Shown: piece by piece, positions 1 through 64,000 of the stretch | Layout of the letters: each line of letters opens with the position of its first letter | Numbering within the stretch: the stretch's first letter is position 1 | IMG/VR virus record: IMGVR_UViG_3300020112_000204 | Coordinates: 8,003-72,002 of that record | Source of the DNA: a virus | Lineage: Duplodnaviria; Caudoviricetes | Direction: 5' to 3' (one strand) | DNA length: 64,000 bases | Program-made: the position numbers and the translations under genes | The notes under the pieces: model-generated | The model's database searches: none | What the model was told of the DNA's origin: nothing | What the model saw: the letters and a program-made list of their open reading frames with translations, nothing else

Positions 1-949
1 TTGCGTGTACAACTCTCTCGGTGCATTTTCCATCAAACACATCTCCCCAGAGGACACTTTTCAACTGGCTCCTAGCGGACTGTTCCCTATATCCCTCATT
101 TAATGCTAGCTCGATGCACCCTTTAATCATATGCTGACCCGTGAACTGATATGACACCTTTCGCACATCCTTTAGACGGGGAGCTAAAGGCTCAATATCA
201 TCACTAAGCATACAGCTATCAGGGTAGGCAAATCCGTTGAACCAGTCAAAGGAGTTATACAAAACTATTGGTCTACCTGTTAGCAAGAACTGCTCTATAT
301 TACTACTACAATCCCCGACAAGTATGTCAGCATAGGAAAGCAGAGGTATAAATGGCTCATCATTTTTTCTATACCTTATGCCTTGCTCAGACAAGAACCT
401 ATCCCAATGTCTATCTAGAATATATGGGTGCATAGCAACACGGAAGTCTAGATTCAGTTCACTACACACATCCTTGAGTTCGAGGATGTTTTTCTTAATC
501 TCCACTATACCACCATTCAACTCATAATTCCAAGTCGGGGCATATAGCACAGACTTTCTACGATTTTTAGGTCTAGACTTTTCTAAGTTGTACAGTGTGT
601 CTAGGTCGGGTCTACCTACGGGATACACTTTTCGTATCCTAGGAAGGATTCCTTTCAAGGAGAGCATCTCAATCTCATAGGGGCTAGATGCTACATAGTA
701 ATCCTCACGAACCCCTGTGTCAAAAACCTCTGCACCACTCTTGTTCCAGAACACACCGTGAGACAAGTCAAACACAGGCTGAGAAGAGTTCTGAGTGGCG
801 ATTCTACTACAAGTCAATGCCATATACCCTTTTGGCACTTCTGTATGCTCTTGAATCTCTACTATCTCTGAACCGTTTAGCTTCTCTAGTACGGGGTTCA
901 GGAGGCTATTATACTCAGACATCCTTACTACAGCTATCTTCATACTCAT
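1..949 (-). CDS. CDP-glycerol glycerophosphotransferase-family (TagF/TagB-like) protein, runs off window edge (>=316 aa)
   Basis: Hand translation from ATG 949 (ATGA overlap with upstream stop), open to base 1: MSMKIAVVRM...HGVFWNK...VYPVGRPDLD...KSVLYAPTW...VAMHPY...ADILVGDCSS...GRPIVLY...FDGKCTERV; motifs typical of glycerophosphotransferases; not in ORF track. Confidence 0.75.
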   Translation of the reverse strand, partial: MSMKIAVVRMSEYNSLLNPVLEKLNGSEIVEIQEHTEVPKGYMALTCSRIATQNSSQPVFDLSHGVFWNKSGAEVFDTGVREDYYVASSPYEIEMLSLKGILPRIRKVYPVGRPDLDTLYNLEKSRPKNRRKSVLYAPTWNYELNGGIVEIKKNILELKDVCSELNLDFRVAMHPYILDRHWDRFLSEQGIRYRKNDEPFIPLLSYADILVGDCSSNIEQFLLTGRPIVLYNSFDWFNGFAYPDSCMLSDDIEPLAPRLKDVRKVSYQFTGQHMIKGCIELALNEGYREQSARSQLKSVLWGDVFDGKCTERVVHA

Positions 950-1947
950 ATAATGAACCCTTTCTTATACATAGCCTCTATCATATTCCAAACTACGACT
1001 TTGCTGTCATAGAGCCTATTCCCATCTGAGCAGAACCCAAGCTCACCCACTTGAGCCGTGTCCATAGCTCTGAGCAAATCCTTTCCAGAGAAAGGCTCGT
1101 ACATATTAGTCTCAAGCATATACTCGGGAAAGCACATCATACTCGGGGCTACTACCCTACACCCTGCAAGTGCTCCCTCCACCATACTAAGGCTCAGGGT
1201 ATCATATAGGGAAGTCGTTAGGACATACTCACAATGTCCAAGTGTGTCATAGTAGTCAGCCTTAGTCTTGTTGTACTTCATTAACACTCCCATTTGCTTT
1301 GCTTGTTCAACATAGTCACTAAGCAGTTCAAAGTCTCCAGTCTTAGCACCGTAGCACCATATTACGGAATACCCTTTATCAATGAGCAATCGGCAAAACC
1401 ATAGGGCTATAGGCAAGTTCTTTTCCATGCTGAATCTCTGGCTAATTACTACTGATTTACTGACAAACTCGGAGTGACTGGGGAGCTTGTAACTGTACAA
1501 GTCTAAGTCGAGTGGGAACCCTGTAACTACAGCCTTGTCCTTATGGGTCATAAAGCTTTTCTGATACTCACTGTTGCAGAACAAAAGGTCATATACATCT
1601 TCATACTTAGCTTCTATCACCTCAGGCTTATCCTCAAAAACCTGTGCATTGTGAATATACGAGGGCTCAAGCCACATAGTCTTGGTACCATGTGCATGGG
1701 CTACCAGCTTTAAGTCAGGTCTCCTTTTTCTAAGGATGCCCGCAAACTCGTTCTCGTAAACCGTAAACCACACTATGCTATTCTCGGGCAGAGCTAATAG
1801 CTCTTTCATTAACTCATTAGAGAACTTATTAGACAACTCCTTATGGCTGATGCACATACCACTGAGACCTCTATGAACTCCATCAAGGTAATCTCTAACC
1901 CAGCTACCTTGGCTTTCTTCTCCCCATGGGTTTACAATATAAATCAT
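946..1947 (-). CDS. GT-B fold glycosyltransferase (GT4-like)
   Basis: HAHG, LFCNSEYQK, QRFSMEKN and C-terminal TSLYDTLSLSMVEGALAGCRVVAP resembling the GT4 nucleotide-sugar binding signature. Confidence 0.78.
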   Translation of the reverse strand: MIYIVNPWGEESQGSWVRDYLDGVHRGLSGMCISHKELSNKFSNELMKELLALPENSIVWFTVYENEFAGILRKRRPDLKLVAHAHGTKTMWLEPSYIHNAQVFEDKPEVIEAKYEDVYDLLFCNSEYQKSFMTHKDKAVVTGFPLDLDLYSYKLPSHSEFVSKSVVISQRFSMEKNLPIALWFCRLLIDKGYSVIWCYGAKTGDFELLSDYVEQAKQMGVLMKYNKTKADYYDTLGHCEYVLTTSLYDTLSLSMVEGALAGCRVVAPSMMCFPEYMLETNMYEPFSGKDLLRAMDTAQVGELGFCSDGNRLYDSKVVVWNMIEAMYKKGFII

Positions 1948-1957
1948 AGGCTACCTC

Positions 1958-2434
1958 CTATTTTACACCCTCAGGCAAAACACTGTACTTTTCTTTACCA
2001 TCTAAAAAATCCTTCAAGGTCTGTTCCCAACTCTCGAACCTATACCCCTTGTCATCAATGTAGGCAACTGCGGAGGGCTTGAGTCCTAACTGAACCTCTT
2101 CGATGTAGTTCTCAAGGTGATTTTCTCTAATCCATACCATTGTCTTTCTCAGGTCGGACTTCCATCGAGAGGAGGACAAAACTATTCGGTACTCTTTACA
2201 AAGTTCACTTAGAGCCTCTTTCGCACCCTCTACCAAAGTGCAATTCTCATACGCCCATCCAGCCTCTTCACTGTACACATCTTTAACTGTGCCTGTGGCT
2301 ATAACCCCATCTATATCTATTACCAATGTCGGTTTTCTCTTCTTTCGCATATCCTTTATCACCTCACAGTTGTAGCACTCTGGCGAAAGCGTTCCCCTCT
2401 CAAAATACCAACACTCGGAACAATCCTGTATCAT
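1958..2434 (-). CDS. HAD-superfamily phosphatase with short Cys-rich N-terminus
   Basis: LVIDIDGVIA (DxD), LSSSR, AYIDDK motifs; start reset to ATG 2434 after AGGAGG. Confidence 0.75.
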   Translation of the reverse strand: MIQDCSECWYFERGTLSPECYNCEVIKDMRKKRKPTLVIDIDGVIATGTVKDVYSEEAGWAYENCTLVEGAKEALSELCKEYRIVLSSSRWKSDLRKTMVWIRENHLENYIEEVQLGLKPSAVAYIDDKGYRFESWEQTLKDFLDGKEKYSVLPEGVK

Positions 2435-2487
2435 GTCTCCTCCTAATACAAAAGGGTAGCCAGTACTGGACTGACTACCCATCAATA

Positions 2488-3033
2488 CTACTTTGTTGAC
2501 TCAAGCAGATTAAGAAACTCCTGCTTATCAATCTTACCCTTAATGGCACAAGTAACTGTTGGGCAGTTTGACTTCTTGACACCACGGCTCTCCACACACA
2601 TATGACGAGCCTTTGCCATAACAATCAATCCCTCAGGCTGAATACCCTCGAACAGATAATCAGCAATCTCCTGTGTCAGTCTCTCCTGAAGCTGAGGCTT
2701 TCTAGCAAAGTACTCAACAGTTCTACCCATCTTGCTAAGACCTACAACCTTTCCATTAGGGAGATACCCTATGGATACCGTACCAAAGAAGGTCGCTAGG
2801 TGATGCTCACACAATGAGTAAAACGGTATATCCTTTACAATAATCATCTGGTCGTAACCAGCGTCATTTGTGAATACCTTAAGTGCAGGAGGCTCTTTCT
2901 GAAGTGAGCCACAGATTTCTTGGAACATCCTAGCTACTCGGCTTGGAGTTTCAACAAGACCCTCTCTGTCAGGGTCTTCCCCAATTTCCTCGAGAATTAC
3001 TCGGATAGCGTGTTCCACCCTTGTCATATTCAT
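2488..3033 (-). CDS. folE: GTP cyclohydrolase I
   Basis: TPSRVARM, SLCEHHL, GLSKMGR, PQLQERLT, HMCVESRGV. Confidence 0.97.
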   Translation of the reverse strand: MNMTRVEHAIRVILEEIGEDPDREGLVETPSRVARMFQEICGSLQKEPPALKVFTNDAGYDQMIIVKDIPFYSLCEHHLATFFGTVSIGYLPNGKVVGLSKMGRTVEYFARKPQLQERLTQEIADYLFEGIQPEGLIVMAKARHMCVESRGVKKSNCPTVTCAIKGKIDKQEFLNLLESTK

Positions 3034-3045
3034 CAGGACTCCTCC

Positions 3046-3312
3046 TTACATTTCTCCATGACCTGTTTCGAGGGCATCCTTAAGGGCTTGGATTTTCCTA
3101 TCGCACTCTGCAATTCCGTCCGCTGCCTGACTCAGGAACTGAAAAGCCTTGTCACGCTCATTTGAGAGTCTATTCTTCTCATTCTCGATGTCGGTCATTC
3201 TTTTCTTAATGTCTGCCTTTGTCAGTCTCTCCTCAAGATGACGGGACAGAACATACTCATTATTCTCTCGCTCAATTATGAGCTTATCACAAGTCACAGT
3301 ATCAGAGGGCAT
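3046..3312 (-). CDS. Hypothetical coiled-coil protein (88 aa)
   Basis: ORF track; start reset to ATG 3312 after GGAGG. Confidence 0.6.
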   Translation of the reverse strand: MPSDTVTCDKLIIERENNEYVLSRHLEERLTKADIKKRMTDIENEKNRLSNERDKAFQFLSQAADGIAECDRKIQALKDALETGHGEM

Positions 3313-3556
3313 TTTCAGCACCTCCTGAACAGAAGCTGATATCGAGTACTCTCTGACACTTTTCAATAGAAGCTCTTCTGTACTTAACTATCTCATCATC
3401 GAGGTTCTTCGTTACGATATAGCCTTTATCAAATCCTACAAAAGTCGTGAGCACAAACTGTGTTCCAACCTTAAGGAGAACCTTATCACCTGAACAAAGC
3501 TCCTGTCCGTCAGAGGCTACAACACTCTCTGTTACTGTTCTTTTAATCTCTACCAT
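3302..3556 (-). CDS. Hypothetical protein
   Basis: ORF track, RBS present, inside fol/que operon. Confidence 0.6.
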   Translation of the reverse strand: MVEIKRTVTESVVASDGQELCSGDKVLLKVGTQFVLTTFVGFDKGYIVTKNLDDEIVKYRRASIEKCQRVLDISFCSGGAENAL

Positions 3557-3569
3557 GTCTTTACTCCTC

Positions 3570-4250
3570 TCATTTTACATTAACCATTTTATGAATCTGG
3601 GGCAGAAAACGAGTTTCAAACCCAAGGTCAATACCACCTGTTTCATCGAGGTAGTACTCAAGCATTTTCTGATATCCCGAATCCTCAACAGTGCCAGCCT
3701 CAGGCTGGAATATGAGCACAGTGTCCTTATCAAACGCATAATCGCTCATATACAGAAGAGCCTCGTGCATATCCTGCTCGTTAGCAATTACGAACTTAAC
3801 CTGAACCTTAGTCAGATTAGACCATTCAGCCGTATGAGTGTACTCAGCAGAAACTTTGTTCTTAGCTGAGCCAAGCTTAGGGCTAATAGCCATAAGGTCG
3901 AACATGAGCCTAGGTGCACCGAACTTAGTCGGAGCTATAGTGCCATTAGTCTCAACTGCTACCTTATAGCCCATACCTCTAAGGCTGATACAAAGGCTCT
4001 CGAGTTCCTCACCATTCTGAATCAGGGGCTCGCCACCAGTTAAGATGACATACCCGATACCTTGATGCTCCTTGACTTTTTCGATAAGCTCGATAGAGTC
4101 ACATTCAAAAGCTACTGTGTTCCATTCTGTGTCACACCATTCACAGTTCAAGTTGCAACCCGCAAACCTGATGAACAAACACCTCATACCTACATCGATG
4201 CCCTCTCCCTGAACGGAAACGAACATATCATTTACCTTAAACTTCTGCAT
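3570..4250 (-). CDS. queE: 7-carboxy-7-deazaguanine synthase (radical SAM)
   Basis: SVQGEG, FIRFAGCNLNCEWCDT, LTGGEP, ETNGT, ISPK, PQIHK. Confidence 0.95.
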   Translation of the reverse strand: MQKFKVNDMFVSVQGEGIDVGMRCLFIRFAGCNLNCEWCDTEWNTVAFECDSIELIEKVKEHQGIGYVILTGGEPLIQNGEELESLCISLRGMGYKVAVETNGTIAPTKFGAPRLMFDLMAISPKLGSAKNKVSAEYTHTAEWSNLTKVQVKFVIANEQDMHEALLYMSDYAFDKDTVLIFQPEAGTVEDSGYQKMLEYYLDETGGIDLGFETRFLPQIHKMVNVK

Positions 4251-4262
4251 CTTACTGCCTCC

Positions 4263-4631
4263 TTAGTACTCGAGTACTATGCTATTATTCGGGGTCTCAA
4301 ACAACTCAATCCGCTTAAGACGGGGATTTCCCTGCTTACCTACTAGAGCTTTGGAAATCTCCTCTGCAAGATACTGGACGATATTCTCGGCTGAGGGACT
4401 AAGGAAGCCAAAGTCTACTACATCCTCATTAAGGTACTTATGGTCAAGACCATTGATGATATCCTTGAGGACATTGAAGTCAACCGAGATTCCATCATCT
4501 AGGTACCTCATAGTGCCGATAGCTATATCCACCTTGACTGTCCATCTATGCCCGTGCAGATGACTGCACTTACCCTGATACTCGTATAGACGGTGGGCTG
4601 AATCAAAAGCACCCTCCCAGTGCAGGGTCAT
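4263..4631 (-). CDS. queD: 6-carboxy-5,6,7,8-tetrahydropterin synthase
   Basis: FDSAHRL, CSHLHGH, LDHKYLN, PSAEN, ETPN; start reset to MTLHW. Confidence 0.95.
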   Translation of the reverse strand: MTLHWEGAFDSAHRLYEYQGKCSHLHGHRWTVKVDIAIGTMRYLDDGISVDFNVLKDIINGLDHKYLNEDVVDFGFLSPSAENIVQYLAEEISKALVGKQGNPRLKRIELFETPNNSIVLEY

Positions 4632-4642
4632 ACTACCTTCCA

Positions 4643-4729
4643 TTACTTCTTTGCTCCTTTGCCTTTACCTTTCTTTTTACCAGTGCCAGTGCTTCCACCG
4701 CCACCACAGCCTTTCTTTCCACAAGACAT
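4643..4729 (-). CDS. 28-aa Gly/Lys-rich micropeptide MSCGKKGCGGGGSTGTGKKKGKGKGAKK
   Basis: Strong GAGGAGGTG RBS, fills the spoVS-queD gap; below ORF-track cutoff. Confidence 0.55.
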   Translation of the reverse strand: MSCGKKGCGGGGSTGTGKKKGKGKGAKK

Positions 4730-4744
4730 ACATAACACCTCCTC

Positions 4745-5020
4745 TTATCTAACAACGATTGTAAACTTCATAGCAGTCTTCTGTTCATTATCAATAATGA
4801 CATCTTCAAAGCCAACTCTAACCAAAAGGTCTGCTCCAGACTGGGCAGAGAAACTTCTTGCTATGGCGACTGCTTTCATAGCCTGATTTACCGCTCCTGC
4901 TCCGATAGCACTAACAGACACATCCTTACCCTCTTGGATATTCTTAGCTATAGAACCTCCTACTGAGTGAGGATTACTGCCACCTGCTACTTTAAGCACA
5001 ACCGACTGTCTATCATTCAT
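4745..5020 (-). CDS. spoVS: Stage V sporulation protein S
   Basis: VLKVAGGSNPHSVGGSIA...AIGAGAVNQAMKAVAIAR; start at MNDRQ after GGAGGTG. Confidence 0.93.
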   Translation of the reverse strand: MNDRQSVVLKVAGGSNPHSVGGSIAKNIQEGKDVSVSAIGAGAVNQAMKAVAIARSFSAQSGADLLVRVGFEDVIIDNEQKTAMKFTIVVR

Positions 5021-5045
5021 AAAGTCACCTCCATCTAGCATCATG

Positions 5046-5573
5046 CTACTTTTCTATAATCTTATTCCTATCTACTAGGTCTAGGAAATCGGACAAACGC
5101 AAGAAAACGAAGTCACAAGCTTCTTGGACTCTCTTACCATCCTTATTCTCCTGACCTTGGTGCATTATGACTACTGGATACTTACCTTTTGGACAATCCT
5201 CTGAGGCTTGTCTCCACCACTCTTTTATGCTCCAAGTCTTGTGGTTCTTACACTCTATATGCAAGTTGAACTTAATCGAGTCATCTAGCGAGTTTAAGTC
5301 TCCCTTAACTGGGTTCAGGTTCTTGCTCTTAGCAAACCCACCACTAAGTGGAGTCCTCTCAAGGTCGATACCCAGAGTACTCTTAAATACCTTCTTTATC
5401 GCCCTCTCATAGTTCGCACCCTTGTTCTTGCTACTTCTACCTCGCTTAGACTGAGCAATCTTAGCCGTCAGTTCACTGCATTTCTTCTCATAGAACTGAG
5501 GGTCTAACTCGCTTTTCATAGCCGTGAGCTGTTGCAGTTCAATCTCAGCCTGTGATTTTCGTTTTCTTGCCAT
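5046..5573 (-). CDS. PD-(D/E)XK Holliday junction resolvase-like nuclease
   Basis: SKNKGANYER, RTPLSGG, KGDL, IECKN, WWRQA, PVVI. Confidence 0.75.
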   Translation of the reverse strand: MARKRKSQAEIELQQLTAMKSELDPQFYEKKCSELTAKIAQSKRGRSSKNKGANYERAIKKVFKSTLGIDLERTPLSGGFAKSKNLNPVKGDLNSLDDSIKFNLHIECKNHKTWSIKEWWRQASEDCPKGKYPVVIMHQGQENKDGKRVQEACDFVFLRLSDFLDLVDRNKIIEK

Positions 5574-5581
5574 ATTGCCTC

Positions 5582-6148
5582 CTACCGATTATAAATGCTT
5601 TCTCCGTAGCTTTCAGCTCTAAAGGTGTTGGCTCTTCGGGTTATTTCTCTAGAAACTGCGTTCAGCATCTTATCATAGCCTGAAACCATAGCCCTGACCA
5701 TCTTCAAAGTGGACTGTTTCTCAAGCTCGTCCTTACGCAAATCTCTGATATAACCCAGCCTCTGAACTGCACCATATCGTAAGTCGTCATTCTTCTGGCT
5801 ATCCTTGGGCAATCGAATGATTTCATACCTTTCAGCGAAGGTAGCTACTCTGTCTGCCACAGTCCAGTCTATGTCAGCATTTGCAACTACACCCTCTCCG
5901 TATGAACTCATTCCTGTAAAGATAGTCAGATACATACCTAACTCATCATCCGTCACTGCGGTTAAATCGTTGGGCAACATCAGATGACCTGTATCATCTA
6001 ATAGCTCCTCTGGAATATTCGGCTGTGCTGGAAACAGTAACCCTGCCTTTAGTACTTTTGCTTTTGCTTCTTCCCTATACTTAAAGGACTTTACATCCTC
6101 TACCTCTTTAGGTACAAAGCCTACAGTTCTTTCTTCTGTGTCTGGCAT
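5582..6148 (-). CDS. Hypothetical helical protein
   Basis: ORF track with RBS. Confidence 0.65.
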   Translation of the reverse strand: MPDTEERTVGFVPKEVEDVKSFKYREEAKAKVLKAGLLFPAQPNIPEELLDDTGHLMLPNDLTAVTDDELGMYLTIFTGMSSYGEGVVANADIDWTVADRVATFAERYEIIRLPKDSQKNDDLRYGAVQRLGYIRDLRKDELEKQSTLKMVRAMVSGYDKMLNAVSREITRRANTFRAESYGESIYNR

Positions 6149-6168
6149 ATTTCCACCTCCTAATTACA

Positions 6169-6489
6169 TTACTGGAGAGCCTGAGCCATCATATCAATGG
6201 GGATGCCACCCTTGTAGAGTCTGATAAAGTCCACAGCGGGGACTTCGTCTTCTTTGAGCATACCCTTTTCAATCAGAGAGTCATAGTAGTATCGGTACAC
6301 AGTATCCTCGGGTTCAGATACTACCACCACTTTCTTAGCCTCGTTTTCAAATACGGCTTTAACTGCACCATTAGCCTTAAAGGTCAGCTCTTTAGTCGTG
6401 AAATCCTCAAGCTTATGGTCAGCACGGATTCTAAGCTCCGCAGACTCAGCAAGCTTCTTGTCAAACAGTCTCTTATCAAGGTCTTCCAT
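6169..6489 (-). CDS. Hypothetical protein
   Basis: ORF track with RBS. Confidence 0.6.
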   Translation of the reverse strand: MEDLDKRLFDKKLAESAELRIRADHKLEDFTTKELTFKANGAVKAVFENEAKKVVVVSEPEDTVYRYYYDSLIEKGMLKEDEVPAVDFIRLYKGGIPIDMMAQALQ

Positions 6490-6492
6490 AAC

Positions 6493-6663
6493 TTACTCCT
6501 TTTCCATAATGAATTCCTTAGTGCTGATTACATTAACACAATCAGCACCTGTGGCTTCCTTAACAGCCTCTTTGATACGCTTTGCCTCTTCTTCCTTGGT
6601 CTCGCTCTCGAGGTAGCTTATGCAGGTAACTTCAACATTGTGAATACGAGTTATCTCAACCAT
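6493..6663 (-). CDS. Hypothetical 56-aa protein (MVEITRIHNVEV...)
   Basis: Hand-translated; GGAGG RBS, start overlaps csp stop. Confidence 0.55.
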   Translation of the reverse strand: MVEITRIHNVEVTCISYLESETKEEEAKRIKEAVKEATGADCVNVISTKEFIMEKE

Positions 6664-6860
6664 CACAGTACCTCCACATTGATAGCCTTAACACCCTTCT
6701 TGTCCACATCAGTACTAAATCGTACCTCGTCACCCTCGTGCAGAGTCTTGAATCCATTCGTCAGGATTGCGGAGAAATGAACAAAGTACTCCTTCTTGTC
6801 ATCGCCAAGGATAAATCCATAGCCTTTCTTGGGGTCAAACCATTTTACAGTTCCGTGCAT
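6663..6860 (-). CDS. Cold-shock domain protein
   Basis: GTVKWFD-KKGYGFI (RNP1), VHFSAI (RNP2), FKTLHEG. Confidence 0.95.
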   Translation of the reverse strand: MHGTVKWFDPKKGYGFILGDDKKEYFVHFSAILTNGFKTLHEGDEVRFSTDVDKKGVKAINVEVL

Positions 6861-6865
6861 TTTCT

Positions 6866-7522
6866 TTACTCCTTTTCAAATTTGAATACAACGGGCATCT
6901 TATCCTCTAATTCAGCCAGAAGCTTTCCAGCAACCTCCTTAATCTGAGGGTGAGCTCTCCCCGTTTTGTCCAGAGCTCTTAATTCAAAGAAATGTCTCCA
7001 TTCCCTTAAATTCATTGTAACAATAATCTCAGTCTTGAGACTATTAGGCAGAACACCACGAGCAATCTCAGGCTTTACACCAAGAGCTATGAGTCTATTG
7101 TACTCAACCTCTGCTGATGCACAAGCATTATACCATGCCCAGTACTCGTCTGTACCCTCTACAAGCATAAAGGGCTTTATTACAGTAATCTCTCCACCGA
7201 ACTTGCCCTGAGTGTAGTTACAGTAACGAGTGCTCTCCTGAGCGTAGGAAGCTATCCTATGGCGAACTATCTCGTGACTAACTCCTCTATCACAAGTGAA
7301 CTTAACTGTAAGGCTGCTATGCTCAACCATAGCTAGATGACCCCTCTGGATGAGACCAGACACAAAGGACTTGTAGCTATTATCCTTAATCATACCCTCG
7401 GACTTATAGCAAGTTCTACCTACCTTTTCTATATGCCTCTGCATACACTCAAAGTACTGTTCATTGGTCATATAGTCACTAAATGGATTCATTATCTCAT
7501 AACTAGCATCTACTATCTTCAT
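6866..7522 (-). CDS. thyX: FAD-dependent thymidylate synthase
   Basis: EHSS, RGVSHEIVRHRIASYAQESTRY signature, AHPQI. Confidence 0.95.
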   Translation of the reverse strand: MKIVDASYEIMNPFSDYMTNEQYFECMQRHIEKVGRTCYKSEGMIKDNSYKSFVSGLIQRGHLAMVEHSSLTVKFTCDRGVSHEIVRHRIASYAQESTRYCNYTQGKFGGEITVIKPFMLVEGTDEYWAWYNACASAEVEYNRLIALGVKPEIARGVLPNSLKTEIIVTMNLREWRHFFELRALDKTGRAHPQIKEVAGKLLAELEDKMPVVFKFEKE

Positions 7523-7688
7523 TTACTCTTTCACCATCATTATTAAACCTTTCTAAATCCAGACCCGCAAGCAAAGCTAAAACTTCATCCATAGTCAACC
7601 CTGAAGACTTACCTCTTGAGGACACTACAGTATATGTGCCAGACAACGGGTCACTAGTCACTCGTATCTCATAATTTGCTTGGCTCAC
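7503..7688 (-). CDS. Hypothetical protein
   Basis: ORF track, overlaps both neighbours. Confidence 0.5.
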   Translation of the reverse strand: MSQANYEIRVTSDPLSGTYTVVSSRGKSSGLTMDEVLALLAGLDLERFNNDGERVNEDSRC

Positions 7689-8128
7689 CTTATGTCACCA
7701 CACTGTGTCTTGGGCAAATTGTCTTCTTTCCACCTAGACACTATTCTATCCTTAAGACTAGTGCTACTCATTGAGTGGTTTCTAGACAGAAAGTACACCT
7801 CCTTACCTAGAGCCCTTTCGATGCTTTTACCATCCCAATCCCTGTCAATGTAGTCGGAGCCTACAAATCGAATGTCATAATCTAGGCTACTAACCAAAGT
7901 CTCCATATCAGACCTACCAGCATAGGGTATAATCTTATCTGCGTACATAACTCCATCTAGCTGAATAAATCTCTCATACACAGACTGAATGGGTTCCTTG
8001 CCATCAGGAGCACAGTTCATTCCTACAATGAGGAAGTCACAATTATCTTTAGCTTCTTTCATAGCAAGAATATGCCCTGCGTGTAGGCAGTCACCTACAA
8101 TCGGATAAAAGCCTATCTTAAGTTTCAT
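7685..8128 (-). CDS. Cytidylyltransferase, glycerol-3-phosphate cytidylyltransferase (TagD)-like
   Basis: GDCLHAGH (HxGH), CDFLIVG, QSVYERF, VGSDY, RNHSMSSTSLK. Confidence 0.88.
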   Translation of the reverse strand: MKLKIGFYPIVGDCLHAGHILAMKEAKDNCDFLIVGMNCAPDGKEPIQSVYERFIQLDGVMYADKIIPYAGRSDMETLVSSLDYDIRFVGSDYIDRDWDGKSIERALGKEVYFLSRNHSMSSTSLKDRIVSRWKEDNLPKTQCGDIR

Positions 8129-9032
8129 TCTTACCTCCTAGAGCTTCACTAACAGTCCATTCTTCTACTTGAGCATCTCCAAGCTTACTACAAACATCCT
8201 TGTAACCACACCATCTACAGTCACAACCCACCGGCTTCTCTGGAATTACATTCTGGGCAAGGCATACATTGAGCTTGTTCAATTTCTCAACCTGTGGGGA
8301 TACATACAGCTCGTACATAAGCTTCATAGGATACTCTTTCAATTCCTGAGTATTCTTAGACATATACAGAACCAAACAGTCCTCGCATCTATAACCCAGC
8401 TCCTCAGCCTTTTTACTAAGAACCCAAGTGTAATACTGAACCTGCCATCTGTGGTCATCTTTAGGCTGAGTCAGGTCGTCATAGGTAACTGCTCTGGGGC
8501 TAGTCTTAGCATCCCTGTTCTTAATGGACTTAAACTCAGCTACCCTGTACACTCCTAGGGTCTTAATCAAAGCGTCTGCGTGACCTTTTACATTGTTTTC
8601 ATCATCTTCTATGGGCACTTCAAGATAGTCGAGGTTACTCCAGATGTACAGCTTCTTACCACAATGAGGGCAAACTCTAGGGCTGGGGTTCTCAAAGAGG
8701 TCTGTCCATCTCTCACCGCACTCTTTGCATCTCCACTCACCATACAGTATTCCCATATCATATAGGTACTCCTGCAAGATATACCCGAAATGGTGACCCA
8801 CATCAAAAATTCTCTTACCCTGAGAAGAGGGCTTATCTTTGCTAGGAACTCCTACTCTCTGTAAAAACAAAGAACGAATACATCCTGACAGTGAAGAGGG
8901 GTGCCAGCACCCTTGCTCTCTATCGTCCTTGACATATCCTGAACCCTTTGAGGGCTTAAGCAGGTATCTATCAAGTTCTCCTATCAGAACTGTATCCGCT
9001 TTCATAGTCTTAAGCACATCTTTTAATGACAT
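8118..9032 (-). CDS. Cas4-like PD-(D/E)XK exonuclease
   Basis: HPSSLSGCIR, IFDVGH, GHAD, EFKS, QVQYY, terminal CxxC; start reset to MSLKD after AAGGAG. Confidence 0.75.
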   Translation of the reverse strand: MSLKDVLKTMKADTVLIGELDRYLLKPSKGSGYVKDDREQGCWHPSSLSGCIRSLFLQRVGVPSKDKPSSQGKRIFDVGHHFGYILQEYLYDMGILYGEWRCKECGERWTDLFENPSPRVCPHCGKKLYIWSNLDYLEVPIEDDENNVKGHADALIKTLGVYRVAEFKSIKNRDAKTSPRAVTYDDLTQPKDDHRWQVQYYTWVLSKKAEELGYRCEDCLVLYMSKNTQELKEYPMKLMYELYVSPQVEKLNKLNVCLAQNVIPEKPVGCDCRWCGYKDVCSKLGDAQVEEWTVSEALGGKNET

Positions 9033-9080
9033 TGTATCTACTCCTTTTTCATTAACCATATCTACTAATCTTCTGTGTAC

Positions 9081-9122
9081 AAGGGCTACACTGGGAGACA
9101 TCACTCCCAGTGCTTTGCCCTT
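9081..9122 (-). promoter_or_regulatory. Nested stem-loop in 5' leader
   Basis: CACTGGGAG/CTCCCAGTG (9 bp) inside AAGGGC/GCCCTT. Confidence 0.55.
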
Positions 9123-9131
9123 ACAAGTATC

Positions 9132-9160
9132 ATTGTACTACTACTTGGTACAAGTGTCAA
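9132..9160 (-). promoter_or_regulatory. Sigma-A-type promoter TTGACA-17-TACAAT
   Basis: Near-consensus, exact 17-bp spacer; -35 overlaps upstream stop codon. Confidence 0.75.
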
Positions 9161-9573
9161 TTACTTTTACTAAGAAAAGCCTCTAAAAGCATCTCAAAAT
9201 CTCCCTCAGAGATTACAACTAGTGGCTCTGCATCTTTCATCTCTATCTGCAAGAATGGGAATAGCTTTCTTTGGTCTACACACTCCTCTGAAATCTTCTT
9301 CCACATCTGAGCCGTAATACTAAAGGAGCTATGAATCGTTTGCTTGTTGTCGCCTAGAGCAATATCTCCTATCTTGACATCACCCTTTGCGAACCACAAA
9401 GCCCCGCTAACAGGCTGTTGCTTTGCTCCAAGGTCTTTCATTCTTTTAGCAAAGGACTTCTCCTGTTCATTAGCTTTCTGCTTTACCGACTTTTCTCCAG
9501 AATCCAGAAACCACTTCGGAGGCTTAGCCAATACCTTGTACCTGCTCTCTGAGCGTCTGTCTGCACTTTCCAC
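9157..9573 (-). CDS. Second resolvase-like PD-(D/E)XK protein
   Basis: QEK, PVSGA, KGD, DNKQT, SIT..MWKKI, P-F-L-Q-I; true start may be TTG 9531. Confidence 0.6.
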   Translation of the reverse strand: MESADRRSESRYKVLAKPPKWFLDSGEKSVKQKANEQEKSFAKRMKDLGAKQQPVSGALWFAKGDVKIGDIALGDNKQTIHSSFSITAQMWKKISEECVDQRKLFPFLQIEMKDAEPLVVISEGDFEMLLEAFLSKSN

Positions 9574-9784
9574 AGATAGGCTTACTCAGAAGTATAAACT
9601 CATCTGCTATATCTCCACAGAAAACACAAGACTTGGAGTACTTCCTAATCTCTATCTTATCCCCTTTAAGGGTCATCTCGAGATTTTCACCATCAGATAT
9701 ACCTAGGGAAGTCCTGTACTCTTTCGGGATGACAATTCTACCTATATCGTCAACCGCCCTGACTACTCCACTATTCTTCGCCAC
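9524..9784 (-). CDS. abrB: AbrB-family transition-state regulator
   Basis: GVVRAVDDIGRIVIPKEYR..LGI, C-terminal CVFC/CGKC typical of clostridial AbrB. Confidence 0.88.
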   Translation of the reverse strand: MAKNSGVVRAVDDIGRIVIPKEYRTSLGISDGENLEMTLKGDKIEIRKYSKSCVFCGDIADEFILLSKPICGKCRQTLREQVQGIG

Positions 9785-10904
9785 GATTCTCTCCCTCGCT
9801 TTCTCCTGCGACTTCTTTGGGCTTGGTATGCACTGCTATCTTCATAACCTGTGCATACAGTCTGTTAAGCTCTTCGGGATAGTCCCTGAGGTACTTAACA
9901 ACATTGTCCTGACCTTGAATACTGTTTTCTTTACCTGCTAAGAAGTAATATGCCCCTCGTCTTTCGATTACGCCGTACTTGATAGCATACCGTACAATCT
10001 CCTCAGCGGTGTCAATGTCTCCAGCTTTGAATGTGTACGGAGTGTCATTAAAGAAAAACCTGAACTCACCAGTTCTCTTCGGAGGAGCCGTCTTATTCTT
10101 TGTGGCGATTGCCTTAATCCACTGACCTACAACTTCCTCTACCTGAGTTCCGTTCTTATCCATCTTGAACTGAATCCAGTCTCCTCTTTTCAGTTCAAGA
10201 ATAAGTGATGCAGAGTACTCCTGACCCTTACCTCCGGGCAGGGTGTTCGGATTTCCATACATAACTCCTATCTTTTCACGAATCTGATTTATCAGGATTA
10301 CTGTAGGAGCTTTCTCTGAGACATCACTCATATCCCTACCGTTCATACCGCCTGACAGTTTTCTAAAGAACTTATTATTCATCTTAGCGGCATCGCCCAT
10401 GAACAACTTATTCATAGACTCATCTGCTTCTGCCTGAGGAACAAGGGCGGCAATCGAGTCAAGGACTATAAGACCGACATCATCTGTCTTTGTCATTACA
10501 TCTGCGATGTCTAATGCCTGCTCACCGAACTCAGGCTTGCACACCATAAGAGTTTCAAGGTCTACACCTAGCTTCTTAGCCCATTCATCCTCAAATGCTC
10601 CCTCGGCATCAATCCATACACACTTCTTGAAAACTCTGTCCTCGCCATTCTCATAGCGTTCCTTAAACAACCTCTGGGCATTTGCCACTATCTTAGTAGC
10701 TACTGCGGTCTTACCACAGCTATACCCACCTGTCAGTAGGGTGACTCTGCTCTCAGGGATACCACCACCCGTAACGATGTCAAGAGCTAATGAGCCTGTG
10801 GGGATTCGGGTAATCTCAAGAGCCTTAGCTTCGCTAGCTCTCATAACTACTCCCGCTCCGAACTTCTTGTTCAGTTCCTTAATCACTGCATCAATATTTG
10901 CCAT
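9771..10904 (-). CDS. recA: RecA recombinase
   Basis: IPTGSLALD, GGYSCGKT, IDAEG, LDSIAAL, INQIREKIG, PGGK. Confidence 0.97.
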   Translation of the reverse strand: MANIDAVIKELNKKFGAGVVMRASEAKALEITRIPTGSLALDIVTGGGIPESRVTLLTGGYSCGKTAVATKIVANAQRLFKERYENGEDRVFKKCVWIDAEGAFEDEWAKKLGVDLETLMVCKPEFGEQALDIADVMTKTDDVGLIVLDSIAALVPQAEADESMNKLFMGDAAKMNNKFFRKLSGGMNGRDMSDVSEKAPTVILINQIREKIGVMYGNPNTLPGGKGQEYSASLILELKRGDWIQFKMDKNGTQVEEVVGQWIKAIATKNKTAPPKRTGEFRFFFNDTPYTFKAGDIDTAEEIVRYAIKYGVIERRGAYYFLAGKENSIQGQDNVVKYLRDYPEELNRLYAQVMKIAVHTKPKEVAGESEGENRGEE

Positions 10905-10925
10905 AGCTAGTCTCCTTTGATTTCT

Positions 10926-10948
10926 GGGGCTAGGGCTAGCCCAGCCCC
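10926..10948 (-). promoter_or_regulatory. GC-rich intergenic hairpin (no U-tract)
   Basis: GGGGCTGGGC-TA-GCCCTAGCCCC between SSB-like gene and recA. Confidence 0.4.
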
Positions 10949-10963
10949 GATATAGATGCTTAA

Positions 10964-11674
10964 TTACAGCCCGATGCCACTGCCATCATCATAGGCGGCG
11001 TTTGCAGGAGTGGTAGCCTTAGGCTTAACTCCAAGAACTTCATAAGCCTTTTCAACACTCACAGGCTTAACAAGGTCGATAACCTTATCAACGATAGTCT
11101 TATCGCCAAGGCAAGCCGAAATCTTCTTTTCATCTTCCTCGGACAGAGGAACTTTCTCTTCAGGAATGGGAGTGTAACGGCTGTCAGTACCGCTACCAGT
11201 TCTGGTGACCTCAATTTCCCAGTCCGCCAGCTTTCTCTTCTTGTTGGTCTGTTCAAGAACCTTAAGGGTGCTGATTCCCTGCTTGAAGAGCTTAATCTGA
11301 TTCTTAGCTGAGTGCTCCTGACCGTTCTTAGTCCAAGTGTCCTCGCTACGGTCAATTACAAGGTAAGCACCTCTAAATGAGGGCTTGTTACCACTAGCAC
11401 AGAACGGGCACTCAAGTCTGTTACCATGAACATCCTCCATACCCTCCATGCAGGTGTAGGTTCTAGCACCCTTTACATTGGGCAGATAATGCTCCTTAAA
11501 GGTCACAGGCTCTTCCATAAGGAAACGAAGAGTTCTGCTCTGATTTTCACTGAACATAACCGAGGGGACAAAAGAGCCTCCACCATTTTCATAGGCTTCC
11601 TTCTTAGCCTTAGCCTCAGCATCATGCTCTTCCACTGCGGAATAACCGCTCTTAAACCAATTTCCAATAGACAT
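10964..11674 (-). CDS. Single-stranded DNA-binding protein (gp32-like)
   Basis: RTLRFL, EHY, C...CPFC Zn motif, YLVIDR, EVTRTGSGTDSRY, acidic tail; next to recA. Confidence 0.7.
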   Translation of the reverse strand: MSIGNWFKSGYSAVEEHDAEAKAKKEAYENGGGSFVPSVMFSENQSRTLRFLMEEPVTFKEHYLPNVKGARTYTCMEGMEDVHGNRLECPFCASGNKPSFRGAYLVIDRSEDTWTKNGQEHSAKNQIKLFKQGISTLKVLEQTNKKRKLADWEIEVTRTGSGTDSRYTPIPEEKVPLSEEDEKKISACLGDKTIVDKVIDLVKPVSVEKAYEVLGVKPKATTPANAAYDDGSGIGL

Positions 11675-11716
11675 ATTATTTCCTCCTAATTATACTAGCT
11701 TTTGGCTTTATTCTAC

Positions 11717-12007
11717 TTACTTCAATGCACCGAGAAGAGTCTGGTTCGGACTCTTGAGAGACTTAAGGTCATTTATCTGAATCTGAACCTGAGACTCTAC
11801 TTCTTCCTGAGCCATCATCTGGAGCTTTGAGAGATTGTCGATAGTACCCTCAATCTCAATCCCACTTTCAATCTTAGCACTCTCATAATTACCGAGATTT
11901 ACTGTGAAGCCTAATGAATACTTAGCTACTACCTTAGGCATACCCTCAGTAATGAGGTCTGTTGCCTGTTTTCTACGGAGTTCAACTCCATCAGTGTTTA
12001 CTGCCAT
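11717..12007 (-). CDS. Hypothetical protein
   Basis: ORF track with RBS. Confidence 0.6.
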   Translation of the reverse strand: MAVNTDGVELRRKQATDLITEGMPKVVAKYSLGFTVNLGNYESAKIESGIEIEGTIDNLSKLQMMAQEEVESQVQIQINDLKSLKSPNQTLLGALK

Positions 12008-12104
12008 GTCTTAGTCTCCTTTAATTAAACTTTTACTTGTTACATCTTTTCTTAAACTTTCTTCCACGCAGTTTATCTAAAACTGCATCAACTTACGACA
12101 ATCA

Positions 12105-12410
12105 TTAAGCATCACCGCCTTTCAATATCTCAGCCGTGATTTCTCTGCTAGCTTCTGCTACGGCAATCTTGAACTCTTCAGGAATAGGCTTACCCTGCTG
12201 AAGCTTAAATTTCTTAATCAGCTTCTTAACACAGAATACCTGAGCCTCAGGATAAATCCTAACGCCTGTTCTACGCTTAAAAACCGTGGGCGGGAGTACA
12301 CCCTTGTATTCCCACTTTCTAATGGTCTGGGAGTCTCTTTCTATAAAGCTAGCAAACTCCCCTATCGTGTAAAAGGTAACTTTCTTGCCCTTTACCTCCA
12401 TTACTTCCAT
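12105..12410 (-). CDS. MerR-like HTH DNA-binding protein
   Basis: YTIGEFA...TIRKWEYKGVLP...GVRIY. Confidence 0.75.
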   Translation of the reverse strand: MEVMEVKGKKVTFYTIGEFASFIERDSQTIRKWEYKGVLPPTVFKRRTGVRIYPEAQVFCVKKLIKKFKLQQGKPIPEEFKIAVAEASREITAEILKGGDA

Positions 12411-12425
12411 ATACTCACCTCTTCC

Positions 12426-12587
12426 TTATCTTTTGTCAACCAGTTCCTCAGTTACGCCTAGAGCTTCAGCAAAGGCTAGAATCATAAATCCTAAAGGGAA
12501 ATTACCTGTGTAAGCTCCAACGAAACAGCCTACGATTCTAATCACTGACTTTATCAGAGACAGAATCAAATGCCCCTTACTGTTCAT
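12426..12587 (-). CDS. 53-aa membrane protein (MNSKGHLILSLIKSVIRI...AEALGVTEELVD)
   Basis: Hand-translated; ATGA overlap, two hydrophobic segments. Confidence 0.6.
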   Translation of the reverse strand: MNSKGHLILSLIKSVIRIVGCFVGAYTGNFPLGFMILAFAEALGVTEELVDKR

Positions 12588-13132
12588 CCCTTGGAGCCTC
12601 CCTTAGCCTTATCAAGGTCAACGAGGGCATAGGTCACTTTCTTATCCACCAGATTCTCAAGGTCTGATGACTCAATCTTTCCGTCATAGATTGCAGTTTC
12701 TAAATCCAACTCTTCCACAAGCTCAATAGTCTCGAGCAGGTCAGGGTTGCTCTGGGCTATGATACCTACAACAGTAGCATAATCCTCATCAGTCTCCTTA
12801 GGGAGCATCTGCTTTTTACTGATAAGCTCCTCCATGCCCTTACTTCTAAGGAAGCTGATTGCCTTACCCTGATTAAGGGTCATAGACACACGAGCCTGTT
12901 TCTGGTAGCCCTTGCCATCATCGTACCGCATATTCACAGAACCCTTTTCGTCTTTTACGCCATCCTGTTCAGCATTCTTGAACATCTCCTTTTTGCAGGA
13001 GTCCATAAACTGCTTCAGGATTGCTTCTACTTCTTTAGCCTGTTTCCAGATATCATAGATTTCACGATTGCTCTTTCCCTCGATTTCAAGACCGAGTACT
13101 GCTAATACTGCCTCTGCTTTACTTGTTGCCAT
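12584..13132 (-). CDS. Hypothetical protein
   Basis: ORF track with RBS. Confidence 0.65.
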   Translation of the reverse strand: MATSKAEAVLAVLGLEIEGKSNREIYDIWKQAKEVEAILKQFMDSCKKEMFKNAEQDGVKDEKGSVNMRYDDGKGYQKQARVSMTLNQGKAISFLRSKGMEELISKKQMLPKETDEDYATVVGIIAQSNPDLLETIELVEELDLETAIYDGKIESSDLENLVDKKVTYALVDLDKAKGGSKG

Positions 13133-13146
13133 TTCTTATTCCTCCA

Positions 13147-13524
13147 TTAAATATCATTTTCTGACCTGTGATTAGCGAGGTCTACATCAAACCCATCTGG
13201 GTATCTTGCCTTGAGTTTATCAACATTCATCTGAAGTATCTCATCTAACTCCCAGTGCATACTATGGCAGAACATTGCAACATACCACATAACATCACCT
13301 AGTTCCTTCTTCAGATGAACTTCATCTAGGTCTTTTTCGTGGAATATCCACTTCTTAACCATATCATTTAACTCTCCAACCTCTCCTGATAAACCAAGAC
13401 AGGCATTGATAAGGCATCCTATATACTCATCTACATTGGCATTACTAATTAGCTTTGTAAGCCTGTAAGTACACATACCATCATTAGTTCTCATTGCGAG
13501 TTTCTGATATTCATTTCCTGTCAT
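13147..13524 (-). CDS. mazG: MazG-like nucleotide pyrophosphohydrolase
   Basis: LGLSGEVGELNDMVKK...ELGDVMWYVA...NVDKLKARYP. Confidence 0.88.
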   Translation of the reverse strand: MTGNEYQKLAMRTNDGMCTYRLTKLISNANVDEYIGCLINACLGLSGEVGELNDMVKKWIFHEKDLDEVHLKKELGDVMWYVAMFCHSMHWELDEILQMNVDKLKARYPDGFDVDLANHRSENDI

Positions 13525-13849
13525 TCTGAGCTACACTCCTTGCTAAAATATTATCTACGATTTTCTCGCAATCAGGCTCAAATCTGTCCATCTCCATTAT
13601 AGTCATTATCGCATAATTGGCAAGGTCAATAAGAGTATCTCTGACGGACTCATCTTTCACATACTGTTCATACTGTAACTTGGTTAACTGCTTAAACCTA
13701 CTAAGCTTATCGCTAAGTCTAATCCTAGACATTGCGAAACCTTCCTCTAAAAAAGTGAGGTGAAAGCTATCTCCATAATCTGCATTCTTTTTCTTGTAGA
13801 GAGCGTTCAACTCCTCGCATATTACCTTGTGCCTATCCACATTACTCAT
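13511..13849 (-). CDS. DUF1599 / nucleotide-modification-associated domain protein
   Basis: KKNADYGDSF, RLSDKLSRF, ESVRDTLIDLANYAIM; start at MSNVD. Confidence 0.85.
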   Translation of the reverse strand: MSNVDRHKVICEELNALYKKKNADYGDSFHLTFLEEGFAMSRIRLSDKLSRFKQLTKLQYEQYVKDESVRDTLIDLANYAIMTIMEMDRFEPDCEKIVDNILARSVAQNDRK

Positions 13850-14087
13850 TACTCTTCCCCCACTCAGGATTACTTGCAACGGTATGAATCATAGCCGCTC
13901 TAATTGCTTCATCCTCATTCATTCCGTATCTTTCTGCTACAAGCAAACCATCTGCAAAATCGGAGGTGCGTTTATATCGCTCCTCACCTGTGCCAGTGTA
14001 CAGACGATTTGCTGTTTCTGATATAGCTAGCAAAAGCTCTGTAACATCCATATCACTTATCGGCTTACCCTTAAAAAACTCACTCAT
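13842..14087 (-). CDS. Hypothetical protein
   Basis: ORF track. Confidence 0.55.
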   Translation of the reverse strand: MSEFFKGKPISDMDVTELLLAISETANRLYTGTGEERYKRTSDFADGLLVAERYGMNEDEAIRAAMIHTVASNPEWGKSNE

Positions 14088-14283
14088 CTCTTACCTCCAT
14101 GAACACAGCATCTCCGATAAACTCATACTGAGAGTGCGTAAGCCTAAGATAAGCTACTCCCTGCATAGGGACTTTTAGACCTGCGGTCACACCCCAGTCT
14201 TTTACCTCGTTAACAATCATCAAGCACCCAGCCCATTCTGGGACTAACTCGTTAACCTGAATAACACTACCTACTCCTACCAT
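14080..14283 (-). CDS. Hypothetical protein
   Basis: ORF track. Confidence 0.55.
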   Translation of the reverse strand: MVGVGSVIQVNELVPEWAGCLMIVNEVKDWGVTAGLKVPMQGVAYLRLTHSQYEFIGDAVFMEVRDE

Positions 14284-14296
14284 TTCTGCTCCTTTC

Positions 14297-15619
14297 TTAA
14301 ATTCGATATCCTAGCTTCAGGTACAATCTCTTTCTCTTTTCCATCATACCTTTACATATTCCTATATTGACATCATAGAAGTCTATGACAATAGGCTCTT
14401 TCTTACCCTCGCACTCTCTAAGGATGCGACCTGTTGCTTGCTGAAGAGTGCTATCACTAGAGTTCGGGGAAATCAACATCAGTGTGTCTAACTCAGGAAT
14501 GTCCAGCCCCTCTTTTGCTAGGGATAGAGTTCCAAAGATTGCTCTAACAGATTTATCCAATGCGTGTTCCCTCTCGGATTGCTTAGTCTTTCCTACATAC
14601 AGCATAGCTGGGTTTCCTGCGTAGGACGAGTTTACTGTGCTAACCATACTCTCTAGCTGGTCTACCCTATCTCCCAGAACCAGAATCTTTCTACCACTCT
14701 TAAGAGCTTTGTAAAGAACGGATAGTACCTGAGCATTTCTTACTTCGTCCTTGGACAAAATAGTCTGCAAGGCTGGGATACTGGGCTGACCTGTAAATCT
14801 GTTTACAATATCACGAACATTCACCTGAGAGGGCGTTTCAATAAATGCGACTCTAGGGACTAGGTTCTCTCCCTTTATCGTGTAAACTATGTCGCCCATG
14901 TGAGCCCTAAACACTGCATCCATACCATCAGCTCTCTTCGGAGTTGCAGTCAAACCCCAGCGTCTTTCTGCTGGGAAGAGCTTGATTACCTTACTCCACT
15001 CTTGAGAGCCGATTCTATGCACCTCATCAGTGATTACTAGACCAAAATACCCAAACAACTCCTCAGGATACTTCTCTGGATTCATAAATGACTGAACCAT
15101 ACCAACAACTACTTTTCTGCCGTTAAAGTCACATTTCTTTCCCTTAACTACACCAGCTTCTTCTCCCGTGAACTCTCTAATTCTGTCTCTCCATTGTTCA
15201 AGCAGAAAATCCTTATGCACAAGAACTAAAGTAGTTACACCTATCTCTGACATAGCCTTGATAGCCATAACTGTCTTTCCTTTTCCGCATCCCGCTTCAA
15301 GAATACCATCAGTAGTCTCAGTCAGTTTCTTGATTGCGGGTATCTGCTCTTTCCTTGGAGTAACTGAACAGTTAAATGACACTGAAGTACCTGTAGACCT
15401 GTAGTCTTCTGACCTATCCTCAATCTCCTTGGGTATGCTCAAATCTCTGGGAATATACATATACTCGTCATCTTCTGTGAACAGAGGTATCTCCATAGGA
15501 ACTCCTCTGGTAGACAAACCTAGTGCTAATTTCTTAAAGTAGTCCTGATTCTTTATCATCATGGACTTTCTTACTTCGTCTGATACAAGACTCTTGTATA
15601 TCTTTTTACAACCTAGCAT
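14297..15619 (-). CDS. Superfamily 2 (DEAD-like) helicase
   Basis: GCGKGKT, DEVH, LTATP, EGLDIP, QATGRILR. Confidence 0.92.
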   Translation of the reverse strand: MLGCKKIYKSLVSDEVRKSMMIKNQDYFKKLALGLSTRGVPMEIPLFTEDDEYMYIPRDLSIPKEIEDRSEDYRSTGTSVSFNCSVTPRKEQIPAIKKLTETTDGILEAGCGKGKTVMAIKAMSEIGVTTLVLVHKDFLLEQWRDRIREFTGEEAGVVKGKKCDFNGRKVVVGMVQSFMNPEKYPEELFGYFGLVITDEVHRIGSQEWSKVIKLFPAERRWGLTATPKRADGMDAVFRAHMGDIVYTIKGENLVPRVAFIETPSQVNVRDIVNRFTGQPSIPALQTILSKDEVRNAQVLSVLYKALKSGRKILVLGDRVDQLESMVSTVNSSYAGNPAMLYVGKTKQSEREHALDKSVRAIFGTLSLAKEGLDIPELDTLMLISPNSSDSTLQQATGRILRECEGKKEPIVIDFYDVNIGICKGMMEKRKRLYLKLGYRI

Positions 15620-15893
15620 CTAAACCTCCAAATCTGAATAGAATTACTGGAGCTTTTGAACCACTAAAGGACAAGGACTTAATCGTGTCGTATGATATTG
15701 TATCTGCGGCTTCCATTAAGTCCATACCCTTTTCTTTGACTAAGTACTCAAGCATAAGGTCATAGTCGTATACAACCCTATCGTCATCTGTCGTTCCCAC
15801 TATAGCTGACTCATAGCTGGGTTCTACAAATACCTTAGCGTCATCTCCGACTATCTCCCTAAGCAGGTCATACACATCGCTCATAGTACACAT
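15606..15893 (-). CDS. Hypothetical protein
   Basis: ORF track. Confidence 0.6.
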   Translation of the reverse strand: MCTMSDVYDLLREIVGDDAKVFVEPSYESAIVGTTDDDRVVYDYDLMLEYLVKEKGMDLMEAADTISYDTIKSLSFSGSKAPVILFRFGGLDARL

Positions 15894-16888
15894 TCCTCTG
15901 CGTTCTTATCAGGTCTGAGTCTAATGAACCTAGGGTGTCGATAAGCTCCTGTTTTCTTAATCTGCTCCATAGCCCCAATCTCCATTGTCTGACCAAGGTA
16001 CTCGGCTTTAATTCCGTGCTTACCATCAGATAAGAGCATCTTCATCGAGTCGTCAATACCTGAGGTCTGACCTAGCTCTACCAGTTCTCCATTTACATAC
16101 TTTCCGAACTTAATTGCTCCAATCCATCCCTTGTACCAAGCCCTTGTGACTTTCTTTCCGTCCAGAACATACTGCCAGTCTTTATCACCGCCATCATAGT
16201 ACTTAGTTGGGGAAGTAGCACCCATTATTACTACATCATCAGTCAGGTACTTCTTAAGCTTTATTTGATACTTACTCCTCTTAGGCTCACTGTGGGACAG
16301 CTCATAAGCTGAGTACCTGTACTTTAGTACAAGACCTTCTCCTCCACTGTAGACTATATCGTGAAACTTATCAAGCTTTCCTGTTGTGTACACAGGAAGA
16401 ACCTCAATCTTAGACTCAGGGTACTTAACTTTGATTTCATTTACTACTTTCTCAGCAAGCTCTATTCTTTTCTCATAGCCACAGTCTGTTACATCATTAC
16501 CTCTGTATCTAACTATGTCAAATACCTTGTAACTAATGTAGCCAAGCTTTTCTTGCTTTCTTATCGCCTCATCAGGAAGTGAGCCCATTATCGAAACTGT
16601 CTGACTGAAATCTGAGTGCTGAATCTCCCCATCAAGGACTGTTCCGAATAATGCAGGAACTATCAACTGACTTAAATGAGGGACATTATCAGTTTTCTCT
16701 ACGGGAGTTCCCGTTTTTCTAGACTTCTGACGGCTAGTAAATCGGTTTCCACAAGGGGTCATAAACATCATATACCGACTTCCATCTATCTTCTCCTGTG
16801 CTAACCAATCACTATTGTCTGCTAGCATCTCATCTGTTACCTTGCCTCCGCTGGCAAGCATCGGGTACAAAACTTCTAGAGTACTCAT
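15881..16888 (-). CDS. ATP-dependent DNA ligase
   Basis: QEKIDGSR (KxDG), LDGE, VFDI, EGLVLK, KLK, YRHPRF.R.R.DK. Confidence 0.92.
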   Translation of the reverse strand: MSTLEVLYPMLASGGKVTDEMLADNSDWLAQEKIDGSRYMMFMTPCGNRFTSRQKSRKTGTPVEKTDNVPHLSQLIVPALFGTVLDGEIQHSDFSQTVSIMGSLPDEAIRKQEKLGYISYKVFDIVRYRGNDVTDCGYEKRIELAEKVVNEIKVKYPESKIEVLPVYTTGKLDKFHDIVYSGGEGLVLKYRYSAYELSHSEPKRSKYQIKLKKYLTDDVVIMGATSPTKYYDGGDKDWQYVLDGKKVTRAWYKGWIGAIKFGKYVNGELVELGQTSGIDDSMKMLLSDGKHGIKAEYLGQTMEIGAMEQIKKTGAYRHPRFIRLRPDKNAEECVL

Positions 16889-17067
16889 ATACTACCTTTC
16901 CTCCTTACAGACCCCTCCGAAAGCAGTCTGTCTACTTCTTTCCGTTTTCTAATCTTTTCTTTAAGCTCATCCTGAGACTTCTTCCACTCGGGATATCCTC
17001 TTTTGCAAACACTGTCTGAGTGACAACCCTCCGTCCTATCAGGGCAGTTCAAGCAGGGGCATTTCAT
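16885..17067 (-). CDS. Small Cys-rich hypothetical protein
   Basis: CPCLNC..R..GCH..C; RBS and promoter upstream. Confidence 0.6.
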   Translation of the reverse strand: MKCPCLNCPDRTEGCHSDSVCKRGYPEWKKSQDELKEKIRKRKEVDRLLSEGSVRRKGSI

Positions 17068-17091
17068 TTATCTACCTCCTGACTAATACTT

Positions 17092-17120
17092 AGTATACCA
17101 TATACAAGTTCCAATGTAAA
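17092..17120 (-). promoter_or_regulatory. Sigma-A-type promoter TTTACA-17-TATACT with extended -10 (TGn)
   Basis: Intergenic, correct spacing. Confidence 0.65.
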
Positions 17121-17122
17121 CA

Positions 17123-18160
17123 CTAATCTTCAATTATTCTGAGCTTTTCAACTAAGGCACTTATCGGGGTCTTTCTAGTGAGGAAAGCCATGTAAGCCTC
17201 ATCAAAGTTACAATCCCCCAAGTCTTTCTTCCCATCGGGGTACTTCATAACAGAAACCTCTGTTCTTCCCTTTAGCATTTCCAAAGCTCTTTCTGTACCT
17301 CTATCTCCAGCATAGTCGTTGTCTAGTGCTAGAACCACCTCTGAGTAGGAGCTTAAAATCTCAACCTGCCTATCGGTTATCTTACTGCCAAGAATAGAAG
17401 CTATATCAGCATACACTGTAAGCCCTATCTGGTCTCCCCAAGGCACATCCTGACCGCTCTCTACAACTACCACTATGTCATTCTTTCTAGGCTTTGAAAA
17501 ATGCACGACTAAGCCCCTGTCCCAACCCTCAATCTCTAGGCTGTCATTGTAGTTATAGACAAGAAACTTAACCTTGTTCTCATTAGTCACATCTCTACCT
17601 ATCATACCTACTAGCTCCCCATCGAGATTTCTAATAGGGAACACGGCTCTTTTCTGAAGACGGTCAAACCCAAACTGGTACTTAGCTAGGATGCTTTTCT
17701 TATACCCTCTCCCCTCGAAGTACTCACAACCATTGTTTACAAACGGGGCATAATACTCATCAGAGAACACTTTTAGCTTATGAGCCTTTGGAAGCTTTTC
17801 GTCATACCCAGACAGTTTCTTTACTTCTTTCTCTACTTTTCGACTACCATCTTCTTCAAAGTCATACCTGTCCGAGAGAAACTTTATAGACTCATAGAGG
17901 CTCATTCCCATTATCTCGGCATTAAGCTCCTCTATTCTGCCCTTAAACCCACAAGCAAGACAGTTAAACACACCATTGTCTACCTTAATTCCTAACGAGG
18001 GTCTACGCTCATAGTGCTCGATTACCTGACCAGATTTATCGTCATACCTGTAGTGGGGTCTTGGGCAACATATCTGAATATCCTCAGCCCTATCATTCAC
18101 CTTTCTGACTTTACCCGTGTCTTTCCAGAATTGAACTAGGTCTCTAACATCAATAGCCAT
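17123..18160 (-). CDS. DNA primase (Zn-binding + TOPRIM)
   Basis: CCP..H, FNCLACG, VVVVES..D, LALDNDYAG, KKDLGD. Confidence 0.88.
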   Translation of the reverse strand: MAIDVRDLVQFWKDTGKVRKVNDRAEDIQICCPRPHYRYDDKSGQVIEHYERRPSLGIKVDNGVFNCLACGFKGRIEELNAEIMGMSLYESIKFLSDRYDFEEDGSRKVEKEVKKLSGYDEKLPKAHKLKVFSDEYYAPFVNNGCEYFEGRGYKKSILAKYQFGFDRLQKRAVFPIRNLDGELVGMIGRDVTNENKVKFLVYNYNDSLEIEGWDRGLVVHFSKPRKNDIVVVVESGQDVPWGDQIGLTVYADIASILGSKITDRQVEILSSYSEVVLALDNDYAGDRGTERALEMLKGRTEVSVMKYPDGKKDLGDCNFDEAYMAFLTRKTPISALVEKLRIIED

Positions 18161-18162
18161 AG

Positions 18163-18687
18163 TTAACTCCCTGCGTTAATCATAATGTCCATTGACACCC
18201 TCTTCATATGCTCGACCCACTCCGTGTATTCTTTTAGGATACTGAACTTATCCTTAGACTTTTCTATCAGTCTACCTTTCAAAGTCTGCATCGAAGCATA
18301 ATCAGGATAGAATATCTTTGAAACATCATACATCTTATTCTTAAACTTAAACACAGGCATACCTGATAAATCGGATACTGATATACTAGTACTACCATCA
18401 GGTCTAATAAACTGAGGCTCTGCATGAGCATACATATAGGGCAGTTTAACTTCCTCTGTATCAAAGAACAAGCACTCGCCCTTTCGACTGTAGGTGTGCT
18501 TAACCGTAACAGATATCGTGGAACTTTCAGCATAGACTACCCAATCTATATATGGTGAGTCTATATGCACAGACTTAGACTCATCCTGAGACATCTTGAA
18601 CTCAGTCTCCTCTAGCTCTTCACTTACCTTAAATATCTTCGGGAAGTGCTTAAACAGAAACTTCTTAAATCGTCCTATCTTAACCAT
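18163..18687 (-). CDS. Hypothetical protein
   Basis: ORF track. Confidence 0.6.
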   Translation of the reverse strand: MVKIGRFKKFLFKHFPKIFKVSEELEETEFKMSQDESKSVHIDSPYIDWVVYAESSTISVTVKHTYSRKGECLFFDTEEVKLPYMYAHAEPQFIRPDGSTSISVSDLSGMPVFKFKNKMYDVSKIFYPDYASMQTLKGRLIEKSKDKFSILKEYTEWVEHMKRVSMDIMINAGS

Positions 18688-19939
18688 AAATTACTCCCTG
18701 CTCCTCCATTTCGTCTGATATATCTGAAACTTGCTCTACCTCTCCGACTTGAGTAAACTGCATAGTTCTAAAGTCTTTAGCTATCTGGAAATTCAACTTA
18801 GAGCCTTCCCTCTGTTTCAGAAGCTTGAGCTTCCACTGATTAAACTCTATCATATCGTCAATACCTATAACTACATCAGAGTCAGCACCGAATGAGGTCT
18901 TACTAAATGCCACACCTCCTAGGGTTACACCGTGCTTTCCCTGTGCTGAAGCATCAGCCTGAGAGGTTATCACACCCGGGATTCCTAGCACTCTACACAT
19001 TCTTTTACAGTCCTGAGTTATGTGCATCATTCTTTCCCACCCCGCATCAGCACCTCGGTCATCCCCTAAGAGGTAAGCACCATCAATACCAAATATGTCT
19101 GGCTGGTACTCCTCAAGCTTAGCCTTAATGCTACCTATACCCGCTCCACCATCCTCATCGGACGATACAATAAAATCGGGCATACCTTTAAGGCTAGGGA
19201 GCTTCTTCTTATATCGTTCCTCTAATGTCTGACCCAGCCTACCTAGCTTAAAGTCATCATACGGGAGTCTAAAATGAATTGCGTCAAGTCTTCTCTGCAT
19301 CTGCTCAACTGACATCTCTCTCGTGAACAGGACTACTTTCTTTCCGCTAAGCCAAGCGTGGTACAGAATTGTGAGCAATATCCATGACTTACCTACAGAC
19401 TGGAAACCTATCAGAGAAATCAACTCTTCATCTAGGATGCCTCCTGTTGTCTCATTCAAGGCTTTCCACGGATATGGAATACCCGTCATACCTAGGTGCT
19501 TCTTGGCACTCTCATACTGCTCAAGTCTCTCATCCATAGTCTCGGTGAAGTTCCTGTCCTTGGTGATATTCGTCTCCATCATCACTACAGTGCCTAGCTT
19601 TTGCCACTGTTTCAGAGCCTCATCAGTATCACGCTTTTCCAGAGACTTTGCAATTCTATTTACACCATCAACAAGCAGATTATACTTTCGCCTTTCCCTC
19701 ATTTCATCAATGAGGTACATCATCGGGTCTTCATGCAGTTCAACCTCATAGCTAGGGAAGTACCTTTGGACTACATCCATTGACGGAACCTCTGAGTACT
19801 CACCATAGTAATCGAGCATGAACTCATATACATCCTTACTCTCGCCTATAAAGAACTTTTTACTTATCTTGCTCTTTATAGCCGTCCTAATGTCCTTGGT
19901 GTCTAGTATCTTACCTACTAGACTTCTCTCAATGTCCAT
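18680..19939 (-). CDS. dnaB: Replicative helicase (DnaB family)
   Basis: GFQSVGKS, EMSVEQM, IDGAYL, TSQ, ADSD, KQREG. Confidence 0.9.
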   Translation of the reverse strand: MDIERSLVGKILDTKDIRTAIKSKISKKFFIGESKDVYEFMLDYYGEYSEVPSMDVVQRYFPSYEVELHEDPMMYLIDEMRERRKYNLLVDGVNRIAKSLEKRDTDEALKQWQKLGTVVMMETNITKDRNFTETMDERLEQYESAKKHLGMTGIPYPWKALNETTGGILDEELISLIGFQSVGKSWILLTILYHAWLSGKKVVLFTREMSVEQMQRRLDAIHFRLPYDDFKLGRLGQTLEERYKKKLPSLKGMPDFIVSSDEDGGAGIGSIKAKLEEYQPDIFGIDGAYLLGDDRGADAGWERMMHITQDCKRMCRVLGIPGVITSQADASAQGKHGVTLGGVAFSKTSFGADSDVVIGIDDMIEFNQWKLKLLKQREGSKLNFQIAKDFRTMQFTQVGEVEQVSDISDEMEEQGVIYG

Positions 19940-19953
19940 ATTGTCATTCCTTT

Positions 19954-20577
19954 CTAGTATGTAAAAGTAGTACCCTCACACCTATCCCAGACCACCCTGT
20001 TGATACGGTCATCAATACTGGTAGCGTGGAAGAACAGAACATCCTCAGGAACAACCTCTTCAGTAAATAGAAGCTCATTCATAATGTTCTCTAGAGTCTC
20101 ATCGGTAGCAGGAGTGTTTATCGCACCATAGGTAACTACATCAAACTGACCTTTCTGATAGATTACCTCGGTTATCGTGTCTGGGAACTTATCACTTGCC
20201 ACACGATTCAATATGACATGGAGAACCTTTCTCTGAGACTCAAAGCAGGTACTTCCAGACTCTGACTGACAGCATCTTGCGAGTAAGTCTAGTTCATCCC
20301 GTGTCAGGGGATACCCTAGACAGCTTACCACGACTACTCCCTCTGACTCAAGCTTTTCTATCTCCTGAGTCATTACTTTTTCTCTTTCTGTGTACATCAC
20401 CTCCTGCTCATATATTGCCTGATTCAAATTTGCTACATCAGCAGTCAAAGATGCGATAGTAGACTCCTGAGCAAGGATTGTATCCTGTCTCTGCTCTATA
20501 GCTAAAGACTGTACGATAACTGAACCTACTAACACCAAGCATACAGCTAACCAAGCGTGTTTATTTTTCATACACAT
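19954..20577 (-). CDS. SleB-like cell wall hydrolase (Hydrolase_2), N-terminal TM and coiled coil
   Basis: LLAR..QSESG, VILNRV.S..FPDTITEVIYQKGQF. Confidence 0.85.
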   Translation of the reverse strand: MCMKNKHAWLAVCLVLVGSVIVQSLAIEQRQDTILAQESTIASLTADVANLNQAIYEQEVMYTEREKVMTQEIEKLESEGVVVVSCLGYPLTRDELDLLARCCQSESGSTCFESQRKVLHVILNRVASDKFPDTITEVIYQKGQFDVVTYGAINTPATDETLENIMNELLFTEEVVPEDVLFFHATSIDDRINRVVWDRCEGTTFTY

Positions 20578-21032
20578 TATGCCCTCCTTATCTTATTCAT
20601 AGTGTCTTGCCAACTTACAAAGTTCCAGCACTTATCTCTATGATAGCTGGGTGCTGAAACATCCCTGTCAACAAACCCTACTGTGACCTGCCTCATATCG
20701 AATAAGGCTCTTATCTCATCTAAGTCATTCGTCTGGATGTACTCTGAATAGCACATATCTTCAAACAGACTCTCTGGTATGCGAAGACTCGTGTTTCTAT
20801 CCAACAGATATATCGAGTAGCCATTGTAGAACAAAGCCTCTAGGTACCTCGGGATGTAAGGGTGAGCAAGCTTGTATCTTGGCTTATTTAGCAGGTATAG
20901 GGCTTTGTCTAACGGGGTTTCTTTCTTCGGTTGATAGATTAGATTAACATCAATTACAACTGTGTCTGCGAAGAGGTTACTTATATCACCTTTTAGCATT
21001 TCAATCACATACCTTTCTAGTAACTTGGGCAA
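20577..21032 (-). CDS. Hypothetical protein
   Basis: ORF track. Confidence 0.55.
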   Translation of the reverse strand: MPKLLERYVIEMLKGDISNLFADTVVIDVNLIYQPKKETPLDKALYLLNKPRYKLAHPYIPRYLEALFYNGYSIYLLDRNTSLRIPESLFEDMCYSEYIQTNDLDEIRALFDMRQVTVGFVDRDVSAPSYHRDKCWNFVSWQDTMNKIRRA

Positions 21033-21059
21033 TCCTTTTCTAACAAGTTCTTTATAGTC

Positions 21060-21470
21060 TCACTGTCCGTCCTCCATTTTTACCTGTAATTTCGCACGAA
21101 ATACCTCTCTCGGAGTTCTACACCATTCAAAATCTTCACAATGCCTGAAATATTCAGCAATAACCTGCATATCTCTGATTCTATAATCCCGTTCTTCAGA
21201 CTGCTCCACACTTTTAAGAAATTCTACAACTCTTTCAGCATCCATAGCAAACGGATGGCGTGAGCCTAAGCCGAGTTTCTTGACCGAAACTGCTCTGTCG
21301 TGGGTTTCCCAGTCTTGTGCTTCCTGCACTTCAAATTCAACTATACTGCCTTTTGGCAATTTCTTGCTATTTAAGCAATCGTGTTCGTGTGTAAAATAAA
21401 TCTTATCATCTTCACCACGAATCCATGCGCACCCAAGACTACCCTTATAGTTCTCGATTGTTCCCTTCAT
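21060..21470 (-). CDS. Divergent cold-shock/OB-fold protein with C-terminal extension
   Basis: MKGTI...CAWIRGEDDKIYFTH...LPKGSIVEFEV...AVSV. Confidence 0.6.
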   Translation of the reverse strand: MKGTIENYKGSLGCAWIRGEDDKIYFTHEHDCLNSKKLPKGSIVEFEVQEAQDWETHDRAVSVKKLGLGSRHPFAMDAERVVEFLKSVEQSEERDYRIRDMQVIAEYFRHCEDFEWCRTPREVFRAKLQVKMEDGQ

Positions 21471-21474
21471 TCTC

Positions 21475-21675
21475 TCACCTCTCCTCTCGTCTTATACACT
21501 TCGTTAATCCTTGTTTCGTATAGCACACAAAATCGTATCTTAAACATTTTCTGCGAGGATTATCAATATCAATGCGTTCCTCTCGCCTAACATGACAAGT
21601 GCAGTAACCAGTGGTACTTTTAGCTAAGCGATAGCCCTGTCTACTTGCTTCTGCTTTTAACTCTTCAAATGTCCT
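21475..21675 (-). pseudogene. 66-codon ORF with AGG where ATG is expected ([M]TFEELKAEASRQGYRL...)
   Basis: Open frame, GAGGTG RBS 5 nt upstream of AGG, no canonical start. Confidence 0.45.
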
Positions 21676-21684
21676 CCTATCACC

Positions 21685-21957
21685 TCAGCAATGGTACTCA
21701 TACTTAACTAGCCACCAAAGTACCCGACCCTCTCTAAATATGACTGCGTGGTCTGAGTACCAGCCCTTGTCAAACTGCTTGATTGCTTTCTCGGCTTCTT
21801 CACGGTTCTTGTAAACCACCTTGTCGTGGAATGTCAAATCACCATGATACCCGTTAGTCTCCTGTGGGTCATACGCAAATCCATTAAGCTTATTCAAAAT
21901 CTGCTTCGGGGTTGTCTTGGTTTTTCTAAACTCAAGATATCCAATGCAATGGGACAT
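21685..21957 (-). CDS. Hypothetical protein
   Basis: ORF track. Confidence 0.6.
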   Translation of the reverse strand: MSHCIGYLEFRKTKTTPKQILNKLNGFAYDPQETNGYHGDLTFHDKVVYKNREEAEKAIKQFDKGWYSDHAVIFREGRVLWWLVKYEYHC

Positions 21958-22142
21958 TATGCTTTCCTCCTGTATCTTTCTAGCACTAACTTAGCGTTCT
22001 TAATTAACTGCTCCTTTGGAACATTGAGGGCTATATCAAGCCATTTCTCAAAAGGGATGCCACACTTGGTAGCATCCCTAGTAGACGGGTTTCCATTGGT
22101 GCTTATGATTATCTCACAGAACTTGCACCAATCCTCTTTCAT
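21957..22142 (-). CDS. Hypothetical protein
   Basis: ORF track, overlaps neighbours. Confidence 0.55.
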   Translation of the reverse strand: MKEDWCKFCEIIISTNGNPSTRDATKCGIPFEKWLDIALNVPKEQLIKNAKLVLERYRRKA

Positions 22143-22309
22143 TCTTGCTCCTCCCAGACATCCACATCAGTAGATGCACAATCCATATTCTCGTAGGGCT
22201 CATCATAAAACTGTTTCTGAGCTTTTTCTATCGCATCTGACTTAGTGTCAGCTTCGACAAAATAGTCAACTGTCAGTCTGCACCCAAAGTGAACACAGTA
22301 CTTAGGCAT
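22139..22309 (-). CDS. 56-aa hypothetical (MPKYCVHFGCRLTVDYFVEADTKSDAIEKA...)
   Basis: Hand-translated; RBS; ATGA overlap. Confidence 0.55.
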   Translation of the reverse strand: MPKYCVHFGCRLTVDYFVEADTKSDAIEKAQKQFYDEPYENMDCASTDVDVWEEQE

Positions 22310-22318
22310 CTCGTCACC

Positions 22319-23092
22319 TCATATATGACAGTCCACAATGGTGATAGTCCAGTCGGGGTCAGCGGTATCAATGAACCGTTCTTTATAGTGGAGTTCCCAA
22401 TCAAAAGCCTCTTCAGGAGTCTCTGAACTCATTCCACACCATCCCATCTCTCCTTTTTCATACCATCTACCATCAGGTGTGATTACTGCAAAGGTAGTAA
22501 GAGAGCTAGCTATCTTAGCATAAGTTTCTTTGTCGTGGTACTTATTCAGACAGTATTCTCTACTAAACCGGGCACTAAAGTCTTCTTCCTTTTCACCCTC
22601 TTTCAGAGGGCTACCCTCGATTACGACTTCCCAAAATCTAATACTACGCTGGTACTCTTCTGTATCAACTCCCATGTCTAAATCTCCAATTCGACAAGAG
22701 TTGCACTTCGTTACTATTCCAGAGACTTTAGCTCTAAGAAGCTTATTCCATCTACCACCTATCCCGTACCAGTCCCACTTACTGTCTGGGTTATAGGTAC
22801 TAAGCTCATCACCATCTTTCGTGTAGTAAGTGTCTGAGTATATCATATTCTGATACAGTTCCCCATCAGTCTCTGCATCAAGGAATTTCCTTGCGTACTC
22901 GTCACACATAAGCTCAGGCTTTTCAGGGAGTACTTTTTCATACCGCATCTTCCTCTTTCTAGCCTCAGTGATAAGGTCAGCCTTAGTCCTGCGGACATAG
23001 GGTGCTACCCTCCGTCTCTCATCATAAGGTTCAAGAAGCTCTTCAACACTTGTGCACTCATCAGTAATTACTGCTACTGTAAAATGACTCAT
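22319..23092 (-). CDS. Conserved phage hypothetical protein
   Basis: MSHFTVAVI, YNPDSKWDWYGIGGRW, AVITPDGRWYEKGEMGW. Confidence 0.7.
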   Translation of the reverse strand: MSHFTVAVITDECTSVEELLEPYDERRRVAPYVRRTKADLITEARKRKMRYEKVLPEKPELMCDEYARKFLDAETDGELYQNMIYSDTYYTKDGDELSTYNPDSKWDWYGIGGRWNKLLRAKVSGIVTKCNSCRIGDLDMGVDTEEYQRSIRFWEVVIEGSPLKEGEKEEDFSARFSREYCLNKYHDKETYAKIASSLTTFAVITPDGRWYEKGEMGWCGMSSETPEEAFDWELHYKERFIDTADPDWTITIVDCHI

Positions 23093-23094
23093 AT

Positions 23095-23538
23095 TTACTC
23101 CTCCATATTCTTCATCTGCTCACACAGACTAGCAACTAGGTCATGGTCTGCTACCGTTTTACCACTCTTAACAATGTTCTCAGCAAGCTCTGAGTCAATA
23201 ATGTTATCACGAATGAAACTCTCGCTTACCACACACCAAGAACCTGTTGGGTACAGATTCTCTCCATTTGAACTTATAATAGGAGGTCTGTTATCGGGTA
23301 CCTCATCCTCACGGACAACTCCTATCATCGTGATGCCACGAGCCATCTGCTCCTTGCATTTGTCACAAGGCTCATAATCCAGAACCATTCTTCGGGGAGC
23401 TTCAATATCCTCACCCTTTCTACCATCTCCTATCCTACCTAAAAGGGCTATCTCATTTCTTTCTTCCCCACAGAAGAAACAAACAGGAATTGTCGGATTT
23501 ACCCCATACTTGGGGCTTAACTTAATATCCTTAGACAT
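23095..23538 (-). CDS. Conserved phage hypothetical Zn-binding protein
   Basis: SPKYGVNPTIPVCFFCG...PCDKC. Confidence 0.7.
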   Translation of the reverse strand: MSKDIKLSPKYGVNPTIPVCFFCGEERNEIALLGRIGDGRKGEDIEAPRRMVLDYEPCDKCKEQMARGITMIGVVREDEVPDNRPPIISSNGENLYPTGSWCVVSESFIRDNIIDSELAENIVKSGKTVADHDLVASLCEQMKNMEE

Positions 23539-23557
23539 ATTCTGTACTCCTTATATT

Positions 23558-23815
23558 TTAATCAAAGTATCTTTTTTCGTAAGGCTCAAAGTACTCTCCA
23601 CAGTACCTCTTGAGCTCTCGGTCAATACAGGCTTTAGTGTAAATGGCTTCTTCGTCATCTTTAAGGTCTTCTGTCATATCGTGTGAATACTGAACATACA
23701 CCTCAGACAGAACCTTATCAAAATCATGCAGTCTCTTCTGTCCCCAGCCCATTCTTCCTAAGGCTATTGTAACGAAGTCGAGCATCTGCTGACGAGTGTA
23801 CCTGCGAATAGCCAT
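23558..23815 (-). CDS. Hypothetical protein (possibly C-terminal part of frameshifted gene starting 23867)
   Basis: ORF track; weak RBS. Confidence 0.6.
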   Translation of the reverse strand: MAIRRYTRQQMLDFVTIALGRMGWGQKRLHDFDKVLSEVYVQYSHDMTEDLKDDEEAIYTKACIDRELKRYCGEYFEPYEKRYFD

Positions 23816-23866
23816 CTCTTGCCCTTCTTTCTTTTTGGAGCGTAGCTGAGTATGCGTTCTTAGCCA

Positions 23867-24010
23867 TCACACATCCTCCCAGTAAACTGGCATTTCACAA
23901 CTCAGCATACAATCCTCTTCTGGGCGATAGAGTGGGCAATCGTCACAAATGTCGTGACTCTTGCACTCCATCTTGAGAAGTCTTAAAACTATCTTTAACC
24001 AATTAGGCAT
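23867..24010 (-). CDS. 47-aa Cys-rich hypothetical (MPNWLK...CKSHDICDDCPL...C)
   Basis: Hand-translated. Confidence 0.5.
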   Translation of the reverse strand: MPNWLKIVLRLLKMECKSHDICDDCPLYRPEEDCMLSCEMPVYWEDV

Positions 24011-24014
24011 CTAA

Positions 24015-24419
24015 TCATCTCCTTTCATAATCATATCTAGTTCTTCGCTCTCTGGTCTTTTCTGCTATGTACGGTGTCAATGCAAGAGATACGCATAAAG
24101 CCTCATCAATTTGTCTCATCTCAGACTTAGAGCAGACACCAAGCTTTCCATTAAGCCTAGACTTTGAAACTGAGTGTACCTGCTCGCAAAGGGCGAAGGA
24201 GCTTCTGCCTGACGACTGGACTTTAACATGAGTAGGCAAATCCACTTTTGGCTGAGAGGTGAGGTACACGACCTCTACTACCTCTGACATACGATTATTC
24301 ATCTCGTTACTTACCACAATAGCTGGTCTACCTGCGTACATCTCACTGCCTACCGCCAAGGCACTGGGGGATTTCTTAACATAGTGTATCTCCCCACGGT
24401 GGATACTTAAACGATTCAT
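24015..24419 (-). CDS. PemK/MazF-family endoribonuclease
   Basis: RGEIHYV, GSEM..GRPAIVVSN..NN, LTS, THV, ALCEQVHSVSKSRL. Confidence 0.88.
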   Translation of the reverse strand: MNRLSIHRGEIHYVKKSPSALAVGSEMYAGRPAIVVSNEMNNRMSEVVEVVYLTSQPKVDLPTHVKVQSSGRSSFALCEQVHSVSKSRLNGKLGVCSKSEMRQIDEALCVSLALTPYIAEKTRERRTRYDYERR

Positions 24420-24430
24420 TTTACCTCCAT

Positions 24431-24460
24431 AATAGGAGAGGCATTAAGCCTCTCCCTATT
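24431..24460 (-). promoter_or_regulatory. 12-bp stem-loop directly before the MazF RBS
   Basis: AATAGGGAGAGGC-TTAAT-GCCTCTCCTATT; no U-tract. Confidence 0.55.
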
Positions 24461-24463
24461 CTG

Positions 24464-25489
24464 TTACACTGTAGCCGTGAATACTGCGTACTCGGGCTTA
24501 TACTTACTTACGAGGTCACCTGCAAACTGCTCTAAACTGAGTCTCTTCTCATCCTCCATATCTCGGGCAGTTCTGGTAAAGGCATTTACTACACCATACC
24601 AGTTGTTCTCAGGCTCTACGAGAAAACAGTCCTTAATCTTTTCTGTGGTCTCCTTGGAGTAGATGCTATCCTTAGTCAATTCAGCAATCAAGTCAAGCGG
24701 ACTCTGTACAAACTTATCAGGAGACTTAGCCTCAAGGAACTGCCTAATCAGTCCATCCCCTCCACTGATAGCTGAGTCAATTCCCTCAATAACATCTGAG
24801 TAGAAACCCTGCTGAGTCTTATAAGCGTGTCTAAATCGAGAGCTATCCTCACTCTGTCTCCACACACGAAGTCCATTTGTGCATACCTGTCTGTACACCA
24901 GAGGACTGAGAACGAGCGAACTCGCTCCTACCTCACTGTTAACTACATCTACGCCCACATTCAAAATGTCGTCCAAGTCCGTAACCGTTTTACCCGCAAC
25001 TACCTGCATATCCTCCATTACAAACCTCAGGTGGAAACGCTTATCATCTGCGTAGAACTGAAGAGCCTGACCAAACCTCTCACCCATCCCTATCTCCATA
25101 AGAGTCTCAACCAAGTCCTTGTCATCAAACTTTGTGTAAGAGTCTGAGAGAAATCCTCTTACTACAGAAGACCTTGTATCAATTCGTCTATTTCGGAATA
25201 GAACAACCTTATCCTCTTTCTGAAGCCAATGGTTGAACTCGTTTGCAACAAGGTCGGGTCTCTCCTCAAAGAGCTTCTTTCCGTATCTTACGGGAATACC
25301 AAGCCTGTTGAAAGCCTGAGTCATAGAGAAGTCATTGAGAACTAAAGACTGATTAGTACCCTTAACTGAGATACTTCCATCAGAGTCCATATGGAACTCG
25401 CTCATTGAGAGCATCATATCCTCACTGTTTCTTCTCTGTTCTAGTATTCTGCTCAGAACTTCTTGCATACTGTACTGTCGTGTCATCAT
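24464..25489 (-). CDS. DUF932-family protein
   Basis: RGFLSDSY..FD, NSEVGASS, YRQVCTNG, H, WYGVVNAFT. Confidence 0.75.
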   Translation of the reverse strand: MMTRQYSMQEVLSRILEQRRNSEDMMLSMSEFHMDSDGSISVKGTNQSLVLNDFSMTQAFNRLGIPVRYGKKLFEERPDLVANEFNHWLQKEDKVVLFRNRRIDTRSSVVRGFLSDSYTKFDDKDLVETLMEIGMGERFGQALQFYADDKRFHLRFVMEDMQVVAGKTVTDLDDILNVGVDVVNSEVGASSLVLSPLVYRQVCTNGLRVWRQSEDSSRFRHAYKTQQGFYSDVIEGIDSAISGGDGLIRQFLEAKSPDKFVQSPLDLIAELTKDSIYSKETTEKIKDCFLVEPENNWYGVVNAFTRTARDMEDEKRLSLEQFAGDLVSKYKPEYAVFTATV

Positions 25490-26109
25490 TCTGCATCTCC
25501 TTCTAATAGTCTTTTCTTAACTGTTGCTGACAAAGTTGTTTTTCTGAAGTCATCACCGAGCACCTTAATCGGTATGAACTTTCCGTACAATAGAGAAACC
25601 AACGACTTACCATACACATTCTCAATAGCCTCTATGCTACTATTCGTGGTTATAATCATAGGCTTGTTCCTAAGAGTTCTGTACCTAATGAGATTATCAA
25701 AGGCTACCTCTGTAAGACCTGACTTAGAACTCCTGTATTCCTTTCCGACATCATCAATCATCAGAAAGTCTACATTCCTAATTCTTTCATCATAGGCTTC
25801 TCTCTTTTCGGCTGAGTACCATCCATCCGAGTACATTTGAATAATACCTGACAATGATACCATCTGTGCTGAGTACCCTTGTCTAAGAGCCTCTTTCAAA
25901 ACCTCGACTCCTAGCATAGTCTTACCTACGCCGTTTACTCCGTGCAAGAAGAGGCTAATTCCATTTTTCTTTGCATTAGCCAGATGCTCCATGTACTGAA
26001 ACACCTCAGCCTTAACCTTCGGGTTTCCTTTGTAGTCCTTAAGCTGAAGACTATGATACTCCTCGAGTATTCCTGAAGCTAAGAGCTTCTTCGGGGTTAG
26101 GTCTACCAT
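25486..26109 (-). CDS. DnaC/IstB-like helicase loader ATPase
   Basis: GVNGVGKT, LMIDDVGKE, IITTNS, GDDFR. Confidence 0.88.
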   Translation of the reverse strand: MVDLTPKKLLASGILEEYHSLQLKDYKGNPKVKAEVFQYMEHLANAKKNGISLFLHGVNGVGKTMLGVEVLKEALRQGYSAQMVSLSGIIQMYSDGWYSAEKREAYDERIRNVDFLMIDDVGKEYRSSKSGLTEVAFDNLIRYRTLRNKPMIITTNSSIEAIENVYGKSLVSLLYGKFIPIKVLGDDFRKTTLSATVKKRLLEGDAE

Positions 26110-26939
26110 GAGTTTATGTCACCACCTTTCTGAACCTCTTCCTCCGTGATGCTTGACTGCCTAACATCATTTTTACTTTTCTGAATAACATTCTGAGAAG
26201 CTGGGAATACTGTATTACGAAAGCCGTACAGTACAGCTATAGACGGGTACCCACTAACTACAGATGTATAATTCTCCATTAGCCAATCAATAGCTTTTAC
26301 AACGGTGTCTGCTCCATAGCCTGTGATTAACTGCTTCATCAGTGTACGGTCTTTCTGTGTTACTGTACCATACCAAACGCTAAGTACAGAGTTGTACTTA
26401 TCACTAAAGTAGTAGCACATATCTACTGCATTGTAGTCTTTAGGCTTTTTCATCTTATACCTGTCATACGGAGACAGTTTCTTTTGAGACTGGGGAGTCT
26501 GAGTCGAGAGCACCTCTTCTTCGACCTTGGGCTTCTCAGCCTCTACAATTACTATGTCCTCAATAGCATCTACTTCCTCACCTACGAACCTAATTCGATA
26601 AGAGGACGAGGACATATCTGTGTAGTTACCTTTCTTAACTCTGACAATCAATCCGTGTGAAACGGCTCTCTTGATACCCTCTGAAATGCTAGCTCTAGAT
26701 AGCCCAGTCAACTCTTCAAACTGAGAGTAACTAATTGCATCCTCAACCTTATAAATCGGGGACTGGGTTTCTCTATCCCACCCCTCGACCCATCCATATG
26801 TCTTTCTGAATACTGTCTGCACAATCTTAAGCTCAGATAGATTATCCACCTGTCTTAACACTACATCAAACCACTCATTCGGGATAGCCGTGTATCCTGA
26901 TAGGTCTTGCCTAGGCTTAAATCCATTAAAATCTTTCAC
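26103..26939 (-). CDS. Phage replication initiator (lambda O-like N-terminal wHTH)
   Basis: YTAIPNEWFD, RKTYGW, DAISYSQFEELTGLSRASI; adjacent to loader. Confidence 0.78.
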   Translation of the reverse strand: MKDFNGFKPRQDLSGYTAIPNEWFDVVLRQVDNLSELKIVQTVFRKTYGWVEGWDRETQSPIYKVEDAISYSQFEELTGLSRASISEGIKRAVSHGLIVRVKKGNYTDMSSSSYRIRFVGEEVDAIEDIVIVEAEKPKVEEEVLSTQTPQSQKKLSPYDRYKMKKPKDYNAVDMCYYFSDKYNSVLSVWYGTVTQKDRTLMKQLITGYGADTVVKAIDWLMENYTSVVSGYPSIAVLYGFRNTVFPASQNVIQKSKNDVRQSSITEEEVQKGGDINSW

Positions 26940-26942
26940 TAA

Positions 26943-27149
26943 TTACTCCTCTTCCGACATTTCAGAAACCTGACTTGCTAACTGGTCAATGGACTTTTGA
27001 ACTAGGTCAAGCTTAACCCTGAGTTCAGAAATACTACAAGTGTAGCGTGAAGCCAAGAGACTTTCGTCTAACAGCGTGGTGTCTATATCATCAGTTATGC
27101 TATTCAATAGACTTACTAGTTTATTAAGCCTGTCAATAACTTCGGACAT
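26943..27149 (-). CDS. Hypothetical coiled-coil protein
   Basis: ORF track. Confidence 0.55.
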   Translation of the reverse strand: MSEVIDRLNKLVSLLNSITDDIDTTLLDESLLASRYTCSISELRVKLDLVQKSIDQLASQVSEMSEEE

Positions 27150-27220
27150 TATGCTTTCCTCCCTACATTGTAATCTTTCCAGAAGTCTTGGATTTTCTTA
27201 AGCTTTCTAGACATACCCAT
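27149..27220 (-). CDS. 23-aa peptide MGMSRKLKKIQDFWKDYNVGRKA
   Basis: Strong AGGAGGTG RBS; TAATG overlap with next gene. Confidence 0.45.
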   Translation of the reverse strand: MGMSRKLKKIQDFWKDYNVGRKA

Positions 27221-27249
27221 TTTAATCACCTCCTCTCAAAAGTCAGGCA

Positions 27250-27543
27250 TTAGTCTCTGTCTCTCCATGTCCTACGGATACTGTACTGAGACAGCAAGTA
27301 GTCCTTCATACCCTCATAGTGTCTCTCACGGCACTTAGCACACTCTATGACATTATCACAGAACAGCTCTATCTCCTGTCTCCCATCATAGATTTCCATG
27401 CCCTCATAGGGATGAGGAATCTTAGGACACTTAACCGATGACTCAGCATCCAGTTCCTTAACTAGATTCACATACTTATTACACATCTGAATACAACCGA
27501 GCCTGTACTGAGTCACTTTGTTCATATCTGCATCTGGCATCAT
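27250..27543 (-). CDS. Hypothetical protein
   Basis: ORF track. Confidence 0.55.
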   Translation of the reverse strand: MMPDADMNKVTQYRLGCIQMCNKYVNLVKELDAESSVKCPKIPHPYEGMEIYDGRQEIELFCDNVIECAKCRERHYEGMKDYLLSQYSIRRTWRDRD

Positions 27544-27552
27544 ATCACCTCC

Positions 27553-27948
27553 TTATACCAAAGTGCACTTACTCCAGAAACCTCTAGAATTCTCACCCTG
27601 TTTTCTGTTTCGCTCCATATCGAACTTGTACTTATACGAACCAAAAGCTTCTATCTTCCCAGCTTTATTCGCTTCTACATCTGAAACTAGTAGGTCTATG
27701 TCAGAGTACCCATAGAAGTATCTCTGAACGCCTCTATCTATGACTACCTCTCTATGCTTAATCCCATCAAGCACATTAAAAGTGTACCTGAGCTTGCTCT
27801 TTCCAATATGGTCTGAGAGTCTTATGCTACCAGCTACACCATAGTCTAATTTTAAGTAGATGCTATTCGTTGTCTTACTTTCATAGTACTGAACTACATA
27901 CCCTAGTTCCTTTAGTCTTATAACTAACTCTTCTGCCCTATCCTTAAT
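27553..27948 (-). CDS. Hypothetical protein, frame open ~58 codons upstream of track start but lacking ATG
   Basis: IKDRAEELVIRLKELGY...NSIYLKLDYGVAGSIRLSDH in frame with track ORF 27553..27774. Confidence 0.55.
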   Translation of the reverse strand: MKDRAEELVIRLKELGYVVQYYESKTTNSIYLKLDYGVAGSIRLSDHIGKSKLRYTFNVLDGIKHREVVIDRGVQRYFYGYSDIDLLVSDVEANKAGKIEAFGSYKYKFDMERNRKQGENSRGFWSKCTLV

Positions 27949-28294
27949 ATATCTGTCCGTCTGTCATCACACCCTCCTTAATGAACATATCTAATACTTC
28001 TCTCTGGGCTGGAGTTATTATCTCAGCTTTGTATCCGCAACTCCACACGGAGACACAACCTGTCTGTTGAATAAGCCAAGTAAGGTAGTCAAACCACATA
28101 CTCTGAGGACAGCTTTCTATGAACTCCTGACGAGACATACCACGCTGAGTCCTACCTATTTCTATAAGCTTCTCTTGGTGGCTAGGGACAGCATATTCTA
28201 CTGTCCCGTCTGCTCTGACTACCACCTCTAAATAGTTCTTATAGATGCTCATATGCTTGCCTAAATCGAACTCGCAGCTTAAGTCATACATCAA
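27944..28294 (-). CDS. Hypothetical protein
   Basis: ORF track. Confidence 0.6.
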   Translation of the reverse strand: MMYDLSCEFDLGKHMSIYKNYLEVVVRADGTVEYAVPSHQEKLIEIGRTQRGMSRQEFIESCPQSMWFDYLTWLIQQTGCVSVWSCGYKAEIITPAQREVLDMFIKEGVMTDGQIY

Positions 28295-30327
28295 TGCCCC
28301 TCCGACCAGTTTTTACAAATCCGCACATCCGCATCGAGAGGTACTTCTAGCTTGAGAACATTTATCATAGTCTCCTTTACCTCTTTTGCAAGCTCTTCAG
28401 CAAGCTCATCTTTCACGACTATGAGTATCTCATCGTGCACCTGTATCATTAAGTAAGCTCCATCATATTTGGGAAGAACCTCGAAGTGTAACTTATTCAT
28501 AGCCAACTTCATAATGTCTCCTGCTGAACCCTGAATCTTGTTATTGATGCTCTGTCTTTCTGCCGAGCCTTTCTCAGACCACACCTGTGAGTTTATCTGT
28601 GGAAGTCTTCTCTTTCTACCTGTCAAAGTTCTAAGGCTCTGGTACTTTCTAGTCATAATCTTGGTCTTTTCCATAAAGTTCTTTACAGCGGGGAATGCTC
28701 TGAAATACATATCAATGTACTCCTGAGCTTCAGACTCGGTCATTCCTGTTCCACCAGCAAGACCTTTAGCACCCATACCATAAATCAGACCAAAGTTTAC
28801 TGACTTTGCGTTCTGTCGCATAAGCAATACTGCCTTATCCTGTTCTGTAAGGCATCCTTCGTGGTCATGCTTTTTAGCAATCTCAAACGCCTCATACGGA
28901 ATGTGCTTAACCTGTGATGCTGTCTGTGCGTGTAGGTCTCTGCCCGTTCTGTAGGCTTCCACCATAACTGGGTCTTTACTAAAGTGAGCCATAACCCTTA
29001 GCTCAATCTGTGAGTAGTCAGCATTGATTATGCTATGTCCCTCTGGAGCGATAAAGGCTCTCTTTATCTCTGTTTCCTTGTCTCTTGACGGAATGTTCTG
29101 CAAGTTCGGATTATTCGATGACAATCTACCTGTTACGGTGCCTGTCTGGTTAAACTGACCATGTATCTTGCCGTCTGCTCTTATCTTCTCAAGCAAACCT
29201 GTGATATATGTACCCTCAATCTTTGAGAGCATCTTATACCTTGCTATCTTCTGTGCTATCGGGTACCCTTTTCTTGCTAGGATACGCATAGTCTCTGAGT
29301 CTGTAGCAGGAGTTCCTGTCTTTGTTCTACCAAGTACTGGGCAACCCATTTCCTCGAACAGAATCTTTCCTAGCTGCTTAGGGCTATTAACATTTACAGG
29401 CTTACCCGCAAGCTCATTGATATCTGCTTGCAGTTGCATCATCTCAGACTTAACCCAAGTACCTGTCTTTTTCAAGTACTCTACATCAAGGTCTACTCCG
29501 TGGATTTCCATAGAAGTCAGAACCTTAACAAATGGGCACTCAACCTCTAGGAACACTTTAGTCAAACCCTCTGACTCAAGCATTGGTGCTTGCTTCTCCA
29601 TGAGCTTATAGGTTACAATAGCGTCATCTGCACCATACTCTGTAGCTAAAAGAAGCTCTACAGACTTAAAGCTCACACCTTTTCCAACAACTTTGTCGAA
29701 TGGAAGCTGTTCGTAGTTAAAATACCTGCGAGACTGCTTTTTCAGACCATGCTCATTGTTCTCATTCAAAAGCCAGTCTGCAATCATTGTGTCAACAACT
29801 TCTCCTGCTACATCTATGCCACAAGTAAAGTGAAATACCTGCATATCGAACTTAGCATTTTGCAAAATCTTTGTGACTGTTTCATCCTCAAGAAGAGGCT
29901 TAACTAAGTCAATGTAGTCTTTCTTTGACATCTGAATTTCAAGAGTGTCATGAGCTAAAGGAATGTACCAACCCTCTTTACCATCACAGAATGAGCTACC
30001 GACTAACTGACAGCTAACATAATCAAGTGAGTCTGTTTCTGTATCAACGGAGAACGCACCTGACTCCCTGCACTTTCTGACCACCTCTGCGAAATCCTCT
30101 TTAGTCTGAACCAGATACTTAGGTATCCCTAGAGTATCCTCACCAACGCTTATATGAAGAAAGTCTCCATCATTTGTAGGCTCATCTGGAAGACTAAACT
30201 CTGCTTGAGCTTTTTCAAATGCCTGTTCCTCAAAGCTCTTATTTGGCTTTGAACCTAAGTAGTAGGTCTTGTCGATGGTCTTAAGCCCGAACTGACCTTT
30301 AACATATACCTTTTTGACTAACCTCAT
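28291..30327 (-). CDS. polA: Family A DNA polymerase (3'-5' exonuclease + polymerase)
   Basis: VDTET, QNAKFD, TGRLSS.NPNLQNIP, ADYSQIELR, AKSVNFGLIYG, VHDE. Confidence 0.96.
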   Translation of the reverse strand: MRLVKKVYVKGQFGLKTIDKTYYLGSKPNKSFEEQAFEKAQAEFSLPDEPTNDGDFLHISVGEDTLGIPKYLVQTKEDFAEVVRKCRESGAFSVDTETDSLDYVSCQLVGSSFCDGKEGWYIPLAHDTLEIQMSKKDYIDLVKPLLEDETVTKILQNAKFDMQVFHFTCGIDVAGEVVDTMIADWLLNENNEHGLKKQSRRYFNYEQLPFDKVVGKGVSFKSVELLLATEYGADDAIVTYKLMEKQAPMLESEGLTKVFLEVECPFVKVLTSMEIHGVDLDVEYLKKTGTWVKSEMMQLQADINELAGKPVNVNSPKQLGKILFEEMGCPVLGRTKTGTPATDSETMRILARKGYPIAQKIARYKMLSKIEGTYITGLLEKIRADGKIHGQFNQTGTVTGRLSSNNPNLQNIPSRDKETEIKRAFIAPEGHSIINADYSQIELRVMAHFSKDPVMVEAYRTGRDLHAQTASQVKHIPYEAFEIAKKHDHEGCLTEQDKAVLLMRQNAKSVNFGLIYGMGAKGLAGGTGMTESEAQEYIDMYFRAFPAVKNFMEKTKIMTRKYQSLRTLTGRKRRLPQINSQVWSEKGSAERQSINNKIQGSAGDIMKLAMNKLHFEVLPKYDGAYLMIQVHDEILIVVKDELAEELAKEVKETMINVLKLEVPLDADVRICKNWSEGH

Positions 30328-30533
30328 TAGTAACCTATCCCTCCGAAATTGTAGTTTCCCTGCTTGATTGCCTCATGGTCAGCCTGTACCGCTTCTTTGT
30401 AGTCCTCACGCTGAGTCTCTTTTCGCTTACACTCCATGCAAATACAGTCTTCATTGTACATAGACATCGTTCTACCATTTTCGAGAGAACCACCACACCT
30501 GTCACAACGAGTCTGAGTAAAAAACTTATCCAA
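30327..30533 (-). CDS. Small Zn-finger hypothetical protein
   Basis: CDRCG...CICMEC. Confidence 0.65.
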   Translation of the reverse strand: MDKFFTQTRCDRCGGSLENGRTMSMYNEDCICMECKRKETQREDYKEAVQADHEAIKQGNYNFGGIGY

Positions 30534-30729
30534 AACAAATACCTCCCTCTAAGAACATAGTCATATCAACTGCGTCCTTAAAATTCTTACTTTCCATAAA
30601 ATCCATGAACTGGTCGTATGCTTCAGGCTCACTAGCCTTGAGTCTCCTCAAACTCTGGCAGAGTCGGGAGTAGAAGCCCTGACTTAATGCCAAGGCTTCC
30701 ATTGTCTTTTCTATCTCAGTTCTGTCCAT
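30526..30729 (-). CDS. Hypothetical protein
   Basis: ORF track. Confidence 0.6.
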   Translation of the reverse strand: MDRTEIEKTMEALALSQGFYSRLCQSLRRLKASEPEAYDQFMDFMESKNFKDAVDMTMFLEGGICFG

Positions 30730-31174
30730 TACTCTCGAATCCTTTCAACTGCCCAACAATTCTCCTGCACTCACCCTCGCAGTATTCTAAATCCTTAGGG
30801 AACTCATCATCGAAGAACACGAAACTGTCTCTCATAGACTCTATGAGCCTAATGTGCTGAGGCGAGTCGCTAAAGTACTCAAGCCCCTTATCAAAGTCAG
30901 GCTTATCTCCCCAGTGGGCACAATCGAAGCCAATCCACCAGATGCCCTCTGATTCCACGCTAATAAGTGAGCTATCACTGTAGGTCAAGCATCCGTGGCA
31001 CTCAACGGGAATGTTCTCATACATCTCTCCATAAAACGGGTGAGACTTGGGTACTCCTACATACCCGCATCTGTGGCAAGTGGGCATGAACTTAACTACG
31101 CAAGTGTACCCATCAAGTTCAAAAATGCTCTCTACTATGTCTTTCATCATATTATCTTCCTCCGTATAATGCAA
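30716..31174 (-). CDS. Conserved phage hypothetical protein
   Basis: HRCGYVGVP..HP, VECHG.LTYS, WWIGFDCAH. Confidence 0.7.
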   Translation of the reverse strand: MHYTEEDNMMKDIVESIFELDGYTCVVKFMPTCHRCGYVGVPKSHPFYGEMYENIPVECHGCLTYSDSSLISVESEGIWWIGFDCAHWGDKPDFDKGLEYFSDSPQHIRLIESMRDSFVFFDDEFPKDLEYCEGECRRIVGQLKGFESNGQN

Positions 31175-32873
31175 ATATTATTCTCTGAACGAGTTTTCCG
31201 ATGGCTTCAAAATGCTCTTTCGTGTTGTCCAGTGTTCCATAGATGACATGAGCCATCTCGTGAGCGATTGTGTCAATATTCATAAGAACGAACTTCATGT
31301 CCTCTGCGGTGAGGTCACTAGCGTCATCCTTAAGACCTTTGTACTCAGCCAGATACTTGCGATTGATAAAAATCGAGTTACCCTTGGCTACTGCGAATGA
31401 CTCGAACTCTTCCTTGCTGACCTCATCCCCATCAATATTGATTACTCTGTAGCTTCTAACATCTGCGATAGAGAACATATCATATCGACCTGCTACTGAA
31501 CGACCTATCTCTGCTAGAATCTTGTAGGCTCTGATTTCAGCTTCGTTCTGAGGCGTGATGTTCTTGAAGTCTACACGCATAGTTACTAGTTTAGGCAACT
31601 CACTAATGTGCCTAAATCTTCTGTCCTCCATAAGGACTTTCTCCTCAAGTACATTTCTTATTTCTACAACGGGAATGTTGTAAAGCTGAGCCAACTGAAT
31701 TGCATCCATCATCGTGGGTACCTCAGAGGTCTTAACATAGAACCCATACTTAAGCTCTTTAACGCCAATACCCGTTTGCTTGGACTCCTTTACGGATACT
31801 GGGATATGGGTTATAGCTGATTCAGAGCTAAAATCAGCAACAGAGCCAATCTTAACTCCTGATACTTTTCTAACCCCTTCACCTGAACTGGGAGTAGACT
31901 TGTGAGTCTTATGCTCACGCTCTTCCTCATCCTTAGAGTCTGATAGAAACTTGAACTTTACTAATCCTCTGTAGTCACCAATACTCAGATATCTTTCTAC
32001 GGTGTCTGCATACTTAGCGATGTCCTCATCCGAGCCCCTTCTCAGAACTGAAATGAACATCTTCTTAACCTCTTCCTTAAGGCTCTCGGTCATCCTATCA
32101 TAGTCGCTATCATAAATCACATCTTTCCTGTCAGGACTTCTGAGACTGATTTTGCCATCAACAAAATTGAGGACACCTCTTACTCCCCACATGGGCTGGT
32201 TTTTTACAAATCTTGAATAAGCGAATGTTCTAAGGCTATCATCATAGCCATCTGCTCCCCACTTGAAAGGCTGAATCCAACCCGTGAACCATTCATTGCT
32301 AACCTTCTTTGCGAAGATGTTTTCTGTGTCGGGTTCAGTTCCAGCGAACTTGACCCTTTCACCATTGATGCTCATCGTTGGGGACTTGATGTACTTTCCC
32401 ACTTCTCTGAACCTTGATATCGTTGCCCACTGCGAGTACTCATTAGTCATATCACTAAGGACTACTACAAATCCACTTCTTCTAGTACTGCGTCTGACCT
32501 TGATGCAATCCGTGGTCTCTTTCTCGAACATTTCCTTTACATCAAATACAGCATCAAATCCAATGCTGGACACCTTAATCGTGTCTGCTACCATCATAGT
32601 AGAGAAAAATCCCTCTCCAAAAGGATTCTGAGACGCTACTGACTCGTCCCATCCACTTGAGGACTTATCGAAAAGGACTTGGGGGTCGGAACACCCAACC
32701 CCGTTGTCCTCTATGATTACTCGGTCATATTCAACTGTTACCTTGATGTGCGTTGCCTTTGCTCTCTGGGCATTCTGAACCAATTCATCCACCCAAGTCA
32801 ACCTGTCTGCATAAGTGCTATGTCTGAGCTTTTTCATCTCATTGAGTACATTTACCTTAACTTCCATTACCAA
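31152..32873 (-). CDS. GHKL (Hsp90/MutL-type) ATPase with C-terminal HExxH motif
   Basis: ELVQNAQRA, EDNGVG, GEGFFS; C-terminal AHEMAH...H-F. Confidence 0.75.
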   Translation of the reverse strand: MVMEVKVNVLNEMKKLRHSTYADRLTWVDELVQNAQRAKATHIKVTVEYDRVIIEDNGVGCSDPQVLFDKSSSGWDESVASQNPFGEGFFSTMMVADTIKVSSIGFDAVFDVKEMFEKETTDCIKVRRSTRRSGFVVVLSDMTNEYSQWATISRFREVGKYIKSPTMSINGERVKFAGTEPDTENIFAKKVSNEWFTGWIQPFKWGADGYDDSLRTFAYSRFVKNQPMWGVRGVLNFVDGKISLRSPDRKDVIYDSDYDRMTESLKEEVKKMFISVLRRGSDEDIAKYADTVERYLSIGDYRGLVKFKFLSDSKDEEEREHKTHKSTPSSGEGVRKVSGVKIGSVADFSSESAITHIPVSVKESKQTGIGVKELKYGFYVKTSEVPTMMDAIQLAQLYNIPVVEIRNVLEEKVLMEDRRFRHISELPKLVTMRVDFKNITPQNEAEIRAYKILAEIGRSVAGRYDMFSIADVRSYRVINIDGDEVSKEEFESFAVAKGNSIFINRKYLAEYKGLKDDASDLTAEDMKFVLMNIDTIAHEMAHVIYGTLDNTKEHFEAIGKLVQRIIFALYGGR

Positions 32874-33094
32874 TCTTCCTCCGTGTCCTCGTATCCGTTC
32901 TCATAAGCTTTTTCGTTAGCCATATCTACATACTCATCACATACAGCTATCAGGTTACAGTAGTCACCACTTGTGGCTCTGTCGTGCATCTCCTGAACCT
33001 TATCTGCTAAGCCCTCACGCTTGAGAGCTCTTGAGGTGTATCCCATAATTGCGAAAGCGTTTCCATCAACGCCGATTAGAGTGTACTTTGCCAT
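32867..33094 (-). CDS. Conserved phage hypothetical protein
   Basis: LIGVDGNAFAIMGY...SGDY. Confidence 0.7.
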   Translation of the reverse strand: MAKYTLIGVDGNAFAIMGYTSRALKREGLADKVQEMHDRATSGDYCNLIAVCDEYVDMANEKAYENGYEDTEEDW

Positions 33095-33097
33095 GTC

Positions 33098-33517
33098 TTA
33101 ATCCTCCACTTGTACATAAATATAAATCTTTTCTCCTACGAGCAAGTTATCACTGCCCCTGCCATTGAGTTCCTTAACTGCCTGAACCCATTCTCTGACA
33201 TCACCTGAAGTGAACGAGCAACCGATATCCCAAAGGGTATCACCGCCCCTTACTGTATAGGTAGCTACCTGCCATTCGTCTGAGTCCCAAGCTTCCTGTG
33301 TGTCCGCAAAAGCACAGAGACACAAGCCCATGAACAGAAATGCAACAAATGCTATCACAGCCTGCCGAACTCGGTCTTTCATCTGCTTGTTGCGATTGTT
33401 CTTAGCCTCGTACTTATCGAAGCCTCCCTCGGGGTCGTAGAATAAGTAGTCATCCATCTTATGCTTCCTCCTCATCCATGTCATCAAATCCCTCGAACAT
33501 CCTGTTCCAGCACTCAC
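33098..33517 (-). CDS. TM-LysM protein (YneA-like)
   Basis: Single TM then YTVRGGDTLWDI...VKELN...LLVGEKI. Confidence 0.75.
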   Translation of the reverse strand: MSAGTGCSRDLMTWMRRKHKMDDYLFYDPEGGFDKYEAKNNRNKQMKDRVRQAVIAFVAFLFMGLCLCAFADTQEAWDSDEWQVATYTVRGGDTLWDIGCSFTSGDVREWVQAVKELNGRGSDNLLVGEKIYIYVQVED

Positions 33518-33707
33518 CGCAGGTACCGCTGATGAATACTTCTCTTACCTCAGGGCTCACATTCGGGAGAGCATCCTGAATGAGCATCTTTCTCTGCTCC
33601 CAAGCCTGATACCTTACAAACTCCTCATCCGTGAGGTCTAATGTGACAACCTTACTGCACATTCTGCATCTTGCTCCGACTCTGATTACTTTTCTGTCCA
33701 TTTTCAT
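33459..33707 (-). CDS. Zn-ribbon hypothetical protein
   Basis: CRMC...CGECW. Confidence 0.65.
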   Translation of the reverse strand: MKMDRKVIRVGARCRMCSKVVTLDLTDEEFVRYQAWEQRKMLIQDALPNVSPEVREVFISGTCGECWNRMFEGFDDMDEEEA

Positions 33708-33716
33708 TATCCTTTC

Positions 33717-34286
33717 TTAAACCTTAGTCATACCTGATTTAACTGAACCTGCTCTTTCGATATAGGAAGAAGTCCAACCTTTTGTTCTTTCGACTGCTTC
33801 TTCAATCTCTTCTTGTGTGGTCGGGTAAACCTCTAATCCCTTTACCATCTTGCACCCTCTGTCCTTGAAAGACTTGTACTGTGCTGGCTTTGAGGTCTTG
33901 CCCTTTCCCTTAGCGACTTCAGCCTTGGTAGCCTTTCCAAACTGGGCTACTTGAGCTTTAGCCATTCTTGCATCCGTGGCTTTTACAACTGTTGTCTTGG
34001 TCTTGCCATCCTTGTTTGATACGAATGTGACTACGAAGTTCTTAACCTCTCTGTTCTCTTTCTTCTCTGATTCCACTTCCTCTCTGTGTGTCCTGCCTGT
34101 GGTAGGAACAATGTATTTTCTATTCTTGTTGTCGAACGCAACTTCTCTAGCCCCGACTGCCGTCCAACCGTACTCACTCTTGACTAGATTCTTAGCATCC
34201 TCTTTTGAGTAAGCTTTAACTGTGATGGTCTTGTAGTTTCCAATTCCGTACTTCCAACACTTAACTGAGAAATAAGGCATATCCAA
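33717..34286 (-). CDS. Basic hypothetical protein with two similar modules
   Basis: TITVKAYSKEDAKNLV / TTVVKATDARMAKAQV. Confidence 0.6.
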   Translation of the reverse strand: MDMPYFSVKCWKYGIGNYKTITVKAYSKEDAKNLVKSEYGWTAVGAREVAFDNKNRKYIVPTTGRTHREEVESEKKENREVKNFVVTFVSNKDGKTKTTVVKATDARMAKAQVAQFGKATKAEVAKGKGKTSKPAQYKSFKDRGCKMVKGLEVYPTTQEEIEEAVERTKGWTSSYIERAGSVKSGMTKV

Positions 34287-34314
34287 ATTCCTTTCTGCCC
34301 AACTGGGTCTTTTA

Positions 34315-34494
34315 TTAACCTAACGCAATGATGTTTACTACTACTGTGAATTCCTTGCTTCTGTACCCGACTTTAGCAAGCTTGTTGTATACGGACACAA
34401 TCTGGAAGAAAACTTCTGCTTGCTCCTCCCAATCTGATGCCGTGTAATACCTGTCCACCAATTCACTGAGGATTGCTTCTACTTCTGAGTTCAT
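34315..34494 (-). CDS. First early gene, 59-aa hypothetical
   Basis: Start reset to MNSEV after AAAGGAG. Confidence 0.55.
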   Translation of the reverse strand: MNSEVEAILSELVDRYYTASDWEEQAEVFFQIVSVYNKLAKVGYRSKEFTVVVNIIALG

Positions 34495-34509
34495 ATCTGA
34501 CTCTCCTTT

Positions 34510-34529
34510 CCTGTGGTTATAACCACAGG
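34510..34529. promoter_or_regulatory. Perfect 20-bp palindrome CCTGTGGTTATAACCACAGG
   Basis: Abuts RBS of first early gene. Confidence 0.6.
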
Positions 34530-34911
34530 TCAAGGGGCAACATTAGCTTTGCCCCTATCCCTCTAGTTACAACTAGGGACAGATTGCTGAACGCCTACTT
34601 GGGGTCACGCCCGCACCCCGAACCAACTCTAGCTTCCTTTATCCGAGTCTAGTCCCGAGACCTTTCGGCTATCCACACTATAACTTTCATCAGCTTCGGC
34701 AGTCATTTCAATCTGTCTATCCTGTTGTTCCTCTCCCTTTCGGCTTCATCGCCTACCCCTCGGATTGTACCACATCTGTGTCGATTACGAGTGTCGGGTT
34801 CGTTTGCTGAATCAGTATTTGTTAGGCTTTAATTAACCTATATCCTATCTTTGACTTATCAAAGACACGAGATAACTTAATCGTTGCTTTACCTTGTATA
34901 AGTGGTGTTTT
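34530..34911 (-). ncRNA. Candidate structured ncRNA / long 5' leader
   Basis: No credible ORF; multiple hairpins and long-range complements (9, 7, 6 bp); class not recognised. Confidence 0.45.
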
Positions 34912-34917
34912 TATTTT

Positions 34918-34972
34918 ATTATATAATAGAATTATGAATAGGGTATGAATTTTCTATGAATTTTCTGTGAAT
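34918..34972 (-). promoter_or_regulatory. TATAAT -10 preceded by four 11-bp-phased TTCA(C/T)A repeats
   Basis: TTCACA-N5-TTCATA-N5-TTCATA-N5-TTCATA-N9-TATAAT; no canonical -35. Confidence 0.65.
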
Positions 34973-34994
34973 TATTTTTAGCGTAAAATGCAAT

Positions 34995-35026
34995 AAAAAA
35001 CGAGTACCCTGTCAAAGGTACTCGTT
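34995..35026 (-). terminator. Intrinsic terminator ending late operon
   Basis: AACGAGTACC/GGTACTCGTT stem followed by T-run, after endolysin. Confidence 0.85.
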
Positions 35027-35039
35027 ATTCTTTTCAGTG

Positions 35040-35969
35040 TCATTTCTTGAGCAACTGATTTACTTTAGCCTGTACTGCATCATAGTCATACCCAGCCTGA
35101 GTTAGCTTTCTCTTGCGTTCAGAGCCTGTACCCCACTTTCCCTCGAGAACTTCTTTCGCAAGCTCATCTACAGATTTCTTCGAGGACTGAGCAACTGTAG
35201 TGCCGCCCTTTGTGGTAACAAAAGCACTGAAGCCTTTCTTCTTGAGTTCATTGACCAGATTCTCTGCGTTCTGTTTTACAGAGAAAGCACCAAGCTGAAC
35301 CTTGTAATACGGGGAAACGCTTACAAGAATAGCATCCTTATATCCTGCTGACTTCAGAGTCTGAAGCTGTTTCTCAGCATTAGCCTTTACAGAGTATGCT
35401 CCGACCTGAACACGATACAAAGTCTTAGTCTTTGTGCCTGTGTCGCCATTCAGAAGCTTGTTTACCTCAGAGGCGATATAGCCGTGTCTCTCGTACAGAT
35501 AAGTGCCGGGACAAGACTTATTAGCAAACCATCTGTGGACAGTCATATTCTGCTTATCCACCTGACCTATAAGACTCTTGTCACCTTTCCACTTAAGCTC
35601 TTTGATACCATTTCTCTTACAAATATCCGCACAGAGCTTAATCAGAGACTTAAGAGCAGCGTCAGTTACTGCATAGGGTTCTGTGGTATCAGAAGCTACC
35701 TCAATAGTAACTGCTCTGTTGTCATTCTCAGCAGAAGAGGTACACCAAGAACGGTCTTTCTCTTCTACATACATACCAACCTTTCCGTCATACCCGACAC
35801 CATAATTAGAACTAGCCTGACGGGAAGAGGATGCAAATACATTACCCAGACTTTCTACCGATGCTTGACCTACAACACAATGAATGGATATAGTGTCAAT
35901 AGCGTGATTTCTAGGACTGTTTCTATTAGGGCTAATCTTGGTGAACGATACAAGACTTGAGTTACTCAT
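35040..35969 (-). CDS. Endolysin: Amidase_2 + 2 SPOR + CW_7-like repeat
   Basis: ISIHCVVG, ASSNYG, NDNRAVTIEVA, HRWFANKSCPG; YRVQVGAYSVKANA x2; EVLEGKWGTG.ERK. Confidence 0.93.
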   Translation of the reverse strand: MSNSSLVSFTKISPNRNSPRNHAIDTISIHCVVGQASVESLGNVFASSSRQASSNYGVGYDGKVGMYVEEKDRSWCTSSAENDNRAVTIEVASDTTEPYAVTDAALKSLIKLCADICKRNGIKELKWKGDKSLIGQVDKQNMTVHRWFANKSCPGTYLYERHGYIASEVNKLLNGDTGTKTKTLYRVQVGAYSVKANAEKQLQTLKSAGYKDAILVSVSPYYKVQLGAFSVKQNAENLVNELKKKGFSAFVTTKGGTTVAQSSKKSVDELAKEVLEGKWGTGSERKRKLTQAGYDYDAVQAKVNQLLKK

Positions 35970-36321
35970 TACTATCACTCCTTTCTATGCCTGTTCCATT
36001 AAACTTACCATCGTCCAATAAATCCTTGCAGAGGTCAAACCAAAGCTGAACGACTTTTCTCAGGAGATTTTCAGATATAACCAGATTGAATGGGAACGGG
36101 AGAGCTTCAGTTACAAGACCAACTACATAGTTAAACTTCTCCTGATTTTCACCCTGCTTAAAAGCGTGTTCCGCAGATACGAAACCCTTATAAGCAACAG
36201 ACCGTACTGTTTCCAGACCTACTTTCTGAATGACCTTGATGCAAATGTACACTACAAGAGCGGACACTGCAACAATAGCCGCAATAAGCCAGAAACGATT
36301 TTCTACGAGCATTTCGTACAT
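35962..36321 (-). CDS. Probable holin
   Basis: N-terminal TM, directly upstream of endolysin. Confidence 0.65.
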   Translation of the reverse strand: MYEMLVENRFWLIAAIVAVSALVVYICIKVIQKVGLETVRSVAYKGFVSAEHAFKQGENQEKFNYVVGLVTEALPFPFNLVISENLLRKVVQLWFDLCKDLLDDGKFNGTGIERSDSNE

Positions 36322-36335
36322 AGTGGTATCTCCTT

Positions 36336-36818
36336 TCAACTACTAAATGAATTTTCGTGCAAACACTTATTGTACACTTCTTTTACATATTCCATTTCAG
36401 AATCAATAAAATGATTCTGTAAATTTCTTTTACTACAGATGCTTAAATAATCATCGTAATCACGAGCTACATTCTCGAACTGTGCTTTTGTGTGCCTTGC
36501 TCCTGACCTACAAGAGTCGGAGAACGAAAGCATAGCTGCTCTTAGTCTCCTTGCCTCTTTCTCGTCTGCATCATGCCCAGCTTTGACAAACCTCTCTTCT
36601 ACATCTACACGAAGCTTTTCTATCGAGTCGCTGTTCTCTTTCTGCTGCTTTTCAAGTGCATCCAACTTACTATTCAGACTGGCAGTAAACCTACAACCTA
36701 TCCACGAAAACAATGAAGTCAGAGGATTCCATTTTATCGGGGTTATTTCAACAAAGACGCTGAGCAATGCTAATGCTCCTAAAGCCCATCCTGAGGATTC
36801 CTTAAAGAACTCTAGCAT
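36336..36818 (-). CDS. Membrane-anchored coiled-coil protein of lysis module
   Basis: N-terminal TM, ITPIKWNP. Confidence 0.6.
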   Translation of the reverse strand: MLEFFKESSGWALGALALLSVFVEITPIKWNPLTSLFSWIGCRFTASLNSKLDALEKQQKENSDSIEKLRVDVEERFVKAGHDADEKEARRLRAAMLSFSDSCRSGARHTKAQFENVARDYDDYLSICSKRNLQNHFIDSEMEYVKEVYNKCLHENSFSS

Positions 36819-36834
36819 ACTCTTTTCCTTTCTG

Positions 36835-37419
36835 TTAGCTTAAAGTCAGGGTAAAACGCATAGTCCTCTCGACAGACATATCTGTAGTCTTATTGATTAC
36901 AGCGTGGTTCCTCTTATTTATCATAAGACCACTATCTGCGGATGTCGTAGCATTTCCTCCAAAGATACCAAACTCACGCCAGCTACCATTACAGTCATTT
37001 ACTCCGAATGTGTGCGTAATCTGAATTACATTCGTGGGATTAGCAGTTTCATTACCACTACCATCTAGGAACTTAATCTCGGAAGCGGGTATCGCAACTC
37101 TACCTATCTCACTCGTAAGCTTTACATCATTCAATGTGGGGCCCGGGGTGGAACTATCCCAAGAGCTACTTCCCTGCCCTACCGCCCAGTAAGTGATTCC
37201 TGAATAGCCTGACTGATTCTTAATTAAGCTCATTATCAGCTTCAGAGCCTGACTTACTACTAGATTGTGACCTACACGAGTTTCAATGAGAACTCCATCT
37301 TTATAAATCTTGTCCTCTATGTCACCTACCATCTTGAGTGACTTTCCCACTACTGCTGAAAGTCGTACTCCCATTTCTTCGCAATCCTGCGAGCCTAAAA
37401 TCTTAGTGTCTGAGTCCAT
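36835..37419 (-). CDS. Tail/baseplate-associated protein
   Basis: HNLVV..A, YWAVGQG, KLTSEIGR, WREFGIFGG. Confidence 0.6.
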   Translation of the reverse strand: MDSDTKILGSQDCEEMGVRLSAVVGKSLKMVGDIEDKIYKDGVLIETRVGHNLVVSQALKLIMSLIKNQSGYSGITYWAVGQGSSSWDSSTPGPTLNDVKLTSEIGRVAIPASEIKFLDGSGNETANPTNVIQITHTFGVNDCNGSWREFGIFGGNATTSADSGLMINKRNHAVINKTTDMSVERTMRFTLTLS

Positions 37420-37495
37420 AGCTTTCCTCCTTAATTGTTTCTATACATATAGTCGTTATGAATGTACTATCAAAGTTACACTGAATACAGTACTA

Positions 37496-37783
37496 TTAGT
37501 TCTCAACATTATAGCAATGCTCTGGAATAATGGCATCAACTACCGCCATATCAGAAGTCAGGTAGTTTTCTACAACCAAAAAAGATGATGCGATAGTTTT
37601 TTCAAAGCACGAACCTCTTGTATGACATTCTGCAACATTATATTGACTACTTACCCATTCATCAAAGGTCATTCCTTCTTCAAAGAAATAGGTATCAATG
37701 TCACTTTGATTGCCATTAAGAGATACATAAAACTTAAGAAGTTTTCTTGATGTTATTATTATGCCATCTCCAACTATACTCAT
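37496..37783 (-). CDS. Small tail-region protein, paralog B
   Basis: MSIVGDGI...YFFEEGMTFDEWVSSQYNV. Confidence 0.65.
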   Translation of the reverse strand: MSIVGDGIIITSRKLLKFYVSLNGNQSDIDTYFFEEGMTFDEWVSSQYNVAECHTRGSCFEKTIASSFLVVENYLTSDMAVVDAIIPEHCYNVEN

Positions 37784-38069
37784 TATACTACACCTCTATA
37801 AATAGCATTTTCCTCAATATCATCGTAATAAACCATATCAGATGATGTGATATCACTAGTAATCAAGCGACCACGCCCTCCAACATACCAGACACTACCC
37901 ATGTTACTCTGCTGAACATTGTAGGGGCTACCTATCCAATCATTAAAAGTCATGCCCTCCTCAAAAAAGAAGGTATCTTCAGTGTCGCTTTCCCTTTTAT
38001 AATAGAACTTTTTTAGCTCTACACTTCTGGAAATGGGTATACCCTTACCTATTATACTCATTATACTAC
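37775..38069. repeat. Identical 17-bp direct repeat (37775-37791, 38053-38069) flanking paralog A
   Basis: TATACTCATTATACTAC twice; on minus strand it spans stop/start overlap GTAGTA-TAATG-AGTATA. Confidence 0.8.
37783..38061 (-). CDS. Small tail-region protein, paralog A
   Basis: MSIIGKGI...FFFEEGMTFNDWIGSPYNV; start reset to 38061. Confidence 0.65.
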   Translation of the reverse strand: MSIIGKGIPISRSVELKKFYYKRESDTEDTFFFEEGMTFNDWIGSPYNVQQSNMGSVWYVGGRGRLITSDITSSDMVYYDDIEENAIYRGVV

Positions 38070-38609
38070 CTCCGCAACAGAGCACTGAACGGTCATAGCT
38101 TGAGTCGGCTTTGCACCTATAGCATACGCAGTGAGCGTACCATCAGTGTTACTAATGAATAGAGCGGATACCTTGTCAGTGATGAGACGACTTATTGCAT
38201 AAGCATTAGGTTGCAAGTCTACCTTACTATTAGCAGTTATCATCTGACCCGTTACAGTCACAACCTGTGTATAAGGACTGCTATTACCTGTCCAAGAAGT
38301 ACTGAAAGCAATAGAACCCATCTTAGTGAGCCTACCCTCAAGATAGGCATTTGTGTCTGCGTTCTGAATGAAAGCTTTATTACCATCAACATCAAAGTCA
38401 AGAACTACTGTAACAAGAGCATTGCTAGCGAAGGCTTCATATTCCCAATCTAAATCTACCCCATGGGCATCGCACAACTCGAAAAATGTCGGGGTTCCAT
38501 CATAGTAAATTTTCAAACCCATAGTGCTTGAGGCACTACAAGGAGCCTTAAACACAACCCTTTCACCCTCAAACGGTGCGTGGTCTAGGTCTACTCTTAT
38601 ATATGACAT
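38061..38609 (-). CDS. Tail fibre-associated protein
   Basis: WTGNSSPYTQVVTVTG.ITANSKVDLQP...LTAYAIGAKPT module. Confidence 0.6.
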   Translation of the reverse strand: MSYIRVDLDHAPFEGERVVFKAPCSASSTMGLKIYYDGTPTFFELCDAHGVDLDWEYEAFASNALVTVVLDFDVDGNKAFIQNADTNAYLEGRLTKMGSIAFSTSWTGNSSPYTQVVTVTGQMITANSKVDLQPNAYAISRLITDKVSALFISNTDGTLTAYAIGAKPTQAMTVQCSVAEVV

Positions 38610-38618
38610 ACTTACCTC

Positions 38619-39554
38619 CTATTCTATGGTAGCTGAGTACAAATTAGACATACTAACCAAATCAAAGCCTAGCTCATTGTAATTCGCAAGAGCTATAGCA
38701 GAAGCCCTTGTCTGACCGTAGAGTACGGTTGCAGGGGTGGGTACTTGGTCGTCTATATCTAAGTATGTCTTTACCGCATAGCTTTCTAGACTATAGCATA
38801 GCTTCTGAACTGAAGCTGGGAAAGGCTCAAACTTAGGAGTGGCTAAGACTGCATAAAATCCACCAGTCAGGTATGACTTTGCCGCTGAGAGACTTGTGAA
38901 GAAACTGTTTGAGGTGCTGTCCTTAATACAAATGTAGCTTGTACTGCCTACCTTATACGCAGAACATCTAACTTTGTCCTCATAGTCATCATAGTCATTA
39001 TCGGGTATTCCTAATGCTATAAAGGATGACATAAGAACTTTGTCCCCATCATTCATCAAGTCCTTTTCTACAGCTAGGACTATCTGATTTCCTGTATTCG
39101 AGGTGGAGAACTGCACTCTTTCCAAGTATGGGTTCCATACTTGGTAATGCACTCTTCTTAGTACTCCCCAAACTCCATCTATTTTGCATATCTCATCGTG
39201 AAACTCCCCTACACTTCTTAGGGGGTCATTGGTGAGTATCTCAAAGGTCTTAACAAGAGTCTTAACCCCATTAACATCTTTTGATAGCTTAACTGTAACT
39301 GAGCAATCATCTTTTGTCTGAGTCAGATTAGCAGTATTTGTAGCATAGGCTCTATTATTCGGTGCGGGTACCGCCCTATCAAACACAGTACTTCCTACTA
39401 TGCGAACTAGCTTAATTCCACCCTCATCTGTAGGGAGCTCAAGAGCATTTCCCGTAGCTGAGAATACTCCATCTACACCATCTTGCAGATTATCATAGAG
39501 AGCCTTATTCATTACTGTGACACCATCTTGTGTCTGAGTTCTCTGGTAAGACAT
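38619..39554 (-). CDS. Putative tail fibre / receptor-binding protein
   Basis: Position after baseplate; DGVTVMNKALYDNLQDGV N-terminal motif. Confidence 0.55.
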   Translation of the reverse strand: MSYQRTQTQDGVTVMNKALYDNLQDGVDGVFSATGNALELPTDEGGIKLVRIVGSTVFDRAVPAPNNRAYATNTANLTQTKDDCSVTVKLSKDVNGVKTLVKTFEILTNDPLRSVGEFHDEICKIDGVWGVLRRVHYQVWNPYLERVQFSTSNTGNQIVLAVEKDLMNDGDKVLMSSFIALGIPDNDYDDYEDKVRCSAYKVGSTSYICIKDSTSNSFFTSLSAAKSYLTGGFYAVLATPKFEPFPASVQKLCYSLESYAVKTYLDIDDQVPTPATVLYGQTRASAIALANYNELGFDLVSMSNLYSATIE

Positions 39555-39602
39555 ACACTACCTCCCAACAAGTACTTGTTATATGATACCATTTCTACTA
39601 AC

Positions 39603-39631
39603 ATTTTACCACGCGTAACAAAAGTATTCAA
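39603..39631 (-). promoter_or_regulatory. Sigma-A-type promoter TTGAAT-17-TAAAAT, extended -10
   Basis: Intergenic, correct spacing, TGn. Confidence 0.55.
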
Positions 39632-39641
39632 GCTACTCTTG

Positions 39642-40481
39642 TCAATAATTAACTGTAGTTTCTATAAACTCGTCATTACCAAAAACAGCTACACCAAAGT
39701 CACAGAGAGCAAACATAGCGTTTCTAGGAGAAGCAGTTCTTACTTTACTAGATACTGTGTCTCCAATCAATAGACTAGAACTTTCGGGCAAACTGGATTT
39801 GACAGTGTCTCTTTCATACTCACTTGCAATAGCTGAACCTGACTCTGTGTGTATCAAAACCACAGCCTGTTTGAATAACTCAGGCACTGTAAGAGCAGAG
39901 GAATCTAGCATCAACTCCTTAATCAAATCCGAGGAGCCTTCAGTAAGGGACATTGATGCTGAGTCCATAAACTTATACACATACACTATTGTCATAACCA
40001 TGTAAAACGGCAGAAACTCTTCGAGTACTTCCCTGAGCTTGCTAGCTGGTATATTTTCGTTGTACAGGTCATAGTCCATATCTAGTCTAAGAGTCGTGTG
40101 AGTCCTATCATCTGGGTCAGGGCTGTACTGAATAGTCGTTCTAATTCCTGTAAGTTCTGAAACAATGTACTCAATAACTGAACCCGTGCCTTTATACTTA
40201 AGCAAATCCACGATGTTCCTCAGGATTTTTCTCTGCCTCGAAGTACTCAACTCATCGTCATACAACGCACCAAAGTTATTGTACATCCGGGGAATTACAG
40301 AGTCTGGGCAAAAACCAATGTCCAAGACATCGTGCATCATTTCTAGTTTCTTTATCAAAGGGATTGCTGGGTCAGTAAGAGCATATGTGAACCTCTGGAG
40401 TAACAAGTCTTCATCATAGATTCTATAAACACTGGGGTATCTAGAGTACAAGTACTCCTGAAACTTATCTGAAAGATTCAT
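39642..40481 (-). CDS. Baseplate wedge / tail protein I-like
   Basis: PSVYR..D, LKYKGTGSVIEYIV; follows baseplate J. Confidence 0.7.
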   Translation of the reverse strand: MNLSDKFQEYLYSRYPSVYRIYDEDLLLQRFTYALTDPAIPLIKKLEMMHDVLDIGFCPDSVIPRMYNNFGALYDDELSTSRQRKILRNIVDLLKYKGTGSVIEYIVSELTGIRTTIQYSPDPDDRTHTTLRLDMDYDLYNENIPASKLREVLEEFLPFYMVMTIVYVYKFMDSASMSLTEGSSDLIKELMLDSSALTVPELFKQAVVLIHTESGSAIASEYERDTVKSSLPESSSLLIGDTVSSKVRTASPRNAMFALCDFGVAVFGNDEFIETTVNY

Positions 40482-40482
40482 G

Positions 40483-41973
40483 TTAAATCGCCCCCACAGA
40501 AAGAGTTCCTAAAACTATTACCTCGCTCTCAAGCATCGTAGAAGCCGTGCTTGTTGACCCTATAACAATGTCTGTTGTCGGGGAGTCTATGAACACAGAC
40601 CTAAGATGCTCCACACCCGTTTCTGTGTTGGACAATGCCGATATTATATCAGACAAGTATAGTTCTTCACCTATACCTCTACAACCCAAGTCAAGCAAGG
40701 AGTGAACCATACTAGATATACTTGCACTAACCTGACTCGTATAAACTGAGCTTGATGCTCTAAATCTTATTGAGAGATTCACTGTCTTAATAGTCGCCGC
40801 TGATATTGTAAAGGTAGTGCCAACCATAACCTTGTTGCTAAGATACTGAGTAAGCTCATTTATAAGTGACTGGCTGACAACTACTGCTCCCTGAGACTGC
40901 TCAGGGTCTTCAGGAAGGATATACACTGTAGTGGCAAGAGTGCCTGTCTTAAGAGTTTTGCTAGAGAATACCTTATTTGTAGCTAAGATAAGATTGTCAT
41001 AGTCATTTAGAGTAACTGCTCTACCCAATGAGTTCACACTGGCAGGGATATTCCTCTTAAGCTCTTCGAGGGTCTCTTGGTCTACACCTGACTCGTAAGC
41101 CGTAGCAGGATTAAAAGTACTCTCCAGACCACGGATATGGGATACCAAGGACACTATCTTTCCTGCTCCAACATTTCCGAAAGTTCCTCCACCGACACGA
41201 TAAGATGCAACAATACCATTCTCATAAGTAGTAGGTATTGCACCCCTTATACCATCACCAAACCTAACTGTGACTGTGTTGAACTCATCAGTAGAAGCCG
41301 TAAAATGCCTGTCTGTTTCGATGGAGTTTATAAAGTTATCCACCTTAGTCCATCTCTCGTACCTGTCATTATTGTACACCTCAATGAACAGAGAATCTAG
41401 AATGACGGGTTCGTATCCTAGCTGAAACTCCTGACCTGCAGTGCCGTCTGAAGTGCCCAGTATCTCCCTGCTCATCGTAGCTCCCTGAACTATGGAAGCC
41501 TGATACAGATACTCATCGTTTGCGTCCTGCTCTATACCTGTTGCATTAGGCGGGATAGAGAAGTCCTCTTCAACCTCAAACATAATCTGAGGCTCAATCT
41601 GGTTAGCCTCTGTGCTAACCTTGAACCCCTTTGGAATCAAGTACCCAGACGAAGAGGGCGTAACCTTAAACACCTGATGGAACTTTGCAGGTAATGCGTG
41701 GGCAGGAGTGTACGACATCTGACTAGCTATTTTCAAAGCACTCTTTCTGTCTTTGCAGGTAGCAAGAAACAACTCATTAACCTGCCTATCAGTATAGTAA
41801 CTTATTACATCTAGACCGTGAGCAAACAACTCTGCCATAACTACACCGAAGTCACTCTCACTAAAATCAGTGTACTCAGGTATCCTGAGTTTAATGCACT
41901 CAATCATATCATTGCGTAGACCCTCGTAGTCAATGCTGGTATAGTCTATATCTTGCAAAACAACTCTACCCAA
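40483..41973 (-). CDS. Baseplate J-like protein
   Basis: IDYTSIDYEGLR, IPEYTDFSESDFG, FGDGIRGAIP, YRVGGG..GNV, RAVTLNDY. Confidence 0.9.
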   Translation of the reverse strand: MGRVVLQDIDYTSIDYEGLRNDMIECIKLRIPEYTDFSESDFGVVMAELFAHGLDVISYYTDRQVNELFLATCKDRKSALKIASQMSYTPAHALPAKFHQVFKVTPSSSGYLIPKGFKVSTEANQIEPQIMFEVEEDFSIPPNATGIEQDANDEYLYQASIVQGATMSREILGTSDGTAGQEFQLGYEPVILDSLFIEVYNNDRYERWTKVDNFINSIETDRHFTASTDEFNTVTVRFGDGIRGAIPTTYENGIVASYRVGGGTFGNVGAGKIVSLVSHIRGLESTFNPATAYESGVDQETLEELKRNIPASVNSLGRAVTLNDYDNLILATNKVFSSKTLKTGTLATTVYILPEDPEQSQGAVVVSQSLINELTQYLSNKVMVGTTFTISAATIKTVNLSIRFRASSSVYTSQVSASISSMVHSLLDLGCRGIGEELYLSDIISALSNTETGVEHLRSVFIDSPTTDIVIGSTSTASTMLESEVIVLGTLSVGAI

Positions 41974-42358
41974 TGCTACTTACACCTCCTATTGAAATCG
42001 GAATCGTATCCTTGATACCTAAGTCCACTGATACAAAGGTAACTATAGCGGTGACTTGGTTATCATTTACCTCTATGTCGATATCCTCTTCTGAAACCTC
42101 TACTCTAGGCTCTAGCTTATCAATGGTACTGATAATCAAGGACTTAATCATAGTCATAGCTGACCTGTCCACCTCAAACACACTAAGCTCAAGTGGGCAA
42201 CAGTGGGTCACTTCCATAACCCTCTCATACTTCCTTGTAGCGAGTAACTGCTCAATAGCCTGTGCCAAATGGGTCGGGGACTCAATCGTAGTTCCTGACA
42301 GCAGAACTCCACCCTTGCTATTAAGTCTAAACGGAAAGGACACACCCTTGTATCCCAT
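41966..42358 (-). CDS. Baseplate wedge gp25/GPW-like
   Basis: GVSFPFR, LLATRKYERVM, EPRVEV. Confidence 0.85.
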   Translation of the reverse strand: MGYKGVSFPFRLNSKGGVLLSGTTIESPTHLAQAIEQLLATRKYERVMEVTHCCPLELSVFEVDRSAMTMIKSLIISTIDKLEPRVEVSEEDIDIEVNDNQVTAIVTFVSVDLGIKDTIPISIGGVSSIG

Positions 42359-42369
42359 ATAAATTCCTC

Positions 42370-42804
42370 CTATTCGGAAAGCTCATCTGGAACTATTATC
42401 TCCTCCAGATTTGAGTCATAACTTATACCATGTCCTCTTGAGATGCCTCCTGTTACAGTGAGGTCTCCGTGCACCTTAATGGAACTATCAAGAAACTCTA
42501 GCAAAGTTCCATTTATCTTTATACCCTTAAAGCTCGGGGCTTTCCCCTTAGTGAACCATCCACCAGACCATACGGGCAAATCTATGTTTCCCTGTTCAAA
42601 CTCTATCCACACGAGGTCTCCTACTGTAATATCCCAACCAACCATAGCCTCGTCAAAGCTAAAGTTTAAGCAAGGAAGAGCCCAACCTGTAGTATACCCA
42701 TCTAGGAGCTTAGGAACTTCGGCTCGTATCCTGTACATACCTCCAGTGGTGTCTACAGCAACAACTCTTCCTCGATACTTACCGTAGTACTTATTTTCTG
42801 CCAT
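42370..42804 (-). CDS. Baseplate spike (gpV/VgrG OB-fold)
   Basis: YYGKYRGRVV, RIRAEVP, WALPC, GDLVWIEFEQG.ID.PVW.G. Confidence 0.88.
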   Translation of the reverse strand: MAENKYYGKYRGRVVAVDTTGGMYRIRAEVPKLLDGYTTGWALPCLNFSFDEAMVGWDITVGDLVWIEFEQGNIDLPVWSGGWFTKGKAPSFKGIKINGTLLEFLDSSIKVHGDLTVTGGISRGHGISYDSNLEEIIVPDELSE

Positions 42805-42815
42805 AACAAATCACC

Positions 42816-43439
42816 TCACGAACTGGGTAGGGAGAAAACCTGACCTGGGTAAATCAAGTTAGGATTACTGCCTATTATGCTCTTGTTCATTTCATATATT
42901 TCTGTCCATCTAGAACCCTTACCTAATTGCTTGAGAGCAATAATATAAAGGGTATCACCATACTTAACTGTATACTCCCTAGTAGCTAACCCAGATACTG
43001 ATACTGAACTTAGAGATTCCCTAGTCGAGCCAGTACTCGAACTACCAGTCTGAGTCTTAGACTTAACACCTAAGCTATCTTTATGAACAACAAGAGTCTG
43101 ATTCATAGATGTACTATTAACAGATACCTTTACCTCTGAAATATAGTACACGGAACTAAAGACACTACCCAAACCCTCTAGCTCTATAGCGTCCCTACAC
43201 TTTATACCCATGTCTGGAACTGTGACATTTATAGTACCCTCAACTATGTCATAGGCAGTTTCCTCATACTCGGATTCTGAAGTCTGGTCTTTACTGTCTG
43301 ATGAGCCTGAGGAAGAACTCTCAACCTCTGTCGGAGTGTCCCTTTGGGGCAACACACCTGTTGAGGCATTATTAGCGGTGCCACCAGTAGTGGTGTCTTC
43401 AACTGTTACCCACCTACCATTAACATACTTCTTAGCCAT
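42816..43439 (-). CDS. Hub C-terminal-like domain fused to LysM
   Basis: IELEGLGSVFSSVYYISEV; YTVKYGDTLY.IA...W.EIY..N...I.PGQ. Confidence 0.78.
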   Translation of the reverse strand: MAKKYVNGRWVTVEDTTTGGTANNASTGVLPQRDTPTEVESSSSGSSDSKDQTSESEYEETAYDIVEGTINVTVPDMGIKCRDAIELEGLGSVFSSVYYISEVKVSVNSTSMNQTLVVHKDSLGVKSKTQTGSSSTGSTRESLSSVSVSGLATREYTVKYGDTLYIIALKQLGKGSRWTEIYEMNKSIIGSNPNLIYPGQVFSLPSS

Positions 43440-43489
43440 AACCTCACCTCATCATACTGTTATCCACTTACCGTTAACATACTTCTTAG
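43402..43489. repeat. 34-bp imperfect direct repeat (31/34), period 54 bp, across a gene junction
   Basis: 43402-43435 and 43456-43489; encode KKYVNG[RK]W[VI]TV. Confidence 0.8.
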
Positions 43490-44276
43490 ATGTACCTGTG
43501 TTATCTGTTCCCTTCGGAGTGCCTTGGTTAGTTCCTGTGCTACTGTCAGAAACTGTAGCAGTTGTCGTAGTCTTAGTAGTGCTACCTGTTGAAGCATTGA
43601 TATTTGCAGAAGATTTCTTAATCTTAAGCTTACCCTTTGTAAGCCTTGGGTTAAAACTAAGAATTTGACCATTACCAGTCTTGTACCCTAGCTTCTTTCC
43701 GCTTAAGTTAGGCATCGCCCTTTCTACAAAGTATGCGTCTTTACCATCAACATACCAAATGAAATTCCTGTGCGTAACCTTTCCCACAAGTGAGTTCATA
43801 AAAGTGGCATCTGACTGTTTGCTCTGAGATACAGACTCTTCTACATAATCAGTATCGTCAACATGAGCAGATAGACCATAACTCATAAATATCTCACGAG
43901 CCACTTCAGACACTTTCTTGTTTTCCCAGCTACGAGTTTTCTCTTCCTCCGACATCGGGTAAGACTCATCAAGACAAGTAATAGTCAATTTTACTAAATC
44001 AGCGAAGTCCACATCTAATACTGAAATGTACCCAATAAATTTACAGTACTCTGCCCTACGACTATACCAAGCACAAGTGAACGAAACCTTTGCTTTCTTA
44101 ACAAGGTATGAACCTGTCAAATACTCCATTGCGTTGTCTACCATCTTTATAGTCAGAGTACTAGAACCTGATTCTTTAACCTCGAGTGTAATGTCTGTGA
44201 TTCGTCTCTTTACCTCATCGCTCACTTCTGAGCCATTGATAGTCAAAGAGTACCACCTAGCTAATACCTCGCTCAA
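43452..44276 (-). CDS. Baseplate hub (gpD/XkdQ-like), N-terminal part
   Basis: Tail-hub position; SVSQSKQSDATFM..L...FIWYVDG. Confidence 0.75.
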   Translation of the reverse strand: MSEVLARWYSLTINGSEVSDEVKRRITDITLEVKESGSSTLTIKMVDNAMEYLTGSYLVKKAKVSFTCAWYSRRAEYCKFIGYISVLDVDFADLVKLTITCLDESYPMSEEEKTRSWENKKVSEVAREIFMSYGLSAHVDDTDYVEESVSQSKQSDATFMNSLVGKVTHRNFIWYVDGKDAYFVERAMPNLSGKKLGYKTGNGQILSFNPRLTKGKLKIKKSSANINASTGSTTKTTTTATVSDSSTGTNQGTPKGTDNTGTSKKYVNGKWITV

Positions 44277-44563
44277 ATCCTATCGACCACCTTTTTAACA
44301 TCTGGGATTACCAACTGGTCTCCTGTCGAAATCTCACCCTCCCACTTGTACTTCGGATTCGACTCAAGAATTACCCACCAAAGCTGGCTAGTACCATAGT
44401 ACTCATAGGCTAGAACATCTAGCCTATCTCCCTCTTTCCACACATGAGTCATTGAGCCCTCTGTCGGAAATGAAAACAGAGGTCTAGAAGTGAAGAGCAC
44501 CTTCTGGGTGCTTCTATCTATCGTAACTGGAGTTTTTCTGTACCTAGTGTACTTATAAATCAT
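44273..44563 (-). CDS. Tail protein X-like (LysM-like)
   Basis: EGDRLDVLAYEYYG..QLWWVILESNP. Confidence 0.85.
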   Translation of the reverse strand: MIYKYTRYRKTPVTIDRSTQKVLFTSRPLFSFPTEGSMTHVWKEGDRLDVLAYEYYGTSQLWWVILESNPKYKWEGEISTGDQLVIPDVKKVVDRI

Positions 44564-44997
44564 ACAACCACCTCAATCAGAGTAACAGAGACTGTAGCTT
44601 CTATTGCCTTGAGTGACTCATCAAACTCTGTGTACTTAACAGTAATTGCTGACATAACACAATCGGCTGAATAATCGCCTAAGGCAAGTCTAAGCAGATG
44701 GGGAGGCTCAAAAGTAGTTCTAGTAGACTTAGCTGGAACAAAGCTCTTGAGCCATTTTACCCAAGACTTTACCTCATCGGGAGTACCCCTAAGGTAAATT
44801 TCTAGTGGGATAGAATTTGCACTACCACTTCCAAACTCAAGCATAGGGTACGCACTTCCTACCCCGCTTATCGTGGAGTAATTTACAGTAACTGACTCTG
44901 AGAAAGCAGTTGGATTAAACATAAAATACTTAATCTCATCTGTGACAAGGTCTCTAATGTAACCTTTGACCCTAGCCCCTTTTGACCTTACTCCCAT
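44560..44997 (-). CDS. Tube initiator (gpU/CIS tube-like)
   Basis: FMFNPTAFSES.TVNY, PP..LRL..G, ATVSVTL.E. Confidence 0.75.
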   Translation of the reverse strand: MGVRSKGARVKGYIRDLVTDEIKYFMFNPTAFSESVTVNYSTISGVGSAYPMLEFGSGSANSIPLEIYLRGTPDEVKSWVKWLKSFVPAKSTRTTFEPPHLLRLALGDYSADCVMSAITVKYTEFDESLKAIEATVSVTLIEVVV

Positions 44998-45008
44998 GCC
45001 TAATCCTC

Positions 45009-48000
45009 CTATGCGTAACTTCTAATACTTTCAATCTCCTGCTTTCTGCGGATAATATCCACAAGCTTATCCACGAGTCCCTCAAGGTCTTCAACACTTG
45101 CGTTATCAACTTTAGCAATGATGCTACCAGCCTCAAACACAACAGAATTAGCACTTCCACCATTTGATGTAGACATTCTAGCCAAAGTATCTACAAGGCG
45201 GTCAATCTTTGCTACCAGAGAGCTTACCGCAGAGTTAGCACCATCTGCGTATGCTTTCTGAACAGTCTCATCATGCGGATATACCCTACTACCAGCAGGG
45301 AGGTCTACGATTTCGCCGCCCTTTTCAGAAATCTGAGCGACACCGCCCTGCCAATTATCAGTACCTGTTGCAAGAGCAGGAAGGGACAGTGGCGTAATTT
45401 TGCTAATACTGACCCCCGGAATCTTATTGACAATACTAATAGCAGAGTTGATAGCACTAATAAACCCATTGATAATCTTGCAAGCAATATTCAGAACACC
45501 ATTTACAGCACTCTTAACAGTATTTGTGATTGCGTTCCCTATTGCAGTACCTACATTTGAGAAGATTCTCTTAATTGCATCCCAGATACCTGAGAAAAAG
45601 CTTGTAATCTTTCCAAATACACTCGTAATTCCATCATAGGCTTTCTTAAATACATCGCTAAAGAAGTTCTTTACTGGAGCGAATACATTCTTGACTCCCC
45701 GCCATACATTGGAGAACCAACCTGTTACAGAACTCCATACAGATTTAATTCCATTCCAGCAATCACTAAAAAATCCTGTGACGGCAGTTACTATGCTATG
45801 CACAATAGAAACGAGGCTATCCCATAATCCCTTGAAGAAGTCTATTATCGGGGAGATTACATTGTCATAAATCCATCTCACCGCTGCTGAGACGAGGGCA
45901 TAGATTATCTCAAAAACCTTAACATGAATCTCTACAATCTTCATTATTATAGGCAGAATATAGGTCTTTACAAAATTGACCACTGGCTCTATGACCTTAG
46001 AGTACACCCAATTAGCTACGGTACTGAATACACTCTTGATAGATTCCCAAGCTCCTGTGAAAAAGCCTACCACGGGGTCTATGACATTAGTCTTAAACCA
46101 CTCAGCTACTCCTGAAAACCAGCCCTTAATCTTTTCCCAACCATTCTTCATAGCCTCTACTACCTTATCCCAATTCTGGATAAGCTTAACTATACCATAA
46201 ACGAGGGCTACTATTGCGGCTACTATTGCGGCAATCAGTAACACTATAGGAAGAGACTGAAGAGCAATCATAAGACCATTGTAGATGCCTTGAAGTACAT
46301 TAGATATCGTCTGGACTGCGTTCCATGCAATCATTGCTACCCTAACCGCAGTAACAGCAATCCGGTATGCACCTAAAATAGACACTACCCACGCAATAAT
46401 CTTACCAAGGGTTCTCCAAAAATCTAGGTCTACACCGCTACTAAACAAAGAACCCAATCCTTTGAAATCAAAAGAGAACAACTCTCCAAAAGCGATAAGC
46501 ACGGGGTCTAGGACAGAAGCAATAGCTGAGAAAGCTGTAGAAGCCACACCCGCTATTGTTTCAAACCCCTCGGTCAAACCCCCCCATACCTGTTCTCCGG
46601 CTGCCTTAAGGTCTAGGAACTTTTCAATAAGCGGGAGCAAACCTCTTTCCTCAAGCTTAATGAACATCTCATCAGAAAGCGTGTTATCTGCCCAAGCGTC
46701 CGACAAACCTTGGAAGAACAGCATAAAGTCCATTATCTTAAGGGCGAGCCAATCCCACCACTTACCACTCTCTTCGAGTCTCCTAGTCTCAGACAGAAAG
46801 TCACTAACTCCACCCTGTGCCAAACTCCTAGCGGTGGAGAACGAGTTCTTCAAATTCGTTACAAATCCTGTAACTATAGTCTTAATTCCTAAGAAGTCTG
46901 TTTTCCATGCTAAATACACCGCTCCTGCTATCAAGGCTAGTGGCAACATCTTTACAAGCAAACCCTTAAATGCCGTTCCGACACCACTTAGCATTGCTGG
47001 AAGCCCCTTCAAAAATCCTGTAAAAGCTACTAGTCCAGACTTTATTGCCACCAAATTCTTGCTTAGAGCAAAGAAGCCCAGTGCTAATCCAATAACTCCT
47101 GCTACAGCCAGTGATGCAACACCTGCAATCTTCAAAAGTCCACCGCCGAATGCCACTATCGTTGTTGCTATCTTTGCAATCGCAGGGTTTTTGTCAATAA
47201 GCTCAGCCAATGCACTAGATACTTTATACTTTATCTTACTGAAGAAAACATCAAATGCAGGGGTAGCTTCACCTAGCTTAATCTGTAGAGTCTGAACAGC
47301 ACCATTTGCCAGTTCTTCCATACCCTCAGCAGTGTTACGCATAAGCTCTGCACCATCCGAAACTACACCATTACACTCCTTAAATCCATTGATAATATCC
47401 TCAAGGGAGTTCTTTGCTGAGGCATTAGGGTCTTCTACATACTTACCCAGTGACTCATCATAAATCATAAATGCGGACTCGGAGAGTTCTAGAGCAGTAA
47501 GCAAGTTATTAGCTTGGTCTCCGAATACTGTCTGCATAGCAGTCAGCTTATCCTCCTGAGACAGATTTGCAGTACTAGCCATTATGTCTTGGAATATGTC
47601 CACCATACTCCTTAACTGACCTTCGGCATCCCAGAATGTGCTTTCATCAATACCCAAGACCTCTAAAGCTGATGCCTTTGTGCCTTTCATATTTCCGCTT
47701 TTCATCTGGGCTGACAACTGTTTAATCTTTCTACCAAAGCCTTGTACCGTAGCACCTGCCTGTGCAGAGCCTTGACCGATATTTACAAGGAGTGAGCCTA
47801 GGGACATTACTTCTTCAAGGGTTACTCCTAAGGACGCTGGCATAGAGCCAATCGAGTTTATGAACGATGACACATCCTCAGGCTTAAACGCAGAGACTCT
47901 AGAAGCAGTAGCAAGTACATCTGCGATATGCTCGACCTGTTCCTCAGTAGCTGAGAGATTGAACTTGTTAATAGTACTTGCAATTACAGAGGCACTATCT

Positions 48001-48500
48001 GCAACCGACACCGCACCATTACTCATAGTGGAGAAGTCCAATGTAGCACTTAACGAAGCAATGGCTTGCATATTAGTCAGACCCATGGATGTCAGTTCAT
48101 ACAAACCCTGTACAGCCTCTTCGGGTGAGAACTGTGTTTCCAAACCTGACTTCTCAGCTTTAGCTACAAGCAAATCCCACTCTTCGCCCGTTGCCTGTGT
48201 AGCAAACTTTAGTGTGGCAAGCTCAGATTCATAACTCTTAGCAGCTTCTCTAAAACCTGTTACTGTTTCAATAGCCTTACTTCCTGCGGCGGTCAGAGCA
48301 ATCCCTACTCCTGTGAGAGTAGCTGCCATCTGACCTAGACCACTAATGGCTTGGTTTACTTGTTCTGACTCTGATACGAAGTCTCGACCACTTCGTCTAG
48401 CGGAGTCAAAGGCTTCACCTAGTAAAGTTAGACCATTCGTAGCATTGTTATCCAAATAGTCCATTACTATTCCCATTCCATATAGGTTATCCATAGCCAT
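45009..48500 (-). CDS. Tape measure protein
   Basis: 1163 aa, TP901-type core (TQFSPEEA..GL), hydrophobic W/F periodic repeats. Confidence 0.93.
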   Translation of the reverse strand: MAMDNLYGMGIVMDYLDNNATNGLTLLGEAFDSARRSGRDFVSESEQVNQAISGLGQMAATLTGVGIALTAAGSKAIETVTGFREAAKSYESELATLKFATQATGEEWDLLVAKAEKSGLETQFSPEEAVQGLYELTSMGLTNMQAIASLSATLDFSTMSNGAVSVADSASVIASTINKFNLSATEEQVEHIADVLATASRVSAFKPEDVSSFINSIGSMPASLGVTLEEVMSLGSLLVNIGQGSAQAGATVQGFGRKIKQLSAQMKSGNMKGTKASALEVLGIDESTFWDAEGQLRSMVDIFQDIMASTANLSQEDKLTAMQTVFGDQANNLLTALELSESAFMIYDESLGKYVEDPNASAKNSLEDIINGFKECNGVVSDGAELMRNTAEGMEELANGAVQTLQIKLGEATPAFDVFFSKIKYKVSSALAELIDKNPAIAKIATTIVAFGGGLLKIAGVASLAVAGVIGLALGFFALSKNLVAIKSGLVAFTGFLKGLPAMLSGVGTAFKGLLVKMLPLALIAGAVYLAWKTDFLGIKTIVTGFVTNLKNSFSTARSLAQGGVSDFLSETRRLEESGKWWDWLALKIMDFMLFFQGLSDAWADNTLSDEMFIKLEERGLLPLIEKFLDLKAAGEQVWGGLTEGFETIAGVASTAFSAIASVLDPVLIAFGELFSFDFKGLGSLFSSGVDLDFWRTLGKIIAWVVSILGAYRIAVTAVRVAMIAWNAVQTISNVLQGIYNGLMIALQSLPIVLLIAAIVAAIVALVYGIVKLIQNWDKVVEAMKNGWEKIKGWFSGVAEWFKTNVIDPVVGFFTGAWESIKSVFSTVANWVYSKVIEPVVNFVKTYILPIIMKIVEIHVKVFEIIYALVSAAVRWIYDNVISPIIDFFKGLWDSLVSIVHSIVTAVTGFFSDCWNGIKSVWSSVTGWFSNVWRGVKNVFAPVKNFFSDVFKKAYDGITSVFGKITSFFSGIWDAIKRIFSNVGTAIGNAITNTVKSAVNGVLNIACKIINGFISAINSAISIVNKIPGVSISKITPLSLPALATGTDNWQGGVAQISEKGGEIVDLPAGSRVYPHDETVQKAYADGANSAVSSLVAKIDRLVDTLARMSTSNGGSANSVVFEAGSIIAKVDNASVEDLEGLVDKLVDIIRRKQEIESIRSYA

Positions 48501-48514
48501 TTGACTCCACCTCC

Positions 48515-48721
48515 TTACTTATTCTTAATCTTATCGTATTCCCTGTTTTCAGCCTCTTTTTGCTTAATAATCTCGCCAACCCACATACCCCTTTCTTTAC
48601 GAGGGCATTTGTTGACATCCACTCTACCCCAATGGTAGATATAAGCAAGTATATGGCGTTCCTCTCGGCTGCGTTCTAAGTCTACATTAACTGCTATATC
48701 GTGTTCGAGGAAGCCATTTAC
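48515..48721 (-). CDS. Tail chaperone extension (probable -1 frameshift product)
   Basis: 68 open codons in -1 frame, no start/RBS: ...EERHILAYIYHWG...KERGMWV.EI. Confidence 0.6.
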   Translation of the reverse strand, partial: VNGFLEHDIAVNVDLERSREERHILAYIYHWGRVDVNKCPRKERGMWVGEIIKQKEAENREYDKIKNK

Positions 48722-49506
48722 ATAAAATTGAGAACTTGCATAGAGGTCTTCTGGGAATGACCACAGCTAGGGCAGGTAATCTCAATGGATGTGTCTACTC
48801 CGAAAGCGTGCTCGGAGATGACAGAGAGCAGATACTTTCTATCCCTTAGAGACATCTTCTTTACGGTGTCATCGGTGATTACCTCTACATTCTCAAGCTT
48901 AACAAGGGTTCTAACCAAAAGCAAAGAGTTAGCCTTGGATATATCCTTACTTGCTATATCAGACAGCATCTGTCTATCAGTGCCATCGGGGAGTCGAATG
49001 ATGCCTTTCTTAGCCATACCATTCTTAACTCTTAAACCCTTAGGCAGTTCAAACTCAATCTCATCCTCACCACCATAGGGGATAATATTCAATTCAGAGG
49101 TATCAATAACTGTCTCAAGCTTATTACCACAGCTAGGGCAGACATGGGATACCTTAATTTCAGTTCCTACCGCCTCTTCACGGATTCTAAGAATAGCGAT
49201 ATCTTGGTCTCCGATAGACAGACTCTTAACTACCTTTCTCCATTCATCAGCAGAAACTCTTTTCTTGTCAATGTTACCTATCTGCACTAAGCATCGAGTA
49301 AGCATAGTCTCAGCAATTTTATAAGCGTCATTCTTGACATTAGCCTTTCCAAGAGCTTCTTCATCTTCACCATCCATATCCCTGTACACAAACAGAGTAT
49401 GAAGCACACCTGACTCATCTCTATAGCCCTTGGCAAACTCACCTACAAGGTATCCCTCTTCTTCAGAGTACAGAACCTCGTCTCTAACTGTCTCATTCTT
49501 CTTCAT
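48718..49506 (-). CDS. Tail assembly chaperone
   Basis: Between tube and TMP; CPSCG x2, LSLRDR-like motif. Confidence 0.75.
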   Translation of the reverse strand: MKKNETVRDEVLYSEEEGYLVGEFAKGYRDESGVLHTLFVYRDMDGEDEEALGKANVKNDAYKIAETMLTRCLVQIGNIDKKRVSADEWRKVVKSLSIGDQDIAILRIREEAVGTEIKVSHVCPSCGNKLETVIDTSELNIIPYGGEDEIEFELPKGLRVKNGMAKKGIIRLPDGTDRQMLSDIASKDISKANSLLLVRTLVKLENVEVITDDTVKKMSLRDRKYLLSVISEHAFGVDTSIEITCPSCGHSQKTSMQVLNFM

Positions 49507-49539
49507 GGTATCGTTCCTCCTATAATATCTTTATACAAA

Positions 49540-49576
49540 GCTAGGGAGAAAGCTCTGTCAAGTCCCTCTCCCTAGC
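49540..49576 (-). terminator. Stem-loop after tube gene (weak terminator/attenuator)
   Basis: GCTAGGGAGA/TCTCCCTAGC then TTTG. Confidence 0.55.
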
Positions 49577-49585
49577 CGTCCTATA

Positions 49586-50017
49586 TTAGTCTACATAGTA
49601 CTCGAACTGCATCGTCAGCTTTTCGACAGCGACATCATCAGATTCGGCATCAAAGTCAGTACCCTCCCACTTGGATACCCAAGCCTCTGCGAGAGTCCAT
49701 CTCTGAACGCTGTTTCCATCCTTATCAAGGGATACGACAGTAACAGTTTTACGGAACTGGGGATTAGTAAGACTGTCACGGTACAGGTTGTAAATCTCCT
49801 GAGACCTAAATACTCCTCTTTCAAGAGTAACCTCGCCAACAGTCTCATTTCCGGGCATCTTATGAGTGTACTTATATCCGCTCTCCTTGTACTCTACAAC
49901 AGCTCTTTCTCTGGAGAGTCCACTTACTTTCTGAAAGCCTATGCTCTCAGACAGACCGGGGATACTAACCTTAAAGTTGCATTTTGCAACGGGGTCGCTA
50001 ATAGCGGTTCTAGGCAT
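49586..50017 (-). CDS. Tail tube protein (T4 gp19-like)
   Basis: NFKVSI, GFQKVSGL, PG..T.GEVTLERG, W...W..KWEG..FDA, E.L. Confidence 0.92.
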   Translation of the reverse strand: MPRTAISDPVAKCNFKVSIPGLSESIGFQKVSGLSRERAVVEYKESGYKYTHKMPGNETVGEVTLERGVFRSQEIYNLYRDSLTNPQFRKTVTVVSLDKDGNSVQRWTLAEAWVSKWEGTDFDAESDDVAVEKLTMQFEYYVD

Positions 50018-50034
50018 CTGATACTCCTCCTTTC

Positions 50035-51462
50035 TTAGGACGCTCTACGCTGCTTGATGGTAATAACGGTAAACTCACAGGGCTTAGACTTTGCATAGCC
50101 AATCTGCACATTAAAGGTGTCCGAAGTCGGGGTATTGTTAGTCCAGTCGCAGACTACATCAAAAGCCTCTTCGGGTGTATCACCGACAAAACATCCTGCA
50201 TTGAAAAGCTCAGTCATAAATGCTTTTACTACAGAACTTGTTCTCACGAGCAGGTCAGCAGTAATAGCCTCAAAAACAGTGAACAGAGTCAGCTCTTTCA
50301 GAGACTTATCCATATAGATGTCAATGTGGGACTGAGAGATATACTTTCTATTCTGCTGCTTGTTCTCTTTCAGAACTCGGGAACCCCAGATACAGATACC
50401 ATAGCCAGCCTGAGGTACGATGCAGTTTACATTAGCAGAGTTGAGAATACCGCAGTCTCTATCAGAGAATACTTTAGTTACACCAACCCAGCCTTCGCAA
50501 ACGCAAGTGACACCAGCAGGAGTCTTAGCAATACCCCTACCCTGTACAGATGCAGAGAAGTTACCGAGTACCACACCACAAGGAGGTACATTTCTCTTTG
50601 CACCTGTAAGCTGGTCAATACAAACGCCCCAAGGAGCAAAGCAAGCCGCCATATCAGTGGCAATTCCAAGGGCAAAAGTCTTAAGTGCGGAAGTCGTAGT
50701 TGAAGCTAGGGGAGTGTCGATTACTGCAAAGGTCTTACCCGCTCTAGTAACATCAACAAAAGTCTTGAGGGCAGTAGTAATCGTACTAGAAGTCTCGCCG
50801 GGGATTGCCACCCAAGTAATATCCTCTTCCTCGAGAAGTGCCAGTGCCGCAGTATAGTCTGCATCAGCTATACCGGTTGCACCACCTACGCCACCCTCAA
50901 GAGTGAGAGAAGCTACTGCAAGGTTCTCAGCAGTGATAGTAATATAGTCATCTTCTGCTATAGCCTTTACCCACTAATCTACATCAGTAGCAGTATTCGA
51001 CAGACCTACATACGCAGTAAGCACAGAACCATCAAGGGTTACTGAAATGTCGAACTTAGAGCTATCCTCAGTATTAGCAGTAATAGCTACAACTGCATCA
51101 TTAGCCCAATCACCATAGTCCTTTGCAGTAACGGTTATAGTAGAGCCTGTGTTGGACTTTGTAGCCTTAACTGCTGAAGCGGAGTGGATTGCTCTTGCAA
51201 TAAAGCAAGCAGAACCACCACATCTAAAGAAGTCATATACAGCATACGCCAGATGACTATTAGACATATAAGGGCTAGAACTGCCCTTACCGAACTCCTT
51301 AGCAAACTCTGCAAATGAAGTGACATACACTGCCTCTTCAGTAGTACCGCTAATAGCAGTACCTACAAACGCCGCTATACCCCAGCCTTCTCCCGCAGAG
51401 GGTGCGTTCTCCAGAGGAAGTCGCTCAATATAAGGATTCGGTTTCTTCTTATTGATATCCAT
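50035..51462 (-). CDS. Tail sheath protein, 475 codons, interrupted by one in-frame TAG at 50974-50976
   Basis: Track ORFs 50974..51462 and 50035..50811 share a frame; intervening 54 codons are open (WVKAIAEDDY...GIADADY..AL). Confidence 0.88.
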
Positions 51463-51463
51463 T

Positions 51464-51685
51464 CTACTCTGTTACCTCCTTATTCGTTTTAGAGCTCTTT
51501 CGAGCTGATTTCTTTTCCAAACTTACAGACGGGAGTACTGATAACAAGCGAGCGTCAATCCCGTCTTGTATACTCTGTGTTACCTCTTCAGGGGCAAAAT
51601 CCTTGGTCTCACCAATTAGAAACCTGACTGTACCACTAACCCCGTCAAAGCACAGAGGCACACCTGAAACATTCATTAACTTCAT
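51464..51685 (-). CDS. Hypothetical structural-module protein
   Basis: ORF track. Confidence 0.6.
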   Translation of the reverse strand: MKLMNVSGVPLCFDGVSGTVRFLIGETKDFAPEEVTQSIQDGIDARLLSVLPSVSLEKKSARKSSKTNKEVTE

Positions 51686-51696
51686 ACTATTACCTC

Positions 51697-52272
51697 CTAG
51701 TCTATACCGACAGAGACGGAACTTACATACTTCCTGACCTCTGCTCCTCGGTCTATCCTACCTGAAACCTTGTAGCTGAGTGCCCTTCGGAATAGTCTTT
51801 GCTGAGAGTCGGTGCTATCTAGTACAGCCATGCCTATCAAAGAGCAAGACACTGTCTGACTCACATTATCCGTATCTAGAACTGTGAGCTTTCCACCAAC
51901 ATCAGGCATAACCTTAAGCCAAGTAAGCATCATATTGTCCATGTCCTCTTGGAACTCAGACCAAAAGTCTATTTGGTAGTAAAGCCAAAACTTCAAGGGC
52001 TGATTTGTATATTCTACTGTACCATTCTCGGTATCGTAATTCTCATAGGTAGGTTCAACACCCATTTGATTTACTACAGCCCTCTTAACATCATAGTTAC
52101 GAATAGTCACTGCGGGCATCCTATCGAAATTAAATGCAAGCTCAGGCTTACTAACAACAATATTCGTTACTGGGACTAGAGTGTTATTGCTACCACGAAC
52201 CTTTACATTTGCAGTCAAAGCGGTCAGGAACCCACGACATATCTGCTCATTCCATACTGTAGAGTTCTCCAT
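51697..52272 (-). CDS. Tail terminator/completion protein
   Basis: Position before sheath; PAVTI, YQIDFWS. Confidence 0.6.
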   Translation of the reverse strand: MENSTVWNEQICRGFLTALTANVKVRGSNNTLVPVTNIVVSKPELAFNFDRMPAVTIRNYDVKRAVVNQMGVEPTYENYDTENGTVEYTNQPLKFWLYYQIDFWSEFQEDMDNMMLTWLKVMPDVGGKLTVLDTDNVSQTVSCSLIGMAVLDSTDSQQRLFRRALSYKVSGRIDRGAEVRKYVSSVSVGID

Positions 52273-52751
52273 TACAAACCTCCTTTACCAAGCTCTAGGG
52301 ACATATACTTAGCGAACTTTTTCGGAAAGTCCATCTTAAACTCCTCAACGCTTGGTCTAACAATAGGTCTGGGAGGAATCTTGTCCGTGCCATACTCAAG
52401 CTCTGTAAGAAGCTCGTTCATTTTCTTACCACTAGGCTTGTGCCTAGTCCAAGGGTTAGCACCAACAAAGAATGTAGAACCTTTCTTATCACTCTTCAAA
52501 GCACGAACCTTGAATCCATTTTCGTAAAGGTCTCCTGTCTCAATATAAATCAACGAACTACCTTTCATAATAACTGTAGTCCTAGCAAGGGGTTTCCAAG
52601 GCAAGTCTTGCTTTTCAATATGCCCTCGCATAACATCAATGAGTTCTTCCCCGCACTGCCTCATAGCCTTTGTAGCTGAGGGCGTAAGCCTCCTACCTAT
52701 AAAGTCTATCTTAGCACCTGCGGTCTGCCATTCACCTGTCATCCTAGCCAT
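52272..52751 (-). CDS. Neck/tail component (HK97 gp10-like)
   Basis: LEYGT.KIPPRP..RP. Confidence 0.7.
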   Translation of the reverse strand: MARMTGEWQTAGAKIDFIGRRLTPSATKAMRQCGEELIDVMRGHIEKQDLPWKPLARTTVIMKGSSLIYIETGDLYENGFKVRALKSDKKGSTFFVGANPWTRHKPSGKKMNELLTELEYGTDKIPPRPIVRPSVEEFKMDFPKKFAKYMSLELGKGGL

Positions 52752-53238
52752 TGGAAGACACCACCATAAAAGTCATATTGGACAAGTTATCTATCTCCTT
52801 GCCCTCAAACTTATAAAGCAAAAATCTGTTTCCAATCATAGCAACTGGGCAGATATTGCATATTTCATAGTACTTACCCTTGTACCTGATGACTGAGTCC
52901 AATGTAACAGAACAGACTTCTTCTCCAGTAGTGCTACTCGTTATGACACCTTTGTTCTTTAACTGCTTGGTGTCAAAAGTGAAAATACAAGTACATTCAC
53001 GCTTTCTACCTATATCACTTAATTCCTCAGTCTTAGGGCTTAGCTTGATTCGTCCTGTCAAAGAAACTAACTTAGTATAGGTCTTAAACTTCTCTTCCTT
53101 GTAAATACTAGCACTAGAACCTACAGCGGGAGTATAGCTGAAAACATCCATAGCCGAGTTGTCACCAATCTCCTCAAAGGTTTCTAGTATATCATTCTCA
53201 AGGTCATCTAAATCAACTGGTAACATAGACATTTTCAA
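52744..53238 (-). CDS. Head closure-like protein
   Basis: Position in neck cluster. Confidence 0.5.
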   Translation of the reverse strand: MKMSMLPVDLDDLENDILETFEEIGDNSAMDVFSYTPAVGSSASIYKEEKFKTYTKLVSLTGRIKLSPKTEELSDIGRKRECTCIFTFDTKQLKNKGVITSSTTGEEVCSVTLDSVIRYKGKYYEICNICPVAMIGNRFLLYKFEGKEIDNLSNMTFMVVSSNG

Positions 53239-53247
53239 TCACTCCTT

Positions 53248-53718
53248 TCAGGTAACTTTATCGTTTCTTACATTGTATCTCTTTGCGTCACTTACTTCAA
53301 TCTCAGCGAACTCACTAGACTGAATGGTGCTAGTAAGACTGTCCTCCAGACTCTGGGCAATACTCATATAGTTCGTAACCCTATCCGACTTCGAGATAGA
53401 TATACCATCGACTGAAATCTTATAGTTCCTAGCTTCTCTTACAGCCAATCCACGCAGGAGGGAGATTACTGCTCTTGTGATAACAATAAACTCCTTCACC
53501 TGCGGGATTGTAGCTAAAGTAAAATCTGAGCTATAAGAATTGACAGCATAGTTCACCTCTGCAAGTATCTGAGAGTCAGTGTACTTAAGGTCGGTATGCA
53601 AAGCCTGATACTCGGACTTAGCCACAATATCTGATGTGTCTACACTTGGAGGGTACACGACCCTATCTACATCAAATATCCTGTTTCTTACCTGTAGAAT
53701 TGCATCACTTGCTGTCAT
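53248..53718 (-). CDS. Head-tail adaptor-like protein
   Basis: Position in neck cluster, helical. Confidence 0.55.
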   Translation of the reverse strand: MTASDAILQVRNRIFDVDRVVYPPSVDTSDIVAKSEYQALHTDLKYTDSQILAEVNYAVNSYSSDFTLATIPQVKEFIVITRAVISLLRGLAVREARNYKISVDGISISKSDRVTNYMSIAQSLEDSLTSTIQSSEFAEIEVSDAKRYNVRNDKVT

Positions 53719-53730
53719 ATCTACACCTCT

Positions 53731-54012
53731 TTACTTAATCAGGTCTCTTTCACGGAGAACTCGCTCAACATCAGAGGGCACTTTCTGCTTCTGATTCTTA
53801 AAGAACTGATACCGAGTACCACCAATATCACAATGGAGGTCTTTAGTCGGAATTACCTCTACCTTCATAGCTTTAGGCACGATTTCCTCGACCACAACCT
53901 CTTCGAGTTTGGTCTCTTTAACCTTTGGCTGTTCGGTATCAGCCCCTTTGTCGCACTCGTTGGCTACATTCTCAACAACGACTACTTTGTCTACTTTTTC
54001 TTTTTTAGCCAT
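53731..54012 (-). CDS. Hypothetical protein after capsid gene
   Basis: Start at MAKK after GGAGG. Confidence 0.6.
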   Translation of the reverse strand: MAKKEKVDKVVVVENVANECDKGADTEQPKVKETKLEEVVVEEIVPKAMKVEVIPTKDLHCDIGGTRYQFFKNQKQKVPSDVERVLRERDLIK

Positions 54013-54041
54013 TTCTACTGCCTCCACTAAATGAGACTAAA

Positions 54042-54917
54042 TTACCAAGTCTCAAGAATATAAGCGGAATCGTCTTCAATAAGACCAGAACCCATAATGG
54101 AGTACCATGCAAGGTTATGGGTACGACCAAAGTCGATGATACCACCATCACGCATCTCAACGGGGAGAGACTCAGCGAGTCCGTAGACATTATCACCGAA
54201 GATAACTGCACGGTGAACATCAGCAGTATTACCTGCGGTAGTCTTGTTAATAATCGGCTGCTGAGTAGTCTCAATAAACAGGACATTACCGACTCTGCCG
54301 ATTTCGCCAGTAAAGGTTGCACCGTAATCGGTTGCTCTCTGGAACTCGGGGTCATCACTCAGGTCACGAGCCTGTTTGGGAGTAAGCATACATACCCAGT
54401 ACTGACCATTCCAAGGTCTTGCAAGGTTCTCCTTGAGGTGCTGGAGAGCATCCTTAATGATAGCAGAGTTCATCTTCTCGGATACTGTTGCACGGGTAGT
54501 ACCACCATTGTACAGAACATTGGTAACGCCCATAACAGTGTCACGGAGCATCTCATCGAGAACTACTGCGTAGTCAAAGCCGAGGAGCTTTGCACCATTG
54601 CTCAGAGTGTCGTCAAATGCGGACTGGAGCAGTTTCTCGGAAACGCTGATTGCATTACCATACTCAGTTACGGTAATGGTAATCTGAGATGCAGTGAGTG
54701 CCTGAGTGGTCATTGCCTGATTCTCAGTCAGAGCACCACCCTTGGTGATGTTATTGTACTTGGTGAAAACAACACTGAGACCAGGGTCTACACCGAGCTC
54801 GGTCTTCTTGGTTGCGAACTGTGCGTACTTCAGGTTAGGCTGAGCGTGGAACATAACCTCTTTGGAATATACGGTCAGTACTACCTGAGTCAGAGTAGTG
54901 GTATAAGTAGTTGCCAT
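54042..54917 (-). CDS. Major capsid protein (N4-gp56 family)
   Basis: L.EGQ-like LTENQ, ITITVTEYGNAISVSE, GEIGRVGNVLFIET, DFGR. Confidence 0.9.
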   Translation of the reverse strand: MATTYTTTLTQVVLTVYSKEVMFHAQPNLKYAQFATKKTELGVDPGLSVVFTKYNNITKGGALTENQAMTTQALTASQITITVTEYGNAISVSEKLLQSAFDDTLSNGAKLLGFDYAVVLDEMLRDTVMGVTNVLYNGGTTRATVSEKMNSAIIKDALQHLKENLARPWNGQYWVCMLTPKQARDLSDDPEFQRATDYGATFTGEIGRVGNVLFIETTQQPIINKTTAGNTADVHRAVIFGDNVYGLAESLPVEMRDGGIIDFGRTHNLAWYSIMGSGLIEDDSAYILETW

Positions 54918-54935
54918 TAAAATATCCTCCTTAGA

Positions 54936-55661
54936 TTATTTAATCATTTTCTTTATTTCTTCTCTGTGCTTCGCATACTCACTAGGACTCATTTTCATAA
55001 TATCCTCTGTGGTAAGCTTTCTTGCTCCAGCATCCTGCTGGGGAGCTACGGGCTTGGGAGCGGGCTTCTTCTCTTTTCTACCTGAGGCTCTAGCCACGAT
55101 TTCCTCATACTTGGCTTTAGCCTTCTCGATACTAGAGTCGATTTCCTCTTCCGAACTACCTACTACAAGGTCTTCAATCAAGTCAGACCCACTGTCTCTT
55201 ACGAACTGAATAGCCTTTTCTCGGTAAAGTTCGAGTGCTTTCTCGGCTCTTGCTTTCTCAGCATCTTCAAGCTTGTTTTTCAGACCATCAATCTCAACCT
55301 TAAGGTCAGCAATGGTGGTGTCCTTGCCTTCCTTATAAGATGCAATGGTTCTTTCAAGCGTTGACACCGTTTCAGAAAGCTCACGAATCTTTGCGTCTTT
55401 CTTTTCAATCGCATCATACAGCTTGGTCTTTTCCTGCTGACGAACCTTTCTGAGGAATTCCTTAACATCCTGTCTCTTAAGCAGTTTATCAAGAGCGGGC
55501 TCTTCTTCAGATACCTCATTGGCTTTCTTTTCTTCTTCAGTCAGTTCTTCCTCGGCTTCGGAGTCCTGGCTGTCAAGGAGAGCTTCATTCTCGTCAACCT
55601 GCTCTTCAACAGAGATGCCTTCCTCGGTCTGTCCTATGACTACTCCTTTGTCTTTATCCAT
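54936..55661 (-). CDS. Capsid scaffolding protein
   Basis: Acidic coiled coil; C-terminal IMKMSPSEYAKHR; precedes MCP. Confidence 0.8.
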   Translation of the reverse strand: MDKDKGVVIGQTEEGISVEEQVDENEALLDSQDSEAEEELTEEEKKANEVSEEEPALDKLLKRQDVKEFLRKVRQQEKTKLYDAIEKKDAKIRELSETVSTLERTIASYKEGKDTTIADLKVEIDGLKNKLEDAEKARAEKALELYREKAIQFVRDSGSDLIEDLVVGSSEEEIDSSIEKAKAKYEEIVARASGRKEKKPAPKPVAPQQDAGARKLTTEDIMKMSPSEYAKHREEIKKMIK

Positions 55662-55683
55662 GTTTCATATCCTCCTTAATATA

Positions 55684-55989
55684 TCAGTACAACGCAAGTT
55701 CACAGATTCCTACAGTCTCAAGCGTAACTGTAATCAAATCTGTGAGTTGCGATTGTCTGTCAGACAACTCGAGGAACTCTGAATACAATTCCTCGACCTC
55801 GTTCATATTCGGGTCAGACATCTTGTCCAACTCTTCTAGACTAACCCGTATCTCTTCAAGCCTATCTTCGACCTTTGTAAGCTCTTTATCATAGGAAACT
55901 AAACTGGATTTCTCATCCTTAAGTATATCCTCTAACTCCGAACTTGTAAAGTCTAAAGCTAATAAACATTCGTTTTCTATACTACTCAT
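55684..55989 (-). CDS. Acidic coiled-coil hypothetical protein
   Basis: ORF track; coupled to MuF gene. Confidence 0.6.
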   Translation of the reverse strand: MSSIENECLLALDFTSSELEDILKDEKSSLVSYDKELTKVEDRLEEIRVSLEELDKMSDPNMNEVEELYSEFLELSDRQSQLTDLITVTLETVGICELALY

Positions 55990-58900
55990 TACTTACCTCC
56001 TGATATGAGCTTATTAAACAACTGCTTCAAATCAGAATCAGTGACCTTTCCCATAGTGCTTAAAACCTTGGTCTCTTTCCTAGACCGCTCTATGGTCTTG
56101 GTAAGCTCAGTATCATACTCTGTCTGAGTGAGCAAAAAGTATTGCTTAGTGTCAGTAGCCTTAAGTCCTCGATGCGTTCTTGCCTGTAACTGCTCTAGAA
56201 CATACGCTGAATCGGGTCGGTCATAGATTATAGCGTTATCTGCAAAGTCTAGGTTTACACCAGTATTCAACTGGCTTCCTGCAACTAAAATCTTTGCATC
56301 TTTATCTGCTCTAAAAGCACTGATAACCTGTCTACCTTTGACACCGCCTGTATTAGCTACATACACTCCCTCTTCACCAAGCATCTCGATTATCCTTTTC
56401 CTAGCCTGAGTGGACTGGACATGGATGACGGTCTTTCCCTCCATCTTTCCCACAAGCTTACTCAAAGCAGTAATCTTTGCAGTGGATTTCTTTCCGATAA
56501 GGGAAGACTGAGTAGCGAGCATTTCTCTTTTAGCTCTACTTCTAGACATCTCACCCATCTTAACTGCGGAGTCTAGTAAAGCTTGCTTCTTAGCCAAAAA
56601 AGCCTTATCCTCTGGGTTCAAGGCAACTTTGACTACTTTTTCTATAAGCTTACCTTTACGCTTGCCCTCTGCGGAAATCAGGAAGGGGTCTACTATCTTC
56701 TTAAGCTCTCTCTTAGCCTGTTCAGATGCTACTGTGGACAATTCACCAAAGCTAGAAAATGCCTTAGAGAACTGAGCTCTAGTTCCAACCGCCTCGGGGT
56801 TCAACCATTTTGCAATGTCATACAGGTCATCAATCTTGTCCATAATTGGGGTACCTGTCATCGCAACCTTAGTCTCAACACCCTTAAGCTTCTGAACTAA
56901 CTCTATTGGGGACACACCATCCTTACCCATTGGAGCAATAAAGGTATGAGCCTCGTCTATGATTACTGTGTCATACCCAGCCTCAGCTATTCGGTCAAAA
57001 TCTCTGACAAACTGTTGCTTACTGACTGAGGTAATGAGCTTATCTGTGTTCTTATAGTCAAAACGAGAGCTTCTTACCGTTGTGGCAGTGAAGGTACTAA
57101 AAGTCTCTACCTCATCCACATACTGACCCGCTAGACCATTGTTCATAGTTACATAGAGAACTTTCTTACCTTTGCCTTTGGCTTGAAGCTCTCCTATGCC
57201 TCCTATTGAGGTCAAGGTCTTACCTGAACCTACTTGGTAGTCAATCAAAGCGGACTGTTGTTCAGCGATGAACTTAGCACCTCTCTGCTGTGCTGGTAAC
57301 ATCTTAAGGACTTTTTCTTCGCCTGTTTTTGGGTCTATATAAATGTCACGAAGTCCCTGAGCTTTCCAACTCTCCGAAATCTTGGCTGTTCGTATCTTCT
57401 TAGCCTTGGAGCTAAGGCTTATACCCTGTTCTGAAGTACCTAAACCTCGTAGAGTCTTCATTCCATTCTTGTCTATTACAAGTCTGGAGTTATTCTGCAT
57501 TACCTTGAAACTCTTAGGGTCTAGCCCAAGTTCTCTAGCTAATTTCACAGCCTGAGTCTTACTCTTAACTGGGATAGCAAGGTACTCCCTAGTACCTGAT
57601 ACACTTAAAGCATCTAGCAAGCTCTGAGTGGTCTTAGAGTAACCTAAAGCGTCACCTAATTCCTCTCTGGACTTCTTCAATAGCAGAGCTCTCTGTCTTT
57701 GAGCAGAGGCTTTACTTATCTCTCCGTCAGTAAAGGCTTTCTTAACTGCACTGACTTCCCTAAATGTCTTTGTTGCCTGTTTCTGAGAAGCATTAAGCAT
57801 CCTAGGAACATCTGTTTCCATAGACCTTGACAAGGCTTCAATAGCTTGCCCAGACAAACCACGAGACTGTATCTCGTCAGCTAAAAGTCTTACTGCACTA
57901 TCTACGCCTATCTTCTCAACTATATCCTGAGACAGTGCGGGCATACCTAAATCCGAAGCTAGACTTGAGTAAGCCCTATATCCACCTTTCCTAATAGCTA
58001 CATTGAGCGAAGAGTCTGTTACAACCGTACCACCATTTAGCCCCGTTTTCAGCCTCTTTTCCATTCGACTGATTGCTTCTTTGGTCTCGGTAGCTGAACG
58101 CTTAGGTGCGGTCAGGGTTGAGCCATGCTTAATCTCGTTCTCTTTCCACTTCTTATAATATTCACTACCTAGGGTGTCTAGCTCATTACTTGGAGAATTT
58201 ACGAGCTCATCACCTATATTGGCAAATACCTGTTTTCTAGTTACAACAGCCATACCTAGGTCTGAGTCATAAAGAGGTTCTATTTCACACTCACAGTACG
58301 GATGAGGGTACTTAGGCATTTCCTTTGCAGTATATACTCCGTGCTCATCAATAGTTATTCCACTCTGAGCTAATAACTTATGAGCCTGTTCCCCTGTGTT
58401 CTCCGCAAAGTCATCACAAATATCCCGCTTCGGGTGCCTAGCACTCATTGTCCATCTTCCAAGCATATCAAGTTCGTCAAGAAAACTCCTAACGGTCTCC
58501 TGCTTGGCTCGATTTACCTCAGATATAGCTAAACGAGAGTTTCTGTTCACGATGCTACCACCGTTTATCAAACCCTGAGAGGACGGCGTATTCAGAAATT
58601 TCCTTGCATTTAGCCTATTCTTACCTTGCTGACCCTGAACCATTCCATTACTGGTATACTGTGTCATTCTAGCTTGGACAATTCCCTGTGAGGTCTTAAG
58701 TCTCTGACTAAGCGTCTTACCTCTGAACTTTCCCGTCATAGTCCTTGAGGTCTTGGACATTATGGATGATTTCTGAGAGGTAGTCAAACCTACACCCGTA
58801 GTCTCAATCAGTCTCTTGTCTAGCTTCTGAAGAGAACTCTCAATCTGAGAATCCATAGCACTAGTTATAGAGGACTTTACATCACTAGTCAAATTTCGAG

Positions 58901-59042
58901 CCAGTCTCTTAGACGAATTTTGTGCCCTAGCATAATTCAATGTGTCGTCCGTCTTAACTAACCTAGATGCCTTAGCACTGTATTCCTCATGAATATCCTC
59001 GATTGAGCGAACCGCAGTCAGTGCTTGTGTCCTCGTTCCCAT
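55989..59042 (-). CDS. MuF/SPP1 gp7-like head protein fused to SNF2-type helicase
   Basis: RLAISEVNRA..., W..S.RHP..DICD, YPHPYCEC; QVGSGKT, IIDEAH, TGTP, TGVNL, EQLQARTHR. Confidence 0.82.
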   Translation of the reverse strand: MGTRTQALTAVRSIEDIHEEYSAKASRLVKTDDTLNYARAQNSSKRLARNLTSDVKSSITSAMDSQIESSLQKLDKRLIETTGVGLTTSQKSSIMSKTSRTMTGKFRGKTLSQRLKTSQGIVQARMTQYTSNGMVQGQQGKNRLNARKFLNTPSSQGLINGGSIVNRNSRLAISEVNRAKQETVRSFLDELDMLGRWTMSARHPKRDICDDFAENTGEQAHKLLAQSGITIDEHGVYTAKEMPKYPHPYCECEIEPLYDSDLGMAVVTRKQVFANIGDELVNSPSNELDTLGSEYYKKWKENEIKHGSTLTAPKRSATETKEAISRMEKRLKTGLNGGTVVTDSSLNVAIRKGGYRAYSSLASDLGMPALSQDIVEKIGVDSAVRLLADEIQSRGLSGQAIEALSRSMETDVPRMLNASQKQATKTFREVSAVKKAFTDGEISKASAQRQRALLLKKSREELGDALGYSKTTQSLLDALSVSGTREYLAIPVKSKTQAVKLARELGLDPKSFKVMQNNSRLVIDKNGMKTLRGLGTSEQGISLSSKAKKIRTAKISESWKAQGLRDIYIDPKTGEEKVLKMLPAQQRGAKFIAEQQSALIDYQVGSGKTLTSIGGIGELQAKGKGKKVLYVTMNNGLAGQYVDEVETFSTFTATTVRSSRFDYKNTDKLITSVSKQQFVRDFDRIAEAGYDTVIIDEAHTFIAPMGKDGVSPIELVQKLKGVETKVAMTGTPIMDKIDDLYDIAKWLNPEAVGTRAQFSKAFSSFGELSTVASEQAKRELKKIVDPFLISAEGKRKGKLIEKVVKVALNPEDKAFLAKKQALLDSAVKMGEMSRSRAKREMLATQSSLIGKKSTAKITALSKLVGKMEGKTVIHVQSTQARKRIIEMLGEEGVYVANTGGVKGRQVISAFRADKDAKILVAGSQLNTGVNLDFADNAIIYDRPDSAYVLEQLQARTHRGLKATDTKQYFLLTQTEYDTELTKTIERSRKETKVLSTMGKVTDSDLKQLFNKLISGGK

Positions 59043-59050
59043 CTAGTCAC

Positions 59051-60487
59051 CTACTCATCTAAGTTTGCTCCCATCTGTTGTTCAATCGGAGTGTTACCTG
59101 AGTATCCCGTATCAAACATCAGATTCTGCTTCTCAAGCTGATACTCCCTAATCTTTGCGAGCTTCTCCTGAATATCGCCTTTGTACCCAAGCTCTTTCAA
59201 TGCACCTTCAGGCTCTTCTAATCCACTATTAAGCTTCTGGGCTAACAACTGCATCTGAATCTGCTCATCCTTGGGAAGCGGGTCTGCAAACTGAACTTCT
59301 GGGTTAAACGCTTTCTTCCTCTTCTCTGGGTCATCAAGAATAGCTTTAACCGCAGAGCTTACATCTGAGTCGCCATTCTCAGCAAGGAGCTTAAGCACCA
59401 TAATCACTACTTTTCTGAGACCCGCACCATAGGTCATACGCTTAATCCAAGTCTTTTCAAGAAGCGGGGAATAGGTTATCTGGAGAGCAACACCTGTAGT
59501 ATTACTGATTGCCCCACTTGCACCGAGGCTCATCTCTGGGGTGTTACTAAGCTCGTGAATGGACTTCTTAATCATAGTGATAAAATTATTTGAGGCATTT
59601 AAGTCTGAGGACAGCTCCAGATTATAAATCTTTGCGTCTTTAGGTAGACCTCCCCAGACTTTCTTAGCACCTCTTTCGAGGTTCTTACTTCTAGCACCTT
59701 GAATAATCGTAATCGGGGCGGCGTGATAATTGATAATGTCTGATACATCTGTAACCTTTGCATTAAGTTCCCTTTGCAACGGGACAATGCTAACAAGGTC
59801 AGACTGTCCATAGCAGAAACCCGCAAGGGGCATATTCTTAATGTGGACTACATTTATCATCTTCAGAGGATTTTCTATGTCCTCTACCACGGTGTCGCCA
59901 TTCTTAGTTATAATTCTATCCTTAGTGATTGTCTGAGTGTATACATAGTCAGTTTGTCCATCATCACTAAGAACGAGGTACTTTATTACACAAGAGACCA
60001 TCTTGTCTCTACGCTGAGGGTCATACTCAGGGAACACAGTATTATATGGAAGCAGGTTTATCGAAACCTTTCCCTCAGGGTGAAGCTCATCATCTTCATC
60101 GTCCCAAGCGACCTGTAAGAAAGCATCACCTGTGATTGAACCCTGTTGTCCAAGCATTATTGACTTAACATCCATATCATTATTTGAAAACACCTCTTTA
60201 ATGATAGGGCTAAGAACATCATGCACATCCGAGTCAAACTGAAATGTGTATCCCTTGCCGAATAAGAAACTAGTGGACTTGTCAACAATAGCTTTACAGT
60301 AGTTCAGTGTAACTGTCGGGTCACTATAATCTGTGTTATCCTCTAAATCTGTAGCTGTTCTAAGGTATCCCCACTGGTCTCCTAAGTAGAATTTCCAATA
60401 GATGCCTCCAAGCTGAATTCTCTTTGACTCTTCAGCCGAGAGGGTCGAGGTCAGGTCAAACGGGGTGATTACTTTAGATATCCTCAT
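59051..60487 (-). CDS. Portal protein (SPP1-like)
   Basis: LNYCKAIVD...FLFGK, GSITGDAFL, G.SDL..I..LQ, TGVAL. Confidence 0.9.
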   Translation of the reverse strand: MRISKVITPFDLTSTLSAEESKRIQLGGIYWKFYLGDQWGYLRTATDLEDNTDYSDPTVTLNYCKAIVDKSTSFLFGKGYTFQFDSDVHDVLSPIIKEVFSNNDMDVKSIMLGQQGSITGDAFLQVAWDDEDDELHPEGKVSINLLPYNTVFPEYDPQRRDKMVSCVIKYLVLSDDGQTDYVYTQTITKDRIITKNGDTVVEDIENPLKMINVVHIKNMPLAGFCYGQSDLVSIVPLQRELNAKVTDVSDIINYHAAPITIIQGARSKNLERGAKKVWGGLPKDAKIYNLELSSDLNASNNFITMIKKSIHELSNTPEMSLGASGAISNTTGVALQITYSPLLEKTWIKRMTYGAGLRKVVIMVLKLLAENGDSDVSSAVKAILDDPEKRKKAFNPEVQFADPLPKDEQIQMQLLAQKLNSGLEEPEGALKELGYKGDIQEKLAKIREYQLEKQNLMFDTGYSGNTPIEQQMGANLDE

Positions 60488-60714
60488 TTGCCCTCCTTTC
60501 CTGACTTAAAAGCATTGAGCACTGAGTTACTGTGGACTCCTATCTGTGATTCTCTGTCTGCCTTAAGTAGCTCACGCACATTCTTTTGTCTTATCTCTCT
60601 CTGTTCCTTAGTCTCATTAGGTTGCTTAAGGTACTTCATTCTAAAGTACATTTCTTCCTCGGACTGAGACTCATATGAAGACTGGTCACCTGTCATATTC
60701 TGCATCTGCTCCAT
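60484..60714 (-). CDS. Hypothetical protein
   Basis: ORF track. Confidence 0.55.
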   Translation of the reverse strand: MEQMQNMTGDQSSYESQSEEEMYFRMKYLKQPNETKEQREIRQKNVRELLKADRESQIGVHSNSVLNAFKSGKEGK

Positions 60715-60729
60715 AACCTATCTCCTCCT

Positions 60730-61632
60730 TTATGATGCTGCTATTTCTGTAAACTTAGCCTTTACTTCAACTGCCTCCGAGGGCATCGTGAAAGCATTAC
60801 TTGTAATAGTAACTGTTCCTGACACTACTTCCCACTCATCAAACTCATAGCCTTCGTTAGCCGTAGCAGTGAGAGTTACTGTAGTCCCAGCAGAAGCCCT
60901 TGCCACACCAGCAGAAGCACTACCATTACCATCATTCGTAACCGTAATCACATAGGTTGGGTCAGTGGGAGTTACTGATTCTGAAGTCTTAGTGCCACCA
61001 CAATTCGTGGAAGAAACAGAAACTGTAATAGCATGAGTCTTGTCACCCTCAACTACAACATAAGTAGCATTAGTGGCATCAGTGATACTCACTCCATCTT
61101 TCTTCCACTGATAGGCGAGAACGGGAGCGATACTAGCATCATCATAACTGCCATCAGCTTTAGCAGTAATAGCAGATACATCTGCTGTCAGGGTCTCCCC
61201 GACTTCTGCTCTGCCTGTAATAGCTACTGTTCCATCAAGAACTCCGGGCTGGGTAATCTTCTCAGTCTGGATGTCACTGTCATCCTCTTTTCCATACTTC
61301 TTCCATCTTATCAGATACTTACCTGCGGAGAGACTCTCAATCTTGTTGCCAGTTACATTAGACCAAGAAGAGCCATTATTGGAGCTATACTCCATACCTT
61401 TGTGCAAATTCAGTATCTTACCTGTAGACGCTCCATGCACACCTACACTCACTACAATTACTGAGGGTGCAGTAAGACCAAAGTCTTTCTTCGAGTCACC
61501 CTTTTCACCAATCTGACCGCTCTTAAGGGGAGTCTTAGTGCTAGACTTTCCCTGATTAAACGGCGTGGAGTGCTTTGTGTCTCTAGATGTGACCTTAAGA
61601 CTCGCACCCCTCTGTCCCATACTGTGTTTCAT
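60730..61632 (-). CDS. Ig-like / bacterial-repeat domain virion protein
   Basis: G.A.VGETLTAD, YQWKKDG, ATYVV; TVTLTATANEGYEFDEW...FTMP. Confidence 0.75.
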   Translation of the reverse strand: MKHSMGQRGASLKVTSRDTKHSTPFNQGKSSTKTPLKSGQIGEKGDSKKDFGLTAPSVIVVSVGVHGASTGKILNLHKGMEYSSNNGSSWSNVTGNKIESLSAGKYLIRWKKYGKEDDSDIQTEKITQPGVLDGTVAITGRAEVGETLTADVSAITAKADGSYDDASIAPVLAYQWKKDGVSITDATNATYVVVEGDKTHAITVSVSSTNCGGTKTSESVTPTDPTYVITVTNDGNGSASAGVARASAGTTVTLTATANEGYEFDEWEVVSGTVTITSNAFTMPSEAVEVKAKFTEIAAS

Positions 61633-61730
61633 GAGTAATCCTCCTTATAAGCTATAATTTATACTTAGTCATCTGTAATAAGACCACTATATTCTTTCTC
61701 ATCGTCTTCCATACTTTATCTCCAGAATAC

Positions 61731-63248
61731 TTAGTAATTCGTGAAAGTTACCGTGAACTTACTACTATCATAATTCCACGGAGAACTTGTAGTACCATAT
61801 TTTGCAGTAATCTGTATGCAGTCAGAGCCAGCAAGCTGGGTATAAACACCACTTGTGTTACTGTCGTCAGCGGAGCCTACCGCAGTACCATTAGACGAAT
61901 AAGAACGAATCTTATACCCAGTTACCGCAGAATCTGTAGTTGTTACAGTAACTTTTGTAGCCCATGCTGGAACAGCAATAACATAACAAGTATTGCTCTC
62001 TCGGTCTGTAAACTGCCACAAAGTACCCGAGGTTGTAGCAAGAGCAATAAAAGTGTTGGCATTAGTTGGAGCCCTAGACGAGGTAGTTGAGCTACTCCAA
62101 TTCATTCGTGTACACGCCTTAAGGCTAGCCACGGTTTCCGTCTGCGGTACGAATGGTGTATCCGCTATGAGGTCTGTGGGGTTTCCATCAATCATTGCAT
62201 GACGAAAATGGTTTATCAATGTCAATGATATTCCGCAAGAAATCATTGCATTTTTACACTTGTTTACAAATCCAGTACCGTCTTGTGCAATTACTGCCGT
62301 GTATAATGCACCTAGATAAGTTGAACGAAGCCTGACTGGACCGCTAAAGTTCGTAAGCTCATATTCTTTATCACAGTCACTCTGTGTCACTCCAAGAACG
62401 CCTAAGAGAAGCCATGATACAGTGCCTGTTCTGTCTGCCCCTGCAACACAATGGTATAGGCATGGCTTGTTCTGCAAAACACTGTTCATAATAAACTCAA
62501 TAGCAGTCTTAGTTCTAGCCTTATACACTGCTGTGCTTATTGCATCAGCATAGTTACCTATTGGCTGATGCAGATATGTCACAGTATTATCTAAAGGTGT
62601 AGACCCGCCTCCCTCAGGAGTCTCACGCATATCAAGTTCTGCGGATATGCCTAAAAGGTTCTCTATCAGGTCTTTGTCAGAATCGGTTAAGTTCGTCAGT
62701 TCCTTAGAGCGGAATAGAAGTCCATAACGCACAGTGCCGCCATCACAACTCCAACCGCCCAAGTCTCTCATATTGACTATTCCATCACACTTAATGACTC
62801 GGGCATTACCTGTTGCGGTGACAGAACCACAGTTAATAACTTTACTGTTTGCTACCACTTTATACGCACATACATGGTCTGGAGCGATATTATACAGTGT
62901 ATTGCTTCCTGCTGGTACAGATTTAGAGCATTTACCACCATTGTCGTATAAAGTCAGTGTTCCTGATTGCAAGGATACTGAAGCACCGCTAGGTGCTCCA
63001 TTGTTAGAACCACTTGTGTAGCTACTTACAGAAGAAGAGGAATAGTCACTAGTGTAAGCTATCTCATCTATAAATTGCTCAATCTTACTATTGTCAAAGC
63101 TATAAACTAAATTGGTATCCTCTGGGCTAATGCCCGTCTCAATACTCTCAATCTCATCGGGCATTTCGTCAAGGGAAAGCAGTTCATTACTACCAGTCTT
63201 GGAACGAATAGCATCAGCTATTGCTGATAGCTTGTCAGTAAGTGCCAT
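61731..63248 (-). CDS. Fibre-like N-terminus fused to tyrosine-phosphatase (Y_phosphatase3-like) domain
   Basis: KLSAIADAIRSKTG; NMRDLGGW, GLLFRS, LDMRE, P-loop HCVAGADRTG. Confidence 0.85.
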   Translation of the reverse strand: MALTDKLSAIADAIRSKTGSNELLSLDEMPDEIESIETGISPEDTNLVYSFDNSKIEQFIDEIAYTSDYSSSSVSSYTSGSNNGAPSGASVSLQSGTLTLYDNGGKCSKSVPAGSNTLYNIAPDHVCAYKVVANSKVINCGSVTATGNARVIKCDGIVNMRDLGGWSCDGGTVRYGLLFRSKELTNLTDSDKDLIENLLGISAELDMRETPEGGGSTPLDNTVTYLHQPIGNYADAISTAVYKARTKTAIEFIMNSVLQNKPCLYHCVAGADRTGTVSWLLLGVLGVTQSDCDKEYELTNFSGPVRLRSTYLGALYTAVIAQDGTGFVNKCKNAMISCGISLTLINHFRHAMIDGNPTDLIADTPFVPQTETVASLKACTRMNWSSSTTSSRAPTNANTFIALATTSGTLWQFTDRESNTCYVIAVPAWATKVTVTTTDSAVTGYKIRSYSSNGTAVGSADDSNTSGVYTQLAGSDCIQITAKYGTTSSPWNYDSSKFTVTFTNY

Positions 63249-63549
63249 TCTCAATCACCCCTAGCTTTATGTCAATAAGACCATTGATATATGCGTCTGT
63301 GAGAGCATTAGCACGATTCAATGAACTCTGTACACCTGAGGACATATCAGATGAAGGGATGCCATTAGCAGGTTTACTATAGTCCCCTGTACCAGAACCA
63401 ATATTTGACCTAGCCTGTGACTTCTGAGCATCAGTCAAACTCTGCTGAGTATAGGTGACTGCTCTTGAAGCATTATCTCGTGCAGTCTCATCCTTAACAT
63501 TGTACTCTACATTATTGACTTCAATTTTACTGATATCACTCATACTCAC
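63235..63549 (-). CDS. Fibre-like hypothetical protein
   Basis: KIEVNNVEYNVKD..AR; QSLTDAQKSQARSNIG. Confidence 0.6.
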   Translation of the reverse strand: MSMSDISKIEVNNVEYNVKDETARDNASRAVTYTQQSLTDAQKSQARSNIGSGTGDYSKPANGIPSSDMSSGVQSSLNRANALTDAYINGLIDIKLGVIENGTY

Positions 63550-63555
63550 ACCACC

Positions 63556-63783
63556 TTACACGCTCAATGTCTCACCTGTTACTAATGCACCACCTAAAAA
63601 TACAAGGGTTTCACTAGTCACTGTCGGGTGACTCCCACTAGCAGAAAGCTCGTTTATTGCAGAGACAAGATTACTTTTCTCTGATGTAGCCAGTTCACTA
63701 AGATTACCTATTTGGGTTCTAGCACTTGAATCTTTTAGGTCATACTCTACTCCTCTAATCTTAATCTTTGAAGCACAGCTCAT
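63556..63783 (-). CDS. Fibre-like hypothetical protein
   Basis: KIKIRGVEYDLKD..AR; IGNLSEL.T.EKSNLVSAINEL; start at MSCAS. Confidence 0.6.
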   Translation of the reverse strand: MSCASKIKIRGVEYDLKDSSARTQIGNLSELATSEKSNLVSAINELSASGSHPTVTSETLVFLGGALVTGETLSV

Positions 63784-63898
63784 ATTATCACCCCATAAGA
63801 TACTAGCATAAACTAAAAGGGCGTACAACTATTCATGAAATCGCAAGAGATTTTCTGAGTCGTACTGCCCTAACAGGTCATAGCTTCCTTCGTAGTAA

Positions 63899-63927
63899 AT
63901 AATAACACTTTACTTATACTTAGTCAA
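63899..63927 (-). promoter_or_regulatory. Sigma-A-type promoter TTGACT-17-TATTAT, extended -10
   Basis: Heads the structural operon. Confidence 0.65.
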
Positions 63928-63953
63928 TACCTTTACCATATCTTAGCCTATAT

Positions 63954-63975
63954 GTTAAGCCATTTATGGCTTAAC
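63954..63975. repeat. Inverted repeat GTTAAGCCA-4-TGGCTTAAC
   Basis: Perfect 9-bp arms upstream of late promoter. Confidence 0.6.
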
Positions 63976-64000
63976 CCATTTATTTAATATAGTATTATTA

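Follow-up and report, generated by a model that had tools for sequence, protein, structure and literature searches.

A GC-enriched stretch, probably a folded untranslated leader, at the head of the replication-side genes of an uncultured Firmicutes-type phage

Why does a tightly packed phage genome leave several hundred nucleotides free of genes directly in front of its replication-side genes? The question was raised by a stretch of 64 kb, here called the window, which comprises bases 8003-72002 of the 72-kb linear IMG/VR record IMGVR_UViG_3300020112_000204 (CheckV completeness 59%) and carries every long ORF on the minus strand. A first-pass annotation had described about 380 nt of it as a non-coding, highly structured leader or ncRNA at the start of the early operon, and as the only large gene-free stretch of the genome. 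The latter statement turned out to hold. With ORF cut-offs of 35-60 aa, the 506 nt from 35039 to 34534 form the sole gap of at least 250 nt in the 64 kb, and the second-largest gaps have lengths of 214-217 nt. A stretch of 217 nt without an ORF of at least 60 aa (48501-48717) immediately precedes the tape-measure gene (1163 aa), a site at which the frameshifted extension of a tail-assembly chaperone is usually encoded.

The non-coding nature of the stretch was borne out as well. The coding strand of the leader does not contain any ORF of at least 26 aa, neither with the standard code nor when any single stop codon is read through. Since no frame was opened by reading any one stop through, a gene concealed by stop-codon recoding could be excluded. 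No protein remnant was detected in the leader by tblastx against 284 loci (3.75 Mb), and neither a tRNA nor a tmRNA was found. The plus strand does not encode a plausible peptide, which makes a type I toxin unlikely. The GC content of the leader core (34830-34510) is 49.5%, compared to 42.9% for the genome, which places it in the top 0.7% of the windows, and its observed/expected ratio of CpG is 0.82, compared to 0.53 for the genome. Composition is the strongest global signal of the leader. Because neutral intergenic DNA is AT-rich in this phage, the enrichment points to selection, for which RNA structure would be the simplest target. The composition supports the view that the leader resembles structured RNAs in long intergenic regions, which tend to show such a GC enrichment.

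The surroundings of the ORF-free stretch, which is bounded by the terminator of the lysis block and an ORF of 59 aa, are given in the following lines.

36339-35962, minus strand: holin gene, matching a PHROG holin family
35978-35040, minus strand: endolysin gene with Amidase_2, SPOR and CW_7 domains
34999-35026, minus strand: intrinsic terminator closing the late/lysis block, a 10-12-bp stem followed by a T run
34918-34971, minus strand: promoter with four TTCAYA repeats at an 11-bp period (34971-34933) and TATAAT (34923-34918)
34495-34911, minus strand: untranslated leader of about 417 nt, no ORF under any code tested, no Rfam match
34507-34503, minus strand: Shine-Dalgarno (SD) motif AGGAG
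34315-34507, minus strand: SD motif and first ORF (59 aa, ATG at 34494), without detectable family

The holin and endolysin genes point to a Gram-positive host. The 59-aa ORF is followed by several ORFs without known families and, further downstream, by the genes for a MazG-like protein, a family A DNA polymerase (polA), an O-like initiator, a DnaC-like loader and a DnaB-like helicase. Placing the leader at the start of an early operon is thus a fair description of the gene order, with the leader at the head of the replication-side block and behind a promoter; we infer the timing itself. One of the first genes of the operon (31152-32873) encodes a protein of 573 aa in which a weak GHKL/HATPase_c N-terminus is the sole recognisable domain.

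The promoter region has a GC content of 18%, and the -10 core is TATTATATAATAAA. The four 11-bp-phased TTCAYA repeats occupy the place of the -35 box. Transcription would start at about position 34911. The promoter, together with its repeats, recurs at about 3665-3706 of G000:C1 (in the region of about 3665-3740, or about 1500-1580 of L002), after the dpdA terminator, and at that site the leader comprises just about 45 nt before its gene. The reuse of the same promoter with a short leader indicates that the promoter is a functional unit and that the long leader is specific to the early operon. Neither a terminator-like site on the minus strand nor a run of at least four U was found within 34911-34495, and therefore the leader would be co-transcribed with the downstream ORFs. 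Tandem promoters were not found in the leader. By these signals, the leader is probably transcribed.

Comparison with Rfam 15 yielded no match at the gathering thresholds in the whole window. At E<=10, the 4227 models gave five matches at chance level (14-18 bits), none of which covers the leader core. The classes covered include riboswitches, leaders, ribozymes, GOLLD/ROOL/OLE/EGFOA/HEARO, pRNA, 6S, tmRNA and RNase P, and hence the element is uncatalogued. The searches for homologues gave a similar picture. No alignable leader was retrieved by blastn against GenBank phages or by pattern scans of IMG/VR with an apparent 5′ motif and the -10 core. Protein-anchored scans of IMG/VR, for which the 187-aa and 59-aa neighbours, polA, a DnaC-like alignment, P0003 and P0004 were used, revealed one syntenic relative with a non-alignable leader. 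A metagenome scan with a polA alignment as query retrieved generic bacterial Pol I alone, the genome collection contained nothing above 40% identity, and the 187-aa neighbour matched itself alone among 5.8 billion proteins. Searches with the leader against the 284 loci with nhmmer and tblastx were also without a match. For polA, the best identity among GenBank phages was 38%, and nearer relatives were found in ENA/Logan (P0003 with 78% identity, 4.6 kb; P0004-P0009 with 53-59%). The comparison of leaders covered phage, IMG/VR, metagenome and genome collections. Judged by these searches, the phage is isolated in sequence space.

The sole syntenic relative in IMG/VR, which is represented by the loci L004, L063, L066 and L156, has tail, polA (50% identity), initiator, loader (61%) and helicase genes in the same order as the window. 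It contains an ORF-free leader of 540 nt behind a promoter and directly before polA. This leader is also GC-enriched (top 1.7% of its locus), has a folding z-score of -4.8, and ends with a hairpin just before the ribosome-binding site. The 16-nt -10 core of the L004 promoter is identical to that of the window, and the promoter as a whole (TTTACA-17-TATAAT) agrees with the consensus at 11 of 12 positions. A canonical TTTACA -35 box is present where the window has the TTCAYA repeats. The leader sequences themselves are not related: their best local alignment scored 21 versus a shuffle mean of 20.7, and nhmmer did not find anything. By the same scores, the 5′ motif TACAAGGTAA...ACGATT, which seemed to be common to L004, was not significant. 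In the absence of significant shared sequence, a shared sequence-specific function is without support. Between the near-identical leaders of L063 and L004, a 7-nt insertion and a single substitution in a loop are the sole differences, too few for a test of the fold.

Next, the potential of the leader to fold was considered. The pairing motifs and loops listed in the first-pass annotation were all found on the minus strand where it had placed them, and dinucleotide-preserving shuffles of the leader (n=300) were used to quantify chance expectation. The hairpins and the predicted fold comprise the following elements.

34831-34882, minus strand: imperfect 5′ hairpin of about 52 nt, predicted, pair probability 0.84-0.97 (partition function)
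34799-34755, minus strand: small hairpin, predicted
34569-34728, minus strand: central domain, predicted, with an interrupted closing helix of about 24 bp (34728-34698 / 34595-34569, probability 0.85-0.98)
34619-34601, minus strand: GGGGT/ACCCC hairpin, predicted
34533-34556, minus strand: hairpin with a G+C-rich 8-bp stem and an 8-nt loop
34510-34529, minus strand: perfect 20-bp palindrome with an 8-bp stem and a TATA loop, directly abutting the SD motif

The adjacent pair of local hairpins with 8-bp stems at the 3′ end exceeded the chance level: two were observed versus a shuffle mean of 0.05, a number that was reached in 1 of 300 shuffles. They are located 0-25 nt upstream of the SD motif. 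Perfect hairpins of at least 8 bp are rare, with 13 occurrences in the 64 kb, and several of these lack a U tract and closely precede a ribosome-binding site. Perfect hairpins of 8-9 bp without U tracts were also observed near gene starts at 24435-24455, 6521-6548 and 9089-9112 of the window, and the first of these (24455-24435) is situated just upstream of a ribosome-binding site, like the leader pair. Gene-start hairpins that lack a U tract may be message stabilisers or processing sites and a habit of this phage.

The palindrome at 34510-34529 could form an RNA hairpin or could be a DNA operator, as perfect palindromes of this type are typical of dimeric repressor sites. A near-copy of its positions 34528-34511 (15 of 18 nt, 0.02 expected) is present at 2293-2310 of the window, inside a gene of the deazaguanine operon, and could be a second operator or a coincidence. 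The palindrome and its near-copy are in line with an explanation in which the stretch acts at the DNA level, as an operator or as a site for replication or packaging between the late and the early genes, or in which it has no function and is a spacer that was tolerated after gene loss. The location where the late module meets the early one and the complete turnover of the sequence between related phages are also compatible with this explanation, and so is the O-like initiator gene, in which no iterons were found, so that the origin is unplaced. However, the leader contains no direct repeats, iterons or AT-rich unwinding region, it is GC-enriched, unlike neutral or origin DNA, it lacks the protein remnant that was sought by tblastx, and its location between a promoter and a ribosome-binding site makes transcription probable. 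Taken together, we regard an exclusive role as DNA, or no role, as unlikely. A replication origin within the leader is unlikely for reasons of composition and of repeats, the latter being confined to the promoter. A "direct terminal repeat" of a complete, distantly related phage of 105 kb and 52% GC (G001, IMGVR_UViG_3300037423_000600; L195/L196) was uninformative with regard to a genome terminus, because it is a 127-bp overlap of the assembly ends that cuts an ORF and that indicates a circular assembly instead of a true terminal repeat.

The other pairings of the leader were less distinctive. TCTTTGA/TCAAAGA is part of the apical stem of the 5′ hairpin, and its perfect 7-bp core alone is not above chance. 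The long-range helices of 9, 7 and 6 bp are present, but they did not exceed the shuffles: a perfect 9-bp complement was reached in 47 of 300 cases (16%), and five pairs of at least 7 bp, compared to a mean of 3.0, were reached in 61 of 300 cases. Therefore, the pseudoknot that had been deduced from the crossing of the 9-bp and 7-bp helices is unsupported. The 9-bp complement GACAGATTG/CAATCTGTC is contained in the predicted closing helix of the central domain, and the central fold competes in the prediction with the local hairpin CTAGTT/AACTAG. In addition, nucleotides 34815-34809 were predicted to pair over 7 bp with 34503-34497 at the 3′ border of the SD motif (probability 0.78), but pairings of such lengths are expected by chance.

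The minimal free energy of 34930-34490 corresponded to a z-score of -3.7, that of the antisense strand to -3.56. The background consisted of 112 windows of the same size from the genome, mostly coding, with a mean z-score of -0.76, a standard deviation of 1.43 and a minimum of -4.3. When the last hairpin was omitted, the z-score of the leader weakened to -2.1 (rank 22 of 112), showing that most of the thermodynamic signal stems from the 3′ hairpins. The description as "highly structured" is thus only mildly true.

Two CC-GAAA-GG loops had also been proposed. The duplication of the motif is real: GCCGAAAGG occurs twice in the leader, 75 nt apart, and is absent elsewhere in the window on both strands (0.18 expected). 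The positions of the two copies are as follows.

34736-34745, minus strand: first copy of AGCCGAAAGG, just two flanking pairs possible
34661-34670, minus strand: second copy of AGCCGAAAGG, 3-bp stem, predicted probability 0.82

As tetraloop hairpins, the two copies are unconvincing, because the stems have lengths of only 2-3 bp. A hammerhead-like CUGAUGA...GAAA was rejected, since it lacks helix II and has no Rfam match. A CsrA-like GGA sponge was rejected as well; GGATA occurs five times versus 0.8 expected, which is not significant after correction for 1024 five-letter words.

The main idea of the first-pass annotation was that the leader is a discrete structured ncRNA of a new class, which would be cut from the early transcript or accumulate from its 5′ end and act in trans or as an architectural RNA. 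Several features, among them the duplicated motif, are compatible with such an RNA. The region is long, intergenic and GC-enriched, which is the classic signature of structured RNAs, the L004 leader is alike, no known family matches, and the position is retained in the syntenic relative. The interrupted helix of about 24 bp is predicted to close the central domain, and a weak complementarity of 80 nt exists between the 5′ and 3′ ends of the leader (3 of 150 shuffles). However, this RNA would lack its own 3′ end because no terminator is present, L004 as the sole syntenic relative does not share any block of sequence with it, the long-range helices are at chance level, the GAAA loops have the very short stems described above, and alignable homologues were not retrieved from the phage, IMG/VR, metagenome and genome collections. 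A discrete ncRNA is thus rather improbable. With little confidence, one could also imagine a fast-evolving, lineage-restricted class of large structured RNAs at the late/early junction (417 nt here, 540 nt in L004), for which fold, GC content and position are retained while the sequence is not, and which would act as RNAs themselves rather than as passive mRNA leaders, e.g., by binding a factor of the host or the phage after processing of the early RNA.

The element had also been proposed to be an antiterminator or riboswitch-like. This would make it a regulated leader, either an attenuator controlled by a ligand or a protein, or a site for processive antitermination of the boxA/Nus type along the long operon. 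The consensus sequence of boxA is UGCUCUUUAACA in E. coli and AUGAUCUUUGAAA in B. subtilis (PMC13753749). The leader contains TCTTTGA, the 7-nt core of the B. subtilis boxA-like consensus, at 34865-34859, about 47 nt from the putative transcription start, and the predicted pairing of 34815-34809 beside the SD motif would likewise be compatible with regulation, for instance with a translational riboswitch or leader, in which a helix masks the SD motif or the start codon in one conformer. However, the complete site matches the B. subtilis consensus at only 8 of 13 positions, TCTTTGA has ten copies on the minus strand, with a chance of about 0.07 that one lies in the leader, and boxA-like 12-mers occur in the window at shuffle frequency and the leader is not among the sites. 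In addition, the motif is situated in a hairpin arm, whereas boxA is bound as single strand, and neither a partner of the boxB or boxC type nor an N-like protein was identified. An antitermination signal is therefore not backed by the statistics in the window. A riboswitch of the terminator/antiterminator type would have nothing to act on, because the leader lacks a terminator with a U tract, and a match to a riboswitch or leader family of Rfam is also lacking. U-tract terminators are nearly absent from the coding strand over 20 kb downstream. In summary, control by attenuation or antitermination is quite unlikely for the window.

In the relative, a boxA-like core is strong. The L004 leader contains GCTCTTTAA at 9385-9393, a single copy in 19 kb that agrees with the E. 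coli boxA consensus (PMC13753749) at 10 of 12 positions. The boxA-like sequence, GCUCUUUAA, is found once in the 19 kb, inside the leader. Two terminator-like hairpins are present at L004:9665-9790, a long one followed by U6 near 9716 and another at 9768-9790 before the ribosome-binding site of polA. This combination suggests attenuation or antitermination control in the L004 phage. It is in favor of a regulated leader in general, but the boxA of L004 is a lead for the relative and not a finding for the window.

Which explanation is in best agreement with all these results? We tentatively favor, with a probability of about 0.42, a cis-acting structured mRNA leader that would serve stability, processing or translation. 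In this explanation, an uncultured Firmicutes-type phage would begin its replication-side genes, an early or middle block, with an mRNA whose 5′ part of approximately 417 nt is untranslated. The TATAAT/TTCAYA-repeat promoter, which closely follows the lysis terminator, would drive the transcription of this mRNA along the minus strand. The 5′ hairpin, the central domain and, most securely, the two stem-loops at the ribosome-binding site would shape the fate of the message. The hairpins might shield the 5′ end after endonucleolytic processing, and they might control the access to the first start codon. The roles in stabilization and processing are suggested by analogy only. The observations in favor of a cis-acting mRNA leader are the non-coding sequence, the promoter upstream, the 3′ hairpins beyond chance, the GC enrichment and the long leader in the same slot of the relative. 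On the other hand, the folding stability does not stand out from that of coding windows, the antisense strand folds equally well, and the last hairpin, a perfect palindrome, could equally be a DNA operator.

A cis-acting leader would have well-known counterparts. In phage T7, an early leader of about 400 nt separates promoter A1 from gene 0.3, and the RNase III site R0.3 is located just before the gene; these facts on the untranslated T7 leader reportedly go back to Dunn and Studier in 1983 and related work. The early leaders of T7 and lambda and the early RNAs of Bacillus phages (SP82) carry hairpins for processing and stability. The T7, lambda N and SP82 early leaders and the window leader have in common a promoter of the host type that opens the early block, an untranslated region of several hundred bases, stable hairpins right before the first ribosome-binding site, and co-oriented genes. 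In contrast, there is no sequence relation, and the window leader does not have tandem promoters. An RNase III site of the T7/lambda type would be an irregular double helix of about 20 bp or more ahead of the first gene. The 8-bp hairpins are too short for RNase III, and the sole helix of about 24 bp is predicted, long-range and interrupted and has a core at chance level. Leaders with antitermination of the rRNA type (boxA, NusB/S10; PMC13753749) and lambda nut share with the window the placement in the first 100 nt of the leader of a long operon, but the boxA-like core is weak in the window, at chance frequency, sequestered in a hairpin arm and without the partners mentioned above.

Large RNAs from other sources were also compared. 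GOLLD, ROOL and EGFOA are large ornate RNAs linked to phages and Firmicutes (bioRxiv 10.1101/2024.12.08.627333). The window leader resembles them as a long, GC-enriched and ORF-free candidate RNA in a phage of a Gram-positive host, but it is shorter, gave no sign of conserved tertiary motifs and did not match any of the 4227 Rfam models, including theirs, at E<=10. Fremin et al. 2023 (PMC10690425) described candidate cis-regulatory structured RNAs across IMG/VR on the basis of covariation among many homologues. The leader is similar to these candidates in being an uncatalogued structured element upstream of phage genes on an IMG/VR contig, whereas it has a single relative in IMG/VR, which is non-alignable.

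Taken together, the leader is a reasonable candidate and not a discovery: it is ordinary in kind, probably folded and uncatalogued. It is nevertheless a clean case, as no second non-coding island interrupts this tightly packed genome. The same promoter is also used without a long leader in this genome, which offers a natural control, and the relative provides a positional counterpart. To our knowledge, the roles of folded leaders of early operons are established for lambda nut, HK022 put and the RNase III sites of T7 alone. If the leader governs the stability, the processing or the read-through of the mRNA, it would reveal the way in which the replication genes of this phage are timed, and if it is a stand-alone RNA, it would represent a new class.

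Follow-up and report, generated by a model that had tools for sequence, protein, structure and literature searches.

Gp7 of phage SPP1 interacts strongly with the portal, and this interaction targets it into the procapsid interior (PMC6316719). A few portal-bound copies are present inside the capsid; the protein is not needed for assembly and helps infection to start, and among virions made without it only about 25% are infectious (PMC6316719). Gp7-like proteins also bear C-terminal toxins, presumably for delivery into the host (PMC6316719; main text of PMC5512222). Another protein linked to the first steps of infection is DarB of phage P1, which, according to the main text of PMC5512222, protects phage DNA in cis against type I restriction and is thought to act, on entry, on the DNA of its own phage. 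Finally, the large virionic helicase, Lvh, is the 1715-aa product of gene 41 of the Thermus phage Lalka27a (bioRxiv 10.64898/2026.04.20.719267). It was detected by mass fingerprinting in gradient-purified Lalka27a virions, and its injection is a presumption of its authors (bioRxiv 10.64898/2026.04.20.719267).

In the window, that is, the whole 64,000-nucleotide stretch of viral DNA analysed here, we observed a gene whose product joins an N-terminal domain related to gp7, a middle module shared with Lvh and a SWI2/SNF2-family ATPase (Table 1). The portal gene lies on its upstream side, with an 8-nt gap between the portal stop codon and the start of the fusion gene, and the scaffold-like and major capsid genes lie downstream. 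An earlier note on this DNA had described a 1017-aa ORF between portal and scaffold genes; the frame is open throughout and represents a real gene. The possibility of an assembly chimera was rejected, as full-length homologues with 25–71% identity exist and the order orf76–portal–fusion–scaffold–MCP recurs on independent IMG/VR contigs. The whole fusion protein is basic (pI 9.65), and its full-length AF2 model has a pLDDT of 83.6. The 241-aa scaffold-like protein found no family match in Pfam, PHROG and NCBIfam scans, and homologues of it occupy the same slot in the lineages L001, L002, L003/4/6 and L011. The head operon is tightly arranged, and promoter-like or terminator-like sites are not enriched in it.

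Table 1. Head-operon features in the window, with the evidence for each assignment
Feature	Coordinates	Strand	Basis or remark
SPP1-type portal gene	59051..60487	-	PF05133 3.4e-40, phrog_64 6.4e-56
1017-aa MuF-like / Lvh-type middle module / SNF2 ATPase fusion (P0001)	55989..59042	-	ORF and translation, full-length homologues P0003-P0007
Divergent MuF/SPP1-gp7-like, putative head-anchoring domain, aa 1 to ~265	58248..59042	-	PHROG, hhalign, AF2
Conserved middle module, aa ~345-567, helical bundle and small alpha/beta unit	57342..58010	-	common to Lalka27a Lvh 454-684
SWI2/SNF2-family ATPase, aa ~580-1000, all catalytic motifs	56043..57305	-	Pfam, PHROG, structure comparison
Coupling signal: GGAGGT 56000-55995, TAA 55991-55989 overlapping ATG 55989-55987	55987..56000	-	read from sequence
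101-aa acidic helical ORF, pI 4.05	55684..55989	-	translationally coupled to fusion gene
241-aa acidic scaffold-like protein, pI 4.87	54936..55661	-	position between MuF-type and major capsid genes
Major capsid protein	54042..54917	-	phrog_1357 1.5e-48, PF25209 6.2e-8

By sequence comparison, the N-terminal ~265 residues are a divergent domain of the MuF/gp7 family. The Pfam model Phage_Mu_F (PF04233) gave no match on the N-terminal 300 residues alone, even at E ≤ 10, and matched none of the 65 MuF-like family members tested; SPP1 gp7, as a control, matched it at 6.8e-33. As the Pfam model was unmatched, the MuF identity needed more sensitive methods. In PHROG, the fusion protein matched phrog_595 (5.9e-7), phrog_1657 (2.5e-6) and phrog_115 (5.5e-6). 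SPP1 gp7 matched two of these families (phrog_115 1.5e-66, phrog_595 1.8e-37), and the relative L012 matched phrog_1657 at 7e-93 and phrog_115 at 4.5e-20. The hhalign comparison of 79 N-domains with 20 PF04233-positive gp7 relatives gave a probability of 91.3 (E 9.3e-7), and at a low MAC threshold 285 columns were collinear, with W, H and CxC aligned. The AF2 model of residues 1–300 (pLDDT 88.6, pTM 0.84) retrieved 53 matches from BFVD at E ≤ 1e-3, with TM up to 0.68; those that are named are MuF-like, minor capsid, head morphogenesis, capsid-maturation-protease, portal or ADP-ribosyltransferase proteins. A PDB search with this model returned no solved MuF structure. The signature of the domain comprises R170, E175, R178, W197, H203, C209, G235, P243 and YPHPxCxC at 245–252, and the DICD (residue 207) and HPYCEC (residue 247) motifs that had been pointed out before are both present. 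A MuF-like gene directly follows the portal gene also in L001, L002, L003/4/6, L011 and L012. The earlier reading of the N-terminus as MuF is thus borne out by PHROG, hhalign, AF2 and the post-portal slot, for a divergent SPP1-gp7 homologue that PF04233 does not match. For the latter reason, gp7, on which the experiments were done, counts as a remote homologue, and its portal binding may not extend to the fusion protein.

We examined 155 proteins of this MuF-like family and found the SNF2 fusion in 22, all from uncultured phages; homologue searches, including tblastn, found it in no cultured phage. Other members carry an ADP-ribosyltransferase or a PI3/PI4-kinase-like domain as C-terminal cargo, and many are 500–760 aa long. 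The different C-terminal cargoes within one family indicate a pattern of an anchor with exchangeable cargo. A close head-module relative, L011, has an unfused MuF-like protein of 298 aa with no motor. BCD7 and BRock, the nearest cultured phages by portal similarity, have no MuF gene, and so this head type does not depend on the module.

Enzymes of the SNF2 family translocate on double-stranded DNA. The C-terminus of the fusion protein is, judged from its motifs and its modelled fold, an intact SNF2 ATPase, and dsDNA translocase activity is predicted for it. It scored above the Pfam gathering cut-offs for PF00176 (5.6e-12; 45.8 bits, cut-off 24.9), PF04851 (3.6e-12; 47 bits, cut-off 22.5) and PF00271 (8.4e-8; 32.9 bits, cut-off 23.5), and it matched the Sulfolobus SsoRad54-like sequence 1z63 at 2.9e-12. 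Foldseek returned CSB/Mot1/ISWI at about 1e-16, and the best 50 matches listed were all SNF2-family enzymes. VIA gave a Z of 31.4 for Ino80 (rmsd 3.0, 392 residues aligned), followed by SWR1 (31.2), Snf2h (29.9) and CSB (29.5), and ranked other SF2 helicases lower (XPB 22.3, DinG 20.9, RecQ-type 18–19). A complete SF2 motif set had been claimed for this region. We located PAQQ at 583, GSGKT at 605, DEAH at 696, TGTP at 729 and QLQARTHRG at 949–957, and the claim is upheld by the Pfam scores, the conserved motifs (Q, I, II DExH, III, V and VI) and the structure ranking. Q585, G605/G607/K608/T609, D696/E697, T729/G730/T731, G928/N930 and Q951/R955/R958 are invariant or nearly so across the 22 fused homologues, and the N-domain, the middle module and the SNF2 domain have similar divergence rates. 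Invariant catalytic motifs, together with three parts diverging alike, argue that the motor is under selection as part of the fusion protein. Elsewhere in the window, the phage encodes PolA, a DnaB-like helicase, a primase, a ligase, UvsX and a further SF2 helicase; as it owns this separate replication set, the motor of the head operon is not the replicative helicase.

The region between these two domains had been described as a basic middle of ~300 aa. It is indeed basic (pI of the middle third 9.73), but it does not exceed the rest of the protein in this respect. By sequence, it contains a conserved module with homology to a segment of Lvh, a link that is new here. An HMM built from residues 300–580 of the fusion protein and nine relatives scored 84.7 bits against Lvh 454–684, where the best of 2000 shuffled Lvh sequences reached 8.1 bits, and BLASTP aligned residues 351–564 with Lvh 460–683 at 27% identity. 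The invariant columns are G353, G354, R356, A357 and Y358, I378, G379 and V380, E461-Y468, L505 and G506, and W559. The module alone had no match in Pfam, PHROG or ESM-Atlas and belongs to no named family. The homology of both the middle module and the helicase to Lvh, a protein detected in virions, lends indirect support to the idea of a virion-packaged helicase.

The analogy with P1 DarB, which the earlier note had drawn, is loose. The Pfam, PHROG and NCBIfam scans found no methyltransferase in all 1017 residues or in the middle region alone; the fusion protein did not match phrog_10089, the PHROG family 'DarB-like antirestriction', and no P1 record was among the 103 tblastn matches at E ≤ 1e-5. 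As it has no methyltransferase, the fusion protein is not DarB-type. Lvh, unlike the fusion protein, does match the PHROG DarB-like antirestriction family weakly. The proposals of the earlier note that the protein would shield or remodel incoming DNA, and that the acidic ORF may encode a chaperone or inhibitor, are conjectural.

On balance, we favour the view that the fusion protein is capsid-internal cargo that is ejected with the genome, with its motor acting on phage DNA as it enters; what we infer here comprises portal binding, packaging, ejection and the target in the cell. The MuF/gp7-like domain would bind the portal, its presumed docking partner, during procapsid assembly, and a few copies would thereby be enclosed in the head. 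The cargo would combine the middle module with an SNF2 motor active as a translocase on double-stranded DNA, and at infection it would exit the head together with the genome, ahead of any phage gene expression. Inside the host cell, the ATP-driven motor would work on the entering phage DNA, most likely displacing or blocking DNA-bound or tracking host proteins (restriction, other defence complexes, nucleoid proteins), and it may also help to draw the genome in. The acidic 101-aa protein would be made in step and probably has a role in assembly, either holding or silencing the motor or serving as a scaffold accessory. In weighing the cargo view, we counted for it the gp7-type domain in the post-portal position, the exchangeable cargo, the homology to Lvh, the conserved motifs, the separate replication set and the tight operon. 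Counted on the other side were the remote link to gp7, the different N-terminus and gene cluster of Lvh, whose injection is a presumption, the folded 115-kDa two-lobed ATPase, which would need to unfold for passage through the tail channel, the acidic ORF missing at L002, and BCD7 and BRock with no MuF gene.

The location of the gene within the late head operon, adjoining the portal gene, would also suit a late helper of assembly or packaging. Such a protein would dock at the portal vertex through the MuF-like domain and use its motor in the producing cell with no delivery, for example by freeing concatemeric DNA of bound proteins or branched structures before the terminase reaches it. As the capsid holds no ATP, the motor can work in a cytoplasm only, and in principle this could be that of the producing cell. 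However, SPP1 gp7 sits inside the procapsid and not outside (PMC6316719), and an internal MuF protein could not reach the terminase, which lies on the portal's outer side. The cargo diversity of the family (ADP-ribosyltransferase, kinase-like domain) fits delivery better than help in packaging, and the homologous Lvh is present in finished virions (bioRxiv 10.64898/2026.04.20.719267). We therefore regard the late helper as unlikely.

If the fusion protein is delivered, its motor could instead serve genome internalisation. Once packaged and ejected, the SNF2 translocase would be kept by the gp7-like and middle modules at the site of cell entry or on the DNA end that leads, and from there it would reel in a genome of roughly 100 kb, in place of the transcription-driven or enzyme-driven pulling of other phages. 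This would agree with the support that gp7 gives to the start of SPP1 infection, where ~25% of gp7-less virions are infectious (PMC6316719). The closest structures, Ino80, SWR1, Snf2h and CSB, belong to enzymes that translocate on dsDNA; the genome is long, as the sequence record is estimated at 59% of it; and there is neither a methyltransferase nor a nuclease domain to suggest that restriction is countered chemically. On the other hand, no envelope anchor point is evident, no membrane segment was noted on inspecting the sequence, and close head-module relatives cope with the motorless 298-aa MuF-like protein (L011) or with none (BCD7, BRock). Genome reeling, proposed by analogy, seems improbable to us as the main task of the motor.

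The candidate partner of the motor is the product of the acidic ORF, which contains 27 D/E against 8 K/R. The earlier claim of coupling was confirmed by the GGAGGT, which lies within the final codons of the fusion gene, 5 nt ahead of the acidic ORF start, and by the TAATG overlap. In three of four related lineages, this position is taken by an acidic, helical ORF of ~100 aa; the positional analogues of L001 (pI 4.25) and L003/L006 (pI 4.56) align collinearly with it at 17–22% identity, and the fused lineage L002 has no acidic ORF beside its fusion gene. Scans of Pfam, PHROG and NCBIfam gave no family match, only weak coiled-coil noise, and the ORF looks no less like a scaffold-type acidic coiled coil than like anything else. 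It might be an accessory scaffold or head-assembly factor that is merely placed between the MuF-type and scaffold genes and is not a partner of the motor. We take this possibility seriously, although we would not call it probable: the ORF is acidic and helical like the neighbouring 241-aa protein (pI 4.05 versus 4.87), its weak family matches are coiled-coil segments only and L002 lacks it by its fused gene, but the TAATG overlap and the GGAGGT tie its translation to the fusion gene, and in the handful of lineages available its analogues adjoin the fused genes of L001 and L003/L006, with none at the unfused MuF-like gene of L011 and none in BCD7 and BRock. A bolder reading treats the ~220-residue middle module, common to the MuF-fused family and Lvh, as a dedicated 'virion-motor' domain. 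The module would couple the SNF2 translocase to the packaged genome end or to the ejection channel, giving a phage-borne, ATP-driven motor for DNA entry or defence clearing that acts in the first seconds of infection, and the coupled acidic protein would mimic DNA and so lock the motor in a silent state until packaging. This bolder reading is speculative, and we consider it improbable.

Proteins that travel with the phage DNA decide the earliest moments of infection, and the activity is known for few of them. Here, a compact head anchor is joined to a bare SNF2 motor, with no other enzymatic domains and no DarB-like methylase, and the arrangement recurs in many uncultured phages. This compactness and recurrence make the fusion a clean test case for a translocase delivered with the genome, for which anti-restriction, stripping of host DNA-binding proteins and genome entry are candidate jobs. 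Through the link to Lvh, the middle module and motor that both proteins share could be studied in Lalka27a, a phage that is cultured and genetically tractable. Moreover, the Pfam model misses a large clade of MuF-like head proteins, and MuF-cargo fusions will therefore be undercounted in surveys that rely on it.

Among the described systems, the cellular SWI2/SNF2 translocases (1z63, Ino80, SWR1, ISWI/Snf2h, CSB and Mot1) share with the motor the two-lobed ATPase with SNF2-specific helical insertions and the fold (VIA Z 31.4–29.5, rmsd about 3 Å, 390–420 residues), but their identity to the domain is only 16–21%, and the phage protein, set in a head operon, has no chromatin-targeting accessory domains. 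As with SPP1 gp7 and Mu gpF, the gene directly follows the portal gene, here of SPP1 type. The N-domain is collinear with the entire gp7, with the R..E..R, W, H and CxC positions conserved, but it differs in lying below PF04233 detection and in having the YPHPxCxC motif and a single upstream Cys (DICD).

Among studied proteins, Lvh is the nearest relative of the motor. The SF2/SNF2 domains of the fusion protein and Lvh have the same best family, phrog_62 (3.1e-50 and 3.1e-69, respectively), BLASTP aligned residues 585–988 with Lvh 1195–1682 (E 6e-8, 23% identity), and both genes are encoded among structural genes. However, the MuF-like profile found nothing in Lvh residues 1–1006, the Lvh N-terminus has no PHROG head-protein match, ~500 additional residues separate its middle module from its helicase, and its gene is in a tail/baseplate cluster, whereas the fusion gene follows the portal. 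As Lvh has no MuF-like N-terminus and is encoded in that cluster, its packaging route says little about that of the fusion protein.

P1 DarB is likewise a large protein with a SWI2/SNF2-related ATPase; it is head-borne, as the fusion protein would be, but it needs the Hdf/DarA loading system, whereas the fusion protein has a MuF-type anchor of its own. The DarB-like methylase-helicase polyvalent proteins contain an adenine methyltransferase, which is absent here. Closest in design are the MuF polymorphic toxins and MuF polyvalent proteins, which also have C-terminal enzymatic cargo on a MuF-type anchor (PMC6316719; main text of PMC5512222), the cargo being a toxin, RNase, ADP-ribosyltransferase or RelA/SpoT domain there and an SNF2 motor here. 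The main text of PMC5512222 holds no explicit description that we found of a MuF-SNF2 protein lacking a methylase. The fusion is a member of the known MuF-cargo class, in which the arrangement of the parts is new and the theme is known.

We observed that the ORF of P0001, the MuF-SNF2 fusion protein, is open for all of its 1017 codons. An 8-nt gap separates its start from the TAG stop of the portal gene, and a scaffold-like gene is downstream, as the earlier note had placed it. Both of the MuF motifs that the note had described, DICD (aa 207) and HPYCEC (aa 247), were found as well. The window is the final 64 kb of a linear 72,002-bp IMG/VR viral contig with an estimated completeness of 59%, and nearly all of its genes are on the minus strand. 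Over 53.5-61 kb there was no enrichment of promoter-like or terminator-like sites, in keeping with a single late operon. The large terminase gene, located within ~1-3 kb upstream of the portal in most relatives, is absent from the whole 72-kb record. Directly 5′ of the portal gene, and overlapping it by 4 nt, is a 76-aa ORF, whose homologues (29-50% identity over ~46 residues) occupy the same slot in seven related loci. Two further genes lie in the stretch from the portal gene to the contig end.

Coordinates of the window genes discussed in the text
Feature	Position	Strand	Remarks
UvsX-like recombinase	9771-10904	-	
SF2 helicase	14297-15619	-	separate from P0001
Ligase	15881-16888	-	
Primase	17123-18160	-	
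DnaB-like helicase	18680-19939	-	
PolA	28291-30327	-	
Amidase endolysin	35040-35978		
Same-frame ORF pair	38061-39554	-	311 aa + 182 aa
Baseplate wedge gene	40483-41973		
Tail sheath gene	50035-51462	-	in-frame TAG at 50974-50976
Major capsid gene	54042-54917	-	phrog_1357, 1.5e-48
Scaffold-like gene	54936-55661	-	241 aa, acidic; 3′ of the 101-aa ORF
Acidic ORF	55684-55989	-	101 aa; 3′ of the P0001 gene
P0001 fusion gene	55989-59042	-	1017 aa; between portal and 101-aa ORF
SPP1-type portal	59051-60487	-	PF05133, 3.4e-40; phrog_64, 6.4e-56
76-aa ORF	60484-60714	-	
Protein with InlB B-repeat domain	within 60730-63254	-	300 aa; domain at C-terminus, PF18998, 7e-18
Protein with Y_phosphatase3 domain	within 60730-63254	-	507 aa; 5.1e-30

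The C-terminal part of P0001 matched the Pfam families SNF2-rel_dom, ResIII and Helicase_C, all above cut-off, within residues 583-958, and also phrog_62 (DNA helicase; 3.1e-50). By sequence, the closest solved structure is the Sulfolobus SWI2/SNF2 core 1z63 (2.9e-12). The SF2 motifs are PAQQ-583, GSGKT-605, DEAH-696, TGTP-729 and QLQARTHRG-949. When 22 fused homologues were aligned, invariance was seen for the Q-motif Gln, Walker A GxGKT, Walker B DE, motif III TGT and the Q/R/R of motif VI. The motif set is complete, as had been claimed. We then modelled the full-length protein (pLDDT 83.6) and used the model for a structure search, which effectively covered residues about 540-1000. The modelled motor (residues about 545-1000) superposed on Ino80 with a Z of 31.4 (rmsd 3.0 Å over 392 residues) and gave comparable values with SWR1 (31.2), Snf2h (29.9) and CSB (29.5), whereas the non-SNF2 SF2 helicases stayed far below, at Z 18-22; Foldseek was concordant. 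Among relatives the three parts of P0001 have diverged at similar rates, the motor being slightly the most conserved. On these sequence and model data, we regard the C-terminus of P0001 as an intact SNF2 ATPase.

In P0008, a 673-aa metagenomic relative, the sequence departs right after the GAGKG of Walker A into a Hint/intein-like stretch (…TPTGFKTIGELKIGDEV…), and one of 65 family members matched the Pfam models Hint_2 and Intein_splicing. Insertion of an intein into the P-loop would be consistent with an ATPase of functional importance.

As the phage has its own complete replication and recombination set elsewhere in the window (9771-30327, minus strand), the motor of the head operon is not the replicative helicase. 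This set, together with the baseplate wedge gene and the endolysin, indicates a large lytic myovirus-type phage. The tail sheath gene of this phage is one collinear 476-codon frame interrupted by a single in-frame TAG (GAT GTA GAT TAG TGG). The sheath genes of relatives are intact (483 aa in locus L003; 419+ aa in L002, cut by the locus end) and have Tyr at the aligned position, and therefore the TAG is a one-base TAY-to-TAG change. General recoding of TAG was rejected, as TAG ends 16 of 87 ORFs and its readthrough joins only two ORF pairs; in the second of these pairs (38061-39554), readthrough would produce one 497-aa frame. A nonsense variant or an error of the assembly probably accounts for the sheath TAG, although its suppression is conceivable.

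Next, we examined the N-terminal domain. Pfam Phage_Mu_F gave no match, either with the whole of P0001 or with only its first 300 residues, and it likewise missed the relatives and all of 65 family members; the control, the SPP1 minor head protein gp7, matched this model (PF04233) at 6.8e-33. P0001 did match three PHROGs, all of them head-and-packaging families: phrog_115 (5.5e-6), phrog_595 (5.9e-7) and phrog_1657 (2.5e-6). gp7 belongs to the first two of these (1.5e-66 and 1.8e-37, respectively), and the protein of the related locus L012 matched phrog_1657 at 7e-93 and phrog_115 at 4.5e-20. When a profile of 79 N-domains was aligned by hhalign with a profile of 20 PF04233-positive gp7 relatives, the probability was 91.3% (E 9.3e-7). 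The gp7 alignment was needed for this, the comparison with the lone gp7 sequence being uninformative (probability 4.9). At a permissive hhalign threshold the two are collinear across 285 columns, and the RLxxSExxRA, W197, H203 and YPHPxCxC of the family pair with the ARRxARTEGHR, W, H and NCRC of gp7.

The AlphaFold2 model of residues 1-300 (pLDDT 88.6, pTM 0.84) had 53 matches in BFVD at E<=1e-3, the named ones among them being annotated as MuF-like, minor capsid, head morphogenesis or portal-fused proteins. A fold search of the PDB with the same model returned helical-bundle noise and no comparable structure. In cultured phages, tblastn with the N-domain gave weak matches, only on actinobacteriophage genes annotated as MuF-like minor capsid protein. 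It is because of the PHROG, hhalign, AlphaFold2/BFVD and tblastn results that we regard the N-domain as a homologue of MuF/gp7. The proposal of a MuF N-terminus was thus upheld in the form of a divergent MuF/gp7 domain, though without a Pfam match.

The region between these two domains had been described as basic. It is, but this does not distinguish it, as every third of P0001 has a pI of 9.5-9.7. In the full-length model it consists of a helical bundle (~290-480) followed by a small alpha/beta unit (~488-570), and several of its sites are conserved family-wide, e.g. GGxRAY (353-358), IGV (378-380), ELGDAxGY (461-468) and W559. We found no match to this region in Pfam, PHROG or the ESM Atlas, nor by tblastn in cultured phages at E<=0.1. 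A counterpart was found in Lvh, the large virionic helicase of Thermus phage Lalka27a (gene 41 of the phage record). Lvh comprises 1715 aa with the SF2 helicase at its C-terminus, and its gene lies among those for structural proteins. It has been reported, from peptide mass fingerprinting, in virions purified on sucrose gradients, and the authors of that study presume its injection (bioRxiv 10.64898/2026.04.20.719267). BLASTP aligned P0001 with Lvh not only in the helicase (585-988 with 1195-1682, E 6e-8) but also, at 27% identity, in the middle region (351-564 with 460-683). An HMM built from the middle regions of ten members of the window's clade scored 84.7 bits on Lvh 454-684, the highest score among 2000 shuffles of the Lvh sequence being 8.1 bits. 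As judged from these alignments, the middle region of P0001 is a conserved module common to Lvh; outside the window's clade, we detected it only in P0018 and Lvh. Profile and PHROG searches found no MuF-like N-terminus in Lvh. In P0001, then, a MuF/gp7-like anchor is joined through an Lvh-type middle module to a phrog_62-type SNF2 motor.

Among 1.84 billion representative proteins, a profile search detected 2624 members of the MuF-like clade of the N-domain (E<=1e-3), the majority of which are ~300 aa long. We surveyed 155 family proteins, consisting of the best 150 of the 2624 matches and the closer relatives from the first search. An SNF2 domain was present in 22, starting always at ~570-600 except for one at ~796. 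About 34 others are of 450-760 aa with other or unnamed C-terminal parts, including one ADP-ribosyltransferase domain and one PI3/PI4-kinase-like domain; a Hint/intein-type insertion was seen in one examined relative. On a quick tree of the N-domains, made by FastTree only and with some short entries that are possibly contig-end fragments or truncated gene calls, P0001 falls within a well-supported clade that comprises ten fused proteins plus a fragment, and the remaining fused proteins are dispersed among the unfused. The tree gives no support for a fusion that arose only once; it requires 12 changes, at least 7 of them forced by well-supported branches. The pattern would fit an anchor with repeated gain or loss of motor cargo.

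Full-length relatives of P0001, both close (58-71% identity) and distant (25-32%), came from metagenomes only. The gene order orf76-portal-fusion-(small ORF)-scaffold-MCP is kept on the independent IMG/VR contigs L001, L002 and L003/4/6. In the more distant head module of L011 (portal 33% identical) an unfused 298-aa MuF-like protein occupies the fusion slot, and in L012, a weaker relative whose portal match spans ~160 residues only, a 350-aa MuF-like protein does so. By portal, the nearest cultured phages are Bacillus phage BCD7 (35.7%) and Streptomyces phage BRock (33.6%), which have no MuF gene in the portal-scaffold interval. The cultured-phage collection contained no near-DNA match and no phage covering at least 80% of P0001 or of its distant fused relative P0052. 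Relatives were also absent from 185,579 reference prokaryote genomes, which precluded assigning a prophage or a host. The L002 fusion protein is itself longer (1518 aa), with a 518-aa extension C-terminal to the helicase (L002:6823-8379, plus strand); this extension had no PHROG match, and a whole-protein Pfam scan placed no domain there.

The small acidic ORF reported to be coupled to the fusion gene was confirmed. It has a pI of 4.05 and starts in a TAATG overlap, 5 nt past GGAGGT, and searches of Pfam, PHROG and NCBIfam assigned it to no family. L001 (pI 4.25) and L003/L006 (pI 4.56) have acidic helical ORFs of 101-105 aa at the same position. They are collinear with that of the window at 17-22% identity, a similarity that BLAST misses, with a common central PN and a C-terminal E-x-I-x-x-x-E. 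No acidic ORF is next to the fusion gene of L002, and the C-terminal extension of its protein does not resemble the acidic ORFs to any significant degree; none was found at the equivalent position in L011, BCD7 or BRock. These few lineages are suggestive of an association with the motor, and a role as an accessory of the scaffold is about as likely. In one lineage an extra 104-aa ORF (L003:5302-5616 and L006:11115-11429, both plus strand) separates the fusion gene from the acidic ORF. It has no match in PHROG or NCBIfam; we take its GHSDDVTC motif to be reminiscent of Prp-type cysteine proteases.

What could such a fusion do? SPP1 gp7 enters the procapsid in few copies through a strong portal interaction; it is not required for assembly, and infectivity is about four-fold higher with it (PMC6316719). 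gp7-like proteins with C-terminal toxins have been proposed to deliver these to the host (PMC6316719). The anchor of P0001 would place the motor in the head, from which it would be ejected together with the genome, and host ATP would power translocation of the motor along the entering double-stranded DNA. On balance, we lean towards P0001 being a packaged, delivered motor that acts on the incoming DNA. That it is instead a late packaging helper which is not delivered seems improbable to us. P0001 lacks a methylase, a nuclease and any further catalytic domain, which leaves translocation as its sole predictable activity. Such an activity would favour displacing or obstructing DNA-bound or DNA-tracking host proteins, or helping to draw the genome in; a primarily mechanical role in DNA entry we consider unlikely.

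The earlier note had likened P0001 to P1 DarB. According to PMC5512222, many effector domains occur fused to MuF domains, the SWI2/SNF2 ATPases of polyvalent proteins typically have an adenine methylase as partner, as in the P1 head protein DarB, and DarB guards incoming DNA in cis against type I restriction. P0001 has neither a methylase nor a match to the DarB-like PHROG family, and on these grounds would not be of the DarB type. Relative to the literature that we found, three points are new: the direct fusion of a MuF-type anchor with a bare SNF2 motor, the recognition of its middle region as a module common to Lvh, and a large MuF-like clade that is invisible to the Pfam model. P0001 is one of the MuF-cargo fusions, a known class, and its homology also groups it with the Lvh-type virion helicases. 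The Lvh gene is located between tail and baseplate genes, whereas that of P0001 directly follows the portal, and P0001 is roughly a compact Lvh with its N-terminal part swapped for a putative portal-binding anchor.
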